A stretch of 56,815 nucleotides of DNA from a virus (taxonomy: Duplodnaviria; Caudoviricetes): positions 1 to 56,815 of IMG/VR virus record IMGVR_UViG_3300033141_001667. One strand, given 5' to 3'. A program made the position numbers and the translations under genes. The number at the start of each line of letters is the position of its first letter. The first letter of the stretch is position 1. The notes under the pieces were generated by a model. That model was not told the DNA's origin. It saw only the letters and a list, made by a program, of their open reading frames with translations, and ran no database searches. Shown piece after piece: positions 1 through 56,815 of the stretch.

Positions 1-77
1 TCCGTTTTCCCGACTACCGCGGGATGCTTGAGGTGTTCTGTTCGCCCATCCTCTTTTGCAAACCAGTATCCTAGCAT
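1..77 (-). CDS. 5' part of a phage hypothetical protein (MLGYWFAKEDGRTEHLKHPAVVGKT...) running off the window
   Basis: ATG at 77 overlaps the stop of the upstream ORF, with an AGGAGG RBS; open to the window edge. Confidence 0.6.
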   Translation of the reverse strand, partial: MLGYWFAKEDGRTEHLKHPAVVGKT

Positions 78-400
78 CATACCTCCTTTTCAGAGTGGCG
101 ATGTTGCTTCAATCTCTCGTACTCCTCTGCATTCACAGTTTCAACTACAATTGGCATGATTTCGCTGGTTATCTTATTCACTAATCCTTGCCAACCAAAG
201 CGTCTATCATGGATTACTGTAACCATGCGTTCTTTAGGTTGCCATGTAATGCATGTCTGTTCGAGTACGCGGCATTTATACTCACAGACCGTCGCTCGAT
301 CTCCAATGAAGTCCCCCATCTTATCCGAGAGAGTCTTAACATTCTTGGCCTCAATCAGCGCGATAGGTCTACCATTGATCTTAATCTCTGCTGTCAGCAT
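77..400 (-). CDS. hypothetical phage protein
   Basis: 107 aa ORF with GAAGGAGG RBS and an upstream sigma70-like promoter. Confidence 0.7.
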   Translation of the reverse strand: MLTAEIKINGRPIALIEAKNVKTLSDKMGDFIGDRATVCEYKCRVLEQTCITWQPKERMVTVIHDRRFGWQGLVNKITSEIMPIVVETVNAEEYERLKQHRHSEKEV

Positions 401-418
401 TTTGCCCTCCTTCGAGAC

Positions 419-447
419 AGTATAACTGATTTTTCATCCAATGGCAA
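419..447 (-). promoter_or_regulatory. sigma70-like promoter TTGCCA-N17-TATACT
   Basis: Read on the minus strand directly upstream of the RBS of 77..400. Confidence 0.6.
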
Positions 448-467
448 CCTCAACAACTTCTTCTTTT

Positions 468-499
468 AGCTGGACCCAGACAACCAAATATGGTATAAT
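468..499 (+). promoter_or_regulatory. conserved phage promoter, copy 1 (AGC-TGGACC-N17-TATAAT)
   Basis: agcTGGACCcagacaaccaaatatggTATAAT; similar copies at 10315 and 22021. Confidence 0.6.
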
Positions 500-699
500 A
501 TAGGTGTCGAAAATTTGCCTATTTCTGCCATTTCACCCACCATTTCGCTCATAATATTTAGAAAATATTTTGTTGCCCTCCAATGTTGTCACATGTTGTC
601 ATGTTTCGCCTATTGTATGATGCTCTTACTACCCGCCGACGGTGTTTCACGCCGACGGGCAGTGTTCGGAGGTTAGGCGCTTTCGCGCTGTATTATTTT

Positions 700-1020
700 T
701 TAGAAATTTTTGATAATCACTCCACCGTCAAATTCAATAACGCTAGTTTGATCTCGAAGCCATTCAAGGGCACTTTCTTCTGTTTCGTCGCAATCTTCGT
801 CTCCGTATATTTCACAGTCACCCAATTCTGGTTCATATCCGTACTCTTTCGCGGCCTCAAGCGCTGACGTGTATTCACTGTAATAACAATAGAGTTCGAG
901 AACGTCAAGTTCTTTGTTGCAATCGTCCTCAAATTCGATCAACCAATCATACAGCGCATTCAATCCCTCATATGAGAAATAGTTTCTCCCCATATCTTGG
1001 TGCGTTACGTTGTGTTTCAT
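700..1020 (-). CDS. small acidic phage early protein (possible DNA mimic)
   Basis: AGGAGG RBS; very D/E-rich; GRNYFSYEGLNALYDWL...ELDVLELYCYYSEY motif. Confidence 0.7.
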   Translation of the reverse strand: MKHNVTHQDMGRNYFSYEGLNALYDWLIEFEDDCNKELDVLELYCYYSEYTSALEAAKEYGYEPELGDCEIYGDEDCDETEESALEWLRDQTSVIEFDGGVIIKNF

Positions 1021-1032
1021 GCTGACCTCCTA

Positions 1033-1281
1033 TCATTTCTCATATCGTTCCTCTACCGTTTTTTCGGCACAGCCAGTCCCTTCTGGGCATAGCCCCCAAG
1101 TATCCCACCATTTATCAACGCTCTCATATAATGGAATTTCAAAAGGGATGTTGTATCCCCGCCCACAGCAACCACAGCGGAAGCCATCATAATGAACCAT
1201 GGGCCGACCGGTACGCTTCCATTGATAGCGCCTTCAGGCATAGCGCATATGCCAGATGAGAGAACTACATCTCCAATTCAT
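1033..1281 (-). pseudogene. Cys-rich small protein interrupted by an in-frame TGA (1234-1236)
   Basis: AAGGAGG+ATG at 1281: MNWRCSSLIWHMRYA*RRYQWKRTGRPMVHYDGFRCGCCGRGYNIPF...LCPEGTGC...; fills the gap between neighbours exactly. Confidence 0.6.
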
Positions 1282-1298
1282 TCTTTGCCTCCTTAGTT

Positions 1299-1652
1299 CT
1301 ATGATTCATCCTGAAGAGGGAAACACATGTTTCCACCCGTCTCCACGTATAGGTTAGCCGCACAGTACGTACTGACATCGATCAGTTCTTTTGGCAAGTC
1401 GGAAGCCGTCATCTTGGCCACCCACTCTTCATGTCCTGCCGCAGCCAATTCTTTCGACGCATACGTTTCAACAATGATCAGCTCTCCATCATTGTATCTT
1501 GGATGTGCAACTGCCGTCTCAAACGGATCGGCGCTATCAGAAACGGCGGCAGTAGATATGTAAAAACGAATGTCGTCTTCGTCATCATACCTTCCAACAA
1601 CCCGTTCCTCATAATTGCACGCCATGTTGAGAAAACCAAATAGATTATTCAT
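1299..1652 (-). CDS. acidic hypothetical phage protein
   Basis: 117 aa ORF, AAGGAGG RBS, within the leftward operon. Confidence 0.7.
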   Translation of the reverse strand: MNNLFGFLNMACNYEERVVGRYDDEDDIRFYISTAAVSDSADPFETAVAHPRYNDGELIIVETYASKELAAAGHEEWVAKMTASDLPKELIDVSTYCAANLYVETGGNMCFPLQDES

Positions 1653-1680
1653 CGTCTTACCTCCTTAATGTGCAAATTAT

Positions 1681-1914
1681 TCATGCCTCAACTCTCTTTG
1701 GTACAAGACAGAGCCTTGGTATTTCTATTTCCATCGGGCAAATGGCAAGTTGTGCTTCATCGATCACATCATACCACTTTGGCCCATTAGTCCAATGAAT
1801 TTCTATATCATCCCGCCATTTTTCAGCGTGTTTCAAGACTAGAAGGAATCTAGTATTCGGGAATGCTCCATCTAGTCGCTGTTGGATCTTAGTCATTGTC
1901 TGTTTGCGGGTCAT
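1681..1914 (-). CDS. LPD29-like domain protein
   Basis: KIQQRLDGAFPNTRF...IEIHWTNGP resembles LPD29; GAAGGAGG RBS before ATG 1914. Confidence 0.5.
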   Translation of the reverse strand: MTRKQTMTKIQQRLDGAFPNTRFLLVLKHAEKWRDDIEIHWTNGPKWYDVIDEAQLAICPMEIEIPRLCLVPKRVEA

Positions 1915-1936
1915 GCTAACCTCCTTCAGATAATCC

Positions 1937-1965
1937 ACTATATCACACTTTTTCGCCGGTGTCTA
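1937..1965 (-). promoter_or_regulatory. sigma70-like promoter TAGACA-N17-TATAGT
   Basis: Read on the minus strand just upstream of the RBS of 1681..1914. Confidence 0.55.
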
Positions 1966-2336
1966 TAGCTTTCATGTTCTTTGAAGATTTCGCCTAGTTA
2001 GGTTCACAGATGTTGGGAATCGCATAAGTAGACACATCGTGTATAGTTGCAGTATTTTCAGCATTTCCTATGTAAGAAATATCAACCAGTATTTCTTACA
2101 TTTCACCTCTCTATCTGTGATAATTGAAGCATATTAAGCGCCTTGGCTAATTCGCCGTTACTGTTAGTTTTCCACTTTCGTAATTGTTCCAATGTTACAA
2201 GTGGCTCGATTTCGCTGAAGATGTTAGCTTTCAGCCATTCTCTTGCTTGATTTCGCCCGTATATAGGGCAGTGGTCGGGAAGATGCCCGTCTCGTATTCG
2301 ATATTTTGTCGGGAAGTGATCGAATTCGCCCACGAT

Positions 2337-2367
2337 CCTATTTCGCCTATTTCGCCTATTTCGCCTA
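2337..2367. repeat. 9-bp tandem repeat (CCTATTTCG)x3+, followed by short repeats (GGCTCAG, CATAGTCTA x2)
   Basis: Directly visible; single TTTCGCCTA copies also near 605 and 1988. Confidence 0.8.
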
Positions 2368-2466
2368 GGCTCAGACTCGACTCAGGCTCAGCTATTGGTC
2401 ATCAACTATGTCGGCCACTTCATAGTCTAGCATAGTCTATATTATATGGCATTCTATCGCTACCTA

Positions 2467-2664
2467 TTACTTCTTGGCATAAAATGAACGATCCGTGAAC
2501 CTAGCTGCTAGCTTATTGGCGAATTGCTTTGCCTGTGATAACGTATCAAAGCAAGCAATCTCGCGCTCTGTGCCGTTGCGTGATTCAATCACAACGGCAC
2601 AAGCAATGCGAACTCCTTGCAAGTATTCTGGTTGGCTTCTGTCTCCAAACATATAATAAGGCAT
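2467..2664 (-). CDS. hypothetical protein
   Basis: 65 aa ORF with AAAGGGGG RBS in the leftward operon. Confidence 0.6.
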   Translation of the reverse strand: MPYYMFGDRSQPEYLQGVRIACAVVIESRNGTEREIACFDTLSQAKQFANKLAARFTDRSFYAKK

Positions 2665-2735
2665 TCTGTCACCCCCTTTTCGATCTCTGATTCCCCCCGG
2701 AGGACGTCAACCTCCAAGGAGGAAATTGGATACAC

Positions 2736-2843
2736 TCACTTGGCTTTCTTCTTCTTCTTCTTCTGGTATCCATCACAACGGGCACAATTGTCGTTGCTTC
2801 CACACACGTCCCAGTACTTACAGCTTCTCTTCGTGGTGTTCAT
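2736..2843 (-). CDS. 35 aa Cys-rich, Lys-tailed peptide (MNTTKRSCKYWDVCGSNDNCARCDGYQKKKKKKAK)
   Basis: GAGAGG RBS; four Cys; below the ORF-track size cutoff. Confidence 0.5.
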   Translation of the reverse strand: MNTTKRSCKYWDVCGSNDNCARCDGYQKKKKKKAK

Positions 2844-2917
2844 ACTTGACCTCTCTTGCTCTTAGATACTCTGCAAGCTCCTACACCACAGCTGCAGCAT
2901 AGGGGCTCAAGGTGGGG

Positions 2918-3097
2918 CTAAATGGTAGCCCGATATAGGCCAGGGCACCATATTGGGTCGGGTTGTATAGCTTTGTGATCTTCACACCATTGTTTGAACC
3001 GTTGTAACGTGGGCAGCTCTGAACATCCGATACACTTGTCCCCAAACTTGCCACAGTAATAACTGGTACAGCATGACGGGTAACGTCGTTCTTCCAT
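2918..3097 (-). CDS. 59 aa Cys-rich protein (MEERRYPSCCTSYYCGKFGDKCIGC...)
   Basis: GGAGGAGGG RBS; fills the operon gap; not in the ORF track. Confidence 0.65.
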   Translation of the reverse strand: MEERRYPSCCTSYYCGKFGDKCIGCSELPTLQRFKQWCEDHKAIQPDPIWCPGLYRATI

Positions 3098-3121
3098 TGT
3101 TCCCTCCTCCGAAAGGTAATG

Positions 3122-3634
3122 CTATTCTTTCTTAACGCCCAACTCCTGCCGGAACTCAGCACGAGTCATTGGTCGATTTGCTTTCTCGTACACTCCTTCA
3201 CGCTGTCTGAATGCCTGAAATCGTGGTTGTCCGTTACTTGCGTCGTGGTCATATGGTTCGCCGACCATGAACCCATCTCGCACCCATATTGCCGGGGGGA
3301 GTACATTCAAACCGTAGTCGTATTCCTCCTCGGTAGTCTCATCCCATGCGATGGGCGTATGCTGTCGCTCTGCAATCTGTTTGCATAACTCGTCAAGGGT
3401 CATGACTACGGCACCGGGATTCTCTTCAATGCATTCCGCGACAGTCTTCTCACCATATATCATTCGCCCGGTGAACGGGTGAACGATGTTGATAGCCTGA
3501 TTTTGGCCTGGTATGGCTACGCAGTGCGTGCAGTCGTTGATACTGATCTCGCGCTCCGCCTGGACTAGCTTCTCCACTTTCTTCGCTGTCTTGTCTGTCA
3601 TGCTTTCATCAGCTCCCTTCATAGTAGCCTGCAT
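3122..3634 (-). CDS. DUF1419-like protein
   Basis: WDETTEEEYDYGLNVLPP...FMVGEPYDH motif. Confidence 0.6.
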   Translation of the reverse strand: MQATMKGADESMTDKTAKKVEKLVQAEREISINDCTHCVAIPGQNQAINIVHPFTGRMIYGEKTVAECIEENPGAVVMTLDELCKQIAERQHTPIAWDETTEEEYDYGLNVLPPAIWVRDGFMVGEPYDHDASNGQPRFQAFRQREGVYEKANRPMTRAEFRQELGVKKE

Positions 3635-3635
3635 C

Positions 3636-4103
3636 CTACATCAACCCATTCGCCTTCATTGATAGGTGTTTGCCATTTGGCGCCAAGATAATGTGGTCCA
3701 GCACTCGGATTCCGAGAATCTCCCCAGCCTTTACAAGTCGTTTCGTCATTGCTATATCCTCCGGGCTTGCTTCCAGCCTACCAGAAGGATGATTATGCGC
3801 GAGGATGATTGCGGCCGCTCGGTCAACTATCACATCTGCAAACACTTCTCGCGGGTGAACTTGGTTACTATCCAGAAGCCCAAGAGTTACAATTCTTGCC
3901 GGACTATTTGGCTTGTTCGCACCATTGAGAGATAGGACCGCAAATGCTTCTTGCTTCAAGCTGCGGATTACCTCGAAGCACGAGAGCGTGTCTTCGGCGT
4001 CGCGGATAACCTTCTCGGTTGTCGGTGTGGGCTCTTTCACTTCACTGCACCATACGGCGCAACCGTTGACGAGCAGTTCAACCTTTGTGCTTGTCTCTTT
4101 CAT
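3636..4103 (-). CDS. radC: RadC-like JAB-domain protein
   Basis: VHPREVF...AAAIILAHNHPSG...SPED...LGIRVLDHII signature. Confidence 0.9.
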   Translation of the reverse strand: MKETSTKVELLVNGCAVWCSEVKEPTPTTEKVIRDAEDTLSCFEVIRSLKQEAFAVLSLNGANKPNSPARIVTLGLLDSNQVHPREVFADVIVDRAAAIILAHNHPSGRLEASPEDIAMTKRLVKAGEILGIRVLDHIILAPNGKHLSMKANGLM

Positions 4104-4513
4104 TATTCAGTCACTGCCCTGAACTCCGGCTCGTTAAACGCCTTGTCATTTTCTCCGAACATCAGATATCTGTTGTGCGCTGCTATTTCTGCCGTCGTCA
4201 TTCCTTCGTACAGAAAGCGTCCGTTCGCACAGTTTGACTTCACCTGATTGATAAGCGCTTCGATCTCAAGCCCTTTCATTTGTGCCCTTTCATATATCGT
4301 TTGCATTGTTGCCGCATACCGTATACGTGCATATCCATACGTTCCATCGCGCCGTTTGCTGGGGGATTGCACAAAACTAAACGCTACAAGTCCACCCGCT
4401 CGACAATGCCCCTTGCGATATGATAACGGCCCTCTAGCCTCATTTAATCCAAAGGCTGCTATTGCATCTGTAACGTGTAACTCTGCTTGCTCGCGCGTAT
4501 ACTTATATTGCAT
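4103..4513 (-). CDS. hypothetical phage protein
   Basis: 136 aa ORF, AGGAGG RBS, stop overlaps the radC start. Confidence 0.7.
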   Translation of the reverse strand: MQYKYTREQAELHVTDAIAAFGLNEARGPLSYRKGHCRAGGLVAFSFVQSPSKRRDGTYGYARIRYAATMQTIYERAQMKGLEIEALINQVKSNCANGRFLYEGMTTAEIAAHNRYLMFGENDKAFNEPEFRAVTE

Positions 4514-4536
4514 TGTTCCTCCTACTTTATTCTGGC

Positions 4537-4782
4537 TTATCCCCTCAGATCTTCAGCTTGTTCTAATAGTTTTACCCTTGTTTCGGCATCGTATACTTGA
4601 TCCATATACAGAGCCCAAATAAAATCATCTAGGTCATCTAGGGTTATAATAGGTTCGCCGTCTGCATTGAGGTCCGACACTTGCCCTCTGTTGTTTTCTT
4701 CGTAGACTGTATATAGTCGCCTGCTACCAGTGTCCCCATTTTCGTAATATGTCTCTGCTCCGTAGAATCTATGATCTTTCAT
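4537..4782 (-). CDS. small acidic protein
   Basis: 81 aa, D/E-rich, AAGGAGG RBS. Confidence 0.7.
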   Translation of the reverse strand: MKDHRFYGAETYYENGDTGSRRLYTVYEENNRGQVSDLNADGEPIITLDDLDDFIWALYMDQVYDAETRVKLLEQAEDLRG

Positions 4783-4803
4783 TTTAACCTCCTTTTAGAC
4801 GAG

Positions 4804-4941
4804 TTAGAACTCTTCGTCTAGCGCTATTTGTACTGCATCAATGCCTTGTGTAATTGCAGCACGCACTATCTCGCTCTCTAATGCTAGTGCCGGATCGATT
4901 GTTTTGCTTATACATATTGCGACAAATTCATTTTGTGTCAT
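4804..4941 (-). CDS. 45 aa protein (MTQNEFVAICISKTIDPALALESE...)
   Basis: ATGA-coupled to the upstream ORF; not in the ORF track. Confidence 0.6.
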   Translation of the reverse strand: MTQNEFVAICISKTIDPALALESEIVRAAITQGIDAVQIALDEEF

Positions 4942-5105
4942 GCCCTCACACCTTTGAGAGGGTATAGCCCGAATTCCTGCCCTTGTGCAACTACAATATA
5001 GCCATCTTCAAATGGGGCGTTACAGATGTACCATAAGCCACCCGATCGTACAGCCGCCCTTCTTGCTGCCCTCACTGCTTCTCCAATTGTTTTGTAGACT
5101 ATCAT
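4938..5105 (-). CDS. 55 aa protein, first gene of the leftward early operon
   Basis: GGAGGT RBS; preceded by a TTGTAT...TATAGT promoter-like sequence at ~5138-5166. Confidence 0.55.
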   Translation of the reverse strand: MIVYKTIGEAVRAARRAAVRSGGLWYICNAPFEDGYIVVAQGQEFGLYPLKGVRA

Positions 5106-5297
5106 TTTTGCCACCTACCTCCGATCTTTGATATCCTTACTATACACATCGACAAGCGCAATACAAGTGACAACAGTTACCAAACAACTGGGACACCCGG
5201 CACCAATACAACGGGACAGACGCAAGCTGATAACTAGCTAAAACAAGCTATAACTTGACAAAGATTGACTAAAAGCTGACAAAATATAGGAGAAATA

Positions 5298-5756
5298 ATG
5301 GCAACAAAGATCAATTGGACTGAAGCCGAGCGCGAGTATGTGCAGAGTAAACAACCTAAAACACTGAGCGAGATTGCTTCAATGTATAATGTATCGGAGA
5401 GGTCTTGTCACAGGCATTCGACCGAGGGAGAATGGGTTCGTAAGAGGCGGGAGTTTTGGAGTGCGGCAGCGGAGGCAACGAGACTTCTAGCAGTTAACCG
5501 TCAAGCAGAAGCTAATATAGATTCTTTAAAGATAGTAGAAACTATAACTTCTGATCTGTCTGCCATTGCCGATGAGATTGTAGTTGAACTAGCAACACGG
5601 GACCTCACTAACATACGCTCTGACGAGCTTATCAATATGCTGCCAAGAGTCTCAAACGCAGTGGACAAGGGTGTTAGGGCGATTTCATTCTTGAAAGGTG
5701 GACCGGATTCTCGCCAAGAACGCAGTTTTGCAGATCTCGCAAACAAGGCTAGATAA
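5298..5756 (+). CDS. terS: terminase small subunit (putative)
   Basis: N-terminal HTH (TLSEIASMYNVSERSCHRHSTEGEWVRKRRE) followed by a helical region; first rightward gene. Confidence 0.65.
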   Translation: MATKINWTEAEREYVQSKQPKTLSEIASMYNVSERSCHRHSTEGEWVRKRREFWSAAAEATRLLAVNRQAEANIDSLKIVETITSDLSAIADEIVVELATRDLTNIRSDELINMLPRVSNAVDKGVRAISFLKGGPDSRQERSFADLANKAR

Positions 5757-5996
5757 GGCCAGATAACACATCAGAAAATGCCCTTTACTGATCCCGTGCA
5801 AGCACATTTTAATATAAGCAAGCCTACCCCAGGTAAAACAGGGAGCAAATCCGCCGTGAGTGAGCGCCCCCACAAATATCACGACCTCTCCCAGGATTTT
5901 TCTATTAGAATTCCCTATATTCTCCTCTAGTATTCATCCCATCGTTATGTTATAATGAGAGCGCAATAGCAGTTATAGATGCAAAAAGGAGGAGCA

Positions 5997-6245
5997 ATGA
6001 GTATCGAAACTTCAGATCGTTACGCCGCTATGGGAATTCCTCATCCAGATCCGGAAACCATGTGTTTGGGTTTATGTGAAGGGACCGGATGGGTTCCTAT
6101 CAACGCAGACAAACCAAACGATGACGTTGGCCCGTGGCATGACTTGTGGCTTATGGCTGATGAAAGCGGACCAGCGGACGAACTAGGGTATCACTTCGTT
6201 CTATGCCCGACGTGCAATGGTACGGGACTGAGAGACTCACAATAG
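5997..6245 (+). CDS. DnaJ-type zinc-finger protein
   Basis: CLGLCEGTG ... CPTCNGTG motifs; AGGAGG RBS. Confidence 0.65.
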   Translation: MSIETSDRYAAMGIPHPDPETMCLGLCEGTGWVPINADKPNDDVGPWHDLWLMADESGPADELGYHFVLCPTCNGTGLRDSQ

Positions 6246-6356
6246 GGGTGATGGAGAGTTTGAGGTCACACTGACCATAAACGTCGCAAGATTGATCACA
6301 AGCGGCTATGGTTTCATCGACGGGCAAAGTAGAATGAACCCAAGGAGGATGACGGG

Positions 6357-6605
6357 ATGAGGGAGCCAGGATCACCGACACAGGAGCAGATGTTGCGATA
6401 CTTGGTGGCGCGAGGCCATACGCAAGTAGCAGCACACGGACGAGCGCCCTGGCTTAGCGCTTCCCGTGCCCTCGTGCGTCGAGGGCTTGCCAACTCTTGG
6501 AGAACTGGATGGTACGCACCAACTGAGGAGGGCAAGCAATGGGTGAAGGACAATCCAAGCTCGCAACATAAGGAGACTTTCGTTGCAAGTGAAGGAGTGA
6601 GATGA
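6357..6605 (+). CDS. hypothetical protein (possible winged helix)
   Basis: AGGAGG RBS; ALVRRGLA...YAPTEEG motif. Confidence 0.5.
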   Translation: MREPGSPTQEQMLRYLVARGHTQVAAHGRAPWLSASRALVRRGLANSWRTGWYAPTEEGKQWVKDNPSSQHKETFVASEGVR

Positions 6606-6802
6606 AGATAGCGAAAGAGATTGACCAGTTGCTTGCAACGAACGGATTGTATCCGGTAGATCGAATCGGAATAGCCGCGCCGTTAATCTCCGCGAAGCTG
6701 GAGCCGATAGTTGAAATACTAAAAGAGGCGCGTAACGCAGAAAGTGCCAGGGATATGTGGGAAGATGTTGGGTCTGCCCTCGCCCTATTCGAGGAGGAAT
6801 GA
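6602..6802 (+). CDS. hypothetical protein
   Basis: ATGA-coupled, AAGGAG RBS. Confidence 0.6.
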   Translation: MKIAKEIDQLLATNGLYPVDRIGIAAPLISAKLEPIVEILKEARNAESARDMWEDVGSALALFEEE

Positions 6803-7050
6803 TGAAGATAGAGAATTGCGAGTTCAACGCAGTGAAGTTTGATGGTCGAGCCATAGATGCGATCAACAACGTATCGAAGGCGTTATTGAATCTGACGGAA
6901 ATCTTCAAGATGCAGGACATCGAGATAGAATGTCTTGTCAAGATCGAAGGCGATGGCATAACCGTTCATGATTGCCACACGAATGGCACAGCAGCATTGA
7001 GGGGTGACAGCCATGAAACTACCCTGGAAGCGAACGAGAGGGGCTGCTGA
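6799..7050 (+). CDS. hypothetical protein
   Basis: GAGGAGG RBS, coupled to the previous gene (MMKIENCEFNAV...). Confidence 0.55.
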   Translation: MMKIENCEFNAVKFDGRAIDAINNVSKALLNLTEIFKMQDIEIECLVKIEGDGITVHDCHTNGTAALRGDSHETTLEANERGC

Positions 7051-7227
7051 TCCATCTGAAGAGGTAAACAGGACAGATGTATCCAAACGCTTAAAATACC
7101 ATCTGACAGCATGTGACAAGTGCCATCGAGTGGCGTGGGCATAAACCGAAGCCGGATGAGTTGATGGAGAGATTCCTGATATGCAGATTGGGCTATCGCG
7201 AGTTTTCAGAAGCAATCGAAAGGAGAT

Positions 7228-7434
7228 ATGATGCGCCCCAAAGTACTCAAAACTGAAGCTGATTACGAGGCGGCACTTGCTCGGCTCGACGAATTGCTTG
7301 ATGCTGAGCCTGAAACTCCAGAAGGCGATGAATTTGAGCTTTGGGCGACACTCATCGAAACATACGAGGAGTCCGAGTTCCCCATTGACTTGCCTGATCC
7401 GCAAGCTTCATGTGGAGCTAAGCTGCATAAATAA
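7228..7434 (+). CDS. truncated HigA-family antitoxin (N-terminal domain only, no HTH)
   Basis: KVLKTEADYEAALARLDELLDAEPETPEGDEFELWATLIETYE..FPIDLPDP then an abrupt end; AAGGAG RBS. Confidence 0.75.
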   Translation: MMRPKVLKTEADYEAALARLDELLDAEPETPEGDEFELWATLIETYEESEFPIDLPDPQASCGAKLHK

Positions 7435-7443
7435 GGGGGAATA

Positions 7444-7887
7444 ATGGGAAAGAACTATTTTGGCCCTAATGGACAGATCCAAGAAAGCGTAAAAGACTGT
7501 CTGGGAACAACAATTTTGGGTATTTATGGAGAATATAATAAGGCACTGGACTATAATAGTTACAGAATAGTTATTGAGACCGATTGTGGTTATCTGGTCA
7601 TTACAGGCTCTCATGATCATGGCCCTGAATATGAGTATAGCCGCAAGAAAAAGAGTCATTATATCCTAAGAAATGCGGAAGATAATATCTGTGATAATTT
7701 TCGGACTGAAATCTTCACGCCCAAATCAAATAAAGACATATTGGAGGGATTTTGCAAGGCAGTCGAGAAGGCCAAAGAGGTCGAGAAAAGCTTGCGGGAT
7801 ATTTACGAGAAGTGCACCACGCTGATATCCACGTGCTCCGGGAACTTAACATACACGGTAAATCTGAAGAAGACGGAGAATGTGTGA
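7444..7887 (+). CDS. hypothetical protein
   Basis: 147 aa ORF with AGGGGG RBS. Confidence 0.65.
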   Translation: MGKNYFGPNGQIQESVKDCLGTTILGIYGEYNKALDYNSYRIVIETDCGYLVITGSHDHGPEYEYSRKKKSHYILRNAEDNICDNFRTEIFTPKSNKDILEGFCKAVEKAKEVEKSLRDIYEKCTTLISTCSGNLTYTVNLKKTENV

Positions 7888-8165
7888 TCCATAGGAAGAA
7901 CGTGCGAACAAATACATTACAAGAACCTACATTCTTCTTAGAATAATTTGTCTAATATTGATGAGATTATCTTATCTAGTTTTTAAGGGGAAATCGGGGA
8001 AGATTCTGTCGATTGTGCTGGCCAGTTGCTAGCGATTTGACATCGCAGACATAATGTCGGTAGTTGCGCCTATATGCCAACAAAACGTACCGTGCGAGGA
8101 ATTGATGATACATAATCTCGGCATCTGGGCCTATTAGCCGAGAACAAGTATCAAAGGAGATCACC

Positions 8166-8333
8166 ATGCCCGACACCGAGAAGTTGCTCAAGGAGATCGG
8201 CGAGGGTGGCATATTCCGGACGAGCAAGCTGGGGATGCTGGGGATTAGTCGTTCGACGGTTAAATGACTGGTCGAACGGGGTGAGGCCGAACAGATATCT
8301 CACGGCCTCTATCGACTCGTTAAAGGAGAATAA
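8166..8333 (+). pseudogene. AbiEi (type IV antitoxin) N-terminal wHTH fragment with in-frame TGA at 8265-8267
   Basis: AAGGAG+ATG: MPDTEKLLKEIGEGGIFRTSKLGMLGISRSTVK*LVERGEAEQISHGLYRLVKGE. Confidence 0.65.
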
Positions 8334-8336
8334 TCT

Positions 8337-8690
8337 GTGTCTCAAACTGACGATAGAATCTTTGATCCTATAGACATTAGTGAGAATCTATTATGCCTAC
8401 TAGATGGCCAAGGATTTGATGCTCCGGTTAAATTTATGGTTCATGCCAGACCTCATGACGATCTAGATAAAGAAATTCCTCTTACCGATTGCGCGAAAAT
8501 CGTTAACTTTGATGAAGGGCCTGCAATATTTGTTCTGGATGAGTGTTCATTAATTGGGCTTCTTGGTCCCATGCTTGAGTATGATGGCATTCACCATATT
8601 TATCTATTCTTTTCCGGCAATAAGACTGATAATGACGGCAACAAGAAGAAAGTTCCGTTTGTAATGGGCAGGATTAACGCAAATCTATGA
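8337..8690 (+). CDS. hypothetical protein
   Basis: 117 aa ORF, GTG start with AAGGAG RBS. Confidence 0.6.
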   Translation: MSQTDDRIFDPIDISENLLCLLDGQGFDAPVKFMVHARPHDDLDKEIPLTDCAKIVNFDEGPAIFVLDECSLIGLLGPMLEYDGIHHIYLFFSGNKTDNDGNKKKVPFVMGRINANL

Positions 8691-8699
8691 GGGGATATT

Positions 8700-9326
8700 A
8701 TGTATGAAGGGAAGTCTATGTATTTACTTGAGGGGAATATAGCTGCTGGCAAATCAACAATAGGCAAAATTCTCAGAGACGAATTTGGATATGGCTTTAT
8801 TGAAGAACCGGTAGGCGCTTGGCAAAAAGATTTTGATGAGAATCTATTAGATTTGTTCTACAGCAATATGCCGCGCTGGGCTTTTACGTTCCAATTTGCA
8901 GCATTCACTACTAGGGCAAAGACATGGACTGAAGTATTAGCTATGACAGATCACGATAAAGTCATCCTGGAACGCTCTATTTTTTGTGATCGCTATGTTT
9001 TCGCAAAAAATTGCTATGAATCCGGTCTCATGAAGAAAACGGAATGGCAACTCTATTGTAAAATGTGGGATTGGCTCCAAAGTAATTGGTGTGCAGAGCC
9101 CGATAAGATCATTTATCTTCGTGTTCCGGCCCAAATCTGTCGTCTTAGAATTGAGCAGAGAGGGCGCGATGAAGAGAATGATATTCAGTTCGAATATTTG
9201 CGCGATTTAGAAATATTACATGATGAATGGCTACTTGATAATCCAAAATGCATGTTAATAAATGCAACCGGCACTACTCCCGAAATAATTGCACAAGAAG
9301 TGGCTAAGGCCATAAGGAACGAATAA
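8700..9326 (+). CDS. deoxynucleoside kinase (dNK family)
   Basis: LEGNIAAGKST P-loop, EEPV, ERS, RGRDEE motifs. Confidence 0.92.
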   Translation: MYEGKSMYLLEGNIAAGKSTIGKILRDEFGYGFIEEPVGAWQKDFDENLLDLFYSNMPRWAFTFQFAAFTTRAKTWTEVLAMTDHDKVILERSIFCDRYVFAKNCYESGLMKKTEWQLYCKMWDWLQSNWCAEPDKIIYLRVPAQICRLRIEQRGRDEENDIQFEYLRDLEILHDEWLLDNPKCMLINATGTTPEIIAQEVAKAIRNE

Positions 9327-9347
9327 ATAGAAAAGGAATCTACCCCA

Positions 9348-9656
9348 ATGACAGAACCAACATACGCAGATGGATTAGTAGAAGGCCGTCTAGTTACACT
9401 CGAAGCAGCCTCAGGCAAATACGAAGAAGAGATACATGGTCTTCGGAGTGATATAACTGGGATGGGCGAATCGCTTAGAAAAGAGATGAGACATTACCTA
9501 GAGCCGATTTATAATCAACTTATGGGTAATGGGCAGCCAGGATTGATTAAGCGGTTTGAGAATATAGCCACAACCGTCAAACTAAATTGGGGAGTAACAC
9601 TGCTTATGTTGGCTGCAATTATCGGTTTGGCATTAAGAGCATTCACCATCATCTAG
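9348..9656 (+). CDS. coiled-coil protein with a C-terminal TM helix (XhlA/holin-like)
   Basis: GNGQPGL motif, hydrophobic C-terminus GVTLLMLAAIIGLALRAF. Confidence 0.6.
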   Translation: MTEPTYADGLVEGRLVTLEAASGKYEEEIHGLRSDITGMGESLRKEMRHYLEPIYNQLMGNGQPGLIKRFENIATTVKLNWGVTLLMLAAIIGLALRAFTII

Positions 9657-9659
9657 TTC

Positions 9660-9688
9660 TTGACTTTCCTCTTACTATGTGCTATAAT
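9660..9688 (+). promoter_or_regulatory. sigma70 promoter TTGACT-N17-TATAAT upstream of the ncRNA/tmRNA region
   Basis: Near-consensus -35 and -10 with extended TG. Confidence 0.75.
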
Positions 9689-9904
9689 AATAATTGGATG
9701 ATTGCGATGTGTATACAATACGAATAGTCGCGGTAAGGATTGGAAATAAATCAGCTGGGCTTCTGCCACAAGTTGTGGCATATTTTTAGGGAGTCTTCTG
9801 GTGAGGTTAATCTGCATAGTAACTAAGAGTGTTTAAAATAAAACCCCGGTGGGAAGCGAATGGCTGGCCAGCCGCGCCTTATTAAACACTGATCATTGAT
9901 ATTT

Positions 9905-10259
9905 GGGGGCAATGGGTATCGATTGGGTACCGGAAGCATAATTGCAAGCGTAGTGCCAACTACTAAACTGGCAACTAAAACGAACTGACACGATCAGATC
10001 ATTCTTCAGCAATCTGAAGGCTAAGGCTACAAGTTTCGTTGATGGGCTTCTCCTTGGCAACGATACATCAACAATTGCTTTACTGGCCACCGCTTAGCGG
10101 AAGTGCCGCGAATAGGCTTTTCTGATTGGGCCGATCAATCAGATGGTGGACGAGACGAAGTCAGTCTCCCCAAAAGCAGCCATGCTTAAATGGACAAGCT
10201 TGTAGATATTGTGTGAAAGGTGCAACAAGACGGGCGTTCAACTCGCCCTGCCTCCACCA
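9905..10259 (+). ncRNA. ssrA: tmRNA (355 nt)
   Basis: Acceptor stem GGGGGCA/TGCCTCC with G3.U70 and encoded ACCA; GAC-GGGCG-TTCAACT-CGCCC T-arm; helix 2 TGCAAGC/GCTTGTA; pseudoknot GTAG/CTAC + TGCCA/TGGCA; tag ORF 9987-10097 ending ALLATA. Confidence 0.93.
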
Positions 10260-10314
10260 GAATATAGTGGGAACTATGGAAAAGTGATGAATAGTGGGAA
10301 GCCAAATCCCTTTT

Positions 10315-10346
10315 AGCTGGACCCAGCAACCATTTTGTAGTATAAT
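10315..10346 (+). promoter_or_regulatory. conserved phage promoter, copy 2, upstream of the terminase-large operon
   Basis: agcTGGACCcagcaaccattttgtagTATAAT. Confidence 0.7.
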
Positions 10347-10376
10347 TAAGCCTACACTCATACATTAGGAGGGGGG

Positions 10377-10541
10377 ATGTCTAACTCTGAAGAAATTATT
10401 ACAGACTACACACCGATTCCAGGCTTCACAAAAGGTAAGGGGCTTTATTGCCTTAAAGTCCCGTGGCTTGTGAGAAAAGGCGCTGCGGGAGAGGCCGACA
10501 GAATACTCAATGAATCAAGTGATAACGAAGCTGACTCCTGA
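10377..10541 (+). CDS. 54 aa hypothetical protein overlapping the terL start
   Basis: AGGAGGGGGG RBS; MSNSEEIITDYTPIPGFTKG... Confidence 0.5.
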   Translation: MSNSEEIITDYTPIPGFTKGKGLYCLKVPWLVRKGAAGEADRILNESSDNEADS

Positions 10542-12024
10542 AGAACGCGATCATCAAGCGTTTATTGCTGCCGACTATAAAAACAACCCAATGAATTTTA
10601 TCAAAAATATTCTTGGGTGCGAGTTGTGGTGGCGACAAGAAGAGATTGTAAAAAGTGTATGGAAGTATAAGCACACATATGTTCATTCGGCTAACTCTAT
10701 AGGTAAAACATATCTGGCTGGTAGACTAGCTCTTGCTTTTTACATGTGTCATATTGGCCCCAATAAAGAAGATGAAACCAAAGTAATTATTGTTGGGGCT
10801 AAATTTGATTCTTTACGATTGCAAACATGGGCTGAGCTAGGTTCTGCATATTACAAAGCGGCCTACCCCCTCGGCGGAAAATTACAAGCAAGAATCTACC
10901 ACGACTCTCCAGATAAACCAGAATCGTACATAGGTATTTTCGGCACAGACAAGGATAGCCCAGAGAATATCCAGGGTTTTCATGCTCCGAATATGCTCAT
11001 CATTGTCGAGGAAGCAAGCAAGCTCGATAGTGAAATAATGAAAGCCCTTGAAGGTTGTGCTGTTGCGGACAATAATCACATTTTGTGTATTGGAAACCCC
11101 ATCAGAACTGAGGGTATTTTCTTCGATAGATGTACGGACCCTAAAAATGAATATCTCAAAGAGGCCGGAATTAGGAACGTCATCGGCATTTCTGCTCTAG
11201 AAGCTCCAAATGTTGTATCTGGGCAAGACATATATCCGGGAATGCCTAATAGGGATTGGGTAGAGCAGCAAAAAGAAGAGTATGGAGAAGAAAGCCCATT
11301 CTATCAGGCCCGCGTATTAGGGCAGTTCCCATCTCAGGGTGAAGATCAGATTATCCCACTTGATTTAATCTATGATGCCTGTACTGATGAGCGACTTGAA
11401 CGCACTAGAATAGATACAGAAAATCGTGTTATGGCTCTCGATATTGCCAGACAAGGTGAAGATAAGTCTGCTATTGTTGGCATGTCCGGTGATTATGTAG
11501 AAGTACTGCATATGCGCAGGATAACCGATACGACAGTTACGAGAGATTGGTTCAAGCAAGAATTGTCCGATTTTAAAGGCGCGATACCCGGCATTGATGA
11601 AAATGGTCTCGGTGGTGGACCATATGACGAACTTAGGAAAGAGCGCATACCAGTTCGTGGCTGGATCTCTCAGCGGAAACCAGTTGACCAAGAGCGATTT
11701 TCGGATTTGAAATCAGAGACATTATGGAGTTTAAGAAAGAGATTTGAAGACGGTCTTATTGCAATACCGGAGAGCGAGTATAAAGATAAGCTGATAAGAG
11801 ATCTCGCTGGATATAGATATGGATTCGACAATAAAGGAAAACTTAAAAGCATAGATCCACATAAATCACCTGATCTTGGAGATGCGTTACTAATAGATCA
11901 CTGGTTACAGACGGCTGGAAAGCTGGGCTTAAAAATTGAATGTGGTAGCGCACCATCAGAAGATCGGGTTAATCTAGGCAGCATTGATAGAATATCAGTA
12001 GATATAGCGAATAGGGAGTTCTAG
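10510..12024 (+). CDS. terL: terminase large subunit
   Basis: WWRQEEI, HSANSIGKT (Walker A), IIVEEAS (Walker B), IGNP, ARVLGQFP, ALDIARQGEDKS and SPDLGDA nuclease motifs. Confidence 0.95.
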   Translation: MNQVITKLTPEERDHQAFIAADYKNNPMNFIKNILGCELWWRQEEIVKSVWKYKHTYVHSANSIGKTYLAGRLALAFYMCHIGPNKEDETKVIIVGAKFDSLRLQTWAELGSAYYKAAYPLGGKLQARIYHDSPDKPESYIGIFGTDKDSPENIQGFHAPNMLIIVEEASKLDSEIMKALEGCAVADNNHILCIGNPIRTEGIFFDRCTDPKNEYLKEAGIRNVIGISALEAPNVVSGQDIYPGMPNRDWVEQQKEEYGEESPFYQARVLGQFPSQGEDQIIPLDLIYDACTDERLERTRIDTENRVMALDIARQGEDKSAIVGMSGDYVEVLHMRRITDTTVTRDWFKQELSDFKGAIPGIDENGLGGGPYDELRKERIPVRGWISQRKPVDQERFSDLKSETLWSLRKRFEDGLIAIPESEYKDKLIRDLAGYRYGFDNKGKLKSIDPHKSPDLGDALLIDHWLQTAGKLGLKIECGSAPSEDRVNLGSIDRISVDIANREF

Positions 12025-12026
12025 TT

Positions 12027-14210
12027 ATGGTAGAAGATAAAAAACTGCTTCTAGCAGGAGAGACAGGTCTTGAGGGAACAGAAATTTCTTCTGGTATTAT
12101 TCGGGAGCCATATATTTCTTCTACTATCCTTGGAGAAGACTATCTAGAAGACTGGACAATAGATACAGTGAATCATATGCTGTGTGGAGATGGGCAAGTA
12201 TCTGGTGTGTGGAAAGCTATTATGCTGGCTCTTCTACAGGGCAATTGGTCTATAGAACCATATGTGGAGAGAGGGAAAGAGAAACCTACTACTAAGAACA
12301 AAAAGATTGCAGAAGACATTGGTAATCAGTTAGCAGATATATGGAAACCCACTCTAAATGAAGCCGTTTACTATTTGCCGTATGGGTTTTCTATTTTTGA
12401 AGTTACAATGCGAGAACAAGGCGGGAAAATTATATGGGATCGCATTGCGCCCAGGCTACAACATACCATCAATAAGTGGGAATCAGAGAAGGGACACGTA
12501 GCCAGTGTCAATCAATATGTCTGGGATGATAAGCTAGGGATGTACCGCAATGACATCTGGATTCCTGGCAGGCGCATTCTGCGTTTTACGAACGATCAAC
12601 GCGGAGCAAATTTTGAGGGCCAGAGTTTTATGCGGGGCGCATATAAACATTTCCTTATCAATAATGCCCTGTATAAAATTAGTGCGATTTATTGGGAGAA
12701 GCACGGTATTGGCACAATTGTTGCCGCATCCCCTCCTGGAGCCAATGAGGATCAAGAGAAAGCACTGAAAGAAATCCTTCCTGGTTTAAGGGCAAACGAA
12801 CATGGCTATGTTTATCTCGGCCCCGTAGCCGGAGAAGTCAAACTCGAAGATATGCTTACGGTTATGGTTCCAAAAGGCGGCAGCGAGGGAATGGACGGTT
12901 TGCTTAAGTTCATTGTACACAACGATACTCTAATAGCCAGATCTATGCTTGCCCAATTTATGAGTCTTGGGGAGCAGGGCGCTGGAACGCGCTCTCTCAG
13001 TGCAGATATGAATGATCTGTTTCTAATGAATCTTGAGGCCATTACTGGTTACATAAGTCATATTATCTCTAATGGAAATTATGGAGAAAATAGGGGAATC
13101 AAAGATCTTGTTGATATCAATTATGGTGAAGTAGACGGATATCCTAGATGGGTTTGTGGCAGAACGAAGAAAACTGATAGCTCAGCAATCGGTGCCGTAA
13201 TCGCTCAGCTCGTCCAATCGGGCGCAATGCGACCCGATGATTCGTTAGAAGATTTTCTACGCGGCATTCTCGGCGCTCCAAAAGATCTTATTAACCCCCG
13301 GCAAGCAAGCATAGCTACAAGGACAACCCAAAAGAATAATGTTGATTCAATAGACACGCCAGAGAATAGCGAGATGTCGGAACTCAAGAAATTTGAAGAA
13401 GGTATAATCCCGGCACCATTAAGGCGCGGCCGATTTCCATGGGAAGCGAATATAAGATTCGAGGAAATTAGAGATCGGTTAGATAGTCAAGAGGATCGCA
13501 TTGTTTCTAAATGGCGGGATATCTTCATTCAACAGATTGATGCAATTGGCGAAACAGTTGGTTCTATTGTCTCTCGAAAAGATTTAGAAAAAATTTACTC
13601 CGCAGAAGTGCCACTACAAGACGAGCTTGCTGAATATATCGCTTTAACACTACAATCAGTTCACTCTAGCGGACGTAGCGATGTAAAGAATGAGATGTTA
13701 GCACAGATTGCCGTACCATTATTCCAAGAGGACGAAGAGAAAGATGACGAAGAAATCTTGCCATTGTTTGTTCTCCAGGGAAGAAAAGCAGCCGAACGGT
13801 TAGCATCTAAGACTAAACAGGCGATAGAAGCTGCGGCAATTGCCGCTCTAGTGGCTGCAGAAGAAGCGTTATGGGAAGATATTCGAGAAAGAGCGATGCT
13901 TCTATCCGATCAATATGCGCGAGATGAGAGCAAATTCGTCAATTCGGCATATGGAATGGGCAGGAATGAAGTTATTGCAGCCGCTATCGCTGCTGGATTG
14001 GTTGAGGAGAGATACTATTCAGCAATGTTTGACGCTTGTGAGGTTTGCGCTGCAATGGACGGGGTAAAATATTCGGAGAGGCCCTTCGTTATACCAAATC
14101 CCGCGTGTTTAGGAGCGATTTACTCTAAAGCTGGCGGCAACCCATGTAGGTGTTTAGTCATCGTTATTCTTGAGGTTGGCGTGTTGTCTAATCAGATTCA
14201 GGCTCTTTAA
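12027..14210 (+). CDS. portal protein (DUF935/Mu gp29-like) fused to a C-terminal MuF/gp7-like head morphogenesis domain
   Basis: Follows terL; PYGFSIFEV, NFEGQSFMRGAY, IARSMLAQFMSLG; C-terminal YYSAMFDACEVCAAMDG...NPCRC. Confidence 0.88.
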   Translation: MVEDKKLLLAGETGLEGTEISSGIIREPYISSTILGEDYLEDWTIDTVNHMLCGDGQVSGVWKAIMLALLQGNWSIEPYVERGKEKPTTKNKKIAEDIGNQLADIWKPTLNEAVYYLPYGFSIFEVTMREQGGKIIWDRIAPRLQHTINKWESEKGHVASVNQYVWDDKLGMYRNDIWIPGRRILRFTNDQRGANFEGQSFMRGAYKHFLINNALYKISAIYWEKHGIGTIVAASPPGANEDQEKALKEILPGLRANEHGYVYLGPVAGEVKLEDMLTVMVPKGGSEGMDGLLKFIVHNDTLIARSMLAQFMSLGEQGAGTRSLSADMNDLFLMNLEAITGYISHIISNGNYGENRGIKDLVDINYGEVDGYPRWVCGRTKKTDSSAIGAVIAQLVQSGAMRPDDSLEDFLRGILGAPKDLINPRQASIATRTTQKNNVDSIDTPENSEMSELKKFEEGIIPAPLRRGRFPWEANIRFEEIRDRLDSQEDRIVSKWRDIFIQQIDAIGETVGSIVSRKDLEKIYSAEVPLQDELAEYIALTLQSVHSSGRSDVKNEMLAQIAVPLFQEDEEKDDEEILPLFVLQGRKAAERLASKTKQAIEAAAIAALVAAEEALWEDIRERAMLLSDQYARDESKFVNSAYGMGRNEVIAAAIAAGLVEERYYSAMFDACEVCAAMDGVKYSERPFVIPNPACLGAIYSKAGGNPCRCLVIVILEVGVLSNQIQAL

Positions 14211-14217
14211 TATTCTT

Positions 14218-14643
14218 TCAATCCTCCTTAGGCAGCAGAGCAATGGCCTTTTCTCTTGATGCCTTCGCATCTGCATACATCTTGCGGATTCTGTTGCTAC
14301 TTGGTGCATAGATTGCCGCGTTTGCTAGGTACCCCTTCACCTCTGCATCCTCACACCAATCCCAGATCAGACGCAACGCCTCATCCTTCTTCGCGATGTG
14401 CTGCTCTAGGGCATCGATGTGCTTTGTTTGTGTTGCGATTACCTCGTCAAATCCATAATCTTCTGGACAGCAAGCAGCTTCGCGTTCTTCCCAATCACTC
14501 AACTCCGCTTCCAGGGAAAATAGTCTGTCCCATGTTGTCTCCATTCTGCGCCCATCTGTCAGAACGAACGTCACGTCGCCTGATAAATCCTCGCCATTCG
14601 CAATAACTACTACGCCGTTGTCTAGCTCATTCGTGTGACTCAT
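14218..14643 (-). CDS. hypothetical protein in a reverse-oriented insert
   Basis: GGGAGG RBS before MSHTNELD; WEEREAACCPEDYGFDE motif. Confidence 0.65.
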   Translation of the reverse strand: MSHTNELDNGVVVIANGEDLSGDVTFVLTDGRRMETTWDRLFSLEAELSDWEEREAACCPEDYGFDEVIATQTKHIDALEQHIAKKDEALRLIWDWCEDAEVKGYLANAAIYAPSSNRIRKMYADAKASREKAIALLPKED

Positions 14644-14657
14644 CGTTCCTCCCTTTC

Positions 14658-14897
14658 TCAAGCCCGCTCACTCGCCGCTCTAGGTGCGGCCCAATCGAAT
14701 TGATCATCATCCCACCTAATCGTTCTCTTGTTGACAATCAACTCTTGACCGCACAGGCATCGAAAACGTATGGTTCGTTTCCCAGGACCCGAACCAACAT
14801 ATTCAGTGTGACAAGATGGACAAACATATGATGGATAGGATTCTATGACCTCATGATCAACAATGTCAACGCGCTTCGGTCGTTTAGTAACACTCAT
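14658..14897 (-). CDS. zinc-ribbon protein
   Basis: CPSC...CLCG; AGGAGG RBS. Confidence 0.7.
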   Translation of the reverse strand: MSVTKRPKRVDIVDHEVIESYPSYVCPSCHTEYVGSGPGKRTIRFRCLCGQELIVNKRTIRWDDDQFDWAAPRAASERA

Positions 14898-15065
14898 CTC
14901 GCCCTCCTAGTCGTTGTACCTCTCTGATGCCAGCGATATTTGTTGCTTCTCGCACGGCGTCGGCCCTATCTGCGGCGATTCAGCGTAGTGTGTCACTCCC
15001 GAAACAAGACCGTCGCCTTGGAACAGATTGTAGCACTTTTATAGCCACCTCATTATTTGGTCATT

Positions 15066-15094
15066 AGTATAACAAATGCCACAGTAAAAGTCAA
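15066..15094 (-). promoter_or_regulatory. promoter TTGACT-N17-TATACT
   Basis: Twin of 15276-15304 and 47263-47291 (TTGACTTTT...TATACT). Confidence 0.7.
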
Positions 15095-15104
15095 CACTTA
15101 TATG

Positions 15105-15254
15105 CTATCGATTATCTAGCGTGTAGCCCACCCAACCGGCAATTGCCCCCACGAGAAAACTAATTGGTATTCCAACAAATCCAAGGCGCCATCCGAGGAT
15201 TCCGCCGATAACCATTACTGTTCCGAGACAGATAATTGTATATTTCCCGATCAT
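15105..15254 (-). CDS. 49 aa two-TM membrane protein with its own promoter
   Basis: GGGAGG RBS; MIGKYTIICLGTVMVIGGILGWRLGFVGIPISFLVGAIAGWVGYTLDNR; not in the ORF track. Confidence 0.65.
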   Translation of the reverse strand: MIGKYTIICLGTVMVIGGILGWRLGFVGIPISFLVGAIAGWVGYTLDNR

Positions 15255-15275
15255 TGTTCCTCCCTTTTAGCCATT

Positions 15276-15304
15276 AGTATAGCAAAAACAACAACAAAAG
15301 TCAA
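15276..15304 (-). promoter_or_regulatory. promoter TTGACT-N17-TATACT
   Basis: Directly upstream of the RBS of 15105..15254. Confidence 0.7.
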
Positions 15305-15320
15305 GCATTAGGAGTGCTAT

Positions 15321-16712
15321 ATGCCCTGGAGCGCAGATTCATATCCGAATTCATTTAAATCTTTGACTGTAAAGCAGAGAAATAAGGCTATTTCAATAGC
15401 TAATAATATATTAAAATCATGTATCGCTAAAGGTGGGAAAAGTGAATCAGAATGTGCTGGCATCGCAATAGCCACTGCGTTGTCTAAAGTAAAGGAGAGT
15501 TCTATGGCAGAAGAAAATAAAGGCAGCAACACTCTCTTAGCCGAAGTCACAAGGCTAAGTGAAATCGTCAAAAATTTCAATGACGGTGTGCGCGGGGTCA
15601 AAGTGGCTATAGATATTGCCCATGAACCTGATCGCGGGGCTGTCGCATGGATTGAAGGACTTGAGCTTGGCCCATCGTCTACACAACCCGGTAAACAAGC
15701 CCTATGGGCTATGGTTAAATGGAATAAAACCGGAATAAATCTCATTGCAAATGAAGTTTACAAATATATTTCCTCCGAATTTGGTGATGATGTTAATGGC
15801 GAGAACGGCAAAGTGACTAAGAACGTTCTAATTGCCGCTACATTAACCAACAGACCATTTGTTAAGGGAATGACCGCTGTTGAACTCGATGAAGACGGCA
15901 ATCCCCCATCTAGAATTGAAATTTTAAGAGAAGGAGATTATTTTCATCCTTCGTATGGAAAAATGGTAATCAAAGCAGAGGAAACACAATCATTAGTTCA
16001 TAAAATTGTTTCGGCGGTACTTAATGCCATGGGAAAAGAAACACTAGGAGCTGAAACGGTCAGCGCTATGGAGACCGATGAAGGCAACGAAGCAAATAAA
16101 TTAAGTGAGGTGGAAGAAATGGATCAGATTCGGGAACTGCTAGTAGAACTAGGAGTCAAGCTCGAAGAGGATACCGATGTGATGGAGGCTCTTAAAGCTC
16201 ACATTGCAACATTGAGCACTGCGGCTGAAGAGAGCGAGAAGAAGCTTGAAGAGGCTGGCGAGGAAGATAGCAAGGTCCTTGAAGAGAAATTAGCGACTGC
16301 TAAGAAGCTCGAAGAGGAGCAAGCGAAAGCCAAGAAGCTCGAAGAAGAAAAGAAGGCGCTTGAAGACGAGAAAGAAACACTCGCAGATCGCGTTGTTAAG
16401 TTAGAAGAGGTTAATCGGCTTGCAGAGCGCGATAGATTCCTAAGCCAGATGATTCGAGATGGCAAGCTGCGCCCAGCCGATAAAACGAAGTTTGAGGATC
16501 TATATGACAAAGCCCCCGACGAAGTTAAGAATTTACTTAGTGAGGGTGAAGTTGTAGTTGATCTTGGTAATGAAATCGGAAGCGATTCTGATAATTCAGC
16601 AGATGATGAGGACGATGCAGATCTGAAGGCCGCGAAGACTCTTGCGGCTAAAGATGGTATTGGACTTGCAGAAGCTTACACAAAAGTAATTGCGTTAGGG
16701 AAAGGTGAATAA
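15321..16712 (+). CDS. Mu-like I prohead protease/scaffold with a small N-terminal ChaB/DUF2188-associated-like domain
   Basis: AIDIAHE, LWAMVKWN, YKYISSEF, LTNRPFVKGM motifs; acidic coiled-coil scaffold tail; N-terminal MPWSADSYPNSFKSL..KAISIAN. Confidence 0.85.
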   Translation: MPWSADSYPNSFKSLTVKQRNKAISIANNILKSCIAKGGKSESECAGIAIATALSKVKESSMAEENKGSNTLLAEVTRLSEIVKNFNDGVRGVKVAIDIAHEPDRGAVAWIEGLELGPSSTQPGKQALWAMVKWNKTGINLIANEVYKYISSEFGDDVNGENGKVTKNVLIAATLTNRPFVKGMTAVELDEDGNPPSRIEILREGDYFHPSYGKMVIKAEETQSLVHKIVSAVLNAMGKETLGAETVSAMETDEGNEANKLSEVEEMDQIRELLVELGVKLEEDTDVMEALKAHIATLSTAAEESEKKLEEAGEEDSKVLEEKLATAKKLEEEQAKAKKLEEEKKALEDEKETLADRVVKLEEVNRLAERDRFLSQMIRDGKLRPADKTKFEDLYDKAPDEVKNLLSEGEVVVDLGNEIGSDSDNSADDEDDADLKAAKTLAAKDGIGLAEAYTKVIALGKGE

Positions 16713-16714
16713 CA

Positions 16715-17104
16715 ATGGCTGGATCTCTTGATCTACGAACAGTAAGCCGCGAAGCGGGCGAAGACTTGAGTTCTCATCAATATTGTTTTATGTATTCAGA
16801 TACTGATAGTCAACTCTTGCATGCCACAGGAGACACTTCTGATATTATTGGTATTTTGCAAGATGATCCTGATACCGCTGGCAAGGGAGCCTTGCTCGGT
16901 TATGGTGGGATCTCAAAATTGGTCGTTGACGGCAACGCAGGCGCGATTGCCGCTGGCGATAGACTGACTTCTGACTCAGAGGGTAAAGGCGTTGTTACAA
17001 CGACCGATACAAAAACTTATGGAGCAATTGCGCTTGAGGCCAGTACTGCGGCTGGAGATATTATTCAAGTTCTCATTACTCCTATGCAAATGATCGCAGG
17101 CTAA
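16715..17104 (+). CDS. capsid cement/decoration protein (DUF2190-like)
   Basis: EAGEDLS..Y, IGILQD, AIAAGDRLTSD..GK, AIALEA..AAGDII; lies between protease and capsid. Confidence 0.85.
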   Translation: MAGSLDLRTVSREAGEDLSSHQYCFMYSDTDSQLLHATGDTSDIIGILQDDPDTAGKGALLGYGGISKLVVDGNAGAIAAGDRLTSDSEGKGVVTTTDTKTYGAIALEASTAAGDIIQVLITPMQMIAG

Positions 17105-17120
17105 GGAAAGGTGATATAGA

Positions 17121-18050
17121 ATGCTCCCAACCCATAATGATGTTCATGTAGATGGATTGCTAACCAATCTAGTTATTGGTTATAAAAATCCAGACGCTAT
17201 CTACGACCAAATCCTCCCGATTGTTAATACTTTTGGCGTGGAATCAGGTAAATATGCTATCTTCGATCAAGATGACCAGTTCCGCGACACTGCTGCGGTT
17301 ATTCCGCCCGGTGGTAATTATCCAGTTGACGGGTATCGTATTTCGAGTGATACATGGTCTACTGAAGAGATCGGTCAAGCTACTGAGCTTCCTGACCGAA
17401 CTTATAATAACGCGACTGGTGCATTTAAGAAAGCACTCAAATTGACTAAGGCTCAATTCTGCGCTAAACGTGTTGAGCTAAAACGAGAGATTGATACTGC
17501 GTCTGTAGTGTTCGCAGATTCTTGGGGAACTAACGATACGACTGCTATTGATTGGTCAGATAAAACGAACAGTAACCCCATTCAAGACATTATCGACGCT
17601 GGCTATACTATTGAATCTGCTACTGGCATGACGCCAAATGTGCTTGTGCTGGGCAACCAAGTATGGAAGGAACTTCGCAATAACCCCACTATGCTGGACT
17701 TCTTGGGATCTAATGAGCGCGCGAGCGTGAAAATTTCTGATGCGCAAGACGCATTCGATCTTCCCAAGATTCTTGTTGGCAAAACAATTAAGAATACAGC
17801 GAATGAGGGCCAAACGGCGTCCTACAGTAACGTTTGGGGAGCTGATGCAGTTCTTCTTTACGTTGATGGTTCTCCAACTCCAGATCCCTACTCTGCTAGT
17901 GCGGGATACATATTCCAGTCCGAAGGCTTGAAAATCTGGACATGGCGACCAGCTGATAGGAAGACTACCTTCTATGCGGCTACGGTCATGCAGGATATGA
18001 AGGTCTGCGCGAGTAATCTTGGTTATAGATTTGAAACAATAGTTAGTTAG
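17121..18050 (+). CDS. major capsid protein
   Basis: VHVDGLLTNL..GYKN, WSD..SNPI.DI, G..PNVLVLG..VW..L..NP motifs; position in the head module. Confidence 0.9.
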   Translation: MLPTHNDVHVDGLLTNLVIGYKNPDAIYDQILPIVNTFGVESGKYAIFDQDDQFRDTAAVIPPGGNYPVDGYRISSDTWSTEEIGQATELPDRTYNNATGAFKKALKLTKAQFCAKRVELKREIDTASVVFADSWGTNDTTAIDWSDKTNSNPIQDIIDAGYTIESATGMTPNVLVLGNQVWKELRNNPTMLDFLGSNERASVKISDAQDAFDLPKILVGKTIKNTANEGQTASYSNVWGADAVLLYVDGSPTPDPYSASAGYIFQSEGLKIWTWRPADRKTTFYAATVMQDMKVCASNLGYRFETIVS

Positions 18051-18146
18051 ATCTAAATATATTCTGGGATAGCTTCCCAGAATGCAATAGATAGCAGGGG
18101 GTGATACCCTCCAGTGGCACCCCCTGTATATCCCACAGGAGGAATA

Positions 18147-18326
18147 ATGAATGAAGAATGGTTGCATACGAGATATCTAGAGGACGAATTAAATTCTCAT
18201 AAATTGGCAAAATTAGCTAATGTATCAAGAATTACAATTTTCAGGTAACTAAGAAGGCTTTGTATTCCAGCAAGAAACTCAGGCGCAAAGCGTAATAACG
18301 TCATTTTAACTACGGGGCTTACCTGA
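18147..18326 (+). pseudogene. remnant of an HTH domain of the type found N-terminal to homing endonucleases; in-frame TAA at 18246
   Basis: GGAGG+ATG: MNEEWLHTRYLEDELNSHKLAKLANVSRITIFR*LRRLCIPAR. Confidence 0.6.
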
Positions 18327-18493
18327 AATGGGCATCCAGTATTCTAGCTTGGAAACGTATCACCCTGCTCGCCCATGAATGGGCTGAGTAAAGGAAGGGC
18401 CGGGGTCTACTGTACTCCCCCGCAGAGCCCCGGCCAGCAAAACCCTGTCATCACATAGCGTGGCGGCAATGGAAGACCTCTAAGGAGGTAATA

Positions 18494-20179
18494 ATGGCTA
18501 GAGGAAGACGACGCGCAAGCGCAAAATATCAACCAGTTCAATTAAGAGATGATGCTCCCGTTCAATTTGGTGGCGTGGCAAAACTTGAATGGGATTCTTC
18601 AGATCCGAATGCCAATCTGCTTTTAGTAGATTTCCCAACTGGCGGTGCAACTGATGTCCCAGTTATGTTGCTCGCTACTGCTGGATCAGATTACGGATAT
18701 CTGAATGGAACAACGCAGCCCACGCTAGCAATTGAAGATGCAGATCAAGACAGTTACGCTGCTTTAAGTTTCAGCAGTGACGATGTTGCCAGCCTAACAG
18801 TTGGTGGTGGTTGTTCTACAATGGGCATCACTGCCGCGACAACTAATATCGCTGCTTCTACATTGGCAACAATTTATGGTGCTGCCACCCAAATCGGTTT
18901 TGATTCTGGCGCATATATGAAGATTGCCGTTACAGATACAACTGGCGCGGTTGCAATTACTCATGCAGGATCAGGTAAAGCAGTCACCTGGACCACTACA
19001 GGCGGATTTAGTTTTGTTGGTGATACTGCTATTACTGGAACACTTGGTTGTTCTGGAACGCTCTCTGTTGGACTTGATGCTACAGCAGGAACGCTTGAAT
19101 TATATCCAGCTACAACTAATAGTGGTACAACCACGTTAACTATGGAAGATAATAGTGGCGATACGATTACTAACATTAACGTCGCCACTCAGAGTGGCGC
19201 GAGAACGTATACCATTCCTGATGCTGGTGCAAGTGCAGACTTTCTAATGACCGATTCTTACAAGACTTGGTGGAGTTTTGCCGTTGGTCTTGCCGGTGAA
19301 GATACTGATGGCCTGTTTACTAACTCTGGTGGTATGGCTGGTGGCGTTCCTGATAGCACAACAAATCAATATAATGATGGCGGTGGGACCGTATACGTGA
19401 AGGTATACGATTTGACATCGACTACATGGGATGATCTTAGTACATCAGCTCTCCTTTCTGGTGGCGTTGATTGGACGAACAACTATCAGTTGCTTCCAGA
19501 TGCAGACGCAGAGGAGGCCGGAGACGCATTTGCAATCGGATTCGATAGCAAATTCTGTGAATTCGGTTTCAATGACCTCGCTTCTGGCGCAGGTGCCTTA
19601 GCAACATGGGGTGGCGATGGTGGAAAGTGGCAATATAGCACTGGGGCCGATACGTGGTCTGACATAACAACAATTTTTGATAATACTGATTCGGTAGCGC
19701 AAGATGGTTTACAGTCCTTAACAAGAGTTGGAACGATTAGTTTTGCACCGCCTTCTGACTGGGTTATGGCAACATATGATGGGCAAGAAGCGTATTGGGT
19801 GCAGTATGTACTCACAGGCGCGCAGCTTACCCAAACCCCACTGATTGATTCTGTTGCTAAGGATGAGCCATTTATCATTGTTGCTGGCTCTGATTCGTTT
19901 AGTGCTCCGTTCAAAGCGACAATTGGAAAAATCCGAATGACAGACATGGGCGACACAGTTCATGACCAAGCCATTCAATTTGTAGTCGGAAACTTCACTA
20001 CTGGTGTCTTTACAGAAGAGTTTACATGGACAGCTTCTCAGTATAACGATACATTCACTCCGAGTACTCCTCTGGCTGTTGCCGCAGATGACGTTATTGG
20101 AATTTGTATCACTGACGATGGTGGCTCTACTGTAAACCCAGTAATCTACGCTGAGTTTGAAGCAACTTACCTTAATTAA
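18494..20179 (+). CDS. virion structural protein (head fibre/decoration-like)
   Basis: 561 aa, G/T/A/D-rich beta-type sequence after the capsid gene; AAGGAGG RBS. Confidence 0.7.
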   Translation: MARGRRRASAKYQPVQLRDDAPVQFGGVAKLEWDSSDPNANLLLVDFPTGGATDVPVMLLATAGSDYGYLNGTTQPTLAIEDADQDSYAALSFSSDDVASLTVGGGCSTMGITAATTNIAASTLATIYGAATQIGFDSGAYMKIAVTDTTGAVAITHAGSGKAVTWTTTGGFSFVGDTAITGTLGCSGTLSVGLDATAGTLELYPATTNSGTTTLTMEDNSGDTITNINVATQSGARTYTIPDAGASADFLMTDSYKTWWSFAVGLAGEDTDGLFTNSGGMAGGVPDSTTNQYNDGGGTVYVKVYDLTSTTWDDLSTSALLSGGVDWTNNYQLLPDADAEEAGDAFAIGFDSKFCEFGFNDLASGAGALATWGGDGGKWQYSTGADTWSDITTIFDNTDSVAQDGLQSLTRVGTISFAPPSDWVMATYDGQEAYWVQYVLTGAQLTQTPLIDSVAKDEPFIIVAGSDSFSAPFKATIGKIRMTDMGDTVHDQAIQFVVGNFTTGVFTEEFTWTASQYNDTFTPSTPLAVAADDVIGICITDDGGSTVNPVIYAEFEATYLN

Positions 20180-20187
20180 CGATTAAC

Positions 20188-20217
20188 GGGCGGGGTTTAA
20201 TCACCCCGCCCTCTTTT
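20188..20217 (+). terminator. intrinsic terminator
   Basis: GGGCGGGG-TTTAATCA-CCCCGCCC-TCTTTT. Confidence 0.75.
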
Positions 20218-20233
20218 AATAGGAGAGTGTCTT

Positions 20234-20629
20234 ATGGCAGACACAGCAATTATTGGGAGCGTAGCCGAAAGTACTATTACTGCGCAACAAGTACAGATTC
20301 CAGCATATATTACGGGAACATATGCTGCCGATGACACCGATTATCATACAATGGTTGTTGATGCTAGGGGTAAACCTAAGTTAACCTATGGCGCGTTCAA
20401 TGCTTCCAATAAAGACGTTGTAATCACGCTGTATGGTAGCCCATCAGCAACAGCGGCAGTTGGAGATACGGGAGTATTTCTTATAGGAACCTCTATTACA
20501 GCAACAGCCACTAGCAATAAATATGATACGACCGATGATGGATTCCCATTTTATCTCATTCGCTGTAAACAGGCTGCAACACCTAATGGTGAAACAATCA
20601 CTGTTTATGCCTATCTAACGCCGTTCTAG
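20234..20629 (+). CDS. small virion structural protein
   Basis: 131 aa, T/A-rich, AGGAG RBS. Confidence 0.65.
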   Translation: MADTAIIGSVAESTITAQQVQIPAYITGTYAADDTDYHTMVVDARGKPKLTYGAFNASNKDVVITLYGSPSATAAVGDTGVFLIGTSITATATSNKYDTTDDGFPFYLIRCKQAATPNGETITVYAYLTPF

Positions 20630-20635
20630 GAAAAT

Positions 20636-22012
20636 ATGCAAGGTAAAAGAAATGCAAATCTTCAATATTTAATGCAGGATGCCGATACATCTTTATTGCA
20701 AGTTATTGATGAATCTGTATTGGCTCAACTTCTAGCTATTGGTGGAGATGTATCTAACTATAATACAACAACTGATTCACTCGAAGCTATATCAGATGTG
20801 ATAGAATCTATATCTGAAATAGAACGAGAACATGCTATAATTTCTAATGGCGTAACATACTGCGTTGATGCGGCACAATCTGATGATACCGGTGATGGGC
20901 TAACTCCTGCGACTGCGAAGAAATCAATAGGAGCTGCAATTACTACGGCGGCTGCTGGAGACACGATTCTAGTCAAAGCCGGGACGTATACTGAGAATGT
21001 AGTAATGAGTAAAGATTCGATGGCATTGATATGCGAACCAGGCGTAATCATTGCTGGTGATTCGGGAACACCACTTACAGTCTCAGGTGATTACTGTATT
21101 GTTCGTAGTCAGGGCGGAGCATTGCGCCTTAACCCAATATCTACTGGAACGGGCGCGGTAATCTCTGGCACTTGGGCTTATATTCGGAATTGCCGTGTGC
21201 CCTGTGGGCACAGCGCCAACCTGGGATTCGATATCACTGGCGCAGGGTCAGTGCTAATTGATTGTCGATCTAGCGATCCGCTTGTTGCTGCATTTAAGAT
21301 TCAAGCCGATACGGTTAAGCTGAAAAAGTGCTGCACTGGTGGTACACCCGCTGATACAAGCATCGGATATTGGGTAACGAATAATGCTGATAAGACACGA
21401 TTTAGAAAGTGTTCAAGCCAAGGCCATGCAAGCGGTGGCTATGTTATTGATGCCGGATGCACGAATGGCACGGCCATTGACTGTGTAAGTGGCGGCGGCG
21501 ATGGTGCAAAAATTGATGCGGATGATTCTTTCGTATGGAGTAATTATACATACGATAACATAGTGTATAAAGATATTGAGTTTACTGATAATAGTACTGC
21601 ATTCAATCTTTTTAAAGTAACAGATATTGTTAAGATTGATCGTATTTTCGGGCATGTTACGGAGGCATTGAACGCAGAACTTGGAAATTGCAAACTGGAA
21701 GTAGTGGCTGGTGGGAATACAACCAATCTTACAACAACCGTTTCTCTTAATTCTCTTCCAGCCGGTTCATTTATCGGAAAGGTATCAGACGCCAGTGATG
21801 CTATGGTCGCTCGAACCTCCGCAACTCCACAAGTCATCGAGAATACAAGCTATAAAGAACCTGAGGTTGCTTCTATTATTGTGCCAGAGGCAGGGACAGA
21901 TACATATATTAGATTATTAAGCGACGATAGTGCTGGCATAAAAGACGGCAAAATTCACTGGCACTGTTACTGGAGCCCTGTCGGTAATAGTGGTTTTGTT
22001 CAATCGGCATAG
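20636..22012 (+). CDS. parallel beta-helix (pectin-lyase-like) virion protein
   Basis: DDTGDGLTPATAKKSIGAAI...AGDTILVKAGTYTENV followed by beta-helix repeats. Confidence 0.75.
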   Translation: MQGKRNANLQYLMQDADTSLLQVIDESVLAQLLAIGGDVSNYNTTTDSLEAISDVIESISEIEREHAIISNGVTYCVDAAQSDDTGDGLTPATAKKSIGAAITTAAAGDTILVKAGTYTENVVMSKDSMALICEPGVIIAGDSGTPLTVSGDYCIVRSQGGALRLNPISTGTGAVISGTWAYIRNCRVPCGHSANLGFDITGAGSVLIDCRSSDPLVAAFKIQADTVKLKKCCTGGTPADTSIGYWVTNNADKTRFRKCSSQGHASGGYVIDAGCTNGTAIDCVSGGGDGAKIDADDSFVWSNYTYDNIVYKDIEFTDNSTAFNLFKVTDIVKIDRIFGHVTEALNAELGNCKLEVVAGGNTTNLTTTVSLNSLPAGSFIGKVSDASDAMVARTSATPQVIENTSYKEPEVASIIVPEAGTDTYIRLLSDDSAGIKDGKIHWHCYWSPVGNSGFVQSA

Positions 22013-22020
22013 GAATAAAT

Positions 22021-22052
22021 AGCTGGACCGCAGCACCAATTTTGTGTATAAT
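22021..22052 (+). promoter_or_regulatory. conserved phage promoter, copy 3
   Basis: agcTGGACCgcagcaccaattttgtgTATAAT. Confidence 0.65.
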
Positions 22053-22112
22053 CAGTATAACAAAAATTTAGTTTCACCAATAGCGTTCACCCAATAGGAG
22101 GGGGAATATAAT

Positions 22113-22607
22113 ATGTTAGAAAAACTTCATCTCATAGATAGATTCATTCTGCTTTCCATGATCCCGGCGAAGGGCAATTGGGCACAAAATAAGGTTTGGG
22201 AAGATTGCCGAACTAAGTTAGAATTTACTACTGACGAAATTATCAAATACGGTCTCCAGATTACTCAAAGCGGACTTCAATGGAGGCAGGTTATTGATCC
22301 TGAATTTGATGAAGAAGGGAAGTATATTGAAGGTACTGGGACTGCAGTAAACTTGCTACAGCGCGTTGATGAGCCAATTGATAATCCTCTCTCGGAGAAA
22401 GAAATGAAGATTTGCCAATTTGCAAAAACTCTCAAGAAACTTGCGAGAGATGGTGAGCTTATGGGAGTGCAAATTAATCTCTATGAGGAATTTGTCGGAC
22501 CCGCTCCACTTGATATTGATTTTCTTGCCGCCGAAGCAGAAAAAGCAGAAATAAAGGAAGACGAAGAGTGGGAGGCCGAGCAGTCCAAGGATGATGATGA
22601 GGAATAG
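22113..22607 (+). CDS. conserved phage hypothetical protein with an acidic tail
   Basis: AGGAGGGGG RBS; LIDRFILLSMIPAKGN...LEFTTDEI. Confidence 0.7.
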   Translation: MLEKLHLIDRFILLSMIPAKGNWAQNKVWEDCRTKLEFTTDEIIKYGLQITQSGLQWRQVIDPEFDEEGKYIEGTGTAVNLLQRVDEPIDNPLSEKEMKICQFAKTLKKLARDGELMGVQINLYEEFVGPAPLDIDFLAAEAEKAEIKEDEEWEAEQSKDDDEE

Positions 22608-22768
22608 TTGTCGAGTATAAAACCAGGAAGCAATAGTGACAAAATCATAGATCTTGCTGGAATGCGTTTCAGGCACTTTGTTGTATAAGCTTAATCCAAA
22701 TATCAGCCTTGGTGTATAATTGTTGGAAAATCCGGCAGATAGAAGATGATTACTAATGAGGAGATGTG

Positions 22769-23221
22769 ATGGCATTTGTAACTGAAGAAATGGTTGAGGC
22801 TGAACTTAGTTATCTTATAACAACTTCTACTCAGCCAACTACAGCAGAGGTTTTGACTTTCATTACTCAGATTGAGGCTGCTGTAAAAGGAATCCTCCAT
22901 TCACTTAAAATTAATCCAGATTCAATTACTCTTGCTGACACTCCGGACGCTTATAACAACGTCAGTATGTGGGCTTTATGGGGCGTATGCAGTCGCGTTA
23001 TAGCTGCTGCTGGAGGGCTTATTAGGGCACAGCCACAGAAGGAGCAAAATTATTGGGATCGCTTCCAGCAATTTGCAGAAAATCTTAAAGAAGATCCCAA
23101 CTCACTTGCGAATGACGTTCCATTCTACGCTTCTGATTCCAATATGGTCTGGCCCGCTGGAATTACAGATAGCCACGATGACTATTATTCGCCTGAGTTC
23201 ACCATGGACGAGGAATGGTAA
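22769..23221 (+). CDS. head-tail adaptor (putative)
   Basis: MAFVTEEMVEA..., TQPTTAEV..FI; first neck gene. Confidence 0.65.
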   Translation: MAFVTEEMVEAELSYLITTSTQPTTAEVLTFITQIEAAVKGILHSLKINPDSITLADTPDAYNNVSMWALWGVCSRVIAAAGGLIRAQPQKEQNYWDRFQQFAENLKEDPNSLANDVPFYASDSNMVWPAGITDSHDDYYSPEFTMDEEW

Positions 23222-23225
23222 TTGA

Positions 23226-23747
23226 ATGTTCACAATCGAACTCGTCGGGGCTCAAAAAGTAATTAGCTTCATTGACGGGATGATTTCCCGTATTTTAGAT
23301 TTATCTCCAGCATGGGAACGAATACACGAAGATTTTATTGAAACAGAATTAGAGCTATTCGCATCAGAAGGGGCAAGTGGTGCGGATGGCTCATGGGATG
23401 GATGGACAGACAGTTATGCTGACTGGCGTGAAGCAAATTATCCATGGGCCCCTGAGAATATAATGATCCTAGAGGGCGGTTTGCTTGATTCTTTAACTGG
23501 TGGTTCTGAACATATTGCCAGAATGGGCCCACAAGAAGCCGCATTCGGCTCAAGTTTGCTTACTGAGAGCGGTTATAGATTAGGGGCCATCCATTTTGAA
23601 GGATTTTCTGTAAAATATCCTTACGGTAACACAGGGGCACGATCAGTAGATGTTCCAGCTAGGAAAACAATTGATCCAACTGATGAAGATATTGATAGAT
23701 GGACTGAGATGGTAGCAACTCATATTTTTGGGAGCGCAACAACCTAA
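23226..23747 (+). CDS. neck/tail completion protein (virion morphogenesis family)
   Basis: DLSPAW.RI...LFASEG....W..., G.L.DSL, AIHFEG...VPARK. Confidence 0.75.
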   Translation: MFTIELVGAQKVISFIDGMISRILDLSPAWERIHEDFIETELELFASEGASGADGSWDGWTDSYADWREANYPWAPENIMILEGGLLDSLTGGSEHIARMGPQEAAFGSSLLTESGYRLGAIHFEGFSVKYPYGNTGARSVDVPARKTIDPTDEDIDRWTEMVATHIFGSATT

Positions 23748-24256
23748 TGATTGAAGAAGTACAAGATAAAATAGTCGATCTACTTACAGCGGGAATGGCT
23801 ACTAATTTAGCTGCGCTAGCATCACCAAGTGGCGGAGAGGCTATTACCCTCACCGCTCCAAATAAGTATGTTATAAATTATGATCCAAAGACTTGTATTC
23901 TTCCTCAAAATATGTTCCCGGTGTGCCTTATGCTCCCAGAAGGATCTACACAGAATCATATGCTTGGAAGTGGTCTTACTACTTATTGGCAACATAAGAT
24001 AAGAATAGTATTCATGCTGCAACAAGTATCGACAAAGGCTGATGCGTTAACTGCTTGTGAAACACTTCAAAGACAACGATCAAGATATGCAGAGGCGGCA
24101 CTAAAAACATTATGGGAAGGGCAACAAACACCCCCCATTTATCAAGTAGAATTAGACCAAATTAGATATAGTAAAACTCTTGGCAATGATGAACAGACAA
24201 GATTCGTTAGTAGTGTATGGCTGTTCGTAACTGTCCTTGAGAAGGAAACCTTATAG
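23747..24256 (+). CDS. tail terminator (putative)
   Basis: Position before the tail tube; MFPVCLMLPEGS pattern. Confidence 0.55.
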   Translation: MIEEVQDKIVDLLTAGMATNLAALASPSGGEAITLTAPNKYVINYDPKTCILPQNMFPVCLMLPEGSTQNHMLGSGLTTYWQHKIRIVFMLQQVSTKADALTACETLQRQRSRYAEAALKTLWEGQQTPPIYQVELDQIRYSKTLGNDEQTRFVSSVWLFVTVLEKETL

Positions 24257-24265
24257 GAGGACGAT

Positions 24266-24484
24266 ATGCCGGTTTACTCAAACAATGCAGATTCTTCCAA
24301 ACAGCCAAAACCAGTTACGAAGCCTGTCGCTCATAAACCAGTTTCCCAAAAACCAACTGGAAAGAAGGCTGTAGCTAAGAAACCAGCGAAAGGAAAGCCT
24401 GCGGCCAAACCTAAAGAAGAGAAAAAGATAACACCAACCCCAGAGAAAGAAAAGATTGAGGAGGCTGGCGCAGATGCTAGTTAA
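24266..24484 (+). CDS. small Lys/Pro-rich protein
   Basis: AGGAGG RBS; KP repeats. Confidence 0.6.
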   Translation: MPVYSNNADSSKQPKPVTKPVAHKPVSQKPTGKKAVAKKPAKGKPAAKPKEEKKITPTPEKEKIEEAGADAS

Positions 24485-25397
24485 AAATAAACTGATCCTG
24501 GCTAAAATTGAGGCATCGTATGCAGCGTCTACAACCCCAGATACGAGCAATGATTTCATTGCATGTCACAATATCTCGGTCTCGCCGGATATTACATATA
24601 ACGAAACGCTAGCTACCGATGTATCACTATCGCCAAGAGCTGGAACGCTTGGACAAAAGTCAGTCACAATTACATTCGATCATCAGCTTCAGATGAATCC
24701 GACTACCGAGGAGGAGCCACCCATTGAGCCATTGCTTCTATCATGCGGATATACAGATGAAGCAAGTGCTGGTGTCTATCTACCTCGAACAACTGGCTTC
24801 CAATCTTGCACTATATGGGTGTATGAAGAAGATATCGTTTGGAAGATTGTCGGATGTCGTGGTAATGCAGTATTTAACTTCAATGCCGGTATGCCGGTCG
24901 TTGTGTCATTCACAATGCAGGGACGATATGCAAAGCCAATTGACACTACATTCCCGACAAGCGTTACTGACAATGGTAGTGAGCCTGTTGTGGCGATGAA
25001 CCAATCATTCGTCTATGATTCTAAAAATCCAGTAGTTGAAAGCTTGTCATTTAGTCTAAACAATGTGCTGGCTGTACAACCAAATATGGATGATGCGGTT
25101 GCTCATGGTGTTCAAGAAATTGTTATTACTGATAGGAATCCGACTGGATCATTTAATCCTGAATTAGTAAAGGCTTCAACTACGCCTGACTACTGGACAA
25201 TCCTTGAGGCGGTTACACAGAAAGAACTAACCTATGTTGTTAGTAATGCCGCTTCTGACACGCTTACCGTATCATTACCAGCGATTGAGCTGATGAATAT
25301 TACTCCAGGCGATCAAAGCGGAGTACTCATTTACGATATCCCATTCCAGTGTGTTAGAAGCTCTGGCGATGACGAAATCTCACTAACGTTCGCGTAA
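24474..25397 (+). CDS. tail tube protein 1
   Basis: ILAKIEASY...P, LLLSCG, GCRGN, LNN, ITDRNPTGSFNPE, GDQSGV, DDEISL; GAGGAGG RBS before ATG 24474. Confidence 0.8.
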   Translation: MLVKNKLILAKIEASYAASTTPDTSNDFIACHNISVSPDITYNETLATDVSLSPRAGTLGQKSVTITFDHQLQMNPTTEEEPPIEPLLLSCGYTDEASAGVYLPRTTGFQSCTIWVYEEDIVWKIVGCRGNAVFNFNAGMPVVVSFTMQGRYAKPIDTTFPTSVTDNGSEPVVAMNQSFVYDSKNPVVESLSFSLNNVLAVQPNMDDAVAHGVQEIVITDRNPTGSFNPELVKASTTPDYWTILEAVTQKELTYVVSNAASDTLTVSLPAIELMNITPGDQSGVLIYDIPFQCVRSSGDDEISLTFA

Positions 25398-25406
25398 GGA
25401 GGGGCG

Positions 25407-26846
25407 ATGCTAACCCAGAATCAATTAATCTATACTAAAATTGAAGCAGTTCAGGGAACTGATCCCACTCCTACTACAGGCGATTTCCTCGCCGTTCACG
25501 ACTTAAGCATTACTCCTAACATCAGTTATATTTCCCCACAAGCACAAGATGAATCGCTATCTCCAAGGCCCGGTGTTCTTGGGCTGAAGACAATGGATAT
25601 TTCTTTTACCCATGAAATCCAAGTCAATGACTCTGCACAGACAGTTCCTCCGTGTGATGCATTGTTACAGGCATGTGGCTTTGACGATAAGGAAGGCGAT
25701 TCAGCTGTTGACGGGAAGTATTATCCAGCCTCAATTCCTGCCTTGAAATGCACTAAGGTTCCCTTTGACCAAGGTTCTGGAACTGTTGCTGTTGGTGACA
25801 CTGTTGTTGGAGAAGATTCTGGCGCGTCTGGAATTTGTCATTCTATTGCACTTACATCCGGTACGTGGGGCGTTGATGCTGCGGGCTGGTTGTATATCTC
25901 AGACATTATTAGAACACCCGGCGCGGCTGATCAGACTACTGGCTCTGGCCTTAGCGATCTCACTATGGGCGGGACATATACCGGTAATGCCAACACTACA
26001 TTCTTGATTAACTGTGATCTTGCAGATACTACCGATACATTCAAATGGCGTCAAGATGGTGGTTCGTGGACAGAAGGCGTTGCGATGACTGGCGCTGCTC
26101 AAACTCTTGCTGATGGTGTTACGGTTACATTTGGTGCCACTACAGGCCATACACTTAATGATGAGTGGACAATTACTTGTAATGATACTTACGAGGACAA
26201 TGAGAATCTCACAGTGAGCGGGACTGAGTGCATCGTCGATGGAGAGCAGATTGTTCCGGCCTGTACTATTTGGGCTTTTTACGAAGACACTGTGTTTAAA
26301 CTCAATGGCTGCAAAGGGAATGCCGTCTTTAATTTAGTCGCAGGACAGATTGCCAGTATTACATTTAATCTGACTGGTGAATATATCAAGTCAGAGGATA
26401 CAACTTTCCCAACAAGTGTTACCGACGATGGCGGAGCCCCACTTGTTACAATGAATAACACATTTACGTGGGGCGATTCGTATCCTTGTGTTGAGTCTAT
26501 GAGTTTTAGTTTGAACAATACTATTTCAGTTCCAACTTGTTTATCTAAAACACATGCTGCGGCGGATGTCCAAATTACTGGTAGGGCTCCCGAAGTTTCA
26601 TGGAATCCTATGATGACAGTTGCAACAGATATTGATCACTGGACTCCGTTTGAAGCGGTAACGCAGTCTAGCATTTCATATGAATTAACAAATTCTACTG
26701 TTGATTTTACAATAAATATTCCAAAAATTGCCATCAAGAATATTCAGGAAGGTGAAAATAACGGGATATTAACATATGAAATTACGGGACACCCAATTAG
26801 AACAACTGCCGACGATGAACTATTTATTCAGTTCTCCGCGACATAG
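25407..26846 (+). CDS. tail tube protein 2 (paralogue with a ~170 aa insertion)
   Basis: Colinear with tube 1 at both ends (KIEA, SLSPRPG.LG, LLQACG, GCKGN, FPTSVTD, VESMSFSLNN, DDEL). Confidence 0.8.
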   Translation: MLTQNQLIYTKIEAVQGTDPTPTTGDFLAVHDLSITPNISYISPQAQDESLSPRPGVLGLKTMDISFTHEIQVNDSAQTVPPCDALLQACGFDDKEGDSAVDGKYYPASIPALKCTKVPFDQGSGTVAVGDTVVGEDSGASGICHSIALTSGTWGVDAAGWLYISDIIRTPGAADQTTGSGLSDLTMGGTYTGNANTTFLINCDLADTTDTFKWRQDGGSWTEGVAMTGAAQTLADGVTVTFGATTGHTLNDEWTITCNDTYEDNENLTVSGTECIVDGEQIVPACTIWAFYEDTVFKLNGCKGNAVFNLVAGQIASITFNLTGEYIKSEDTTFPTSVTDDGGAPLVTMNNTFTWGDSYPCVESMSFSLNNTISVPTCLSKTHAAADVQITGRAPEVSWNPMMTVATDIDHWTPFEAVTQSSISYELTNSTVDFTINIPKIAIKNIQEGENNGILTYEITGHPIRTTADDELFIQFSAT

Positions 26847-26883
26847 ACTTGATTTTAAGTATCTAAATATCAACTTTTACAAC

Positions 26884-26913
26884 AAACCCCAGCATCCATC
26901 CGGGCTGGGGTTT
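26884..26913 (+). terminator. intrinsic terminator-like hairpin
   Basis: AAACCCCAGC-N10-GCTGGGGTTT. Confidence 0.65.
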
Positions 26914-26935
26914 GTCCCTATAAGTTTATCTGCTA

Positions 26936-26964
26936 TTGACATTTGCTATCTAATGTAGTATAAT
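26936..26964 (+). promoter_or_regulatory. consensus sigma70 promoter TTGACA-N17-TATAAT
   Basis: Perfect consensus hexamers. Confidence 0.8.
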
Positions 26965-26967
26965 ATA

Positions 26968-27240
26968 GATATACAGCTGCGGCATGTATGAAATACATCA
27001 TAGGGCAAGACCGCTACGAGGCGTCAATCAGTGGTGAGAGTCCCGAATATCATTGCCAGTCGATAGAAATCCGGATAGCTGTCTCACGAATTATGTTCCG
27101 GCAGCCTAATAGTAATGCACTCGACTATTAATTGAACAATAGACTTCATCGAGTATATCTCGCCATGTTATCTAAAGATAGAGAACATTCGCAGATATAA
27201 ATTTAGCTACGATTGGTCTATAAGATATAAGAAAGACCCT
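26968..27240 (+). ncRNA. candidate structured RNA or long structured leader
   Basis: No ORF of 60 aa or more; many helices: ACAGCT/AGCTGT, GCGG/CCGC, ATGTAT/ATACAT, CAGTGGTG/TATCATTG, CCGGA/TCCGG, TAATAGT/ACTATTA, TATATCT/AGATATA, ATAGAC/GTCTAT. Confidence 0.5.
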
Positions 27241-27254
27241 TAGGAGGGGATAAT

Positions 27255-27713
27255 ATGAAAGTTCGGAATAGAATGCTCGAACGTGAATATACGCTAAAAG
27301 ATGAGAGGGATCTCCCTGAATCTGAGAGAACAATTTTCAAGATTAAAGGTCTAAGCTATGATTGTCAAGTACGCCTACAATCTCAAATGGCCCCAACGAT
27401 GAAATTGCCTGCTGGGGCAGTTGGTGGCTCTGATGGCGCATGGGAAGAGGCAATGAAGTCCTCAAGCGTGGAAATGGTCCTTTCTGCTGGCGGCGCTGCT
27501 ATGCAGTTCGATATTCTTCAAGAGGGCTTAATAGATGTTATTGGATTGATTGATGCAGATACTGGTGAAGAAGTTCCATTCCCAAAAAATGTTAGTTCTG
27601 CATCAAAAAAGAAAGCTTGGTTTGCATCGTGGCTACCAGAAAATGTTAGAATTGAAATATCTAATGAGATTCAAAAAGGATCTATTTTATCAGAAGATGA
27701 TATAAAAAACTAA
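27255..27713 (+). CDS. tail assembly chaperone (G-like)
   Basis: After the tail tubes; ends at slippery A AAA AAC TAA. Confidence 0.8.
   Translation: MKVRNRMLEREYTLKDERDLPESERTIFKIKGLSYDCQVRLQSQMAPTMKLPAGAVGGSDGAWEEAMKSSSVEMVLSAGGAAMQFDILQEGLIDVIGLIDADTGEEVPFPKNVSSASKKKAWFASWLPENVRIEISNEIQKGSILSEDDIKN
27704..27710 (+). promoter_or_regulatory. -1 programmed ribosomal frameshift site A AAA AAC
   Basis: X XXY YYZ heptamer just before the stop; the -1 frame is open through 28150. Confidence 0.8.
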
Positions 27714-27718
27714 TTACA

Positions 27719-28150
27719 TTGATAGATGTCGTATATGAATCCGACTCTATCTTTCATTCAACCTATTGCGCGGCCAACAAATTCTGTATTCATCCAAAAA
27801 GTCCAAAACCATGTTATACTAAGCTTCCTAATAATCAGGGTTTTGCCATCTCTTTTGAAGGCATTCTTGAAAATAAGCCATGGACAATAAGGACAGGAGA
27901 AGTAATCGTCCCTAACCATAGGGGCGAATACTCTCTTCCTTGGTGTGCTGCTAACATAATTGATCCTCAACATTTCTTATTTCTCAGACTGCACTCTGCC
28001 TACAAAGAGGGCCATCTTCTATTTGAAGGGGGCCTCGCCGATCAACCAGCTATTGTTATTGAGGCTATTGGGATCATTGAATCTGAGATAGCGAGAGTGA
28101 CGGAGAGAAAACAGAAGAAGCAAGAAATGAAGCAAGGAAAGAGGGGTTAA
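27719..28150 (+). CDS. T-segment of the frameshifted chaperone (GT = 27255..28150)
   Basis: -1 frame relative to 27255, no RBS of its own; GHLLFEGGLADQP motif. Confidence 0.75.
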   Translation: MIDVVYESDSIFHSTYCAANKFCIHPKSPKPCYTKLPNNQGFAISFEGILENKPWTIRTGEVIVPNHRGEYSLPWCAANIIDPQHFLFLRLHSAYKEGHLLFEGGLADQPAIVIEAIGIIESEIARVTERKQKKQEMKQGKRG

Positions 28151-28587
28151 TGAAAATCTCAGAAATTTTAGAGAACGGTGATGGGGGAGATACAAAAGAA
28201 ATCAAGAGAACTTATGACTTAGTCTACAGTTCTAATGCCCACAGAAATATTCATGCAAGAGTCTGGAAGGAGCTGCCTGACGGCCTGATTAAAGCTCGGT
28301 TGAGCAAAATCACACGGGATCGTCATGGCGGCTTTATTGATGTTAATATTGTCGGAACAATCTTAGACGGAGAACGAGATGTCTCTAGGCTAATTGACGG
28401 AGAGAGAACAACTGTATTTGTTCCTAAATACAGGACAGAAACAATCACCAAAAGAATTACAGCAAAAGGCGTCATTCCGCATTTGATCAGGCTCCGCCTT
28501 GTAAATGTTGACGATGATTATAAGTATGATCATATGAAGGGTGCCCATCCTCGCTTACCATCCAAAGATACCGATGAAGAAGAGTAA
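28150..28587 (+). CDS. hypothetical protein between chaperone and tape measure genes
   Basis: 145 aa ORF coupled to the previous stop. Confidence 0.65.
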   Translation: MKISEILENGDGGDTKEIKRTYDLVYSSNAHRNIHARVWKELPDGLIKARLSKITRDRHGGFIDVNIVGTILDGERDVSRLIDGERTTVFVPKYRTETITKRITAKGVIPHLIRLRLVNVDDDYKYDHMKGAHPRLPSKDTDEEE

Positions 28588-28628
28588 TACTGACTAGATC
28601 CACCATCCCCGCTTAATCCTCTCATATT

Positions 28629-31600
28629 ATGAATCAAGAACTACTGCTTGTAATTCGAGCACAGAATCTGGCTACTGCGCAGTTAAATCAATTGCGTGGT
28701 GGCCTTGCTGGTATGGGCGCACAAGTTAAAACGGCAACCGCAGCTGCAAGAAGTGCAACAACTTCTTTCTCTGGTTTGTGGCGCACATTTAAACAATTAA
28801 TGCCCATTTTAGGTCTAGTTAAAATATTCCAGGAACTTAAGCAAGCAATTGGTAACGCCACTCGCTCTGCCATAGAATTTGGAGAGGCATTACACAATCT
28901 CTGGACTCTAACGGATATGAACAAGAGCGCGCTAGTTGCTCTTGGCAGTCAGATAAGAGATTTGGCTCGCCAATTCAATGTTACTGGCGTTGAAGCATCT
29001 CGCGCCATGTACCAGATTTATAGCGCCACGTTTTATGCTAAAGATGCCTTTCTTATATTAGAAGAAAGTATAAAGGGCGCTGTCGCCGGACTTTCTGATG
29101 TATTCAATGTAGCAGATATGATGACGACTGTTCTCAATGCCTGGAGAATGGAAGCGGCTGAAACAGCATATGTAAATGACTTGCTTTTCACTACGATCAA
29201 GTATGGGAAGTGCTTAGAAGGTAGTTCTCTTGTACTTTTGAGTGACGGGCGACTAGAGAAGATAGAAAATCTCAGCGACGGCGCACAAGTAGTTGCATTC
29301 GACGGAAAGAAGTTTGTTCCGGTCAATGCTGAATGGGTTGATCAGGGTGTAAAACCAATTGTAAAATTAACAACACGCCTTGGTCGAGAAATCAAAACTA
29401 CCTGGACTCATCCATATTTAACAGAAGATGGATGGAAAAAAGTAAGCAAGCTTTCTGTTGGCGACAAAATTGCCGTACCAACACATTTGCCTTTCTTTGG
29501 GATAAAACATGTGCCGAAAGAAGAAGCCGGGTTCCTTGGATTCTGGATTGCCGAAGGAACTGGAAAAAGTAAAATGCCTGAAGTGTCATCTATAAAATAT
29601 CATAGCGCAGTATCAAAATGGGCTGAGTATTTCGGATGCTCAATAAATGTTGTAAATAACAAATCTTGCGCACATTTACGCATTGTTGGGGACGGCGCTA
29701 AAAACAAGAACAAATGTATGAATTTTTTACGCAAACATAAAATAGACCGCGACGTTTCGATAGATAAACACATTCCCGAAGAAGTATTTACTTGGGATAA
29801 AGAATCAGTAGCGGAACTTCTACATTGGCTATTTAATGGGGATGGTTGGCTATGTAGAGGAGAAGACAATGGCAGGGGATATAACCACAAATTAGGATAC
29901 GGGTCAAAGTCAGAAACGCTTGTAAGACAAATTAATCATCTTATGCTTAAGTTTGGTATCGTTGGCAGAGTTAGAGAAAGAGAATATTCTGAAAAAATAA
30001 TCAACAGTCTAATAAAAGAAAACGATAACAAATATTGGGTTTGGGAATGTAATAAAAGTAAAGATATACGAAGATTCCTAAAGTTTATAGGAATAGATAG
30101 AGAGTTTGCAAAAGAAGCCGCTAATAGGCCATTTGAAGAAAGACGGGATCATGCAAATTCTAAAGTATCTTCTGATGTAGTTCAAGAGATTTGTGCAATC
30201 TATACTTCTGGCGATTACACACAAGAAGAAATTGCAAAAAAATATGGATTATCACAGCAATGCATATCTTTGATTATTAATGGCAAAAGAAGAGGCCCTG
30301 GAATATTCTCTGAGTCTATTGATATCGAATCGCAGTATATATATGATAAAATAGTAAAAATAGAAGAACTTGATGCCGCGCATGTCTATGACTTAGTTGT
30401 GCCAGAATATCAGAACTTCATTGCTTCTGATATAATAGCACACAATACAACTATGTCTGAGCTGGCGCATCAATTTGGCCGCCTCGCGGGCGTGGCGGCT
30501 CCAGCCGGAGCAGCAATATCAGAAATGACTGCTGCTATTGCCACCCTTACAAGACAAGGAATTGCCACGGACTGGGCGATCACGAGTTTGCGCCAAACTC
30601 TCATGCAAACACTTAGACCCGGCGCAGAACTAGCAGAAGTTATTAGAGGACTAGGGTTTGATTCTGGCCGCGCCCTCATTGAAGCGCTAGGATTCGCTAA
30701 TGCTATTCAGTCAATTGGAAAATACGCGGACGCGAATGCCCTGAAGATGGAGAACTTGTTCACCAACGTTCGTGCCGTTACTGCTGTTCTTCCTCTTGCA
30801 ACCACAGCTGCCGGTGAATACAGAAAAGACCTCGCGCGAATGGCTAACGCTGCAGGCACAGCGACAGAAGCCTTTAACAAACAGGCTGAATCATGGGCAT
30901 ATCAACTTGGGGTTCTGAAAACATCCATACAAGACGCAGGCGTTACGATTGGCAGAGTCTTTATACCTGCATTGAAGGCATTGTTAACAGTTTTAAGTAT
31001 TATTTCACAACTATTAGCACATGTAATGAGTGTATTTAACGAAATGGGCGGAGGAATATTTCTTGCTATAGTATCTGGCATTAGCATATTAACTGTTGCA
31101 TTTTGGGGACTCTATAAAGCACTAATTGCAGTGAACAAAATGCTTCTAACAACTCTAACGACGGGTGCTGCTGGGGCTGCCAATATTGGAGCTAAAATTG
31201 GGGCAATGGCATATGGGCTTGGTGCTGGTTCTATGCTCGCGGGGTTCGGTCTTGGCGCACTCGGCATTGGTGGTGTTGCGGCAACAGTTAAAGGACTCAT
31301 TGACTTTAAGCTTGTGCTTGAAACATCTGGCGAAGATGAAGCCAAACTTGCTCTAAAGAGTTCGCTCGAAAGTGTATTTGGGGCTGCCATAGGAGGGGCA
31401 ATCCTAGGGAGCATATTAGGCATTGGAGCTGTTGCTGGCGGAGTTATTGGCCTTGGAGTTATGGCAACTGCAGCATTCACAATATATATTATTCATGAAA
31501 TTAGAAAAGCAGCCGCAATAGAAGCAGAAAGCGTAGCTCAAGCAGAAAGAATAATCAGATTAAACATTGACCTATTGCCAGAATTGATTGCGCCTGGGAA

Positions 31601-34600
31601 AGGGTTTGAAGGGCTTGCCGGACAGATGGCCGCTCTAGATCCTGACTTTGCGAAGACAGAAGATTCGATAGAAAATATGCGGACAGCTTTGCTTAGATTC
31701 TATGAGACCAGTGAAGAATTTAATCAAGCCGGTTTAAGCGGGTTCCGTATTCTTGAGGAATATACTGATATTGGCCTACGTAATTTTGCAGCAGCCATAA
31801 GAGACCTAGGAGAAACATCTGCTTATGTTGAAGGATTTTCTGACTCATTAGATAACTTACAAGCATCGTTTTCTGAAGTTGAAACAACTGCTACTGGAGC
31901 ATTCGGCTCTATTTCAGACGAAATTCAACATCTTGCAGATATTGGTTCATTGATTTCCTTCCCACCGGCCGAAGAAATCCCGTTCAGCAAATTGATGGCT
32001 CCGCTTAAAACATTTAGCGGTGAAACAGCCCGTGCCGCTACCGAATATCAAAAACTAATTGAAGAATTACAAACTGGATCTCCAACGATTGACCGTGCAA
32101 CTCAAATTTATAGCGAACTTGAAGCCGGATTAGAAACATGGACAGAAACACTTAAAGTTGCCACTTTGGCTCAAGATGAAGCTGTTCCTGCAATGCAGGC
32201 GTTAGTTACATGGCTAGAGACTCTTTTTGAAGAAGCGGTTCCGTCACTAGATATACAAGTCCAATATCTAATTGACACATTCAACAATGCCGCAGAGGGA
32301 TCATACGAACAAGCAACAGCCCTTGATGCATTAATCAAGATATACGAGATGTTGACTGGTGCATCTATTCTCCTCACAAAGAATGTAGATGGCGTTGAAG
32401 TTGGATTCCAATATCTTATAGATACTATCATTGAACTCATTCCAGCACTTAGCCAGGCAAACTCTGCATTCCAGCAATTTATAGCAGGACTTCAATATGC
32501 TACTGCCGAAGAGGCGGTTCAAGCCGTTGCTGATATAATTGCAAAGGCAGGGAGCGGAGAATTAAGCATTCAAGATATGCTGTTGGCTGGTCAATCTGTA
32601 GAGTCTATCCGATCCGTGCTTGAGGGCGCTAGAACTGGGGCATACCGAATTGGTGATCTTGTTGCAGCCAGCGGTATAGAAGCAGAATTAGCTAAACTTG
32701 CAACTATGATCGGCAAGACGCCGGAAGAGATTCAAGCAGAACTAGATAAAGCAAAAGCCGCTGCTGATAAGGCATCTAGAGAAGCCGCTACAGAAGCAGC
32801 CAAAGCGTTATCTCTGGCCCAAGAAGCTTTCCGCCAGCAATTCGCAGATCCAATCCTCGATGCCATTACTGGTGGAGATTGGATGGGTGCTGCTGAAGCC
32901 ATCAACGTTATTGCAGCCAGGAAAGACGAGCTAATAGCCGCTGGTGCTGGCTTAGAAATAGACGCATCTGAAGTTCTTGGATTGATCTCTGGAATGCGGG
33001 GCGATTTAATGTCTGCCGTTACTCAAATGGTTGATCTCGGCTATGTGTCTGAAACGGTCGCCAAACAACTAGAAGAATTCTTCTCTCCAACTGTCATCTA
33101 TTCAATGGATCAATTGCGCGAAGGAATAGATGGTCTTAATTTAGAGACTCGCGCCGAACTAGCCAGAGAACTCATCTCAGAACAAGAGCAGTTGATAGAA
33201 GATCTTAAGTTCTTTGGAATGGCCACTGAAGAAGCAGAAGTAACATTAATCAATTTGAGAGCTGCCGCAGAAGGGATAACACCACGAGATATTAATTGGA
33301 AAGATTGGATTGAAAATTTCGAGTTTAAGAATTTAGGCAATAAGATACTTAGTTTATTTGATACTGAAGTTGCGGCAAAAATTAAAGGATTCTTCCTTAA
33401 ATTCGCACCAGAAAATATTCAAGAACTATCAACTGCTCTATTTGAAATACTCCCAGAAGGAATCAAAAATCTTGTCGCCGGATTAGCTAAAGCAGCAAAC
33501 TATGCAGCATCCGGAGACATGTTAAATGCAGGGCTTTCTTTATTAGTTACAATCATTAACACCATCACTACTGCCCTAGAAGAACGCCTTACCGAATTAA
33601 AAGAAATTCTCAATGTCTATATCCAAGCATTCAAATCTGCGGCAGACTTATTAGGAGGTCTTTTTGGGTCTGGATTCTTTGGCACTTTGGCCAAAACAAT
33701 TTTAAATTCATTTGTTGGCGCAATCCAGATGATCGGCAAAGAAGGACAAGATTTAATAAGTGCCGGACTGACTATGTTAATCAATGTTATCGATGGCGTA
33801 GTATCTGCATTTAAAAACCTTATTAGCCAAAGCGATGCCTACGGTGAATTGCAAAAAGAATCTAGCAATGTTTGGAAATCTATTTCAAATTTACTCGGAG
33901 AGTTCTTGTGGCCATTGGTTGCAGCAATTCGTTATGTTCGTGAAATCCTTGGAATGCCAGGAGCTGATAGCGAACAAGGAGCTATGGGATCTCTTAATAT
34001 TCCAGCAGGCTTTAAAACTCTTAGGGCGGCTTGGGATGTTGCGGCAGAAGGGCAAAGAGTTATTGGCGAAGATAAAGAAGTAAAAATTCCAGCATGGGCC
34101 GCACCATTCGGAGAAGCACTCGGAGAGGCAATCATCAATCTCCTTGAAGGATTCGGGATTTCAAGCTGGACGGACATTCTAACTGCAGTACGCGATAAAG
34201 CTAGCGATCTTTGGTCTTGGATAACTGGAAGGCTCCCAGCAATTATGGGCGCGGCTGATTCTATTCTGCGCAGCATAGGTGATTTCTTAGAGCGCAATGG
34301 CCTCACGCTAGACAATATGATCTTAAAAATTCAGGCTGGAATAGACTGGATTATAAGAGAAGGCCCTGGATGGATTACAAATCTTCTTGGTTGGCTTGAC
34401 AAAATAATAGAAGCAATCTATGTTGCCAGAAACTGGCTAATCAATAATCTGCCAACGTGGGAACAATTAAAAGCTGAAATTAATAGATGGATTAATGCTA
34501 TTGGGCAAATGCTTGATTTTACTTCAGTCACAAATGCAATCGATAATATTACCAAAGCTATTGATGGGATGAAGAAAGGCATCATATATGCCCTTGCAAT

Positions 34601-34988
34601 ATCAACTGGAGCGCTTGTTGGCGCATTGGCAGCAGGTCTTATTGGGCCAGTTCGTGTTCCTGTAGGAGCACTAGCCGGTGCAGCGGGCGGCGCATTACTA
34701 ACTTATATATTAGATAGGCTTGGGGTTTTTCATAACGGCGGAATAGTACAAGGTATACCAGGGCAAGAAGTTCTCATTAGAGCCATGCCCGGAGAACAAG
34801 TTTTAACCCCGGCGCAACAGCAAAGTTACGGTAGCAGAGATACCTACGTAACTGGCAACACCTTCATCCTCCCCAACGTAACCGACCCAGAATCTTTCAA
34901 GCGTGAATTCAATAGCATGACGTGGAAAGCTAATCGTAGAGCAAGCGGAAATAGATATGGGACATTAGCCGCAGAAGGCAAGGCATAA
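28629..34988 (+). CDS. tape measure protein (TP901-type core) containing an intein
   Basis: 2119 aa Ala/Gly/Leu-rich helical protein after the chaperones; SRAMYQIYSA, AAIATLTRQG core motifs; C-terminal FHNGGIV.G.PGQEV...PGEQVL. Confidence 0.93.
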   Translation: MNQELLLVIRAQNLATAQLNQLRGGLAGMGAQVKTATAAARSATTSFSGLWRTFKQLMPILGLVKIFQELKQAIGNATRSAIEFGEALHNLWTLTDMNKSALVALGSQIRDLARQFNVTGVEASRAMYQIYSATFYAKDAFLILEESIKGAVAGLSDVFNVADMMTTVLNAWRMEAAETAYVNDLLFTTIKYGKCLEGSSLVLLSDGRLEKIENLSDGAQVVAFDGKKFVPVNAEWVDQGVKPIVKLTTRLGREIKTTWTHPYLTEDGWKKVSKLSVGDKIAVPTHLPFFGIKHVPKEEAGFLGFWIAEGTGKSKMPEVSSIKYHSAVSKWAEYFGCSINVVNNKSCAHLRIVGDGAKNKNKCMNFLRKHKIDRDVSIDKHIPEEVFTWDKESVAELLHWLFNGDGWLCRGEDNGRGYNHKLGYGSKSETLVRQINHLMLKFGIVGRVREREYSEKIINSLIKENDNKYWVWECNKSKDIRRFLKFIGIDREFAKEAANRPFEERRDHANSKVSSDVVQEICAIYTSGDYTQEEIAKKYGLSQQCISLIINGKRRGPGIFSESIDIESQYIYDKIVKIEELDAAHVYDLVVPEYQNFIASDIIAHNTTMSELAHQFGRLAGVAAPAGAAISEMTAAIATLTRQGIATDWAITSLRQTLMQTLRPGAELAEVIRGLGFDSGRALIEALGFANAIQSIGKYADANALKMENLFTNVRAVTAVLPLATTAAGEYRKDLARMANAAGTATEAFNKQAESWAYQLGVLKTSIQDAGVTIGRVFIPALKALLTVLSIISQLLAHVMSVFNEMGGGIFLAIVSGISILTVAFWGLYKALIAVNKMLLTTLTTGAAGAANIGAKIGAMAYGLGAGSMLAGFGLGALGIGGVAATVKGLIDFKLVLETSGEDEAKLALKSSLESVFGAAIGGAILGSILGIGAVAGGVIGLGVMATAAFTIYIIHEIRKAAAIEAESVAQAERIIRLNIDLLPELIAPGKGFEGLAGQMAALDPDFAKTEDSIENMRTALLRFYETSEEFNQAGLSGFRILEEYTDIGLRNFAAAIRDLGETSAYVEGFSDSLDNLQASFSEVETTATGAFGSISDEIQHLADIGSLISFPPAEEIPFSKLMAPLKTFSGETARAATEYQKLIEELQTGSPTIDRATQIYSELEAGLETWTETLKVATLAQDEAVPAMQALVTWLETLFEEAVPSLDIQVQYLIDTFNNAAEGSYEQATALDALIKIYEMLTGASILLTKNVDGVEVGFQYLIDTIIELIPALSQANSAFQQFIAGLQYATAEEAVQAVADIIAKAGSGELSIQDMLLAGQSVESIRSVLEGARTGAYRIGDLVAASGIEAELAKLATMIGKTPEEIQAELDKAKAAADKASREAATEAAKALSLAQEAFRQQFADPILDAITGGDWMGAAEAINVIAARKDELIAAGAGLEIDASEVLGLISGMRGDLMSAVTQMVDLGYVSETVAKQLEEFFSPTVIYSMDQLREGIDGLNLETRAELARELISEQEQLIEDLKFFGMATEEAEVTLINLRAAAEGITPRDINWKDWIENFEFKNLGNKILSLFDTEVAAKIKGFFLKFAPENIQELSTALFEILPEGIKNLVAGLAKAANYAASGDMLNAGLSLLVTIINTITTALEERLTELKEILNVYIQAFKSAADLLGGLFGSGFFGTLAKTILNSFVGAIQMIGKEGQDLISAGLTMLINVIDGVVSAFKNLISQSDAYGELQKESSNVWKSISNLLGEFLWPLVAAIRYVREILGMPGADSEQGAMGSLNIPAGFKTLRAAWDVAAEGQRVIGEDKEVKIPAWAAPFGEALGEAIINLLEGFGISSWTDILTAVRDKASDLWSWITGRLPAIMGAADSILRSIGDFLERNGLTLDNMILKIQAGIDWIIREGPGWITNLLGWLDKIIEAIYVARNWLINNLPTWEQLKAEINRWINAIGQMLDFTSVTNAIDNITKAIDGMKKGIIYALAISTGALVGALAAGLIGPVRVPVGALAGAAGGALLTYILDRLGVFHNGGIVQGIPGQEVLIRAMPGEQVLTPAQQQSYGSRDTYVTGNTFILPNVTDPESFKREFNSMTWKANRRASGNRYGTLAAEGKA
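29211..30446 (+). mobile_element. intein (412 aa, residues 195-606) with a LAGLIDADG homing endonuclease and an extra HTH
   Basis: YGK|CLEGSSLVLLSDG; block B TTWTHPYLT; LGFWIAEG and LHWLFNGDG; VYDLVVPEYQNFIASDIIAHN|T. Confidence 0.95.
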
Positions 34989-36599
34989 ATGAGAGCAACC
35001 ACAGGTGGAGAACTCACACTTCTACATACCCCACAAAGATCTGAAGCTGCCAAGATAGAGATTATCAAGGCTGGGAATACAACTAATGTATCTTCTCGTG
35101 TTCTAAGTGCTACATGGAATCTATCTGCCGACCATCGAGTTGCTGATGGTAGCGTTACTTTCAAGGACGAATATACGGTCTATGCCACTACATCTGCCCT
35201 TAATCCACTGGTTGAAGGTTCTACATACAATACCGTAGATACTGCTTATAGTCCGTTACTTTGGCCAAATAGCGATATCAAGATTTATGTTGGTGTTGAT
35301 ACACTAGGCTCAGATGCCGCCGACAATCTCAAACTGGTTTTTCACGGTGTTCTTGGAGATGAAATAACTCCAAGTTATGCGCCAAATAATCGCTCTCTAA
35401 CTGTACAATTTAGAGATCAAGCTAAAAGACTTCAACAACATTTCATAATTGGAGAATACGTCTACGGAGATGAGGATGGGACTGCCGCTGTTGCTATTAT
35501 TCAGAGCATCCTAAATGATTGCTTTACAACAGATACATCATCTCCTGATTATAAGAAACTTCATGTAGATTCATCTGCATATACTAATTGTAATCTTGTT
35601 GTCTACCCGATGAAAATCGGCAATATGTCTTGTTGGGATGCTATCAATAAAGTTATAGCCTGTGCTGCTAATGATGACATGGGATTTGAATTGAGATATC
35701 GTTATCTTCCAGATGGAGATACCTCAACTAAAGATAGTGAAGGCAATATTATTACAACTTCTGGTGAGGGATTTCATCTTTGTTTGCTCGAAATTGATCA
35801 ATCTAATACGTCTGCAGATGATACATTCGACGCTGGGACTGACGAAATTGCCAATGAATCGATCACTATTTCTGACGATACGATAAGAAACTCTGTGTAT
35901 GTTAAATATGTAGACAGAGACACCAAAGAAGAGATGACAATCCATCGAGACGACAGAGCCTCAATAGATCTTTATGGAATTAGAGATATGCAAATTGGCC
36001 AATCAGATGTCCCATTTATTGATACCTATGAAGAGGCTTGGGATTTAGCCGGGGTTGCTTTAAATGCATTAAAAGATGTTCCCGGCACAGATAAATTCAC
36101 GACTCAACTAGCTTATCATATTGAGCCTAATGATTTATTAGGAATGGTTAATGCCCAGATGTTTACCGGCACTGATAAGATGGGCGTTACTGATATCCAA
36201 TTCAACATAAAGTGTGGCGGTGGAACGACTACTCGGCAAGGCTTTTCAATGACTGTAACTGGTATTAGAGATCGCATTACTGGTTCTCGTATTGGATTCT
36301 TGTCAATGACTGGAGAAAGTGGCCATCAATATGAATTACCACCGGACATCGTTGATGGAACCGGCAGGAGCGAATGGGGCGTAGACGAGCAAGGTAACGC
36401 TAATACAGAAACCGTACTAACCATTCCGGTGCCGCCTAATATCCAATATGATCTGATTGAATGGATGTATGCAATTAGAGGGGAAGATCGTTGGAGAAAA
36501 GAGATAACAACATCGCCAGATCTAACAATAATGGGATTGCCACCGGGAAAAACATTGGTATATTTACACAGATTCAGACTCAAAGGAGAAGAGAGATAA
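34989..36599 (+). CDS. tail tip/hub protein with a partial C-terminal FN3 domain
   Basis: Follows the TMP; VFHGVL, FRDQAKRL, DDTIRNSVYVKY, SIDLYG.R motifs. Confidence 0.7.
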   Translation: MRATTGGELTLLHTPQRSEAAKIEIIKAGNTTNVSSRVLSATWNLSADHRVADGSVTFKDEYTVYATTSALNPLVEGSTYNTVDTAYSPLLWPNSDIKIYVGVDTLGSDAADNLKLVFHGVLGDEITPSYAPNNRSLTVQFRDQAKRLQQHFIIGEYVYGDEDGTAAVAIIQSILNDCFTTDTSSPDYKKLHVDSSAYTNCNLVVYPMKIGNMSCWDAINKVIACAANDDMGFELRYRYLPDGDTSTKDSEGNIITTSGEGFHLCLLEIDQSNTSADDTFDAGTDEIANESITISDDTIRNSVYVKYVDRDTKEEMTIHRDDRASIDLYGIRDMQIGQSDVPFIDTYEEAWDLAGVALNALKDVPGTDKFTTQLAYHIEPNDLLGMVNAQMFTGTDKMGVTDIQFNIKCGGGTTTRQGFSMTVTGIRDRITGSRIGFLSMTGESGHQYELPPDIVDGTGRSEWGVDEQGNANTETVLTIPVPPNIQYDLIEWMYAIRGEDRWRKEITTSPDLTIMGLPPGKTLVYLHRFRLKGEER

Positions 36600-36600
36600 T

Positions 36601-36984
36601 ATGGCATTACTTAAAGCATCAGGAGAAAATATATTAACAGATGCAAGTCTTGCTGCGTCGGCCACGACTGTTGCTAGCAGTAATGTTGATTTAACTAAAG
36701 CAATGTCTTGGGTTGTTACAGTTACGTTAACATTCGATGCATCTGCAACTGATGGCGCTAGATTAACATTGTGGCCGAATTATGATGGGTCTACAATAGA
36801 TACAGTAGCCTGGGATGACTGGTATTGGCAAATAGATGTGAACGATGCAGGGAATCCTGAGGTTAGAACATCTCCGCCACTCAACGTATCCCCAAAGGGA
36901 TGCAAAGTAAAGCTGGAAAACTTAGATAGTTCTTATGCTATAACCAACATCTCGATAGAGTCCGTAAAACAGACTGCGGGGTAG
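36601..36984 (+). CDS. small virion structural protein
   Basis: 127 aa beta-rich, AAGGAG RBS. Confidence 0.65.
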   Translation: MALLKASGENILTDASLAASATTVASSNVDLTKAMSWVVTVTLTFDASATDGARLTLWPNYDGSTIDTVAWDDWYWQIDVNDAGNPEVRTSPPLNVSPKGCKVKLENLDSSYAITNISIESVKQTAG

Positions 36985-36985
36985 A

Positions 36986-39241
36986 ATGACCGACAGAGCG
37001 TTATTTACTAAAGCAAATGAAGTTGTGAGAATTGAGCATACTGGATTTACTGATTGGTCTGCCCAGCAAATTCTTACTATTGCAACTGATCCCACCATTC
37101 CATCACCGCCAACTCTTGCTGCTACTGCTGCCGACCAAGCTATTGATCTTACAATAACTGCCCCGACTACGAATACTGACGGCACTGCGATTACCGATAT
37201 CTTAGAATATAATATCTATTATGACACAACAGATGCCATTGATGTAACTAACAACGCGACATATGCCGGTGTTTATTCTATCTCCGCTACTAAGAAAACC
37301 CACCCCACATCGGCTCAGCACTATTTTAAAGCAACTTGTGTAGACAAGTGGGGTAATGAGTCAGCTGGGTCCAATGAGGTCAATGCAACCCCAATCGTGG
37401 CCTCTGGGGTGCCTGTATCGATTGATGACTATACAGATAACTTCGATAGCATTCTTACTGGTTATGGCAATATTGGGATCATCTTCAATGTGCCGAAACC
37501 TACTTGGGAAAGATGGGCTGGTTGGAAGTTATACGCCAACAATGATGGTGGGGCTGGATCAGGGGCTCTTACTGGAGATCCTGTTGCTGATGGAGATCTT
37601 ATTTATACTGGCTCTGGCGGCAGTTTTATTCATAAGGGACTTAACACCGAATGGTTATATGAATATGGGTTAGTTGTTCTTGGAGAAGATGGCACTGTCA
37701 CATCTGGAACAGTCAGCAATAATTCCGGAGCTGGATATCAACCGAATGAAACCGACAATTCAAACTTCGATGGAACCGTAATAGCGAGCAGAGTCGTTTC
37801 GACAGGAGAAGTTAGGGGTGATCACTTCTACGCATCAAGTTATCTTCATATCGGAGTGCCTGGATGGCAAAGCGATGGATGCCAATTTGAATATAATGGC
37901 GGAAATCCCCGTGGATATATAGGCGATGGAGCAGACGCCTTCTTTAAATATGATGGAACAAAGATAACATGGAAGGCGGCTAATACCGAACTTGACGATG
38001 AGGGAAACCTTATAGCGACAAGCGCAACTCTCTCTGGCGCAATCACAGCAACATCAGGAGCTATTGGCGGATTCACGCTAGCCACTCATCTCTACACAGG
38101 ATCAAAGACAGCTTATAATGATACAAATGCCGGTATTCATATTGGCACAGACGGAATTGGAATTGGCAATAATGTATTTACTGTCAGCGCAGCGGGGGCT
38201 TTGGTGGCGACGAGCGCAACGATCACTGGCGCAGTCACAATCTCCAGTGGTTCAGGAATTGCGAATCTGTCTGATGCTGGGGCTCTTGCTGTTCTCAATG
38301 TTGTGGGGACAGCACAGATTGACAATCTTGCAGTAACAAGTGCAAAGATCAAGGACCTGTCTTTTGACAAGATCACCGCTGCAACGAATACGGCTAGCCT
38401 GACGATTGGGGGATCAGGCTATCTCAAATCGTCTAATTACTCGGCGGGGTCGGCAGGATTCAAAATCGACGGAGACGGCGATGCCGAGTTCAATGACGTA
38501 ACCGTGCGTGGCAAGATCATTGCGAATGTGTCTGGATCAAGTGTCCCGTGGGGTTATGTGAGTGGCGTGAATGTGACTTATGGTCAAATTGCAGCGAATG
38601 CAGTGAGGACGAATGAGATTTACATTGATGGGGATGTTGACTTTTCGGCGGTCGGAACACGGCAAGCGTGCAAAGGAATCAATGGCCTGTATTTCTCGAA
38701 CACAAAGAATGTAGCATCTCCTCACATTCTCATTAACGCCGGTAATTTGTATCTGTCAGAAGGTACTGGACGAGCAAGCTTAACCCTTGATGAGACAGGA
38801 GTAGTTCTGACAAATAACGGATACAACTCAATTCTAACAATATCAAGTGGCGACGATATCTACTTAGAGCCTGGAATCAATAACGAAGATGCCGTGATAG
38901 GCACGTTCAAATATATCAATTATCGGATATATAATGGAAACGCACCTACATCATGGGAAGAAGTAGACGCCTCCGAACAAGTTGGTAGTCGTCGGGCCTT
39001 ATTGTTATTGAGAATTGAGAATAATGGATCAGGTTCTATGAACGTTCGCTTCAGGCCATCAGATGAGAGCGGGGAACAAGATCCTAATTGTCATGATTGG
39101 CCGGGCGCTTTCGGGACACGAGTTGATGATATACAAGAGGTTCAGTGGGTGTGGGTTCTGACAGGGACTACTGGCCGTTATGATTGGGATTCAGATGTAA
39201 ATAATTCGTGCTATGTTAATATTCTCGGATACTTCGCATAA
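36986..39241 (+). CDS. central tail fibre / host-specificity protein (FN3 plus fibre repeats)
   Basis: TNTDGT, YFKATCVDKWGNES FN3 motif; GAITATSGAIGGF, TAQIDNLAVTSAKI, SSNYSAGSAGFKIDGDGDAEFNDVTVRG. Confidence 0.82.
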   Translation: MTDRALFTKANEVVRIEHTGFTDWSAQQILTIATDPTIPSPPTLAATAADQAIDLTITAPTTNTDGTAITDILEYNIYYDTTDAIDVTNNATYAGVYSISATKKTHPTSAQHYFKATCVDKWGNESAGSNEVNATPIVASGVPVSIDDYTDNFDSILTGYGNIGIIFNVPKPTWERWAGWKLYANNDGGAGSGALTGDPVADGDLIYTGSGGSFIHKGLNTEWLYEYGLVVLGEDGTVTSGTVSNNSGAGYQPNETDNSNFDGTVIASRVVSTGEVRGDHFYASSYLHIGVPGWQSDGCQFEYNGGNPRGYIGDGADAFFKYDGTKITWKAANTELDDEGNLIATSATLSGAITATSGAIGGFTLATHLYTGSKTAYNDTNAGIHIGTDGIGIGNNVFTVSAAGALVATSATITGAVTISSGSGIANLSDAGALAVLNVVGTAQIDNLAVTSAKIKDLSFDKITAATNTASLTIGGSGYLKSSNYSAGSAGFKIDGDGDAEFNDVTVRGKIIANVSGSSVPWGYVSGVNVTYGQIAANAVRTNEIYIDGDVDFSAVGTRQACKGINGLYFSNTKNVASPHILINAGNLYLSEGTGRASLTLDETGVVLTNNGYNSILTISSGDDIYLEPGINNEDAVIGTFKYINYRIYNGNAPTSWEEVDASEQVGSRRALLLLRIENNGSGSMNVRFRPSDESGEQDPNCHDWPGAFGTRVDDIQEVQWVWVLTGTTGRYDWDSDVNNSCYVNILGYFA

Positions 39242-39266
39242 TCAGTGAATTTCAAGGAGATATAGA

Positions 39267-39629
39267 ATGAAAAGGATGATTCTAATAGCAGCAATGTTGG
39301 TATTGTTTGGTATCGGAGCCTCAGCAAGCAGTTTTACTGCATTCATTCAACCGGATGAGCGTGTGCCATACTTTGGTGTCCGAGGATTTCATGAAAAGAT
39401 TTGCGATGGCATAGAGTTCTCCTTAATGTGGGAAGTAGGACAGTTTACATTCATCGAGCCACGGCCATTAAGAGACTTGCCGTTCTACATTCTCGAATTC
39501 AGACCACAACTACAACTTATGGTCGGTAATGAATGGTGGATCGGCGTAGCGGTATTCAATCAGATAAGAACGAATCATCCGGGGCATTATGTATTCCAGC
39601 CTGAGTTCTTTATCCGGCACGAGTGGTAA
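39267..39629 (+). CDS. exported, putative small outer-membrane beta-barrel protein
   Basis: Signal peptide MKRMILIAAMLVLFGIGASA; alternating hydrophobic strands; aromatic C-terminus ...FFIRHEW. Confidence 0.55.
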   Translation: MKRMILIAAMLVLFGIGASASSFTAFIQPDERVPYFGVRGFHEKICDGIEFSLMWEVGQFTFIEPRPLRDLPFYILEFRPQLQLMVGNEWWIGVAVFNQIRTNHPGHYVFQPEFFIRHEW

Positions 39630-39764
39630 ATGAAATAAAAATAGTCCAAGAGAGTTTAGTGTTTAATCCGATTATTATGAGACAATGGTATATTGGCGAT
39701 GGCTGTCTTTATTATCCTAAGAACAGTAATAATAGGCCATATAATAGAATAAAGGATAAATAAT

Positions 39765-41141
39765 ATGTTCATGGAACACCCGATGGGTCTCTGGAATGTA
39801 GACTACATCACCATTAAAGGCGGCAATAATTCTTATTTACGTTTGGGTTCCGTAACTACTACTCAGAGAGACGCATTACCAGCAATTGATGGAACATTAA
39901 TTTATAATAAAACAACATCTACTATCCAAGGTTACTATGATGGATCATGGGTTGACTGGTCAGCCGCTGGCGCTGGCTCTGATACAACCGCTATTCATGA
40001 TGACACTGCTGGAGAGATCGTTGCGATAACCGAGAAGACATCTCCTGTTGGCGCTGATGAATTCCTGATCGAAGATTCAGAGGACTCAAACAACAAGAAG
40101 TCTGTCAAGTTTTCTAACCTCGGTTCTGCTGGCGTTCCCATGAAAACGTCTGAGGCCATTACGATCTACGTCGATACAGGTGGAAATGACTCGACCGGCG
40201 ATGGATCAAGCGGTAATCCTTATCTTACAGTGAACAAAGCCGTTGCCCACTATCTTAAATGTTATCCTTATATCGCTCATGACTGTGCGATTGCTATTGG
40301 TGCGGGAACATTTACTTTGACTAGCGCGATTGATCTAGCGGGATTGGCGATCTTTGGATCGCTTACCTTCACCGCTAAAGACACTTCAGACAACCTTCTC
40401 TATGATCGTGGGACGGCTGACGCCGGCGGTGGGAATAACGAACTAGATGATACTTCTAAATCCTGGGATGTAGATGAATGGAACGGCGGATGGGTTGCCA
40501 TCATTAAAGGGACAGGTGCGGGGCAAGTTCGCACGATCTCAGATACGACAGCAACAAAATTGACCGTAAGCGTGAATTGGACCACAAATCCAGACGCAAC
40601 AAGCGTTTATGTATTATCAGCGACTAAGATCGATGGGAATGCGGCTGTAAGTGGTTGTTTTACAGCATCTCGAATCGATAATGTAAAACTCACTGGCTTG
40701 TACATCACTGGTGCGACTGGATGGCAGATTCTCAACTATTACGGATTCAATTGGAGGGTGACTGCTGGTTTGATCGACGGAAGCACTACAGACAATGGCA
40801 TATTCCAAAGTGGCGGAAGCATGAATATCAGAGGCACATGGGTACGTGCAGATGGCATTGGTATCCTGGGACAATACCAAGCAGCGTTAGAATTGGCTAG
40901 CTCTGGCGAAAACGCGATGTGCGTCATCGCAGGAAACGCTGGCACAGATACCGGGCTTGAGGCGAATTATAGTGCAGCAATTTACACCTCTGCCGGCAAT
41001 ATAACCTTCGTCGATTGGAACAAAGGGATCTACGCACACAACAACTCGGTTGTCGGCAACGGTTTGGGGCAGACGTTCGTAAATTGCACAACTAATGCTG
41101 ATCCTGCAGCGGCAAGTGATGCGAGCTTCATCGAGGCATAG
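39765..41141 (+). CDS. tail fibre/spike protein with a beta-helix domain
   Basis: TTTQRDAL.A.DGTLIYNKTT motif; IYVDTGGNDSTGDGSSGNPYLTV; GTGAGQVRTI...WTTNPDATS. Confidence 0.75.
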   Translation: MFMEHPMGLWNVDYITIKGGNNSYLRLGSVTTTQRDALPAIDGTLIYNKTTSTIQGYYDGSWVDWSAAGAGSDTTAIHDDTAGEIVAITEKTSPVGADEFLIEDSEDSNNKKSVKFSNLGSAGVPMKTSEAITIYVDTGGNDSTGDGSSGNPYLTVNKAVAHYLKCYPYIAHDCAIAIGAGTFTLTSAIDLAGLAIFGSLTFTAKDTSDNLLYDRGTADAGGGNNELDDTSKSWDVDEWNGGWVAIIKGTGAGQVRTISDTTATKLTVSVNWTTNPDATSVYVLSATKIDGNAAVSGCFTASRIDNVKLTGLYITGATGWQILNYYGFNWRVTAGLIDGSTTDNGIFQSGGSMNIRGTWVRADGIGILGQYQAALELASSGENAMCVIAGNAGTDTGLEANYSAAIYTSAGNITFVDWNKGIYAHNNSVVGNGLGQTFVNCTTNADPAAASDASFIEA

Positions 41142-41149
41142 GAGGCACT

Positions 41150-41479
41150 ATGTGGGTATTGGTTTATAGCAAGGATTACAGTGGCCACAAGGCAGGAGAT
41201 CTGCATCTGATCGGGCGCGGGGCGTTTCGTCCGTCGAATCACAAGATGGAGATTCTTGAATATGTCGAAGTGCCGGAACAGGTTACGAAATATCTTTATG
41301 CCGATGACGAACTGTGCGGCAAATTATCTGATCTCAAGCAGTACACGCCAGAAGAGAAAGAGAAGTTGCCGTCTACTGCCATGGCTGCATTGAAAGCCCG
41401 TGGTCCAGCGACGAATGAAACGATGCCTGGATTGCTTGAGAGGATTCAACTAATTGAGAGGGCTCTTGGATTGGAATAG
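41150..41479 (+). CDS. hypothetical protein (possible fibre chaperone)
   Basis: AGGAGG RBS; follows the fibre gene; C-terminal LLERIQLIE. Confidence 0.6.
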   Translation: MWVLVYSKDYSGHKAGDLHLIGRGAFRPSNHKMEILEYVEVPEQVTKYLYADDELCGKLSDLKQYTPEEKEKLPSTAMAALKARGPATNETMPGLLERIQLIERALGLE

Positions 41480-41602
41480 GTGGTATGCGGCACCAGGCCA
41501 CACGCAAGAGAATTTGAGGGAATCTTAGGGGTATAGCATAGGTATCACGCTTGCGTCTTGCAACATTTCCTCCGTCGCCGCATAATCATTGAATAGAATT
41601 TC

Positions 41603-41643
41603 TTGATCTGATCTACAAAATAGTGTATAATTGTAGATCAGAT
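41603..41643 (+). promoter_or_regulatory. promoter TTGATC-N17-TATAAT overlapped by a 13-bp inverted repeat
   Basis: ATCTGATCTACAA (41606-18) / TTGTAGATCAGAT (41631-43) bracket the -10. Confidence 0.7.
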
Positions 41644-41700
41644 TAGCTGGCTCAAGTCAGCGTAATGCCCTATACAAAGGGCAACAAAAGGAGAAAACAA

Positions 41701-42177
41701 ATGAAGAAAGTACTCGGTTTTATGATGGCAGTGGTGCTGATGTTTAGCGCGGCTGTATTTGCTGGCCCGTTTTTTGGTGTTAACTATAGCGAAGCTGGCT
41801 TCCTTGATATTTACACGGGCGCAAACTTCGATGTCTTTTCTGTTAAAGCAACATTTAGCGATGTTGATACTCAGACTCCATCTATCGTGGTCGGATTTTC
41901 CACCACAATTGATAAGGATGCAATTGAAGTTGAGGCAGGTGTTGATTTCTTATTCGAGCCGATTGGTCCGTGGCCTGTTGCATGGCAACTCGACGGCATT
42001 GATCTTGGCATTGATGGGTCTGTAGATCTTGGCCCATTATTCGAGACAAATTGGGATGTTAGGCTGAATGGAAATCTTGGCTTGCTGCTAGACGATTCCT
42101 TCACTGTAACTCTAACATGGGGCGTTGGCTTCTACATAGAAATGCCCTGGTTCATAAAGACAGTTGAAAGTCTCTAA
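41701..42177 (+). CDS. exported, putative outer-membrane beta-barrel protein
   Basis: Signal peptide MKKVLGFMMAVVLMFSAAVFA; amphipathic strands (IEVEAGVDF, WDVRLNGNLGL, LTWGVGFYIE). Confidence 0.65.
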   Translation: MKKVLGFMMAVVLMFSAAVFAGPFFGVNYSEAGFLDIYTGANFDVFSVKATFSDVDTQTPSIVVGFSTTIDKDAIEVEAGVDFLFEPIGPWPVAWQLDGIDLGIDGSVDLGPLFETNWDVRLNGNLGLLLDDSFTVTLTWGVGFYIEMPWFIKTVESL

Positions 42178-42188
42178 ATTGCAAAAAA

Positions 42189-42216
42189 TCCTCTCCCGAC
42201 TTCGGTCGGGGGAGGA
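42189..42216 (+). terminator. cUUCGg-capped hairpin between the beta-barrel and holin genes
   Basis: TCCTCTCCCGAC-TTCG-GTCGGGGGAGGA; U-tract only on the minus side. Confidence 0.55.
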
Positions 42217-42232
42217 ATCAGGAGGACTGGAT

Positions 42233-42436
42233 ATGTTAAAGACTATTGTAGAGAAACTATTATCGAGGAAATTCCTAGCCCTTGTCGGAACAGTTACTGC
42301 TGCCGTAGCTGGCGAGAATATGATTGAGTCATTCCCTAGTTGGGTTATCCTTATTCTTGGTGTTGTATACATTTTAGGCAACGTAGCCCAAAAATTCTTA
42401 CTTGGATGGCTTGACCTGAAAAAAAATAAGGCATAG
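42233..42436 (+). CDS. holin (putative)
   Basis: 67 aa, KLLSRKFLALV motif, two TM helices, YILGN, basic tail; AGGAGG RBS. Confidence 0.7.
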   Translation: MLKTIVEKLLSRKFLALVGTVTAAVAGENMIESFPSWVILILGVVYILGNVAQKFLLGWLDLKKNKA

Positions 42437-42445
42437 GGGGAGAAT

Positions 42446-43261
42446 ATGAGCATCAAAAGCGTTTTAAGGATAGTGTTGCTTTTGACTATGTTCGGGGGTA
42501 TGCTATCCACAACTACTGGATGCATATTTTCTGCTCCAGCTGAGTTATATGCGAATCCGCAATCTGGCGTTCCGTCACTATCTGATGGTGGGTTAATGGT
42601 TACATTCGCATCGAATGGGATTATCCAATCCATCGATTACGGAGATGGAGAAACAGGAGTCTCAAACAATCATCTTTACGTAAAAGTTGGAGAGTATCAA
42701 ATCGTTGCCAAAATTCTTATAAAAGACAAAACAAAGATTGCCACTCTCACAGTCACCGTAAGGAATAATCCACCTAAAGTATATCCTCCGTTTGTCTCAG
42801 GCAGCTACACTCAAAAGAGAGGCATTGCCATCGTAGATGGACGCAGGCAACAGCATGGATGTACTGGTGGCGGAACAGCAGAAAACTATGGTGCATGGCC
42901 CCGATATGGAGAGGTATTTATTTACTCGTGGAAAATTACTATCAGATATCCTGACGATAGCGAATTAGTAGTTTTTGGAGATGGATCTGAAGAATATCCG
43001 CTATCTCTTATTAGTTGGCATGTTGGATCTGCGTATAAGGTCTTTCCAGATCAATATCCAGTACCCACAATAGATGGGATATGGATACCATCGAATTACG
43101 CGCCCAGAGGTACATGCCCCGATGTAGATCCATGGGATGATTATCCCGAAGCTGAGAAAACTGCTGTGGCAATAATCGAGATGCACGTTGAAAATCAATT
43201 AGGATGTTGGGCGGTTTCTACCAACACAGTAAATGTGTATAATGGTGGAGGCTGTAACTAG
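42446..43261 (+). CDS. PKD-domain lipoprotein
   Basis: Lipobox-like TTGC; ANPQSG..L.VTF, IDYGDGE, HLYVKVGEYQI PKD pattern; NNPP. Confidence 0.7.
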   Translation: MSIKSVLRIVLLLTMFGGMLSTTTGCIFSAPAELYANPQSGVPSLSDGGLMVTFASNGIIQSIDYGDGETGVSNNHLYVKVGEYQIVAKILIKDKTKIATLTVTVRNNPPKVYPPFVSGSYTQKRGIAIVDGRRQQHGCTGGGTAENYGAWPRYGEVFIYSWKITIRYPDDSELVVFGDGSEEYPLSLISWHVGSAYKVFPDQYPVPTIDGIWIPSNYAPRGTCPDVDPWDDYPEAEKTAVAIIEMHVENQLGCWAVSTNTVNVYNGGGCN

Positions 43262-43305
43262 AAGATATAAATCCTCTTGCAGGTGAAAGCCTGTAACCCC
43301 TCCGG

Positions 43306-43343
43306 GACGCGGCGAGGCCCTTAAATGCGGCCCGCCGCGTTTT
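43306..43343 (+). terminator. terminator ending the late operon
   Basis: GACGCGGCG...CGCCGCGTTTT at convergent genes. Confidence 0.7.
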
Positions 43344-43376
43344 GTATTGTGGAAGATAATAGTCTCTAGTTTTCTT

Positions 43377-43778
43377 CTAATGCTGTTTATCTGCTGACCT
43401 TGCTACTAACCCTAACTCATCAATTCGTTCACCAAACAGATTTTCGTGATAACTGATAACCTCTCCGGTTTCCTTTCTTACCCGTTTAATCTTCTTAGCT
43501 GTTTGAATCTCTACAAAAGCTGCTGGACGCCTACAGTAATGTTGTTCGCCCGATACTATAGCATCGTCTACTGGTAAGAATCTTGCCTTGCACATTTCAT
43601 CTGTTACCTGAGATCTATCAAGATACATTGCGTAATTTTTCTCTAGCGCTTTCTCATCAATATACCCAAGACAAATAGAGCCAAATTGCCACTTGCATCT
43701 GCGCCAATTCTTATGTTTCTTCTGCGCCGAAGGGGTATCGCAGGGTTTTTTATTTTTCTTCGCCGCCATCTTCCCCAT
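43377..43778 (-). CDS. hypothetical basic Cys-containing protein
   Basis: 133 aa ORF in the leftward operon. Confidence 0.6.
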   Translation of the reverse strand: MGKMAAKKNKKPCDTPSAQKKHKNWRRCKWQFGSICLGYIDEKALEKNYAMYLDRSQVTDEMCKARFLPVDDAIVSGEQHYCRRPAAFVEIQTAKKIKRVRKETGEVISYHENLFGERIDELGLVARSADKQH

Positions 43779-43893
43779 TCAATTCCATTCTATTTGACTG
43801 CTTATTTTTAAGCCACGCTGAGTACATCCTAGGGGCTAATTTAGTCCCAAAGACAACTTCAAATGCGGCCATCATTTCTTCTTTTGTTGCCAC

Positions 43894-44169
43894 TCACTCC
43901 TCCAAAATTTTCGCTACAGCATCATGCTCTCTAATTATCCAATGCTCAACATCGTCTATCATAATCTGTGTGCCAACGTATGCCCCAACAAGAATACGGT
44001 CCTTAACTCTTACATTATATCTAGTGCATAATGGGCCAACTCCAATGACAGTAGCCGGAATAAGACGATCATAGACTACGCCTTTGCGAACAATGATCCC
44101 GCCACCATAAACTCTATCTTGTTCTTCATCTTTCAACACTAAGAATCTAGCACCGCGAAGTTTAATCAT
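43894..44169 (-). CDS. groES: GroES-like co-chaperonin
   Basis: LRGARFLV...GGGIIV...ATVIGVGP...VRVKDRIL...GTQIMIDDVEHWIIREHDAVA. Confidence 0.85.
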   Translation of the reverse strand: MIKLRGARFLVLKDEEQDRVYGGGIIVRKGVVYDRLIPATVIGVGPLCTRYNVRVKDRILVGAYVGTQIMIDDVEHWIIREHDAVAKILEE

Positions 44170-44353
44170 TGAATATCTCTTTTACTGTTTCTGGTGCGTA
44201 TCCAGCAACAAATAGAAGAGGCTTTAGCATTTCTTCTATTAGCTGCTCTGCTGTAACATCCCAATTTCCTATCTCAATTGTATAGCGACGTGGGGCACCG
44301 TATGGATCATTAATTTCCAACGTTAACTTACTCATGTAACTTTGTCCTTCCAT
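44162..44353 (-). CDS. hypothetical protein
   Basis: GAGGAG RBS; coupled to groES. Confidence 0.65.
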   Translation of the reverse strand: MEGQSYMSKLTLEINDPYGAPRRYTIEIGNWDVTAEQLIEEMLKPLLFVAGYAPETVKEIFND

Positions 44354-44384
44354 AGCTACTCCTCTCGTTGCATCAAATTATCTT

Positions 44385-44413
44385 ATTATACCACAGTTAG
44401 ACTGCAAAGACAA
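44385..44413 (-). promoter_or_regulatory. promoter TTGTCT-N17-TATAAT (extended TG) for the groES operon
   Basis: Read on the minus strand. Confidence 0.7.
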
Positions 44414-44465
44414 GGGGATACTTGGGGGGATACTTGGGGGGATACTTGGGGGGATACTTGGGGGG
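44414..44465 (+). repeat. 12-bp tandem repeat G4-(ATACTT-G6)x4, G-quadruplex-competent
   Basis: Five G-tracts separated by identical ATACTT linkers. Confidence 0.9.
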
Positions 44466-44602
44466 CAATCATTGCCGGATATTCTTCTCAGACAAACACG
44501 GCAAGAAGAGCGTTTGGAGTCTGGTCGAATGGAGGGCCAGCCAAGATATAGAAGAGTAGGGGACTGACCCATGCATAGTAGCTAGTAGTCAGTCCCCAGA
44601 GC

Positions 44603-44668
44603 GAGAGCGGTGCGGACGGCGTATGGTTTCCACCCTACGCGACGAACGTTCGATTCCTTCCGCTCTCG
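44603..44668 (+). ncRNA. tRNA-like element without a D-stem (loop TTTCCAC, Gly/UCC-like)
   Basis: GAGAGCG/CGCTCTC acceptor (extendable to 9 bp), GCGTA/TACGC arm, GAACG-TTCGATT-CCTTC T-arm; no CCA. Confidence 0.5.
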
Positions 44669-44676
44669 TAGATGAG

Positions 44677-44744
44677 GGAGGCAGCAGGTTTGCGGGCCAG
44701 GTCCTATAAACTTACGTTCACGGGTTCGACTCCCGTTGCCTCCA
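44677..44744 (+). tRNA. atypical short tRNA, probable Ile(UAU)
   Basis: GGAGGCA/TGCCTCC acceptor + A73; perfect T-arm ACGGG-TTCGACT-CCCGT; loop CCTATAA; reduced D-arm; 68 nt; followed by ACA rather than CCA. Confidence 0.6.
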
Positions 44745-44791
44745 ACAGAGTGTTGTAGTATTACATTTGGCTCGATTTGTCAAAGAACAAT

Positions 44792-44818
44792 GATGCTCAA
44801 TCGCTAAGGGCATCTTTT
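44792..44818 (+). terminator. terminator after the tRNA-like cluster
   Basis: GATGCTC...GGGCATC-TTTT. Confidence 0.55.
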
Positions 44819-45227
44819 AGAACGGGCTCTCCTCATTCAATCTTGCTGTTTCGGCGGCTTCTTCTGTCAGATATTGTGTAATTTCATTACGATTAACACC
44901 CTCCCATTTTCTAACACCGACTTTAGCTAGAACAGCTCCCTTGTCTAATAGCATATCATAGCATACATTGGCAAAGTCTTCAATTGATCCAGCATCATCA
45001 TCCGGGTCTCCTCCGAGAGCGACATACACTTGCGCAAATTTGAAGAATACCTTCTCTGTTACTACCATGCGATCATAGATTTGGACACCCGTTGAACCCT
45101 CTTCCCAGACGATAGTAAGCATATCATCCCCGGCCTTACTCGGTGTATTTCTGTCAAGACTCACTAGATTCAACTCGTATACACCGGCCTCTATACAATT
45201 AGACAACAAATCCCCCACTTTAGCCAT
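44817..45227 (-). CDS. DUF669-like putative single-stranded DNA-binding protein
   Basis: IEAGVYEL...SKAGDDML...IYDR...RNEI; acidic tail ending PF; follows the AAA gene. Confidence 0.7.
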   Translation of the reverse strand: MAKVGDLLSNCIEAGVYELNLVSLDRNTPSKAGDDMLTIVWEEGSTGVQIYDRMVVTEKVFFKFAQVYVALGGDPDDDAGSIEDFANVCYDMLLDKGAVLAKVGVRKWEGVNRNEITQYLTEEAAETARLNEESPF

Positions 45228-45228
45228 C

Positions 45229-45969
45229 TTATTCCTCCTCTTGTGTTTTTTCAAATAGTTTCGCCAGCTCGGCATATCCGTAACTGCAACTACCAATTTT
45301 TGCTAACAATGGATTACGAGATCCAGCCTCAACCGATGGAACTGGTTTGAAGATCATTTCTCGCTCTCCGTCTTCTTTCTGCGCAATATAAATAATGTTC
45401 TCTACTGCTGCCTGGGCGAATCTGCCCAACTTTCCTGGCAGATCAATTGTATGTCCGACTACAATATCGTCTACAATTGCCCACTTGGAATGAGCAAGAA
45501 TTAGTAGCGATACCGGCAATGTCGAGAATCCTTTGATAACAGATAGTACAGTAGTTCTAGAAGTCCCCCAATCCTGACCGAATGGTGCTTGCCCCATTTC
45601 GCTTATGTTTAAATCTGCCTTAGTGTCTGCTTCTGCAAACTCATTAACTACATCGATTACATCAATCGCAATGGTGTCAAATGGTCTCTTGCCACTATTG
45701 TATTCTTTTGTAAGTAATGCGGCTAATTTCCGGAGGTCATTAATGCTCTTAATGGGAAAATCAGAATCTTCTGGCCCAACAACATACGCCCCCTCAACAT
45801 ATCTTGCTCCATTCGGCTCCAGCTCAATGATAAGAGTGTTTGGCCATTGACTGGCAAAGTCTGTTTTGCCAATTTTGGGTGCGCCAAAAATTAACCACGA
45901 AGCATTCTCTGGAAATCCTGTTTCTGGCACATGCATTTCAGTTGGCAAACAAGGTGCTTTCTTCGTCAA
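45229..45969 (-). CDS. AAA_24 / Sak4-like ATPase
   Basis: LIFGAPKIGKT, IIELEPNG, DTIAIDVID, LILAH, EAGSR. Confidence 0.85.
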   Translation of the reverse strand: MTKKAPCLPTEMHVPETGFPENASWLIFGAPKIGKTDFASQWPNTLIIELEPNGARYVEGAYVVGPEDSDFPIKSINDLRKLAALLTKEYNSGKRPFDTIAIDVIDVVNEFAEADTKADLNISEMGQAPFGQDWGTSRTTVLSVIKGFSTLPVSLLILAHSKWAIVDDIVVGHTIDLPGKLGRFAQAAVENIIYIAQKEDGEREMIFKPVPSVEAGSRNPLLAKIGSCSYGYAELAKLFEKTQEEE

Positions 45970-46978
45970 AATCCCCCTCCTTCTCTAATAATTCTTCATG
46001 GGCTTCTCTTATCTCATAGTTAGCCCTCCGACTTAATGTATTATCATTCACACATAGTTCCCTGTAAGCACATCCATAGATTTGACAACTACTAGGATTG
46101 CGCACAATGTCTCTATGTCCTATATCGTGAGCCATCTCCCATAATCTAGATTGGACTTTATCTAAATCATTTTGCGTTTTTACTATAATCACATTCTCAT
46201 AATAAAAGTCAGGCCGCTTTGCAATATCGTCATATATCTTCTTGTAGAATTCTTTTGATGTCATTGGCCTTGTTAGAAGAACCTCTCCCATTTCTTTTCT
46301 CGCTACTTGGCGTGGTTTTTCTTGATCTTTGATCCACACTCTTTCGTGTAGCGTATCAATGACGATCTTTCTGCCAAGTTCATCACGCATTGGAACATCA
46401 TTTGGCTTAATCGTCGGTTTCCTTAGCTGAGAGTATACAATATGCAGGACAGGAAAGTCAAGTTCTTGAGACATTGCCCATAAATAATTTTCCATCTGTA
46501 AGTCTAGCTGCGCCCACTCAGAATCTAATCCTTTAGACCCTGTCTTGAAATCCCACAGATATATGTTGTCATACTCATCTTCTGTGATCAGATCAATTTT
46601 ACCAGAAAACATATACCGGGGCCACTTTCTTCCGCAAGGAGTAATAAGCGGAACGCTAAATTCATATTCGCAAGCGACTACAACATGGCCAAGTTTTTCT
46701 AAATATCCCTGATTTAAATATCCTTCAACCATTGCCTCTGCCATTGCTTTGCGATATGCTTCCTCTGCTTCGAACTCTGGATCTTGATACCCCTCAAATA
46801 AGTCAATAGCCTTCAACCAATCTTTGTCGGTATAAGCAGCCTCAAGGGCTTTATGAACAAGGGAGCCAAAAGTAAGGGCATCTTGTTTCTTTATAGGAAC
46901 AAGTAGTTGATTATAACGGAACCACCATTTCTTGCGGCATGTTAACCACTGTCTAATTTCGGATGATGTTATTCTCAT
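45938..46978 (-). CDS. PD-(D/E)XK (RecB/Cas4-like) exonuclease
   Basis: CRKKWWFRY, FGSLVH, EYEF, GKIDL, WDFKT, QMENY, C..YGCAYRELC. Confidence 0.88.
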   Translation of the reverse strand: MRITSSEIRQWLTCRKKWWFRYNQLLVPIKKQDALTFGSLVHKALEAAYTDKDWLKAIDLFEGYQDPEFEAEEAYRKAMAEAMVEGYLNQGYLEKLGHVVVACEYEFSVPLITPCGRKWPRYMFSGKIDLITEDEYDNIYLWDFKTGSKGLDSEWAQLDLQMENYLWAMSQELDFPVLHIVYSQLRKPTIKPNDVPMRDELGRKIVIDTLHERVWIKDQEKPRQVARKEMGEVLLTRPMTSKEFYKKIYDDIAKRPDFYYENVIIVKTQNDLDKVQSRLWEMAHDIGHRDIVRNPSSCQIYGCAYRELCVNDNTLSRRANYEIREAHEELLEKEGDFDEESTLFAN

Positions 46979-47154
46979 ATCTCTTTCCCGCAAACGCTAC
47001 ATCGCCATCCGGATTTGTTATCATTTTCTCTAAGATTAAATACTCGTTTTCCTCTGCCATGAATCTTATCCTGTGTATGTTTTTGATTAGAACACACGGG
47101 GCATCGCATTACTTTTGCGTGGCTTTTTTTAATGGTGATTATATTATCCTTCAT
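46975..47154 (-). CDS. 59 aa zinc-finger protein
   Basis: CPVC..HTQDKIHGRGKRVFN...WRCSVCG; ATGA-coupled; not in the ORF track. Confidence 0.7.
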   Translation of the reverse strand: MKDNIITIKKSHAKVMRCPVCSNQKHTQDKIHGRGKRVFNLRENDNKSGWRCSVCGKEI

Positions 47155-47262
47155 TTATCTCTCCCCAGATAGGCGCTGACAGCCCTACTGTCCATCTTAC
47201 TTCCAACGCCCCATATCCTGTGTGTCTGCAATTTTCCACGTAACAGCCATCTAAACATCACA

Positions 47263-47325
47263 AGTATAACCGATCTTACGGTAAAAGTCAAGATCCTTGA
47301 CAAAATGTTCTCAATGGTGTATACT
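47263..47325. promoter_or_regulatory. back-to-back divergent promoters (- TTGACT-N17-TATACT; + TTGACA-N17-TATACT)
   Basis: The -35 boxes form the palindrome GTCAAG-ATC-CTTGAC at the strand switch. Confidence 0.8.
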
Positions 47326-47331
47326 TGCCAT

Positions 47332-48210
47332 ATGTCTACAAAACCAGAGTGGTCAATTATTCCACCAAGTATTCTCAAAAACGCACGGCTAACACCGATG
47401 CAAAAAATCATTGCCGGTAAGATTATTGAACTTGCCGATGCTGACGGCATTTGTATTGCAACTAATGATGAGTTAGCAGAAAAGATTGGTGTCCCAACAC
47501 ATACAATAGATCATGCTACAAATCAAATCTTCAATAATTGCAGGATCAAACGGGTGTTTTCTGGGCCACGAAAATTAGGACGAGAACTACGCATACCTGC
47601 TGTTTTAAGGCCCAGTACTTCAGAATTCGAATCAGTATATATTACTTATATAGAGAATAAAAACAAAAGACATAATACTAAAGACCCAGTTATAGAGAAG
47701 AAAAGAAGGGCTGCCGAAGAAATTAAAGAAACGATTCTTAATCATCTGAATACCGGCCTTGGGCTTGAGGGTGCCTGTAAGTTTAGGAGTATCTCTCCTG
47801 CTCCAGCTAGAATGGCAGATGGCGCGACATTAGCTGATCTGTTGCTTGTGATAGATCATAAGATTGAAGAATGGGCTGGTAACGATGCTATGGAATCATA
47901 TATTCAACCGTCTACATTATTTGGAATTGAGAAATTTCCGAGGTATCTTCGTGCTGCCCTCAAATGGGAATCCAATGGTAGGCCGACTATATCTAACGGA
48001 AAAAGTAATGCCAGTGTTGAGATCAAGGAAGAGATACAAGGACAGATAGACAGGCTTCGCGCCCAATGGGATGCCTATGTGGTTGAAGAGGATTTTATTA
48101 GAAACAATGGGGTTACAACTGATATGGCCAGGTTGGGCGAGATAACCAAAGAAAAGAATCTGATTGAGGAAAAAGCGAAAAGATTAAAAGAGAGGCTTAA
48201 AGCAATATGA
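47332..48210 (+). CDS. replication initiator (N-terminal HTH plus Phg_2220_C-like domain)
   Basis: WSIIPPSILKNARLT; ILNHLN..G..FR, VIDHKIEEW....MESYIQPSTLFG..KF..YL. Confidence 0.85.
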   Translation: MSTKPEWSIIPPSILKNARLTPMQKIIAGKIIELADADGICIATNDELAEKIGVPTHTIDHATNQIFNNCRIKRVFSGPRKLGRELRIPAVLRPSTSEFESVYITYIENKNKRHNTKDPVIEKKRRAAEEIKETILNHLNTGLGLEGACKFRSISPAPARMADGATLADLLLVIDHKIEEWAGNDAMESYIQPSTLFGIEKFPRYLRAALKWESNGRPTISNGKSNASVEIKEEIQGQIDRLRAQWDAYVVEEDFIRNNGVTTDMARLGEITKEKNLIEEKAKRLKERLKAI

Positions 48211-48638
48211 CGGCGCGAGTACTCGGCATAGCCCAAGAAGTTCTAAATTCCGGTGAAGGCAAAAATGAATGGGTTAGTTCAAATGCTGCCAAGATTCTTC
48301 TAGGACTTACTGGCGGGAGGGAATTCTATAATGCGGCAGAAAAATATGGGTGGACTAAGAAATATATTAATAGTGAGGGACGCAGAAGTAGGCCGCAAGT
48401 ATTTTACAAATATTCCGATCTTGAGTCTTATGCCAATGAGACTGGAATTGAGATCGGTGCGTATATGAGGGGGTGGCTTGAGATGATTGTATGGGCTGAT
48501 TCTCTCACTTCAATGCCAACAATCTTTGAGATCGAGGACCATGTTGTGGCCCCGTATACGGTTCAAAGCCTACAAGGGTTAATAGAAACTAGGCAGTATA
48601 GGGGGCTGCCTAGTTTAGAGGCGGGACGAGATGAATAA
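48207..48638 (+). CDS. hypothetical protein (possible HTH)
   Basis: ATGA-coupled; WVSSNAAKILLG...YKYSDL. Confidence 0.6.
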   Translation: MTARVLGIAQEVLNSGEGKNEWVSSNAAKILLGLTGGREFYNAAEKYGWTKKYINSEGRRSRPQVFYKYSDLESYANETGIEIGAYMRGWLEMIVWADSLTSMPTIFEIEDHVVAPYTVQSLQGLIETRQYRGLPSLEAGRDE

Positions 48639-48726
48639 AGCTGAATGTGCGTTTCTTTCAATGGTGTAGAAAAGGAATTCACATTAAAGGAGTTTGCTGG
48701 GTTGCTGGAATTCAAGGAGGCGTGAA

Positions 48727-48945
48727 ATGGGTGTTATGGAATGTTCCAGAAAGGGCTGCGAGAACATACTGTGTGGCATGTACTCCTCTGAGTATGGCTA
48801 CATTTGCGGCGAGTGCTTTGAGGAACTCGTGAAGTTGGGGCCATCTTCAGATATCGGCGCATTTATGGCTCGTGCGAAGGAGCCTGATTTTGGGATTGAC
48901 TTGGAGGAACTTGCAAGGAAGAGGCTGGATGCGATCTTCAGATGA
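48727..48945 (+). CDS. small Cys-rich protein
   Basis: AAGGAGG RBS; MGVMECSRKGCENILC...GYICGEC. Confidence 0.65.
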   Translation: MGVMECSRKGCENILCGMYSSEYGYICGECFEELVKLGPSSDIGAFMARAKEPDFGIDLEELARKRLDAIFR

Positions 48946-49364
48946 ACAAAGCTGAGTGGGATATGATGGACGAGTATGAGAAGAACGAAACTGTTTGGAG
49001 TTACTTCCCAGATATAGCGCTAGATTCTGAGGATTGGGTATTGTCAACAGATGGGGGTGAAAGCGGCTTCAGTTTCTTCGATACTAAGGAAGAGGCAGAT
49101 GCCGCGCTTGTGGACTACAAAAAGCGTGAGAATCTCGAAGAAGCAACAGTGGAACATTGGCGTCATTACAAAGAATTTACCACAGACCGCAATGCATGTG
49201 CTTTGGTGCTGGATGAGATTGAGAAGAGGGATCTGATTGATCGATTTATAGATGAAGTGCGCAAAGCGCGTGATGACCTACCCCTATCTCCATGGATTGG
49301 TATGCGCACCGATCCCGACACAATCTGCTATTGCGCTCTCAAGGCGGTGGAAAATGGGCGGTAA
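48942..49364 (+). CDS. hypothetical phage protein
   Basis: FTTDRNACALVL...ICYCALKAV. Confidence 0.65.
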   Translation: MNKAEWDMMDEYEKNETVWSYFPDIALDSEDWVLSTDGGESGFSFFDTKEEADAALVDYKKRENLEEATVEHWRHYKEFTTDRNACALVLDEIEKRDLIDRFIDEVRKARDDLPLSPWIGMRTDPDTICYCALKAVENGR

Positions 49365-49590
49365 TCTAGCAAGGATTTTAGCTCCTTCTTTGCTTCTTGT
49401 AGAGGAACGAAAGGCAATGGAGCGATCTATGAAATTTCATAGGGACTGGCTAGCGGCATTTCAATCTGATGTTGGGATATATGCTGTAGGAGCATTAATA
49501 GAAGATCTTTGTCTAAGATTGGACGTATGCCAGCAAAAACTCAAGATAGAGCAGGAGAAAAATGATTCCAATAATCGAATTCCATGGTAG
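49354..49590 (+). CDS. hypothetical protein
   Basis: Overlaps both neighbours in the operon. Confidence 0.5.
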   Translation: MGGNLARILAPSLLLVEERKAMERSMKFHRDWLAAFQSDVGIYAVGALIEDLCLRLDVCQQKLKIEQEKNDSNNRIPW

Positions 49591-50674
49591 AACTGCAGTT
49601 GGCCCGCATCTTAAAAAAGACGGGGAACTTTCTGCGCCGCTCGAAGATTATTTCGTTAAACCGATTCGAGTTTGGTTTGCTGGTAAAATAGCAGAGAAAC
49701 CATTATGGGTTGATGATGATGATCCGACACCATTTATTAACTGGTGGTTTGAGCAAGAAAGAGAGACACTAAGAGATGTTATTCTCCATTTCTTTGATTA
49801 TAAATGTATGCTCTCTAGCGGCCCAGTGGAAACTGGTGAAGTTCACGAACTTTACACTCGTGGAGCAGCAAGCAATGAGAGGGCATTAGTCCCATGGAAT
49901 ATGATTCCTGCCTCACGAGAGAAGCATGACTTATTGCAACAAATGCTTTGGAAAGTTTATCACTATGACCCACTAGATAGAGAGAGCGGGTTAATTTGCT
50001 TCGATACAACTACTCATCGCACTCCAGACGAATCACTTTACTTCTATACTCGCCCCGATCATGAAGCTGTTGCAGATGCACATGCTCGTAGGAAAATGGT
50101 GCTCGAATGGGCTAAGAAAAGAATTCAAGCAGATTGGGAAATAGCTCCCATTCTAGCACAGATGAGACTTGAAAAAGACTATAAGGTGCTTGGAGATCCA
50201 TCACATAAGGCGATGTTATCTGGTATGCAGAATGATGAAGATGATGATAAGCATTTCTATGTCGATACTGGTCTATGCAACTCACTAGAAAAAGCGATCA
50301 CTCTAGCTATCGAAGCAGAAGCCATTGAAGATGCTATTTTCTTGTCTCCGCCGACTGCTGTTAAGATTATGAAGCGCATTAAGGATAGAAACGAGATGCT
50401 TCTATTTATGCGGAAGGTATCATATCTTAGCAAAATGGATTTCAATAAGGAATGGGAACCGTATAAAAATGCTAATAATGGAAAGGAACATATCAGAGAC
50501 GCTATTGAAGCTGTGTGTGATTGTGGCAATGCGTCACTAAAAGTTCACAGACATATTCTTGAAGATGCCGATGATCAATTTGGAATGAACGCTCAATTCG
50601 TTATCGATGACGGCGATCCCGTTCATACTGATACATCTAAGGTTGAGGTTGTTGTGGATAAAAGGGAGGAGTGA
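49562..50674 (+). CDS. 370 aa protein with a degenerate HNH-like segment
   Basis: RDVILHFFDYKCMLS...EVHELYTRG...VPWNMI...KH; AGGAG RBS. Confidence 0.6.
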   Translation: MIPIIEFHGRTAVGPHLKKDGELSAPLEDYFVKPIRVWFAGKIAEKPLWVDDDDPTPFINWWFEQERETLRDVILHFFDYKCMLSSGPVETGEVHELYTRGAASNERALVPWNMIPASREKHDLLQQMLWKVYHYDPLDRESGLICFDTTTHRTPDESLYFYTRPDHEAVADAHARRKMVLEWAKKRIQADWEIAPILAQMRLEKDYKVLGDPSHKAMLSGMQNDEDDDKHFYVDTGLCNSLEKAITLAIEAEAIEDAIFLSPPTAVKIMKRIKDRNEMLLFMRKVSYLSKMDFNKEWEPYKNANNGKEHIRDAIEAVCDCGNASLKVHRHILEDADDQFGMNAQFVIDDGDPVHTDTSKVEVVVDKREE

Positions 50675-50847
50675 TGGACGCAATGCTGACAGAGCTATAC
50701 AAGCGTGTGTTCGAGACGAAACGAGAAGCAGAGATCGTTGGAAATGGCGAGAATGCCGACCGAAGGCGCGGGATTGCCATTGCCAAGAACAGGCTGCTGT
50801 CCGAATTGATCGACATACGAACCGATCAGATCAGAAACGAGAGGTGA
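50674..50847 (+). CDS. 57 aa hypothetical protein
   Basis: GGAGGAG RBS; MDAMLTELYKRVFETKRE... Confidence 0.55.
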   Translation: MDAMLTELYKRVFETKREAEIVGNGENADRRRGIAIAKNRLLSELIDIRTDQIRNER

Positions 50848-50906
50848 ATCATGACCCGCCCAGAACTCCGCACAGAGATCTAACGGCTAGGGCGACGGGC
50901 TGGGGC

Positions 50907-50972
50907 CTCGCGAGAGGCAGGCGATACTGCGAGATAGCGGTGAATCGTATGAGGCAGGAAGTGCTTTGCTGA
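50907..50972 (+). pseudogene. C-terminal remnant of a DNA methyltransferase
   Basis: RYCEIAVNRMRQEVL resembles the typical beta-class MTase C-terminus. Confidence 0.45.
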
Positions 50973-51316
50973 GGAGGTGTGACGTGATCGTTGTTTCTTC
51001 ACGTGTCTACGATCTTGTTAAGGAAATCGAACTACAGCATCCTGATTGGCCTGAAATCGATGTTCTGATTGAGGCGTATCGTCGGGACGCGCCCGAGCGC
51101 AAGAAGGAATCGGATTTATTCTGGGGAAAGGCAGCAATAAGGGAGTGCGGATGCCCGGAGAATCGAAAACCAGCAAGCGCAGATTGAAGGTCCGCGAGCG
51201 ATGGCTTGAGGTGCTTGAGCTGCGTAAGGAAGGCAAGACATTCGAGGCGATTGCCGTAAGTGCGCGGTGAAGCAAGTAGATGGGGCGGCCATAATCGGCG
51301 GGACGATTCGCGTCGA

Positions 51317-51681
51317 TGACGGCTGAAACTTCATTCTAGATGCTTGATAAGGAGGCAACATGAACGCGGTTGACGCATTGATAAGCATGGAAGACGCATA
51401 CGACTTAACGGTTGAGATACGCGCCGAGCAGTGGGCGAGATGGTGTACTGAACTTGAGCAGAGAAAAGGACGGCTTACACCACTCATTCTTGGCATGACC
51501 GTAGAAGAGCTTGAGATTGTGGCTGATATGTTACATCAAGGAACATTGAAAAAATTAGAGGTGCTTACTGATGGTATTGGAGATGAGAACTCAAGCGATC
51601 CTTATGAGAGAGGGATGGCTGAGGGTGCTAAGTTGGTGGCGGGAAGATTGACGGCTGAAACTTCATCCTAGATGCTTGATA
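51317..51681 (+). repeat. 33-bp direct repeats (51317-51349, 51649-51681; 32/33 identical) flanking gene 51360..51671
   Basis: TGACGGCTGAAACTTCAT(T/C)CTAGATGCTTGATA. Confidence 0.85.
51360..51671 (+). CDS. hypothetical protein
   Basis: AAGGAGG RBS, 103 aa. Confidence 0.65.
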   Translation: MNAVDALISMEDAYDLTVEIRAEQWARWCTELEQRKGRLTPLILGMTVEELEIVADMLHQGTLKKLEVLTDGIGDENSSDPYERGMAEGAKLVAGRLTAETSS

Positions 51682-52243
51682 GGTATAGTGGGATACGCAA
51701 GGAGTGAGTGAAGATGACACCAAGACAGGAAACGACAGCAGTGAGACGAGCACTCATCGAAGTCGGGTTCGATAAGAAAGTGGTCAGTGTTGGGCATGGT
51801 CGCGGTACGGCGGCGGCATGGCTCAGGACGATACGCGGCTCAATGCGTAGCGACACAATTGAATGAGGTGCTAGCATGAGTGACGAGCAATACATCAAGT
51901 TGTTCGAGGAGTTCAACGAATGCGGCTATATCACGTGCCCTGAGTGAGGTGGAACAAGAAGAGCTTAACGAGCTGTGTGCGTTTGAGAAGTGCGTTCGCA
52001 TACGACAGAGAAACATCGAGAGGGTTTTTCGAGGAGATGTGATGAGGGAGCAAATAGCTGATGTATTACAAGATTTTGCGACTGTTTTAATTGAGGAGAT
52101 ATCATGCCTCTATGATCTAGATATCGATGAAGAATGTGCAATTATGGATCGTTTAAATGGAGTAATTCAAGCATTTCGTGATAACGATGCATCCGTATAC
52201 GACAGAGGAACATCAAGAGGAAATATATGTAGAAAAGGGGACG

Positions 52244-52687
52244 ATGAGTAAAAGCGAGCTTGAAATATTATTCATCAATATATTTGATCTTTTTGTAAGA
52301 TCTCACAAGATACCGCCTATTTCATATGAGCGCGAATATCATTTTGCCGCAGAACATGTAGGCACAGGGCCAGGGGTTCGTAACCGGCTTAAAGCTGCCG
52401 GTCTCTGTGATTGGCGTTTCGATTTTGCCTTTCTTTTAGGTGATTCTGGTAACGTTGCTGTAGAAATTGATGGTGGAACACACATGGTTAGATGGTCCCC
52501 AAAACTTAAGAAGCACGTAGTGGTTGGGCATCACTCAAAAAGCGGGGATTATGCCAAGATAAACGCGGCTACACGATTAGGATGGAAAGTTCTTAGATTC
52601 ACTGGAACTATGCTAAAAAAGAACCCAACAAGATGCATGTATGATCTAGCGGCATGTCTTGGATTTGGCTTTGAATCCGAAATGTAG
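52244..52687 (+). CDS. Vsr/DUF559-like endonuclease (possible resolvase)
   Basis: EREYHF...WRFDFAF...VAVEIDGG...DYAKINAA..LGWKVLRFT. Confidence 0.8.
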   Translation: MSKSELEILFINIFDLFVRSHKIPPISYEREYHFAAEHVGTGPGVRNRLKAAGLCDWRFDFAFLLGDSGNVAVEIDGGTHMVRWSPKLKKHVVVGHHSKSGDYAKINAATRLGWKVLRFTGTMLKKNPTRCMYDLAACLGFGFESEM

Positions 52688-52715
52688 TATTATAGAGAGA
52701 TAAAGGGGAGGAGGC

Positions 52716-53057
52716 ATGAAACTAAAGCTAGGAATTCAACGGGTAGATAATATTGTGTTTGGGCGAGTGCTGGAGCAGGATGAGGCGCTACGAAATACTG
52801 GCGAGGATTATAGAGTTCTGGCTGATGGCGGGTCTGTAGTTACAGAGCTTGCATCTTGTGGGAGTCCGGAATTGTCTGATTGGTTCTTGTATGTGCGTGG
52901 TGAAATTACAGAGTTGGATAACGATTGGTTCGCCTGCGCATATGTCAACGAGGCGGATGCCATTCAAGCTGTTATTGACATTAAGATGCTTGTCGCCAAA
53001 GTCAATGGGACATCTCAAGAGAAAATTGAGGACTACGCCCTGGAGATCATTGAATAA
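52716..53057 (+). CDS. hypothetical phage protein
   Basis: GGAGG RBS; upstream TTGGCT-N17-TATTAT. Confidence 0.7.
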   Translation: MKLKLGIQRVDNIVFGRVLEQDEALRNTGEDYRVLADGGSVVTELASCGSPELSDWFLYVRGEITELDNDWFACAYVNEADAIQAVIDIKMLVAKVNGTSQEKIEDYALEIIE

Positions 53058-53067
53058 TGGGGGAGTT

Positions 53068-53850
53068 ATGCAACGAATATTAATCGAGGCAGATTATCAT
53101 TCACATCATCGTGCAGGATTAAATGCGCCTGATTTCTGGATGCCAGAACGTGGTACAAATGGGAAATGGGGGCGAATGCAGCGTGAGTTATGGAACGCTC
53201 GCTGTGATATCCTTGAGAAGATTGGGCCAGTAGATTGCCATGCAATTAATGGAGACGTTATTGATGGGAGAGGAGAGGCGAGCGGATCGACTGAGTTACT
53301 TGCTGATCCATCATGGTTAAATCAGATTGAAAACGCTGAACAAGTAGCCCGCCAAGTTCAATTTAAGGGCAAGCCAAGGATAATTATGAGTCGTGGTACT
53401 AGCTACCATGTGGGAAAACTAGATGATTATGAAGATATGTTGGCCGATCATCTTGGAGCAACGATTAAAGATCATCCATTCTTTACGGTAGATGGCGTCA
53501 CTTTCGATATGAAACATAAGATAGGAAGCAGTTCTATTCCACATGGAAGGGGTACGCCAATAGCCCGTGATCGGCTTTGGAATGTTTTATGGGCAGAAAA
53601 AGGGGAGCAGCCGAAAGCCGATGTTATCATTCGCAGTCATGTTCATTATTATAGCGTTGTTGGCGGCGCTAGATGGGTTGCTATGACGACGCCTGCTCTA
53701 CAGGCTGCGGCAACTAAGTACGGTGGTCGGATTATGTCAGGAACTGTTGATTGGGGTGTAGTTGTTTTTGATGTAGAAGACGGAGAGTTTAGCTGGAAAG
53801 TGTATCTGGTCAACCTTAAATCGAACAAAGTAAAGGCTGTGAAGTTATGA
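53068..53850 (+). CDS. calcineurin-like metallophosphoesterase
   Basis: ADYH, NGDVIDG, GTSYH, KH, RSHVH motifs. Confidence 0.82.
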   Translation: MQRILIEADYHSHHRAGLNAPDFWMPERGTNGKWGRMQRELWNARCDILEKIGPVDCHAINGDVIDGRGEASGSTELLADPSWLNQIENAEQVARQVQFKGKPRIIMSRGTSYHVGKLDDYEDMLADHLGATIKDHPFFTVDGVTFDMKHKIGSSSIPHGRGTPIARDRLWNVLWAEKGEQPKADVIIRSHVHYYSVVGGARWVAMTTPALQAAATKYGGRIMSGTVDWGVVVFDVEDGEFSWKVYLVNLKSNKVKAVKL

Positions 53851-54095
53851 CCGGTATTACTGTGTCCGTTCCCGAAAGCAGTATGGAACCATATCCTTAT
53901 CCTCGTTGGTCCCTGAAAGAAGAGGAGATTTTGCGGCGATGGCATCCTGTTCTTGGAACGAGACAGTGTTCTGATATATGGTCATTGTTGACTGGGCGCG
54001 GACGGTCAGTTGAGCAGATTGACAACAAGACTAGACGCATGGGAATACAAAATAGTGTCCCAGATGATTGGTTAAAGCTATTTGGCGGAGAATAA
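53847..54095 (+). CDS. small HTH/Myb-like protein
   Basis: RWSLKEEEIL...RSVEQIDNKTRRMGI. Confidence 0.6.
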   Translation: MTGITVSVPESSMEPYPYPRWSLKEEEILRRWHPVLGTRQCSDIWSLLTGRGRSVEQIDNKTRRMGIQNSVPDDWLKLFGGE

Positions 54096-54104
54096 CATTT
54101 TAGC

Positions 54105-54133
54105 TTGCCTTTATTGCCTGAATGTGGTATAAT
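54105..54133 (+). promoter_or_regulatory. promoter TTGCCT-N17-TATAAT
   Basis: Preceded by TTTTAGC, as are the TGGACC promoters at 468 and 10315. Confidence 0.65.
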
Positions 54134-54156
54134 AGACATTATACAAATAGAAGGAT

Positions 54157-54384
54157 GTGATTATTACAGTGGAACCACTAACACGAGAAGAACGTATGGA
54201 TCTTTTAGAAGATTGCGTTTGTCCCGTGTGTGGAGTGCGCCATGCTGTCTTTGAAGAAGTTCTCGCTTGTTTGGGGGACCACGACGATGAGGGTTATGAG
54301 ATAGCCAATGATTACTTGCCGAGAGCTATGGAACTCATGTTGCTAGAAGAAGCTAAAGACATACTCGATCATACGGAGGATTAA
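54157..54384 (+). CDS. small acidic zinc-finger protein
   Basis: CPVCG...C...H. Confidence 0.55.
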   Translation: MIITVEPLTREERMDLLEDCVCPVCGVRHAVFEEVLACLGDHDDEGYEIANDYLPRAMELMLLEEAKDILDHTED

Positions 54385-54390
54385 TTACGA

Positions 54391-54633
54391 ATGGCGGATA
54401 GCCATGGCCATGATTTGTGGGAAAAACTCAGAGATGTTCCCGCGTTAAGATTTCAATTGATTGAGTTGGCCCAAGCAAGATCTGCCAATGAGCTACTAGT
54501 TGAATTATGTTTTGGCGATATCGAGGAATTATCTTTGTTTGTTCGAGGTCCGTTAGAGCGCCGCCTTAGAAAAGTCGTTGGTTTCGATGGAGTAAAATAT
54601 ATTCGCCGGGAGTGTGGGAGACTGGGGATATAG
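54391..54633 (+). CDS. hypothetical protein
   Basis: GGAGG RBS. Confidence 0.6.
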   Translation: MADSHGHDLWEKLRDVPALRFQLIELAQARSANELLVELCFGDIEELSLFVRGPLERRLRKVVGFDGVKYIRRECGRLGI

Positions 54634-54642
54634 GGGGTCGGA

Positions 54643-54834
54643 TTGAATAAAGAAAAGAGTTCTGATTGTATAGACAATCTAAGCGGCATTGCAAATAACT
54701 TACATGCAGCAGTAGATGAAGTAGAGGATTTGGAGGGAAGACACCCAAGTTATCTCGGTGGATTTTTGAGGGCGGCAAGAAGATTGGTGTTGTACGTTGT
54801 GGATGTTTTGAAAAAAAGATTACAAGGGGGATAG
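54643..54834 (+). CDS. hypothetical protein
   Basis: AGGGGG RBS, TTG start. Confidence 0.5.
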   Translation: MNKEKSSDCIDNLSGIANNLHAAVDEVEDLEGRHPSYLGGFLRAARRLVLYVVDVLKKRLQGG

Positions 54835-54835
54835 G

Positions 54836-55051
54836 ATGACAGATAAAGTTAAGGATTTCGTAATCAAGGGAATTGTGAGAGGAATTACACTAGTAACAAT
54901 GTGGCTCGCTAATTGTGTATTGGGATGGAAGATTCTTGAGCGATCAAGCGTATGGGCCGTATTTGCTGTTATCACTATGGTTGTATTCTGCGGGCTGATT
55001 ACATTCGCAGTTACTAATACTGTTGTGGCAACGTCCACCAAGAAGAAATAA
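54836..55051 (+). CDS. small two-TM membrane protein
   Basis: Two hydrophobic segments and a basic tail. Confidence 0.6.
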   Translation: MTDKVKDFVIKGIVRGITLVTMWLANCVLGWKILERSSVWAVFAVITMVVFCGLITFAVTNTVVATSTKKK

Positions 55052-55052
55052 A

Positions 55053-55256
55053 ATGGCTAATAATCGCTGGCATAAAGGAAATAAACCCACTCGCATGGAA
55101 GAATATCTTCATCAATGTCGTTTGAATGAATCATATGAACTTATCATGGATTGGATAGGAAATGGTCTTATCATTTCGCCAGACAGCAGAACGATAGACA
55201 GGATGACGGAAGAGATGAGAGATTTGATGGAAACAGGAGCGGCTAAGAAGATATAA
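55053..55256 (+). CDS. hypothetical protein
   Basis: MANNRWHKG..., last rightward gene. Confidence 0.5.
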   Translation: MANNRWHKGNKPTRMEEYLHQCRLNESYELIMDWIGNGLIISPDSRTIDRMTEEMRDLMETGAAKKI

Positions 55257-55402
55257 CTTCTTCTGTGTTGGCAAATTCCTTAGTCTTAATCAATTGAGGA
55301 ATCGTTTATCATGCTGTTGAAATTGGTCCTTTGCGCATTCCATCCCATCTCTTTCCAAACCAAGATCAAATCCGCCGATCCCGCTAAATAACGATCCGAA
55401 TT

Positions 55403-56335
55403 TCATATCAACCTCTCCATCGGACACTCCCGCCGTATCCGCGCCCTCGCCATCTCTACGTACTCAGGATTCAACTCGATCCCGATATATCCCCGCCTCT
55501 CTTGCTTCGCCACAAGCCCCGTGGTGCCAGCACCAAAGAATGGATCAAGCACTATTCCACCTGGAGGACAGCCAGCCAACACGCACGGACGAATCAAATC
55601 TGGAGGGAAGACTGCAAAATGGGCTTCCTTGAATGGCTTTGTCGCTACCGTCCAGACATCACGCTTGTTGCGGAATTGTAGCGTTACCCCGTATTTGTCG
55701 AGATTGTGGTGGCCTCCGATTCCATTGTCTACTTCTCTATTAGAATACTTAACTCCACCTCCTCGTGTTTCGCCAGCAGATACAGACCTCTCTGCTATTG
55801 CCTCATAGTCGTAGTAATACTTTTTTGACTTGCTTAACAGAAAGATGTACTCGTGAGCCTTCGTCGGTCTGTCCCTCACACTCTCTGGCATAGGATTCGG
55901 CTTCGACCAAATAATGTCACTCCTCAACCACCACCCGTCTGCTTGAAGCGCAAAGGCTACTCGCCAGGGAATGCCACAAAGATCTTTGGGCTTCAACCCC
56001 TCAATTGGTTTATTTCGATGATAGTCTTTAATTATTTTCATACCCTTTTTTGCTTTGCTATCGACAAAACTTCCCATTCTACCACTACCAGCATAGCTAT
56101 CCCCAAGATTCAGCCAAACTGTTCCCTCATCCCTTAATACCCTCTTCACTTCCCTGAACACATCCACAATCGACTCAACGTACCTCTCAGGCGACTCCTC
56201 CAACCCTACCTGCCCCTCAACCCCGTAGTCCCTTAAGCTCCAATACGGCGGACTCGTCACACAGCAATGAATAGATTGATCGGGGAGTCTCTTCAATACC
56301 TCTAAGGCGTCACCGCAGATTATTTCGCGTTTCAT
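55403..56335 (-). CDS. DNA N4-cytosine/N6-adenine methyltransferase (beta class)
   Basis: VTSPPY, WLNLGD, IIWSKPN, HFAVFP, VLDPFFGAGTT, IGIELN. Confidence 0.93.
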   Translation of the reverse strand: MKREIICGDALEVLKRLPDQSIHCCVTSPPYWSLRDYGVEGQVGLEESPERYVESIVDVFREVKRVLRDEGTVWLNLGDSYAGSGRMGSFVDSKAKKGMKIIKDYHRNKPIEGLKPKDLCGIPWRVAFALQADGWWLRSDIIWSKPNPMPESVRDRPTKAHEYIFLLSKSKKYYYDYEAIAERSVSAGETRGGGVKYSNREVDNGIGGHHNLDKYGVTLQFRNKRDVWTVATKPFKEAHFAVFPPDLIRPCVLAGCPPGGIVLDPFFGAGTTGLVAKQERRGYIGIELNPEYVEMARARIRRECPMERLI

Positions 56336-56411
56336 GATGGGATTCTACCCGCTTCTATGATCTGGGTAGTAATGGTCGCTCCTTCAATACCAAAAAATAG
56401 ACTGCCGAATT

Positions 56412-56687
56412 TCATATCACTTGCTTCCTACGTTCAATCTCCCTCGATCGATCTAATAGTTTCTCGCGATTGACTGGAACCAACCAATCTAATCGCCACC
56501 GAAGAAATTGCAACATTATCCAAAAGCGATTCATCGATCTGTAATACAGCACCCTTGCCCATTTGTATTTGAACATCCCGCGTTTCTTCAGAGTCCAGAT
56601 TGGCGCGTAATATCGAACGTACTTATCTCGCTCGATCCGCGCACCTAATCGAACATAGCACTCTACCAGATTTTCGTAAATCTTCAT
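56412..56687 (-). CDS. basic hypothetical protein
   Basis: 91 aa ORF upstream of the MTase. Confidence 0.5.
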   Translation of the reverse strand: MKIYENLVECYVRLGARIERDKYVRYYAPIWTLKKRGMFKYKWARVLYYRSMNRFWIMLQFLRWRLDWLVPVNREKLLDRSREIERRKQVI

Positions 56688-56815
56688 ATCCTTTTTTGTA
56701 AACCAGTATCATATCTCACCCGACGCTACTACGCCGCAGCCGCCATTGTTCATTTGTCACTATTCCTTCCACCCAGCTTCTTTTAAGGCATCAGCTATCA
56801 TATTGTTGAAGTTAG

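Follow-up and report, generated by a model that had tools for sequence, protein, structure and literature searches.

A linear stretch of phage DNA of 56,815 bases, hereafter the window, which is a whole IMG/VR virus record with a CheckV completeness of about 69%, contains a real phage-borne tmRNA gene (positions 9905–10259, plus strand). The gene is very diverged, and its tag reading frame is about three times as long as the tags of the likely hosts. We favour, with moderate confidence, the reading that it specifies a one-piece tmRNA in which the tRNA-like domain (TLD), helix P2, pseudoknot 1 (PK1) and the frame-setting sequence are intact, with strong divergence elsewhere, and which would work in the manner proposed below.

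Structural parts of the tmRNA

In a cmscan search, the 355 nt of the gene match the Rfam tmRNA model RF00023 over its full length (model positions 1–374), at a score of 53 bits, above the gathering score of 47, and with an E-value of 4.8e-18. This end-to-end match on phage DNA, with all parts present, bears out the first-pass annotation, which had described a phage-encoded tmRNA with G3.U70, an encoded CCA and PK1. The two programs named there as a check disagree: Rfam scores above its cut-off, whereas ARAGORN returned no tmRNA or tRNA call across the whole window. Since ARAGORN also missed 1 of 48 full-length tmRNAs from Bipolaricaulota, the likely host phylum, and 6 of 52 tmRNAs rebuilt from viral contigs, its silence counts only weakly against a tmRNA.

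All parts of the gene lie on the plus strand. The acceptor stem is formed by GGGGGCA (9905–9911) and TGCCTCC (10249–10255), which pair at 7 of 7 positions; the 3′ part extends to 10259 with an encoded ACCA (10256–10259). Read from the sequence, G9907 and T10253 constitute the G3.U70 pair. The D-loop analogue AUGGGUAUCGA (9912–9922) is aligned by cmscan to the model sequence GAucuGGaUUCGA with posterior probabilities of 9 to *, and the T arm GGGCG-UUCAACU-CGCCC (10232–10248) forms 5 of 5 pairs with a posterior probability of *. Helix P2 consists of a 5′ strand (9923–9949) and of its partner in the minimum free energy (MFE) fold, the 3′ strand at 10198–10228, which was assigned from this fold and the pair table. 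PK1 (9950–9973), likewise read from the sequence, aligns with host PK1 and is composed of two interlocked stems, 9950–9953/9960–9963 (stem 1) and 9954–9957/9970–9973 (stem 2). The region occupied by PK2–PK4 in host tmRNAs (10110–10197) is diverged in the window, with cmscan posterior probabilities of 1–4; local hairpins exist in the fold downstream of the tag. Pseudoknots have been described as replaceable without loss of activity (PMC2481249).

When the 355 nt are folded without constraints, the long P2 helix forms along with the acceptor stem and T arm. The MFE of −117.6 kcal/mol corresponds to a z-score of −3.26, and none of 100 shuffled sequences folds as well. No promoter-like site was found directly upstream of the gene; the nearest one (9660–9688) is followed by a terminator-like hairpin.

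Chromosomal tmRNAs of Bipolaricaulota (for example L048, L069 and L071) display the same architecture and, at 348–374 nt in 48 hosts, a similar length. Common to both are G3.U70, the encoded CCA, the T arm, P2, a near-identical PK1, AACU in front of the resume codon, a CUUAGCGG...CCGC hairpin and AAGCUUGUAGA in front of the P2 3′ strand. The host set comprises 48 tmRNAs rebuilt in full, with an ARAGORN tag in 47; four further Bipolaricaulota matches (L102–L105), whose extracted ends are not tmRNA ends, were left out of all alignments and counts. Differences are found in acceptor pairs 6 and 7, which are swapped (CA/UG in the window, UG/CA in Bipolaricaulota), in the PK2–PK4 region, which is not alignable with Bipolaricaulota tmRNAs, and in the Rfam score, which ranges from 77 to 204 bits for 81 full-model Bipolaricaulota matches compared with 53 bits for the window. 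Moreover, the Bipolaricaulota counterparts are chromosomal, whereas the window tmRNA is located on phage DNA.

In order to compare base pairing, we mapped onto the window those 64 pairs for which at least 80% of the 48 host tmRNAs have a canonical combination. Canonical pairs are retained at 38 positions: 22 pairs are identical, a one-sided change is seen in 4, and 12 differ on both sides. Of the remainder, 14 pairs are broken and 12 fall into gaps. Conservation is concentrated in P1, P2, PK1 stem 1 and the T arm, where 25 of 29 mapped pairs are canonical and where 11 of the 12 compensatory, both-side changes are located. The acceptor stem shows two pairs changed on both sides relative to the Bipolaricaulota consensus, the T arm two compensatory pairs, and PK1 stem 1, paired at 4 of 4 positions, a single one. 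In P2, five pairs are changed on both sides, six are identical and four are broken in the MAFFT register. These four are attributable to the alignment register, because the stretch pairs one step over in the MFE fold. Apart from them, the broken and gapped pairs correspond to the hosts' tag-terminal hairpin and to the PK2–PK4 stretch: among 24 pairs at or beside the latter (10106–10171), 3 are canonical, 7 broken, 12 gapped and 2 without a window base, while 11 pairs mapped inside the tag frame (10038–10088) are split into 6 canonical and 5 broken ones.

This pattern fits an RNA selected for its tRNA-like domain, P2 and PK1; were the gene derived from a different phylum, the two-sided changes would represent differences between lineages instead of changes that arose in the phage. 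It fits less well with a relic, that is, an ssrA copy left by imprecise excision of an ssrA-integrating ancestor, of which only the tRNA-like end would matter as an attachment site or SmpB decoy. Such a relic would account for the very low Rfam score and the degenerate PK2–PK4 region, and a phage tmRNA reduced to the TLD, which may titrate SmpB, has been described (PMC4131195). However, P2 and PK1, which are kept partly by compensatory changes, would be dispensable for an attachment site or a TLD decoy. We regard the relic as rather unlikely.

Resume codon and tag reading frame

The frame-setting sequence GAACU (9982–9986, plus strand), with the A at −4 at position 9983, is aligned to the (U/C)AACU that precedes the ARAGORN-called resume codon in the hosts. 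In the MAFFT alignment, AACU|GAC of the window coincides with AACU|GCG of the hosts, where ARAGORN starts the host tags, and cmscan aligns GAC 9987–9989, 13 nt after PK1, to the resume codon GCa of RF00023. The A at −4 is reported to be nearly invariant and the most important nucleotide for frame choice (PMC2481249). Homology and the A at −4 thus support GAC 9987 as the putative resume codon, the same codon that had at first been guessed from its position after PK1.

The frame opened by this codon comprises 36 codons (9987–10094, plus strand) with the translation DTIRSFFSNLKAKATSFVDGLLLGNDTSTIALLATA. The first in-frame stop, TAG (10095–10097), is situated inside the motif CTTAGCGG and at the base of the conserved hairpin GCGG-AAGUG-CCGC (10097–10109), whose host counterpart in alignments and fold is GCGG-GUAUA-CCGC. 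The stop motif recurs in both host tmRNAs of one alignment and in 2 of the 7 of another, the other five having variants. In the hosts, the equivalent of the GCGG...CCGC hairpin stands downstream of the tag. Since the phage TAG lies at the base of this post-tag hairpin, the phage frame appears to occupy the place of the short host tag, of its stop-codon hairpin and of the beginning of the pseudoknot region that follows.

Comparison with the host tags was based on 44 sequences, after removal of three (L062, L084, L094) with an ARAGORN placement far from position 90. These tags contain 9–16 residues (for example ADYATVPAYALN and ANNYAFAAPSLN), are unrelated in sequence to the phage tag and include no equally long one, and Asn is the last residue in 41 of the 44, whereas the window tag, with the C-terminus ALLATA, ends in ATA. 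Published tags range from 8 to 35 residues (PMC8012679), which places the 36 encoded residues at or just above this range. The unusual length that had been noted for the tag is thus upheld, in contrast to its proposed amphipathic character: the best amphipathic moment over 18 residues (IRSFFSNLKAKATSFVDG) has a muH of 0.41, which is reached by 779 of 5000 tag shuffles (15.6%), and we accordingly dismissed the amphipathic helix as a signal. The long open frame itself is not above chance, as 2901 of 20000 shuffled versions of the region (14.5%) also keep at least 36 codons open from the resume point. A functional account based on the tag lacks support, and the earlier idea of a membrane- or protease-targeting helix linked to RNase toxins is a conjecture.

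Frame length and amphipathicity within chance agree with the relic introduced above, in which the messenger part would be drifting and the long frame would be an accident of a lost stop codon. Conversely, the frame-setting AACU has been kept together with the A at −4, which argues against a relic.

A working tmRNA that resumes elsewhere and adds an ordinary short tag is a further alternative. The adjacent A residues at 9983 and 9984 place an A at −4 of the +1 frame as well, from which TRSDHSSAI (9 residues, from 9988) would be read, and a late start at GGC 10056 would yield GNDTSTIALLATA (13 residues); by eye, the last 13 codons are similar to a canonical tag with an Ala-rich hydrophobic end. 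However, homology sets the resume codon at 9987, and the hosts likewise possess AA at −4/−3. The product of the +1 frame ends in SSAI, unlike all tags seen in the host and viral sets, and GGC 10056 is located 82 nt past PK1, after CUCCUU, with no A at −4. The likeness of the last 13 residues to host tags was rejected as homology, given that the best local score of the tag against host tags, 22, is equalled by 790 of 2000 shuffles. Overall, a short tag appears improbable.

Genomic setting and likely origin

The tmRNA gene is situated between a deoxynucleoside kinase (dNK) gene (8700–9326, plus strand; Pfam dNK, 1.1e-51) and the terminase and portal genes. To its right follow a small ORF (10377–10541, plus strand), a likely large terminase gene (TerL; 10510–12024, plus strand; phrog_5902) and the portal gene (12027–14210; phrog_113), and then genes for a protease, scaffold, major head protein and tail proteins, including a tape measure of 2119 residues. 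Sak4-like, exonuclease, replication-initiator and methyltransferase genes are found past 45 kb. The left 9.9 kb consist of small ORFs, mostly without family, the exceptions being RadC, dNK and some functionally unassigned PHROG families. The G+C content of this left flank is 0.455, close to the 0.44 of the whole record, compared with 0.48–0.69 at the candidate-host loci measured, a gap of 4–25 points to the phage that weakens the host assignment given below.

SmpB (PF01668) was not detected when all six frames of the 56.8-kb record were searched, in line with the earlier remark that SmpB is not visible. By contrast, the HigA fragment that had been placed near the gene was not recovered: no HigA/Xre-type family was detected in 50 ORFs at E≤0.001 or, at E≤0.5, in the 15 ORFs that surround the gene. 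Nor did the scan of 50 ORFs against Pfam reveal an integrase, in a record that is about 69% complete; the relic, which presupposes an ssrA-integrating ancestor, is disfavoured by this result as well.

Phage genes flank the tmRNA on either side, and no host genes intervene; for the left flank, which consists mostly of ORFans, this is judged from gene style, G+C content and a few PHROG hits. We read the tmRNA as phage-borne rather than as a bacterial ssrA adjoining a prophage. The phage-borne reading is consistent with the lack of a true match of the terminal oligomers in 185,579 species genomes, where the 3′ 24-mer has 0 matches and the 5′ 18-mer 10, none of them a tmRNA by ARAGORN or Rfam; the missing exact match of the 3′ end also speaks against the relic. 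The competing possibility, a chromosomal ssrA of an unsampled bacterium with a prophage at its 3′ end, is very improbable. Prophages often integrate at ssrA (PMC9004378), the terminase genes begin 250 nt past the tmRNA gene, and a second ssrA-like element with nearly the same acceptor 3′ strand and the same orientation is located 34 kb downstream. However, the left 9.9 kb are made up of small, mostly unannotated ORFs with a few phage-family matches and phage-like G+C, recombination and replication genes continue past the second element, and neither element is adjoined by an integrase.

The second element (44677–44747, plus strand) comprises an acceptor stem, nearly the same as that of the tmRNA, and a T arm only, with an A3-U70 pair and the end AACA. 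Within its clan, the tmRNA model scores highest for this element, at 29.1 bits, which is below the RF00023 cut-off and within the 22–45 bits scored by ordinary tRNAs; ARAGORN made no tRNA call. In the fold, the element possesses its own 5′ acceptor strand and is therefore no displaced 3′ fragment, and the sequence common to both elements is limited to TGCCTCCA, with no longer identical core. Both observations count against a chromosomal ssrA with a prophage at its 3′ end. Given A3-U70, the second element is probably not charged with alanine. A homologue is present in Bipolaricaulota genome G160; a weak match of that locus to the model of the permuted cyanobacterial tmRNA (15 bits, E 0.34) was set aside, since the two acceptor strands are unpaired. 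As described for the TLD-only tmRNA of mycobacteriophage DS6A (PMC4131195), the element is phage-borne and contains little beyond acceptor stem and T arm. The phage might produce two ssrA-derived RNAs, a tmRNA whose 36-codon tag, unrelated to the Asn-ending host tag, would let rescued chains escape host proteolysis or be redirected within it, and a mini RNA that competes with the host tmRNA for SmpB, a scheme that we consider improbable.

The window tmRNA is a new and so far orphan lineage. A blastn search of 50,697 phage records yielded no match, and the exact 3′ 28-mer and 5′ 18-mer are absent from IMG/VR. An acceptor/T-loop motif retrieved two loci from IMG/VR, a tRNA array and a locus without RNA match, and thus no relative. 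TerL, portal and dNK searches of IMG/VR revealed no relative carrying the window tmRNA, and none was found by a protein search with the antisense ORF as a proxy for contigs of relatives. The right neighbours in the terminase region have relatives of 65–67% identity (L003, L015, L016, L017). The metagenome TerL alignment covered 12 loci, with a tmRNA in none at E≤0.1, and the TerL alignment in genomes gave none. L015 (TerL 65% identical), the closest relative with upstream sequence, lacks a tmRNA 3′ end in the 165 nt before the small ORF, so the tmRNA gene is not constant in this phage lineage; its absence there is also compatible with a relic.

Several observations softly suggest Bipolaricaulota as the host or the source of the tmRNA. 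The dNK protein is 61–73% identical (amino acids) to proteins from Bipolaricaulota-labelled MAGs, followed by Chloroflexota with 44–60%, and a 2.2-kb ENA contig (P0002) encodes a dNK of 85% identity; several near-identical dNK matches from one assembly series are labelled 'uncultured Thermotogae'. At the DNA level, 58 of 184 Bipolaricaulota genomes match positions 1–20000 of the window, mostly in dNK (up to 76% nucleotide identity) and RadC. A tmRNA above the Rfam cut-off is present in 88 of 101 sampled Bipolaricaulota genomes. The mean identity of the window tmRNA to the 48 Bipolaricaulota tmRNAs is 0.466 over the 5′ 95 nt and 0.585 over the 3′ 72 nt, compared with 0.387 and 0.519 for a small panel of 8 outgroup tmRNAs from other phyla and with 0.396 and 0.550 for the 52 viral-contig tmRNAs. 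All of the ten best 5′ matches are from Bipolaricaulota. The groups could not be told apart by global pairwise identities computed with lenient gap costs. A blastn search with the tmRNA recovered only its 3′ 64 nt, at 75% identity, in 1 of the 184 Bipolaricaulota genomes. A 29-nt match of 97% to genome G091 was rejected as a CRISPR spacer because it is in no repeat array.

In a distant relative, L014 (portal protein 46% identical), the position that corresponds to the window gene, directly before the terminase gene, is occupied by a tmRNA 3′ end of 72 nt. The last 32 nt of this fragment match 10 of the 48 Bipolaricaulota ends with at most one mismatch, compared with 0 of 8 outgroup and 0 of 52 viral tmRNAs; an exact match of the fragment was not found in the species genomes. 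The L014 fragment looks like an attachment site for ssrA, and its location at the same site suggests that the full gene of the window may descend from a capture there. Imprecise excision has been proposed as a route by which ssrA fragments are captured by phages (PMC9004378). This route, together with a relative that has only a 3′ fragment at the site, would suit a relic too.

Proposed mechanism and relation to known phage tmRNAs

According to the reading that we prefer, a working phage-borne tmRNA with a long tag, the RNA would be produced during infection and trimmed at its 5′ end by RNase P. Host alanyl-tRNA synthetase could charge it with alanine through G3.U70. As the phage encodes no SmpB, host SmpB, which we assume to be present, would deliver the RNA together with EF-Tu to stalled ribosomes. 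Translation would then resume at GAC 9987 and proceed through 36 codons to TAG 10095, and rescued chains would receive the tail A-DTIRSFFSNLKAKATSFVDGLLLGNDTSTIALLATA. With respect to origin, the ssrA gene of a Bipolaricaulota-type host may have been captured at a site preceding the terminase genes. Other sequence would have taken the place of the original short tag, of its stop codon and of the hairpin that follows it, and the frame would now continue into the next conserved hairpin. The benefit for the phage would most likely be extra or host-independent ribosome rescue, with a tag unlike that of the host.

Phage-encoded tmRNAs as such are already known from published work (PMC4131195, PMC9004378). 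They have been described for eight mycobacteriophages (Bxz1, Cali, Catera and others), for Bacillus phage G and, in the TLD-only form, for DS6A (PMC4131195), and in 402 of 18,146 phage genomes, with a two-piece ssrA in Methylophilales phage Melnitz (PMC9004378); huge phages carry tmRNAs as well (PMC7162821). As far as the published descriptions go, these, apart from the TLD-only DS6A form, are likewise complete ssrA genes without an SmpB of their own, except that some huge phages do have SmpB, and are likewise likely host-derived, the proposed roles being sustained translation or tagging. What sets the present case apart is a mid-size tailed phage, whose tmRNA region has no DNA match to cultured phages and whose likely host belongs to an uncultured phylum.

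A motif scan of IMG/VR returned 58 loci, from which 52 tmRNAs were rebuilt; this sample is biased by the motif, and its contigs may include proviruses with host flanks. ARAGORN reports a tag in 46 of them, with 9–32 residues, and two tmRNAs missed by the program have tags of 33 and 38 codons when read by eye. A full-text literature search, evaluated by titles and abstract beginnings, found no paper on long tags in phage tmRNAs among the matches listed.

As a single instance for which no relative was found, the window tmRNA is on its own a modest addition. With it, the long-tag tmRNAs borne by viruses gain a further lineage, which probably comes from phages that infect Bipolaricaulota, an uncultured phylum. 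Provided that the RNA is active and that translation resumes at the codon indicated by homology, the long tail would be made irrespective of selection, and infected cells would add a tail of 37 residues, unlike that of the host, to every rescued protein. An active RNA would thereby offer a direct handle on what phages use tmRNA for, namely only to free ribosomes or also to decide the fate of truncated products.

Tags of bacterial and viral tmRNAs

The chromosomal tags of Bipolaricaulota, the candidate host phylum, are odd in themselves. Of 48 tmRNAs (loci L047–L101) 44 tags were kept, and 41 of these terminate in Asn (…PSLN, …YALN, …AYN) instead of the usual Ala-Ala, with two to four additional residues following the usual …AFAA or …AYA. 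Four further tmRNA matches from Bipolaricaulota genomes G035, G008, G042 and G075 (L102–L105), which score 87–137 bits and are full-model according to Rfam, were left out of this set; their extracted ends, starting with ACTGGATTCGAC or similar and finishing with GGGTTCGATCA, are not those of a tmRNA.

Long tags are also found in tmRNAs of six IMG/VR virus contigs retrieved by motif scan (L141, L175, L159, L179, L156, L153). For four of these, ARAGORN gives tags of 32, 31, 27 and 27 residues, while the two tmRNAs missed by the program were read by eye as 38 and 33 codons. None of the six tags resembles the 36-codon tag of the window.

Upstream region and a tmRNA fragment in a relative

Upstream of the tmRNA (9660–9790, + strand) lies a promoter-like site close to consensus (11/12; TTGACT-17-TATAAT with TG), and about 75 nt further on comes a hairpin that, with its T run, resembles a terminator. 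This arrangement may give rise to a short transcript just 5' of the tmRNA. Between the promoter-like site and the tmRNA no further site of this kind was detected.

In L014, a distant IMG/VR relative whose portal is 46% identical to that of the window, the position of the full tmRNA is occupied by the 3'-terminal 72 nt of a tmRNA of the Bipolaricaulota type (255–326), located directly upstream of the terminase gene. This fragment probably serves as the attP in integration into ssrA. Its last 32 nt have no exact match among 185,579 species genomes.

Tandem tRNA-like elements

Two tRNA-like elements are arranged in tandem at 44603–44747 (+), in the interval that separates the lysis-side genes from the Sak4/exonuclease genes. 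Of these, the second (44677–44747, +) consists of acceptor stem and T arm only, with the stem GGAGGCA/UGCCUCC, an A3-U70 pair and a 3' end AACA. It scores 29.1 bits against the tmRNA model, below the gathering score of 47, and ARAGORN calls no tRNA at this site. Bipolaricaulota genome G160 (L183, about 1380–1600) has a pair of homologous elements, 74% identical over 97 nt, flanked by an acetyltransferase-like gene on one side and an IS1595 transposase on the other. In this pair, the second element has the acceptor stem of the window's tmRNA, GGGGGCA/UGCCUCC with G3.U70. For the element at 44677–44747, an attachment site, a degenerate tRNA and a decoy reduced to the tRNA-like domain, comparable to the one in phage DS6A, are all possible readings.

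The tandem elements are adjoined by a gene for a GroES/Cpn10-like co-chaperonin of 91 residues (43894–44169, −; Pfam Cpn10, 4.5e-07; phrog_3188, 3.2e-09).

Genes pointing to the host

Many Bipolaricaulota genomes harbor genes with 67–76% DNA identity to the phage deoxynucleoside kinase (8700–9326, +) and RadC (3636–4103, −) genes. This holds even though the G+C content of the phage lies 4–25 points below that of the host loci measured. Both phage genes are probably auxiliary genes of host origin, and together they are the best clue to the host.
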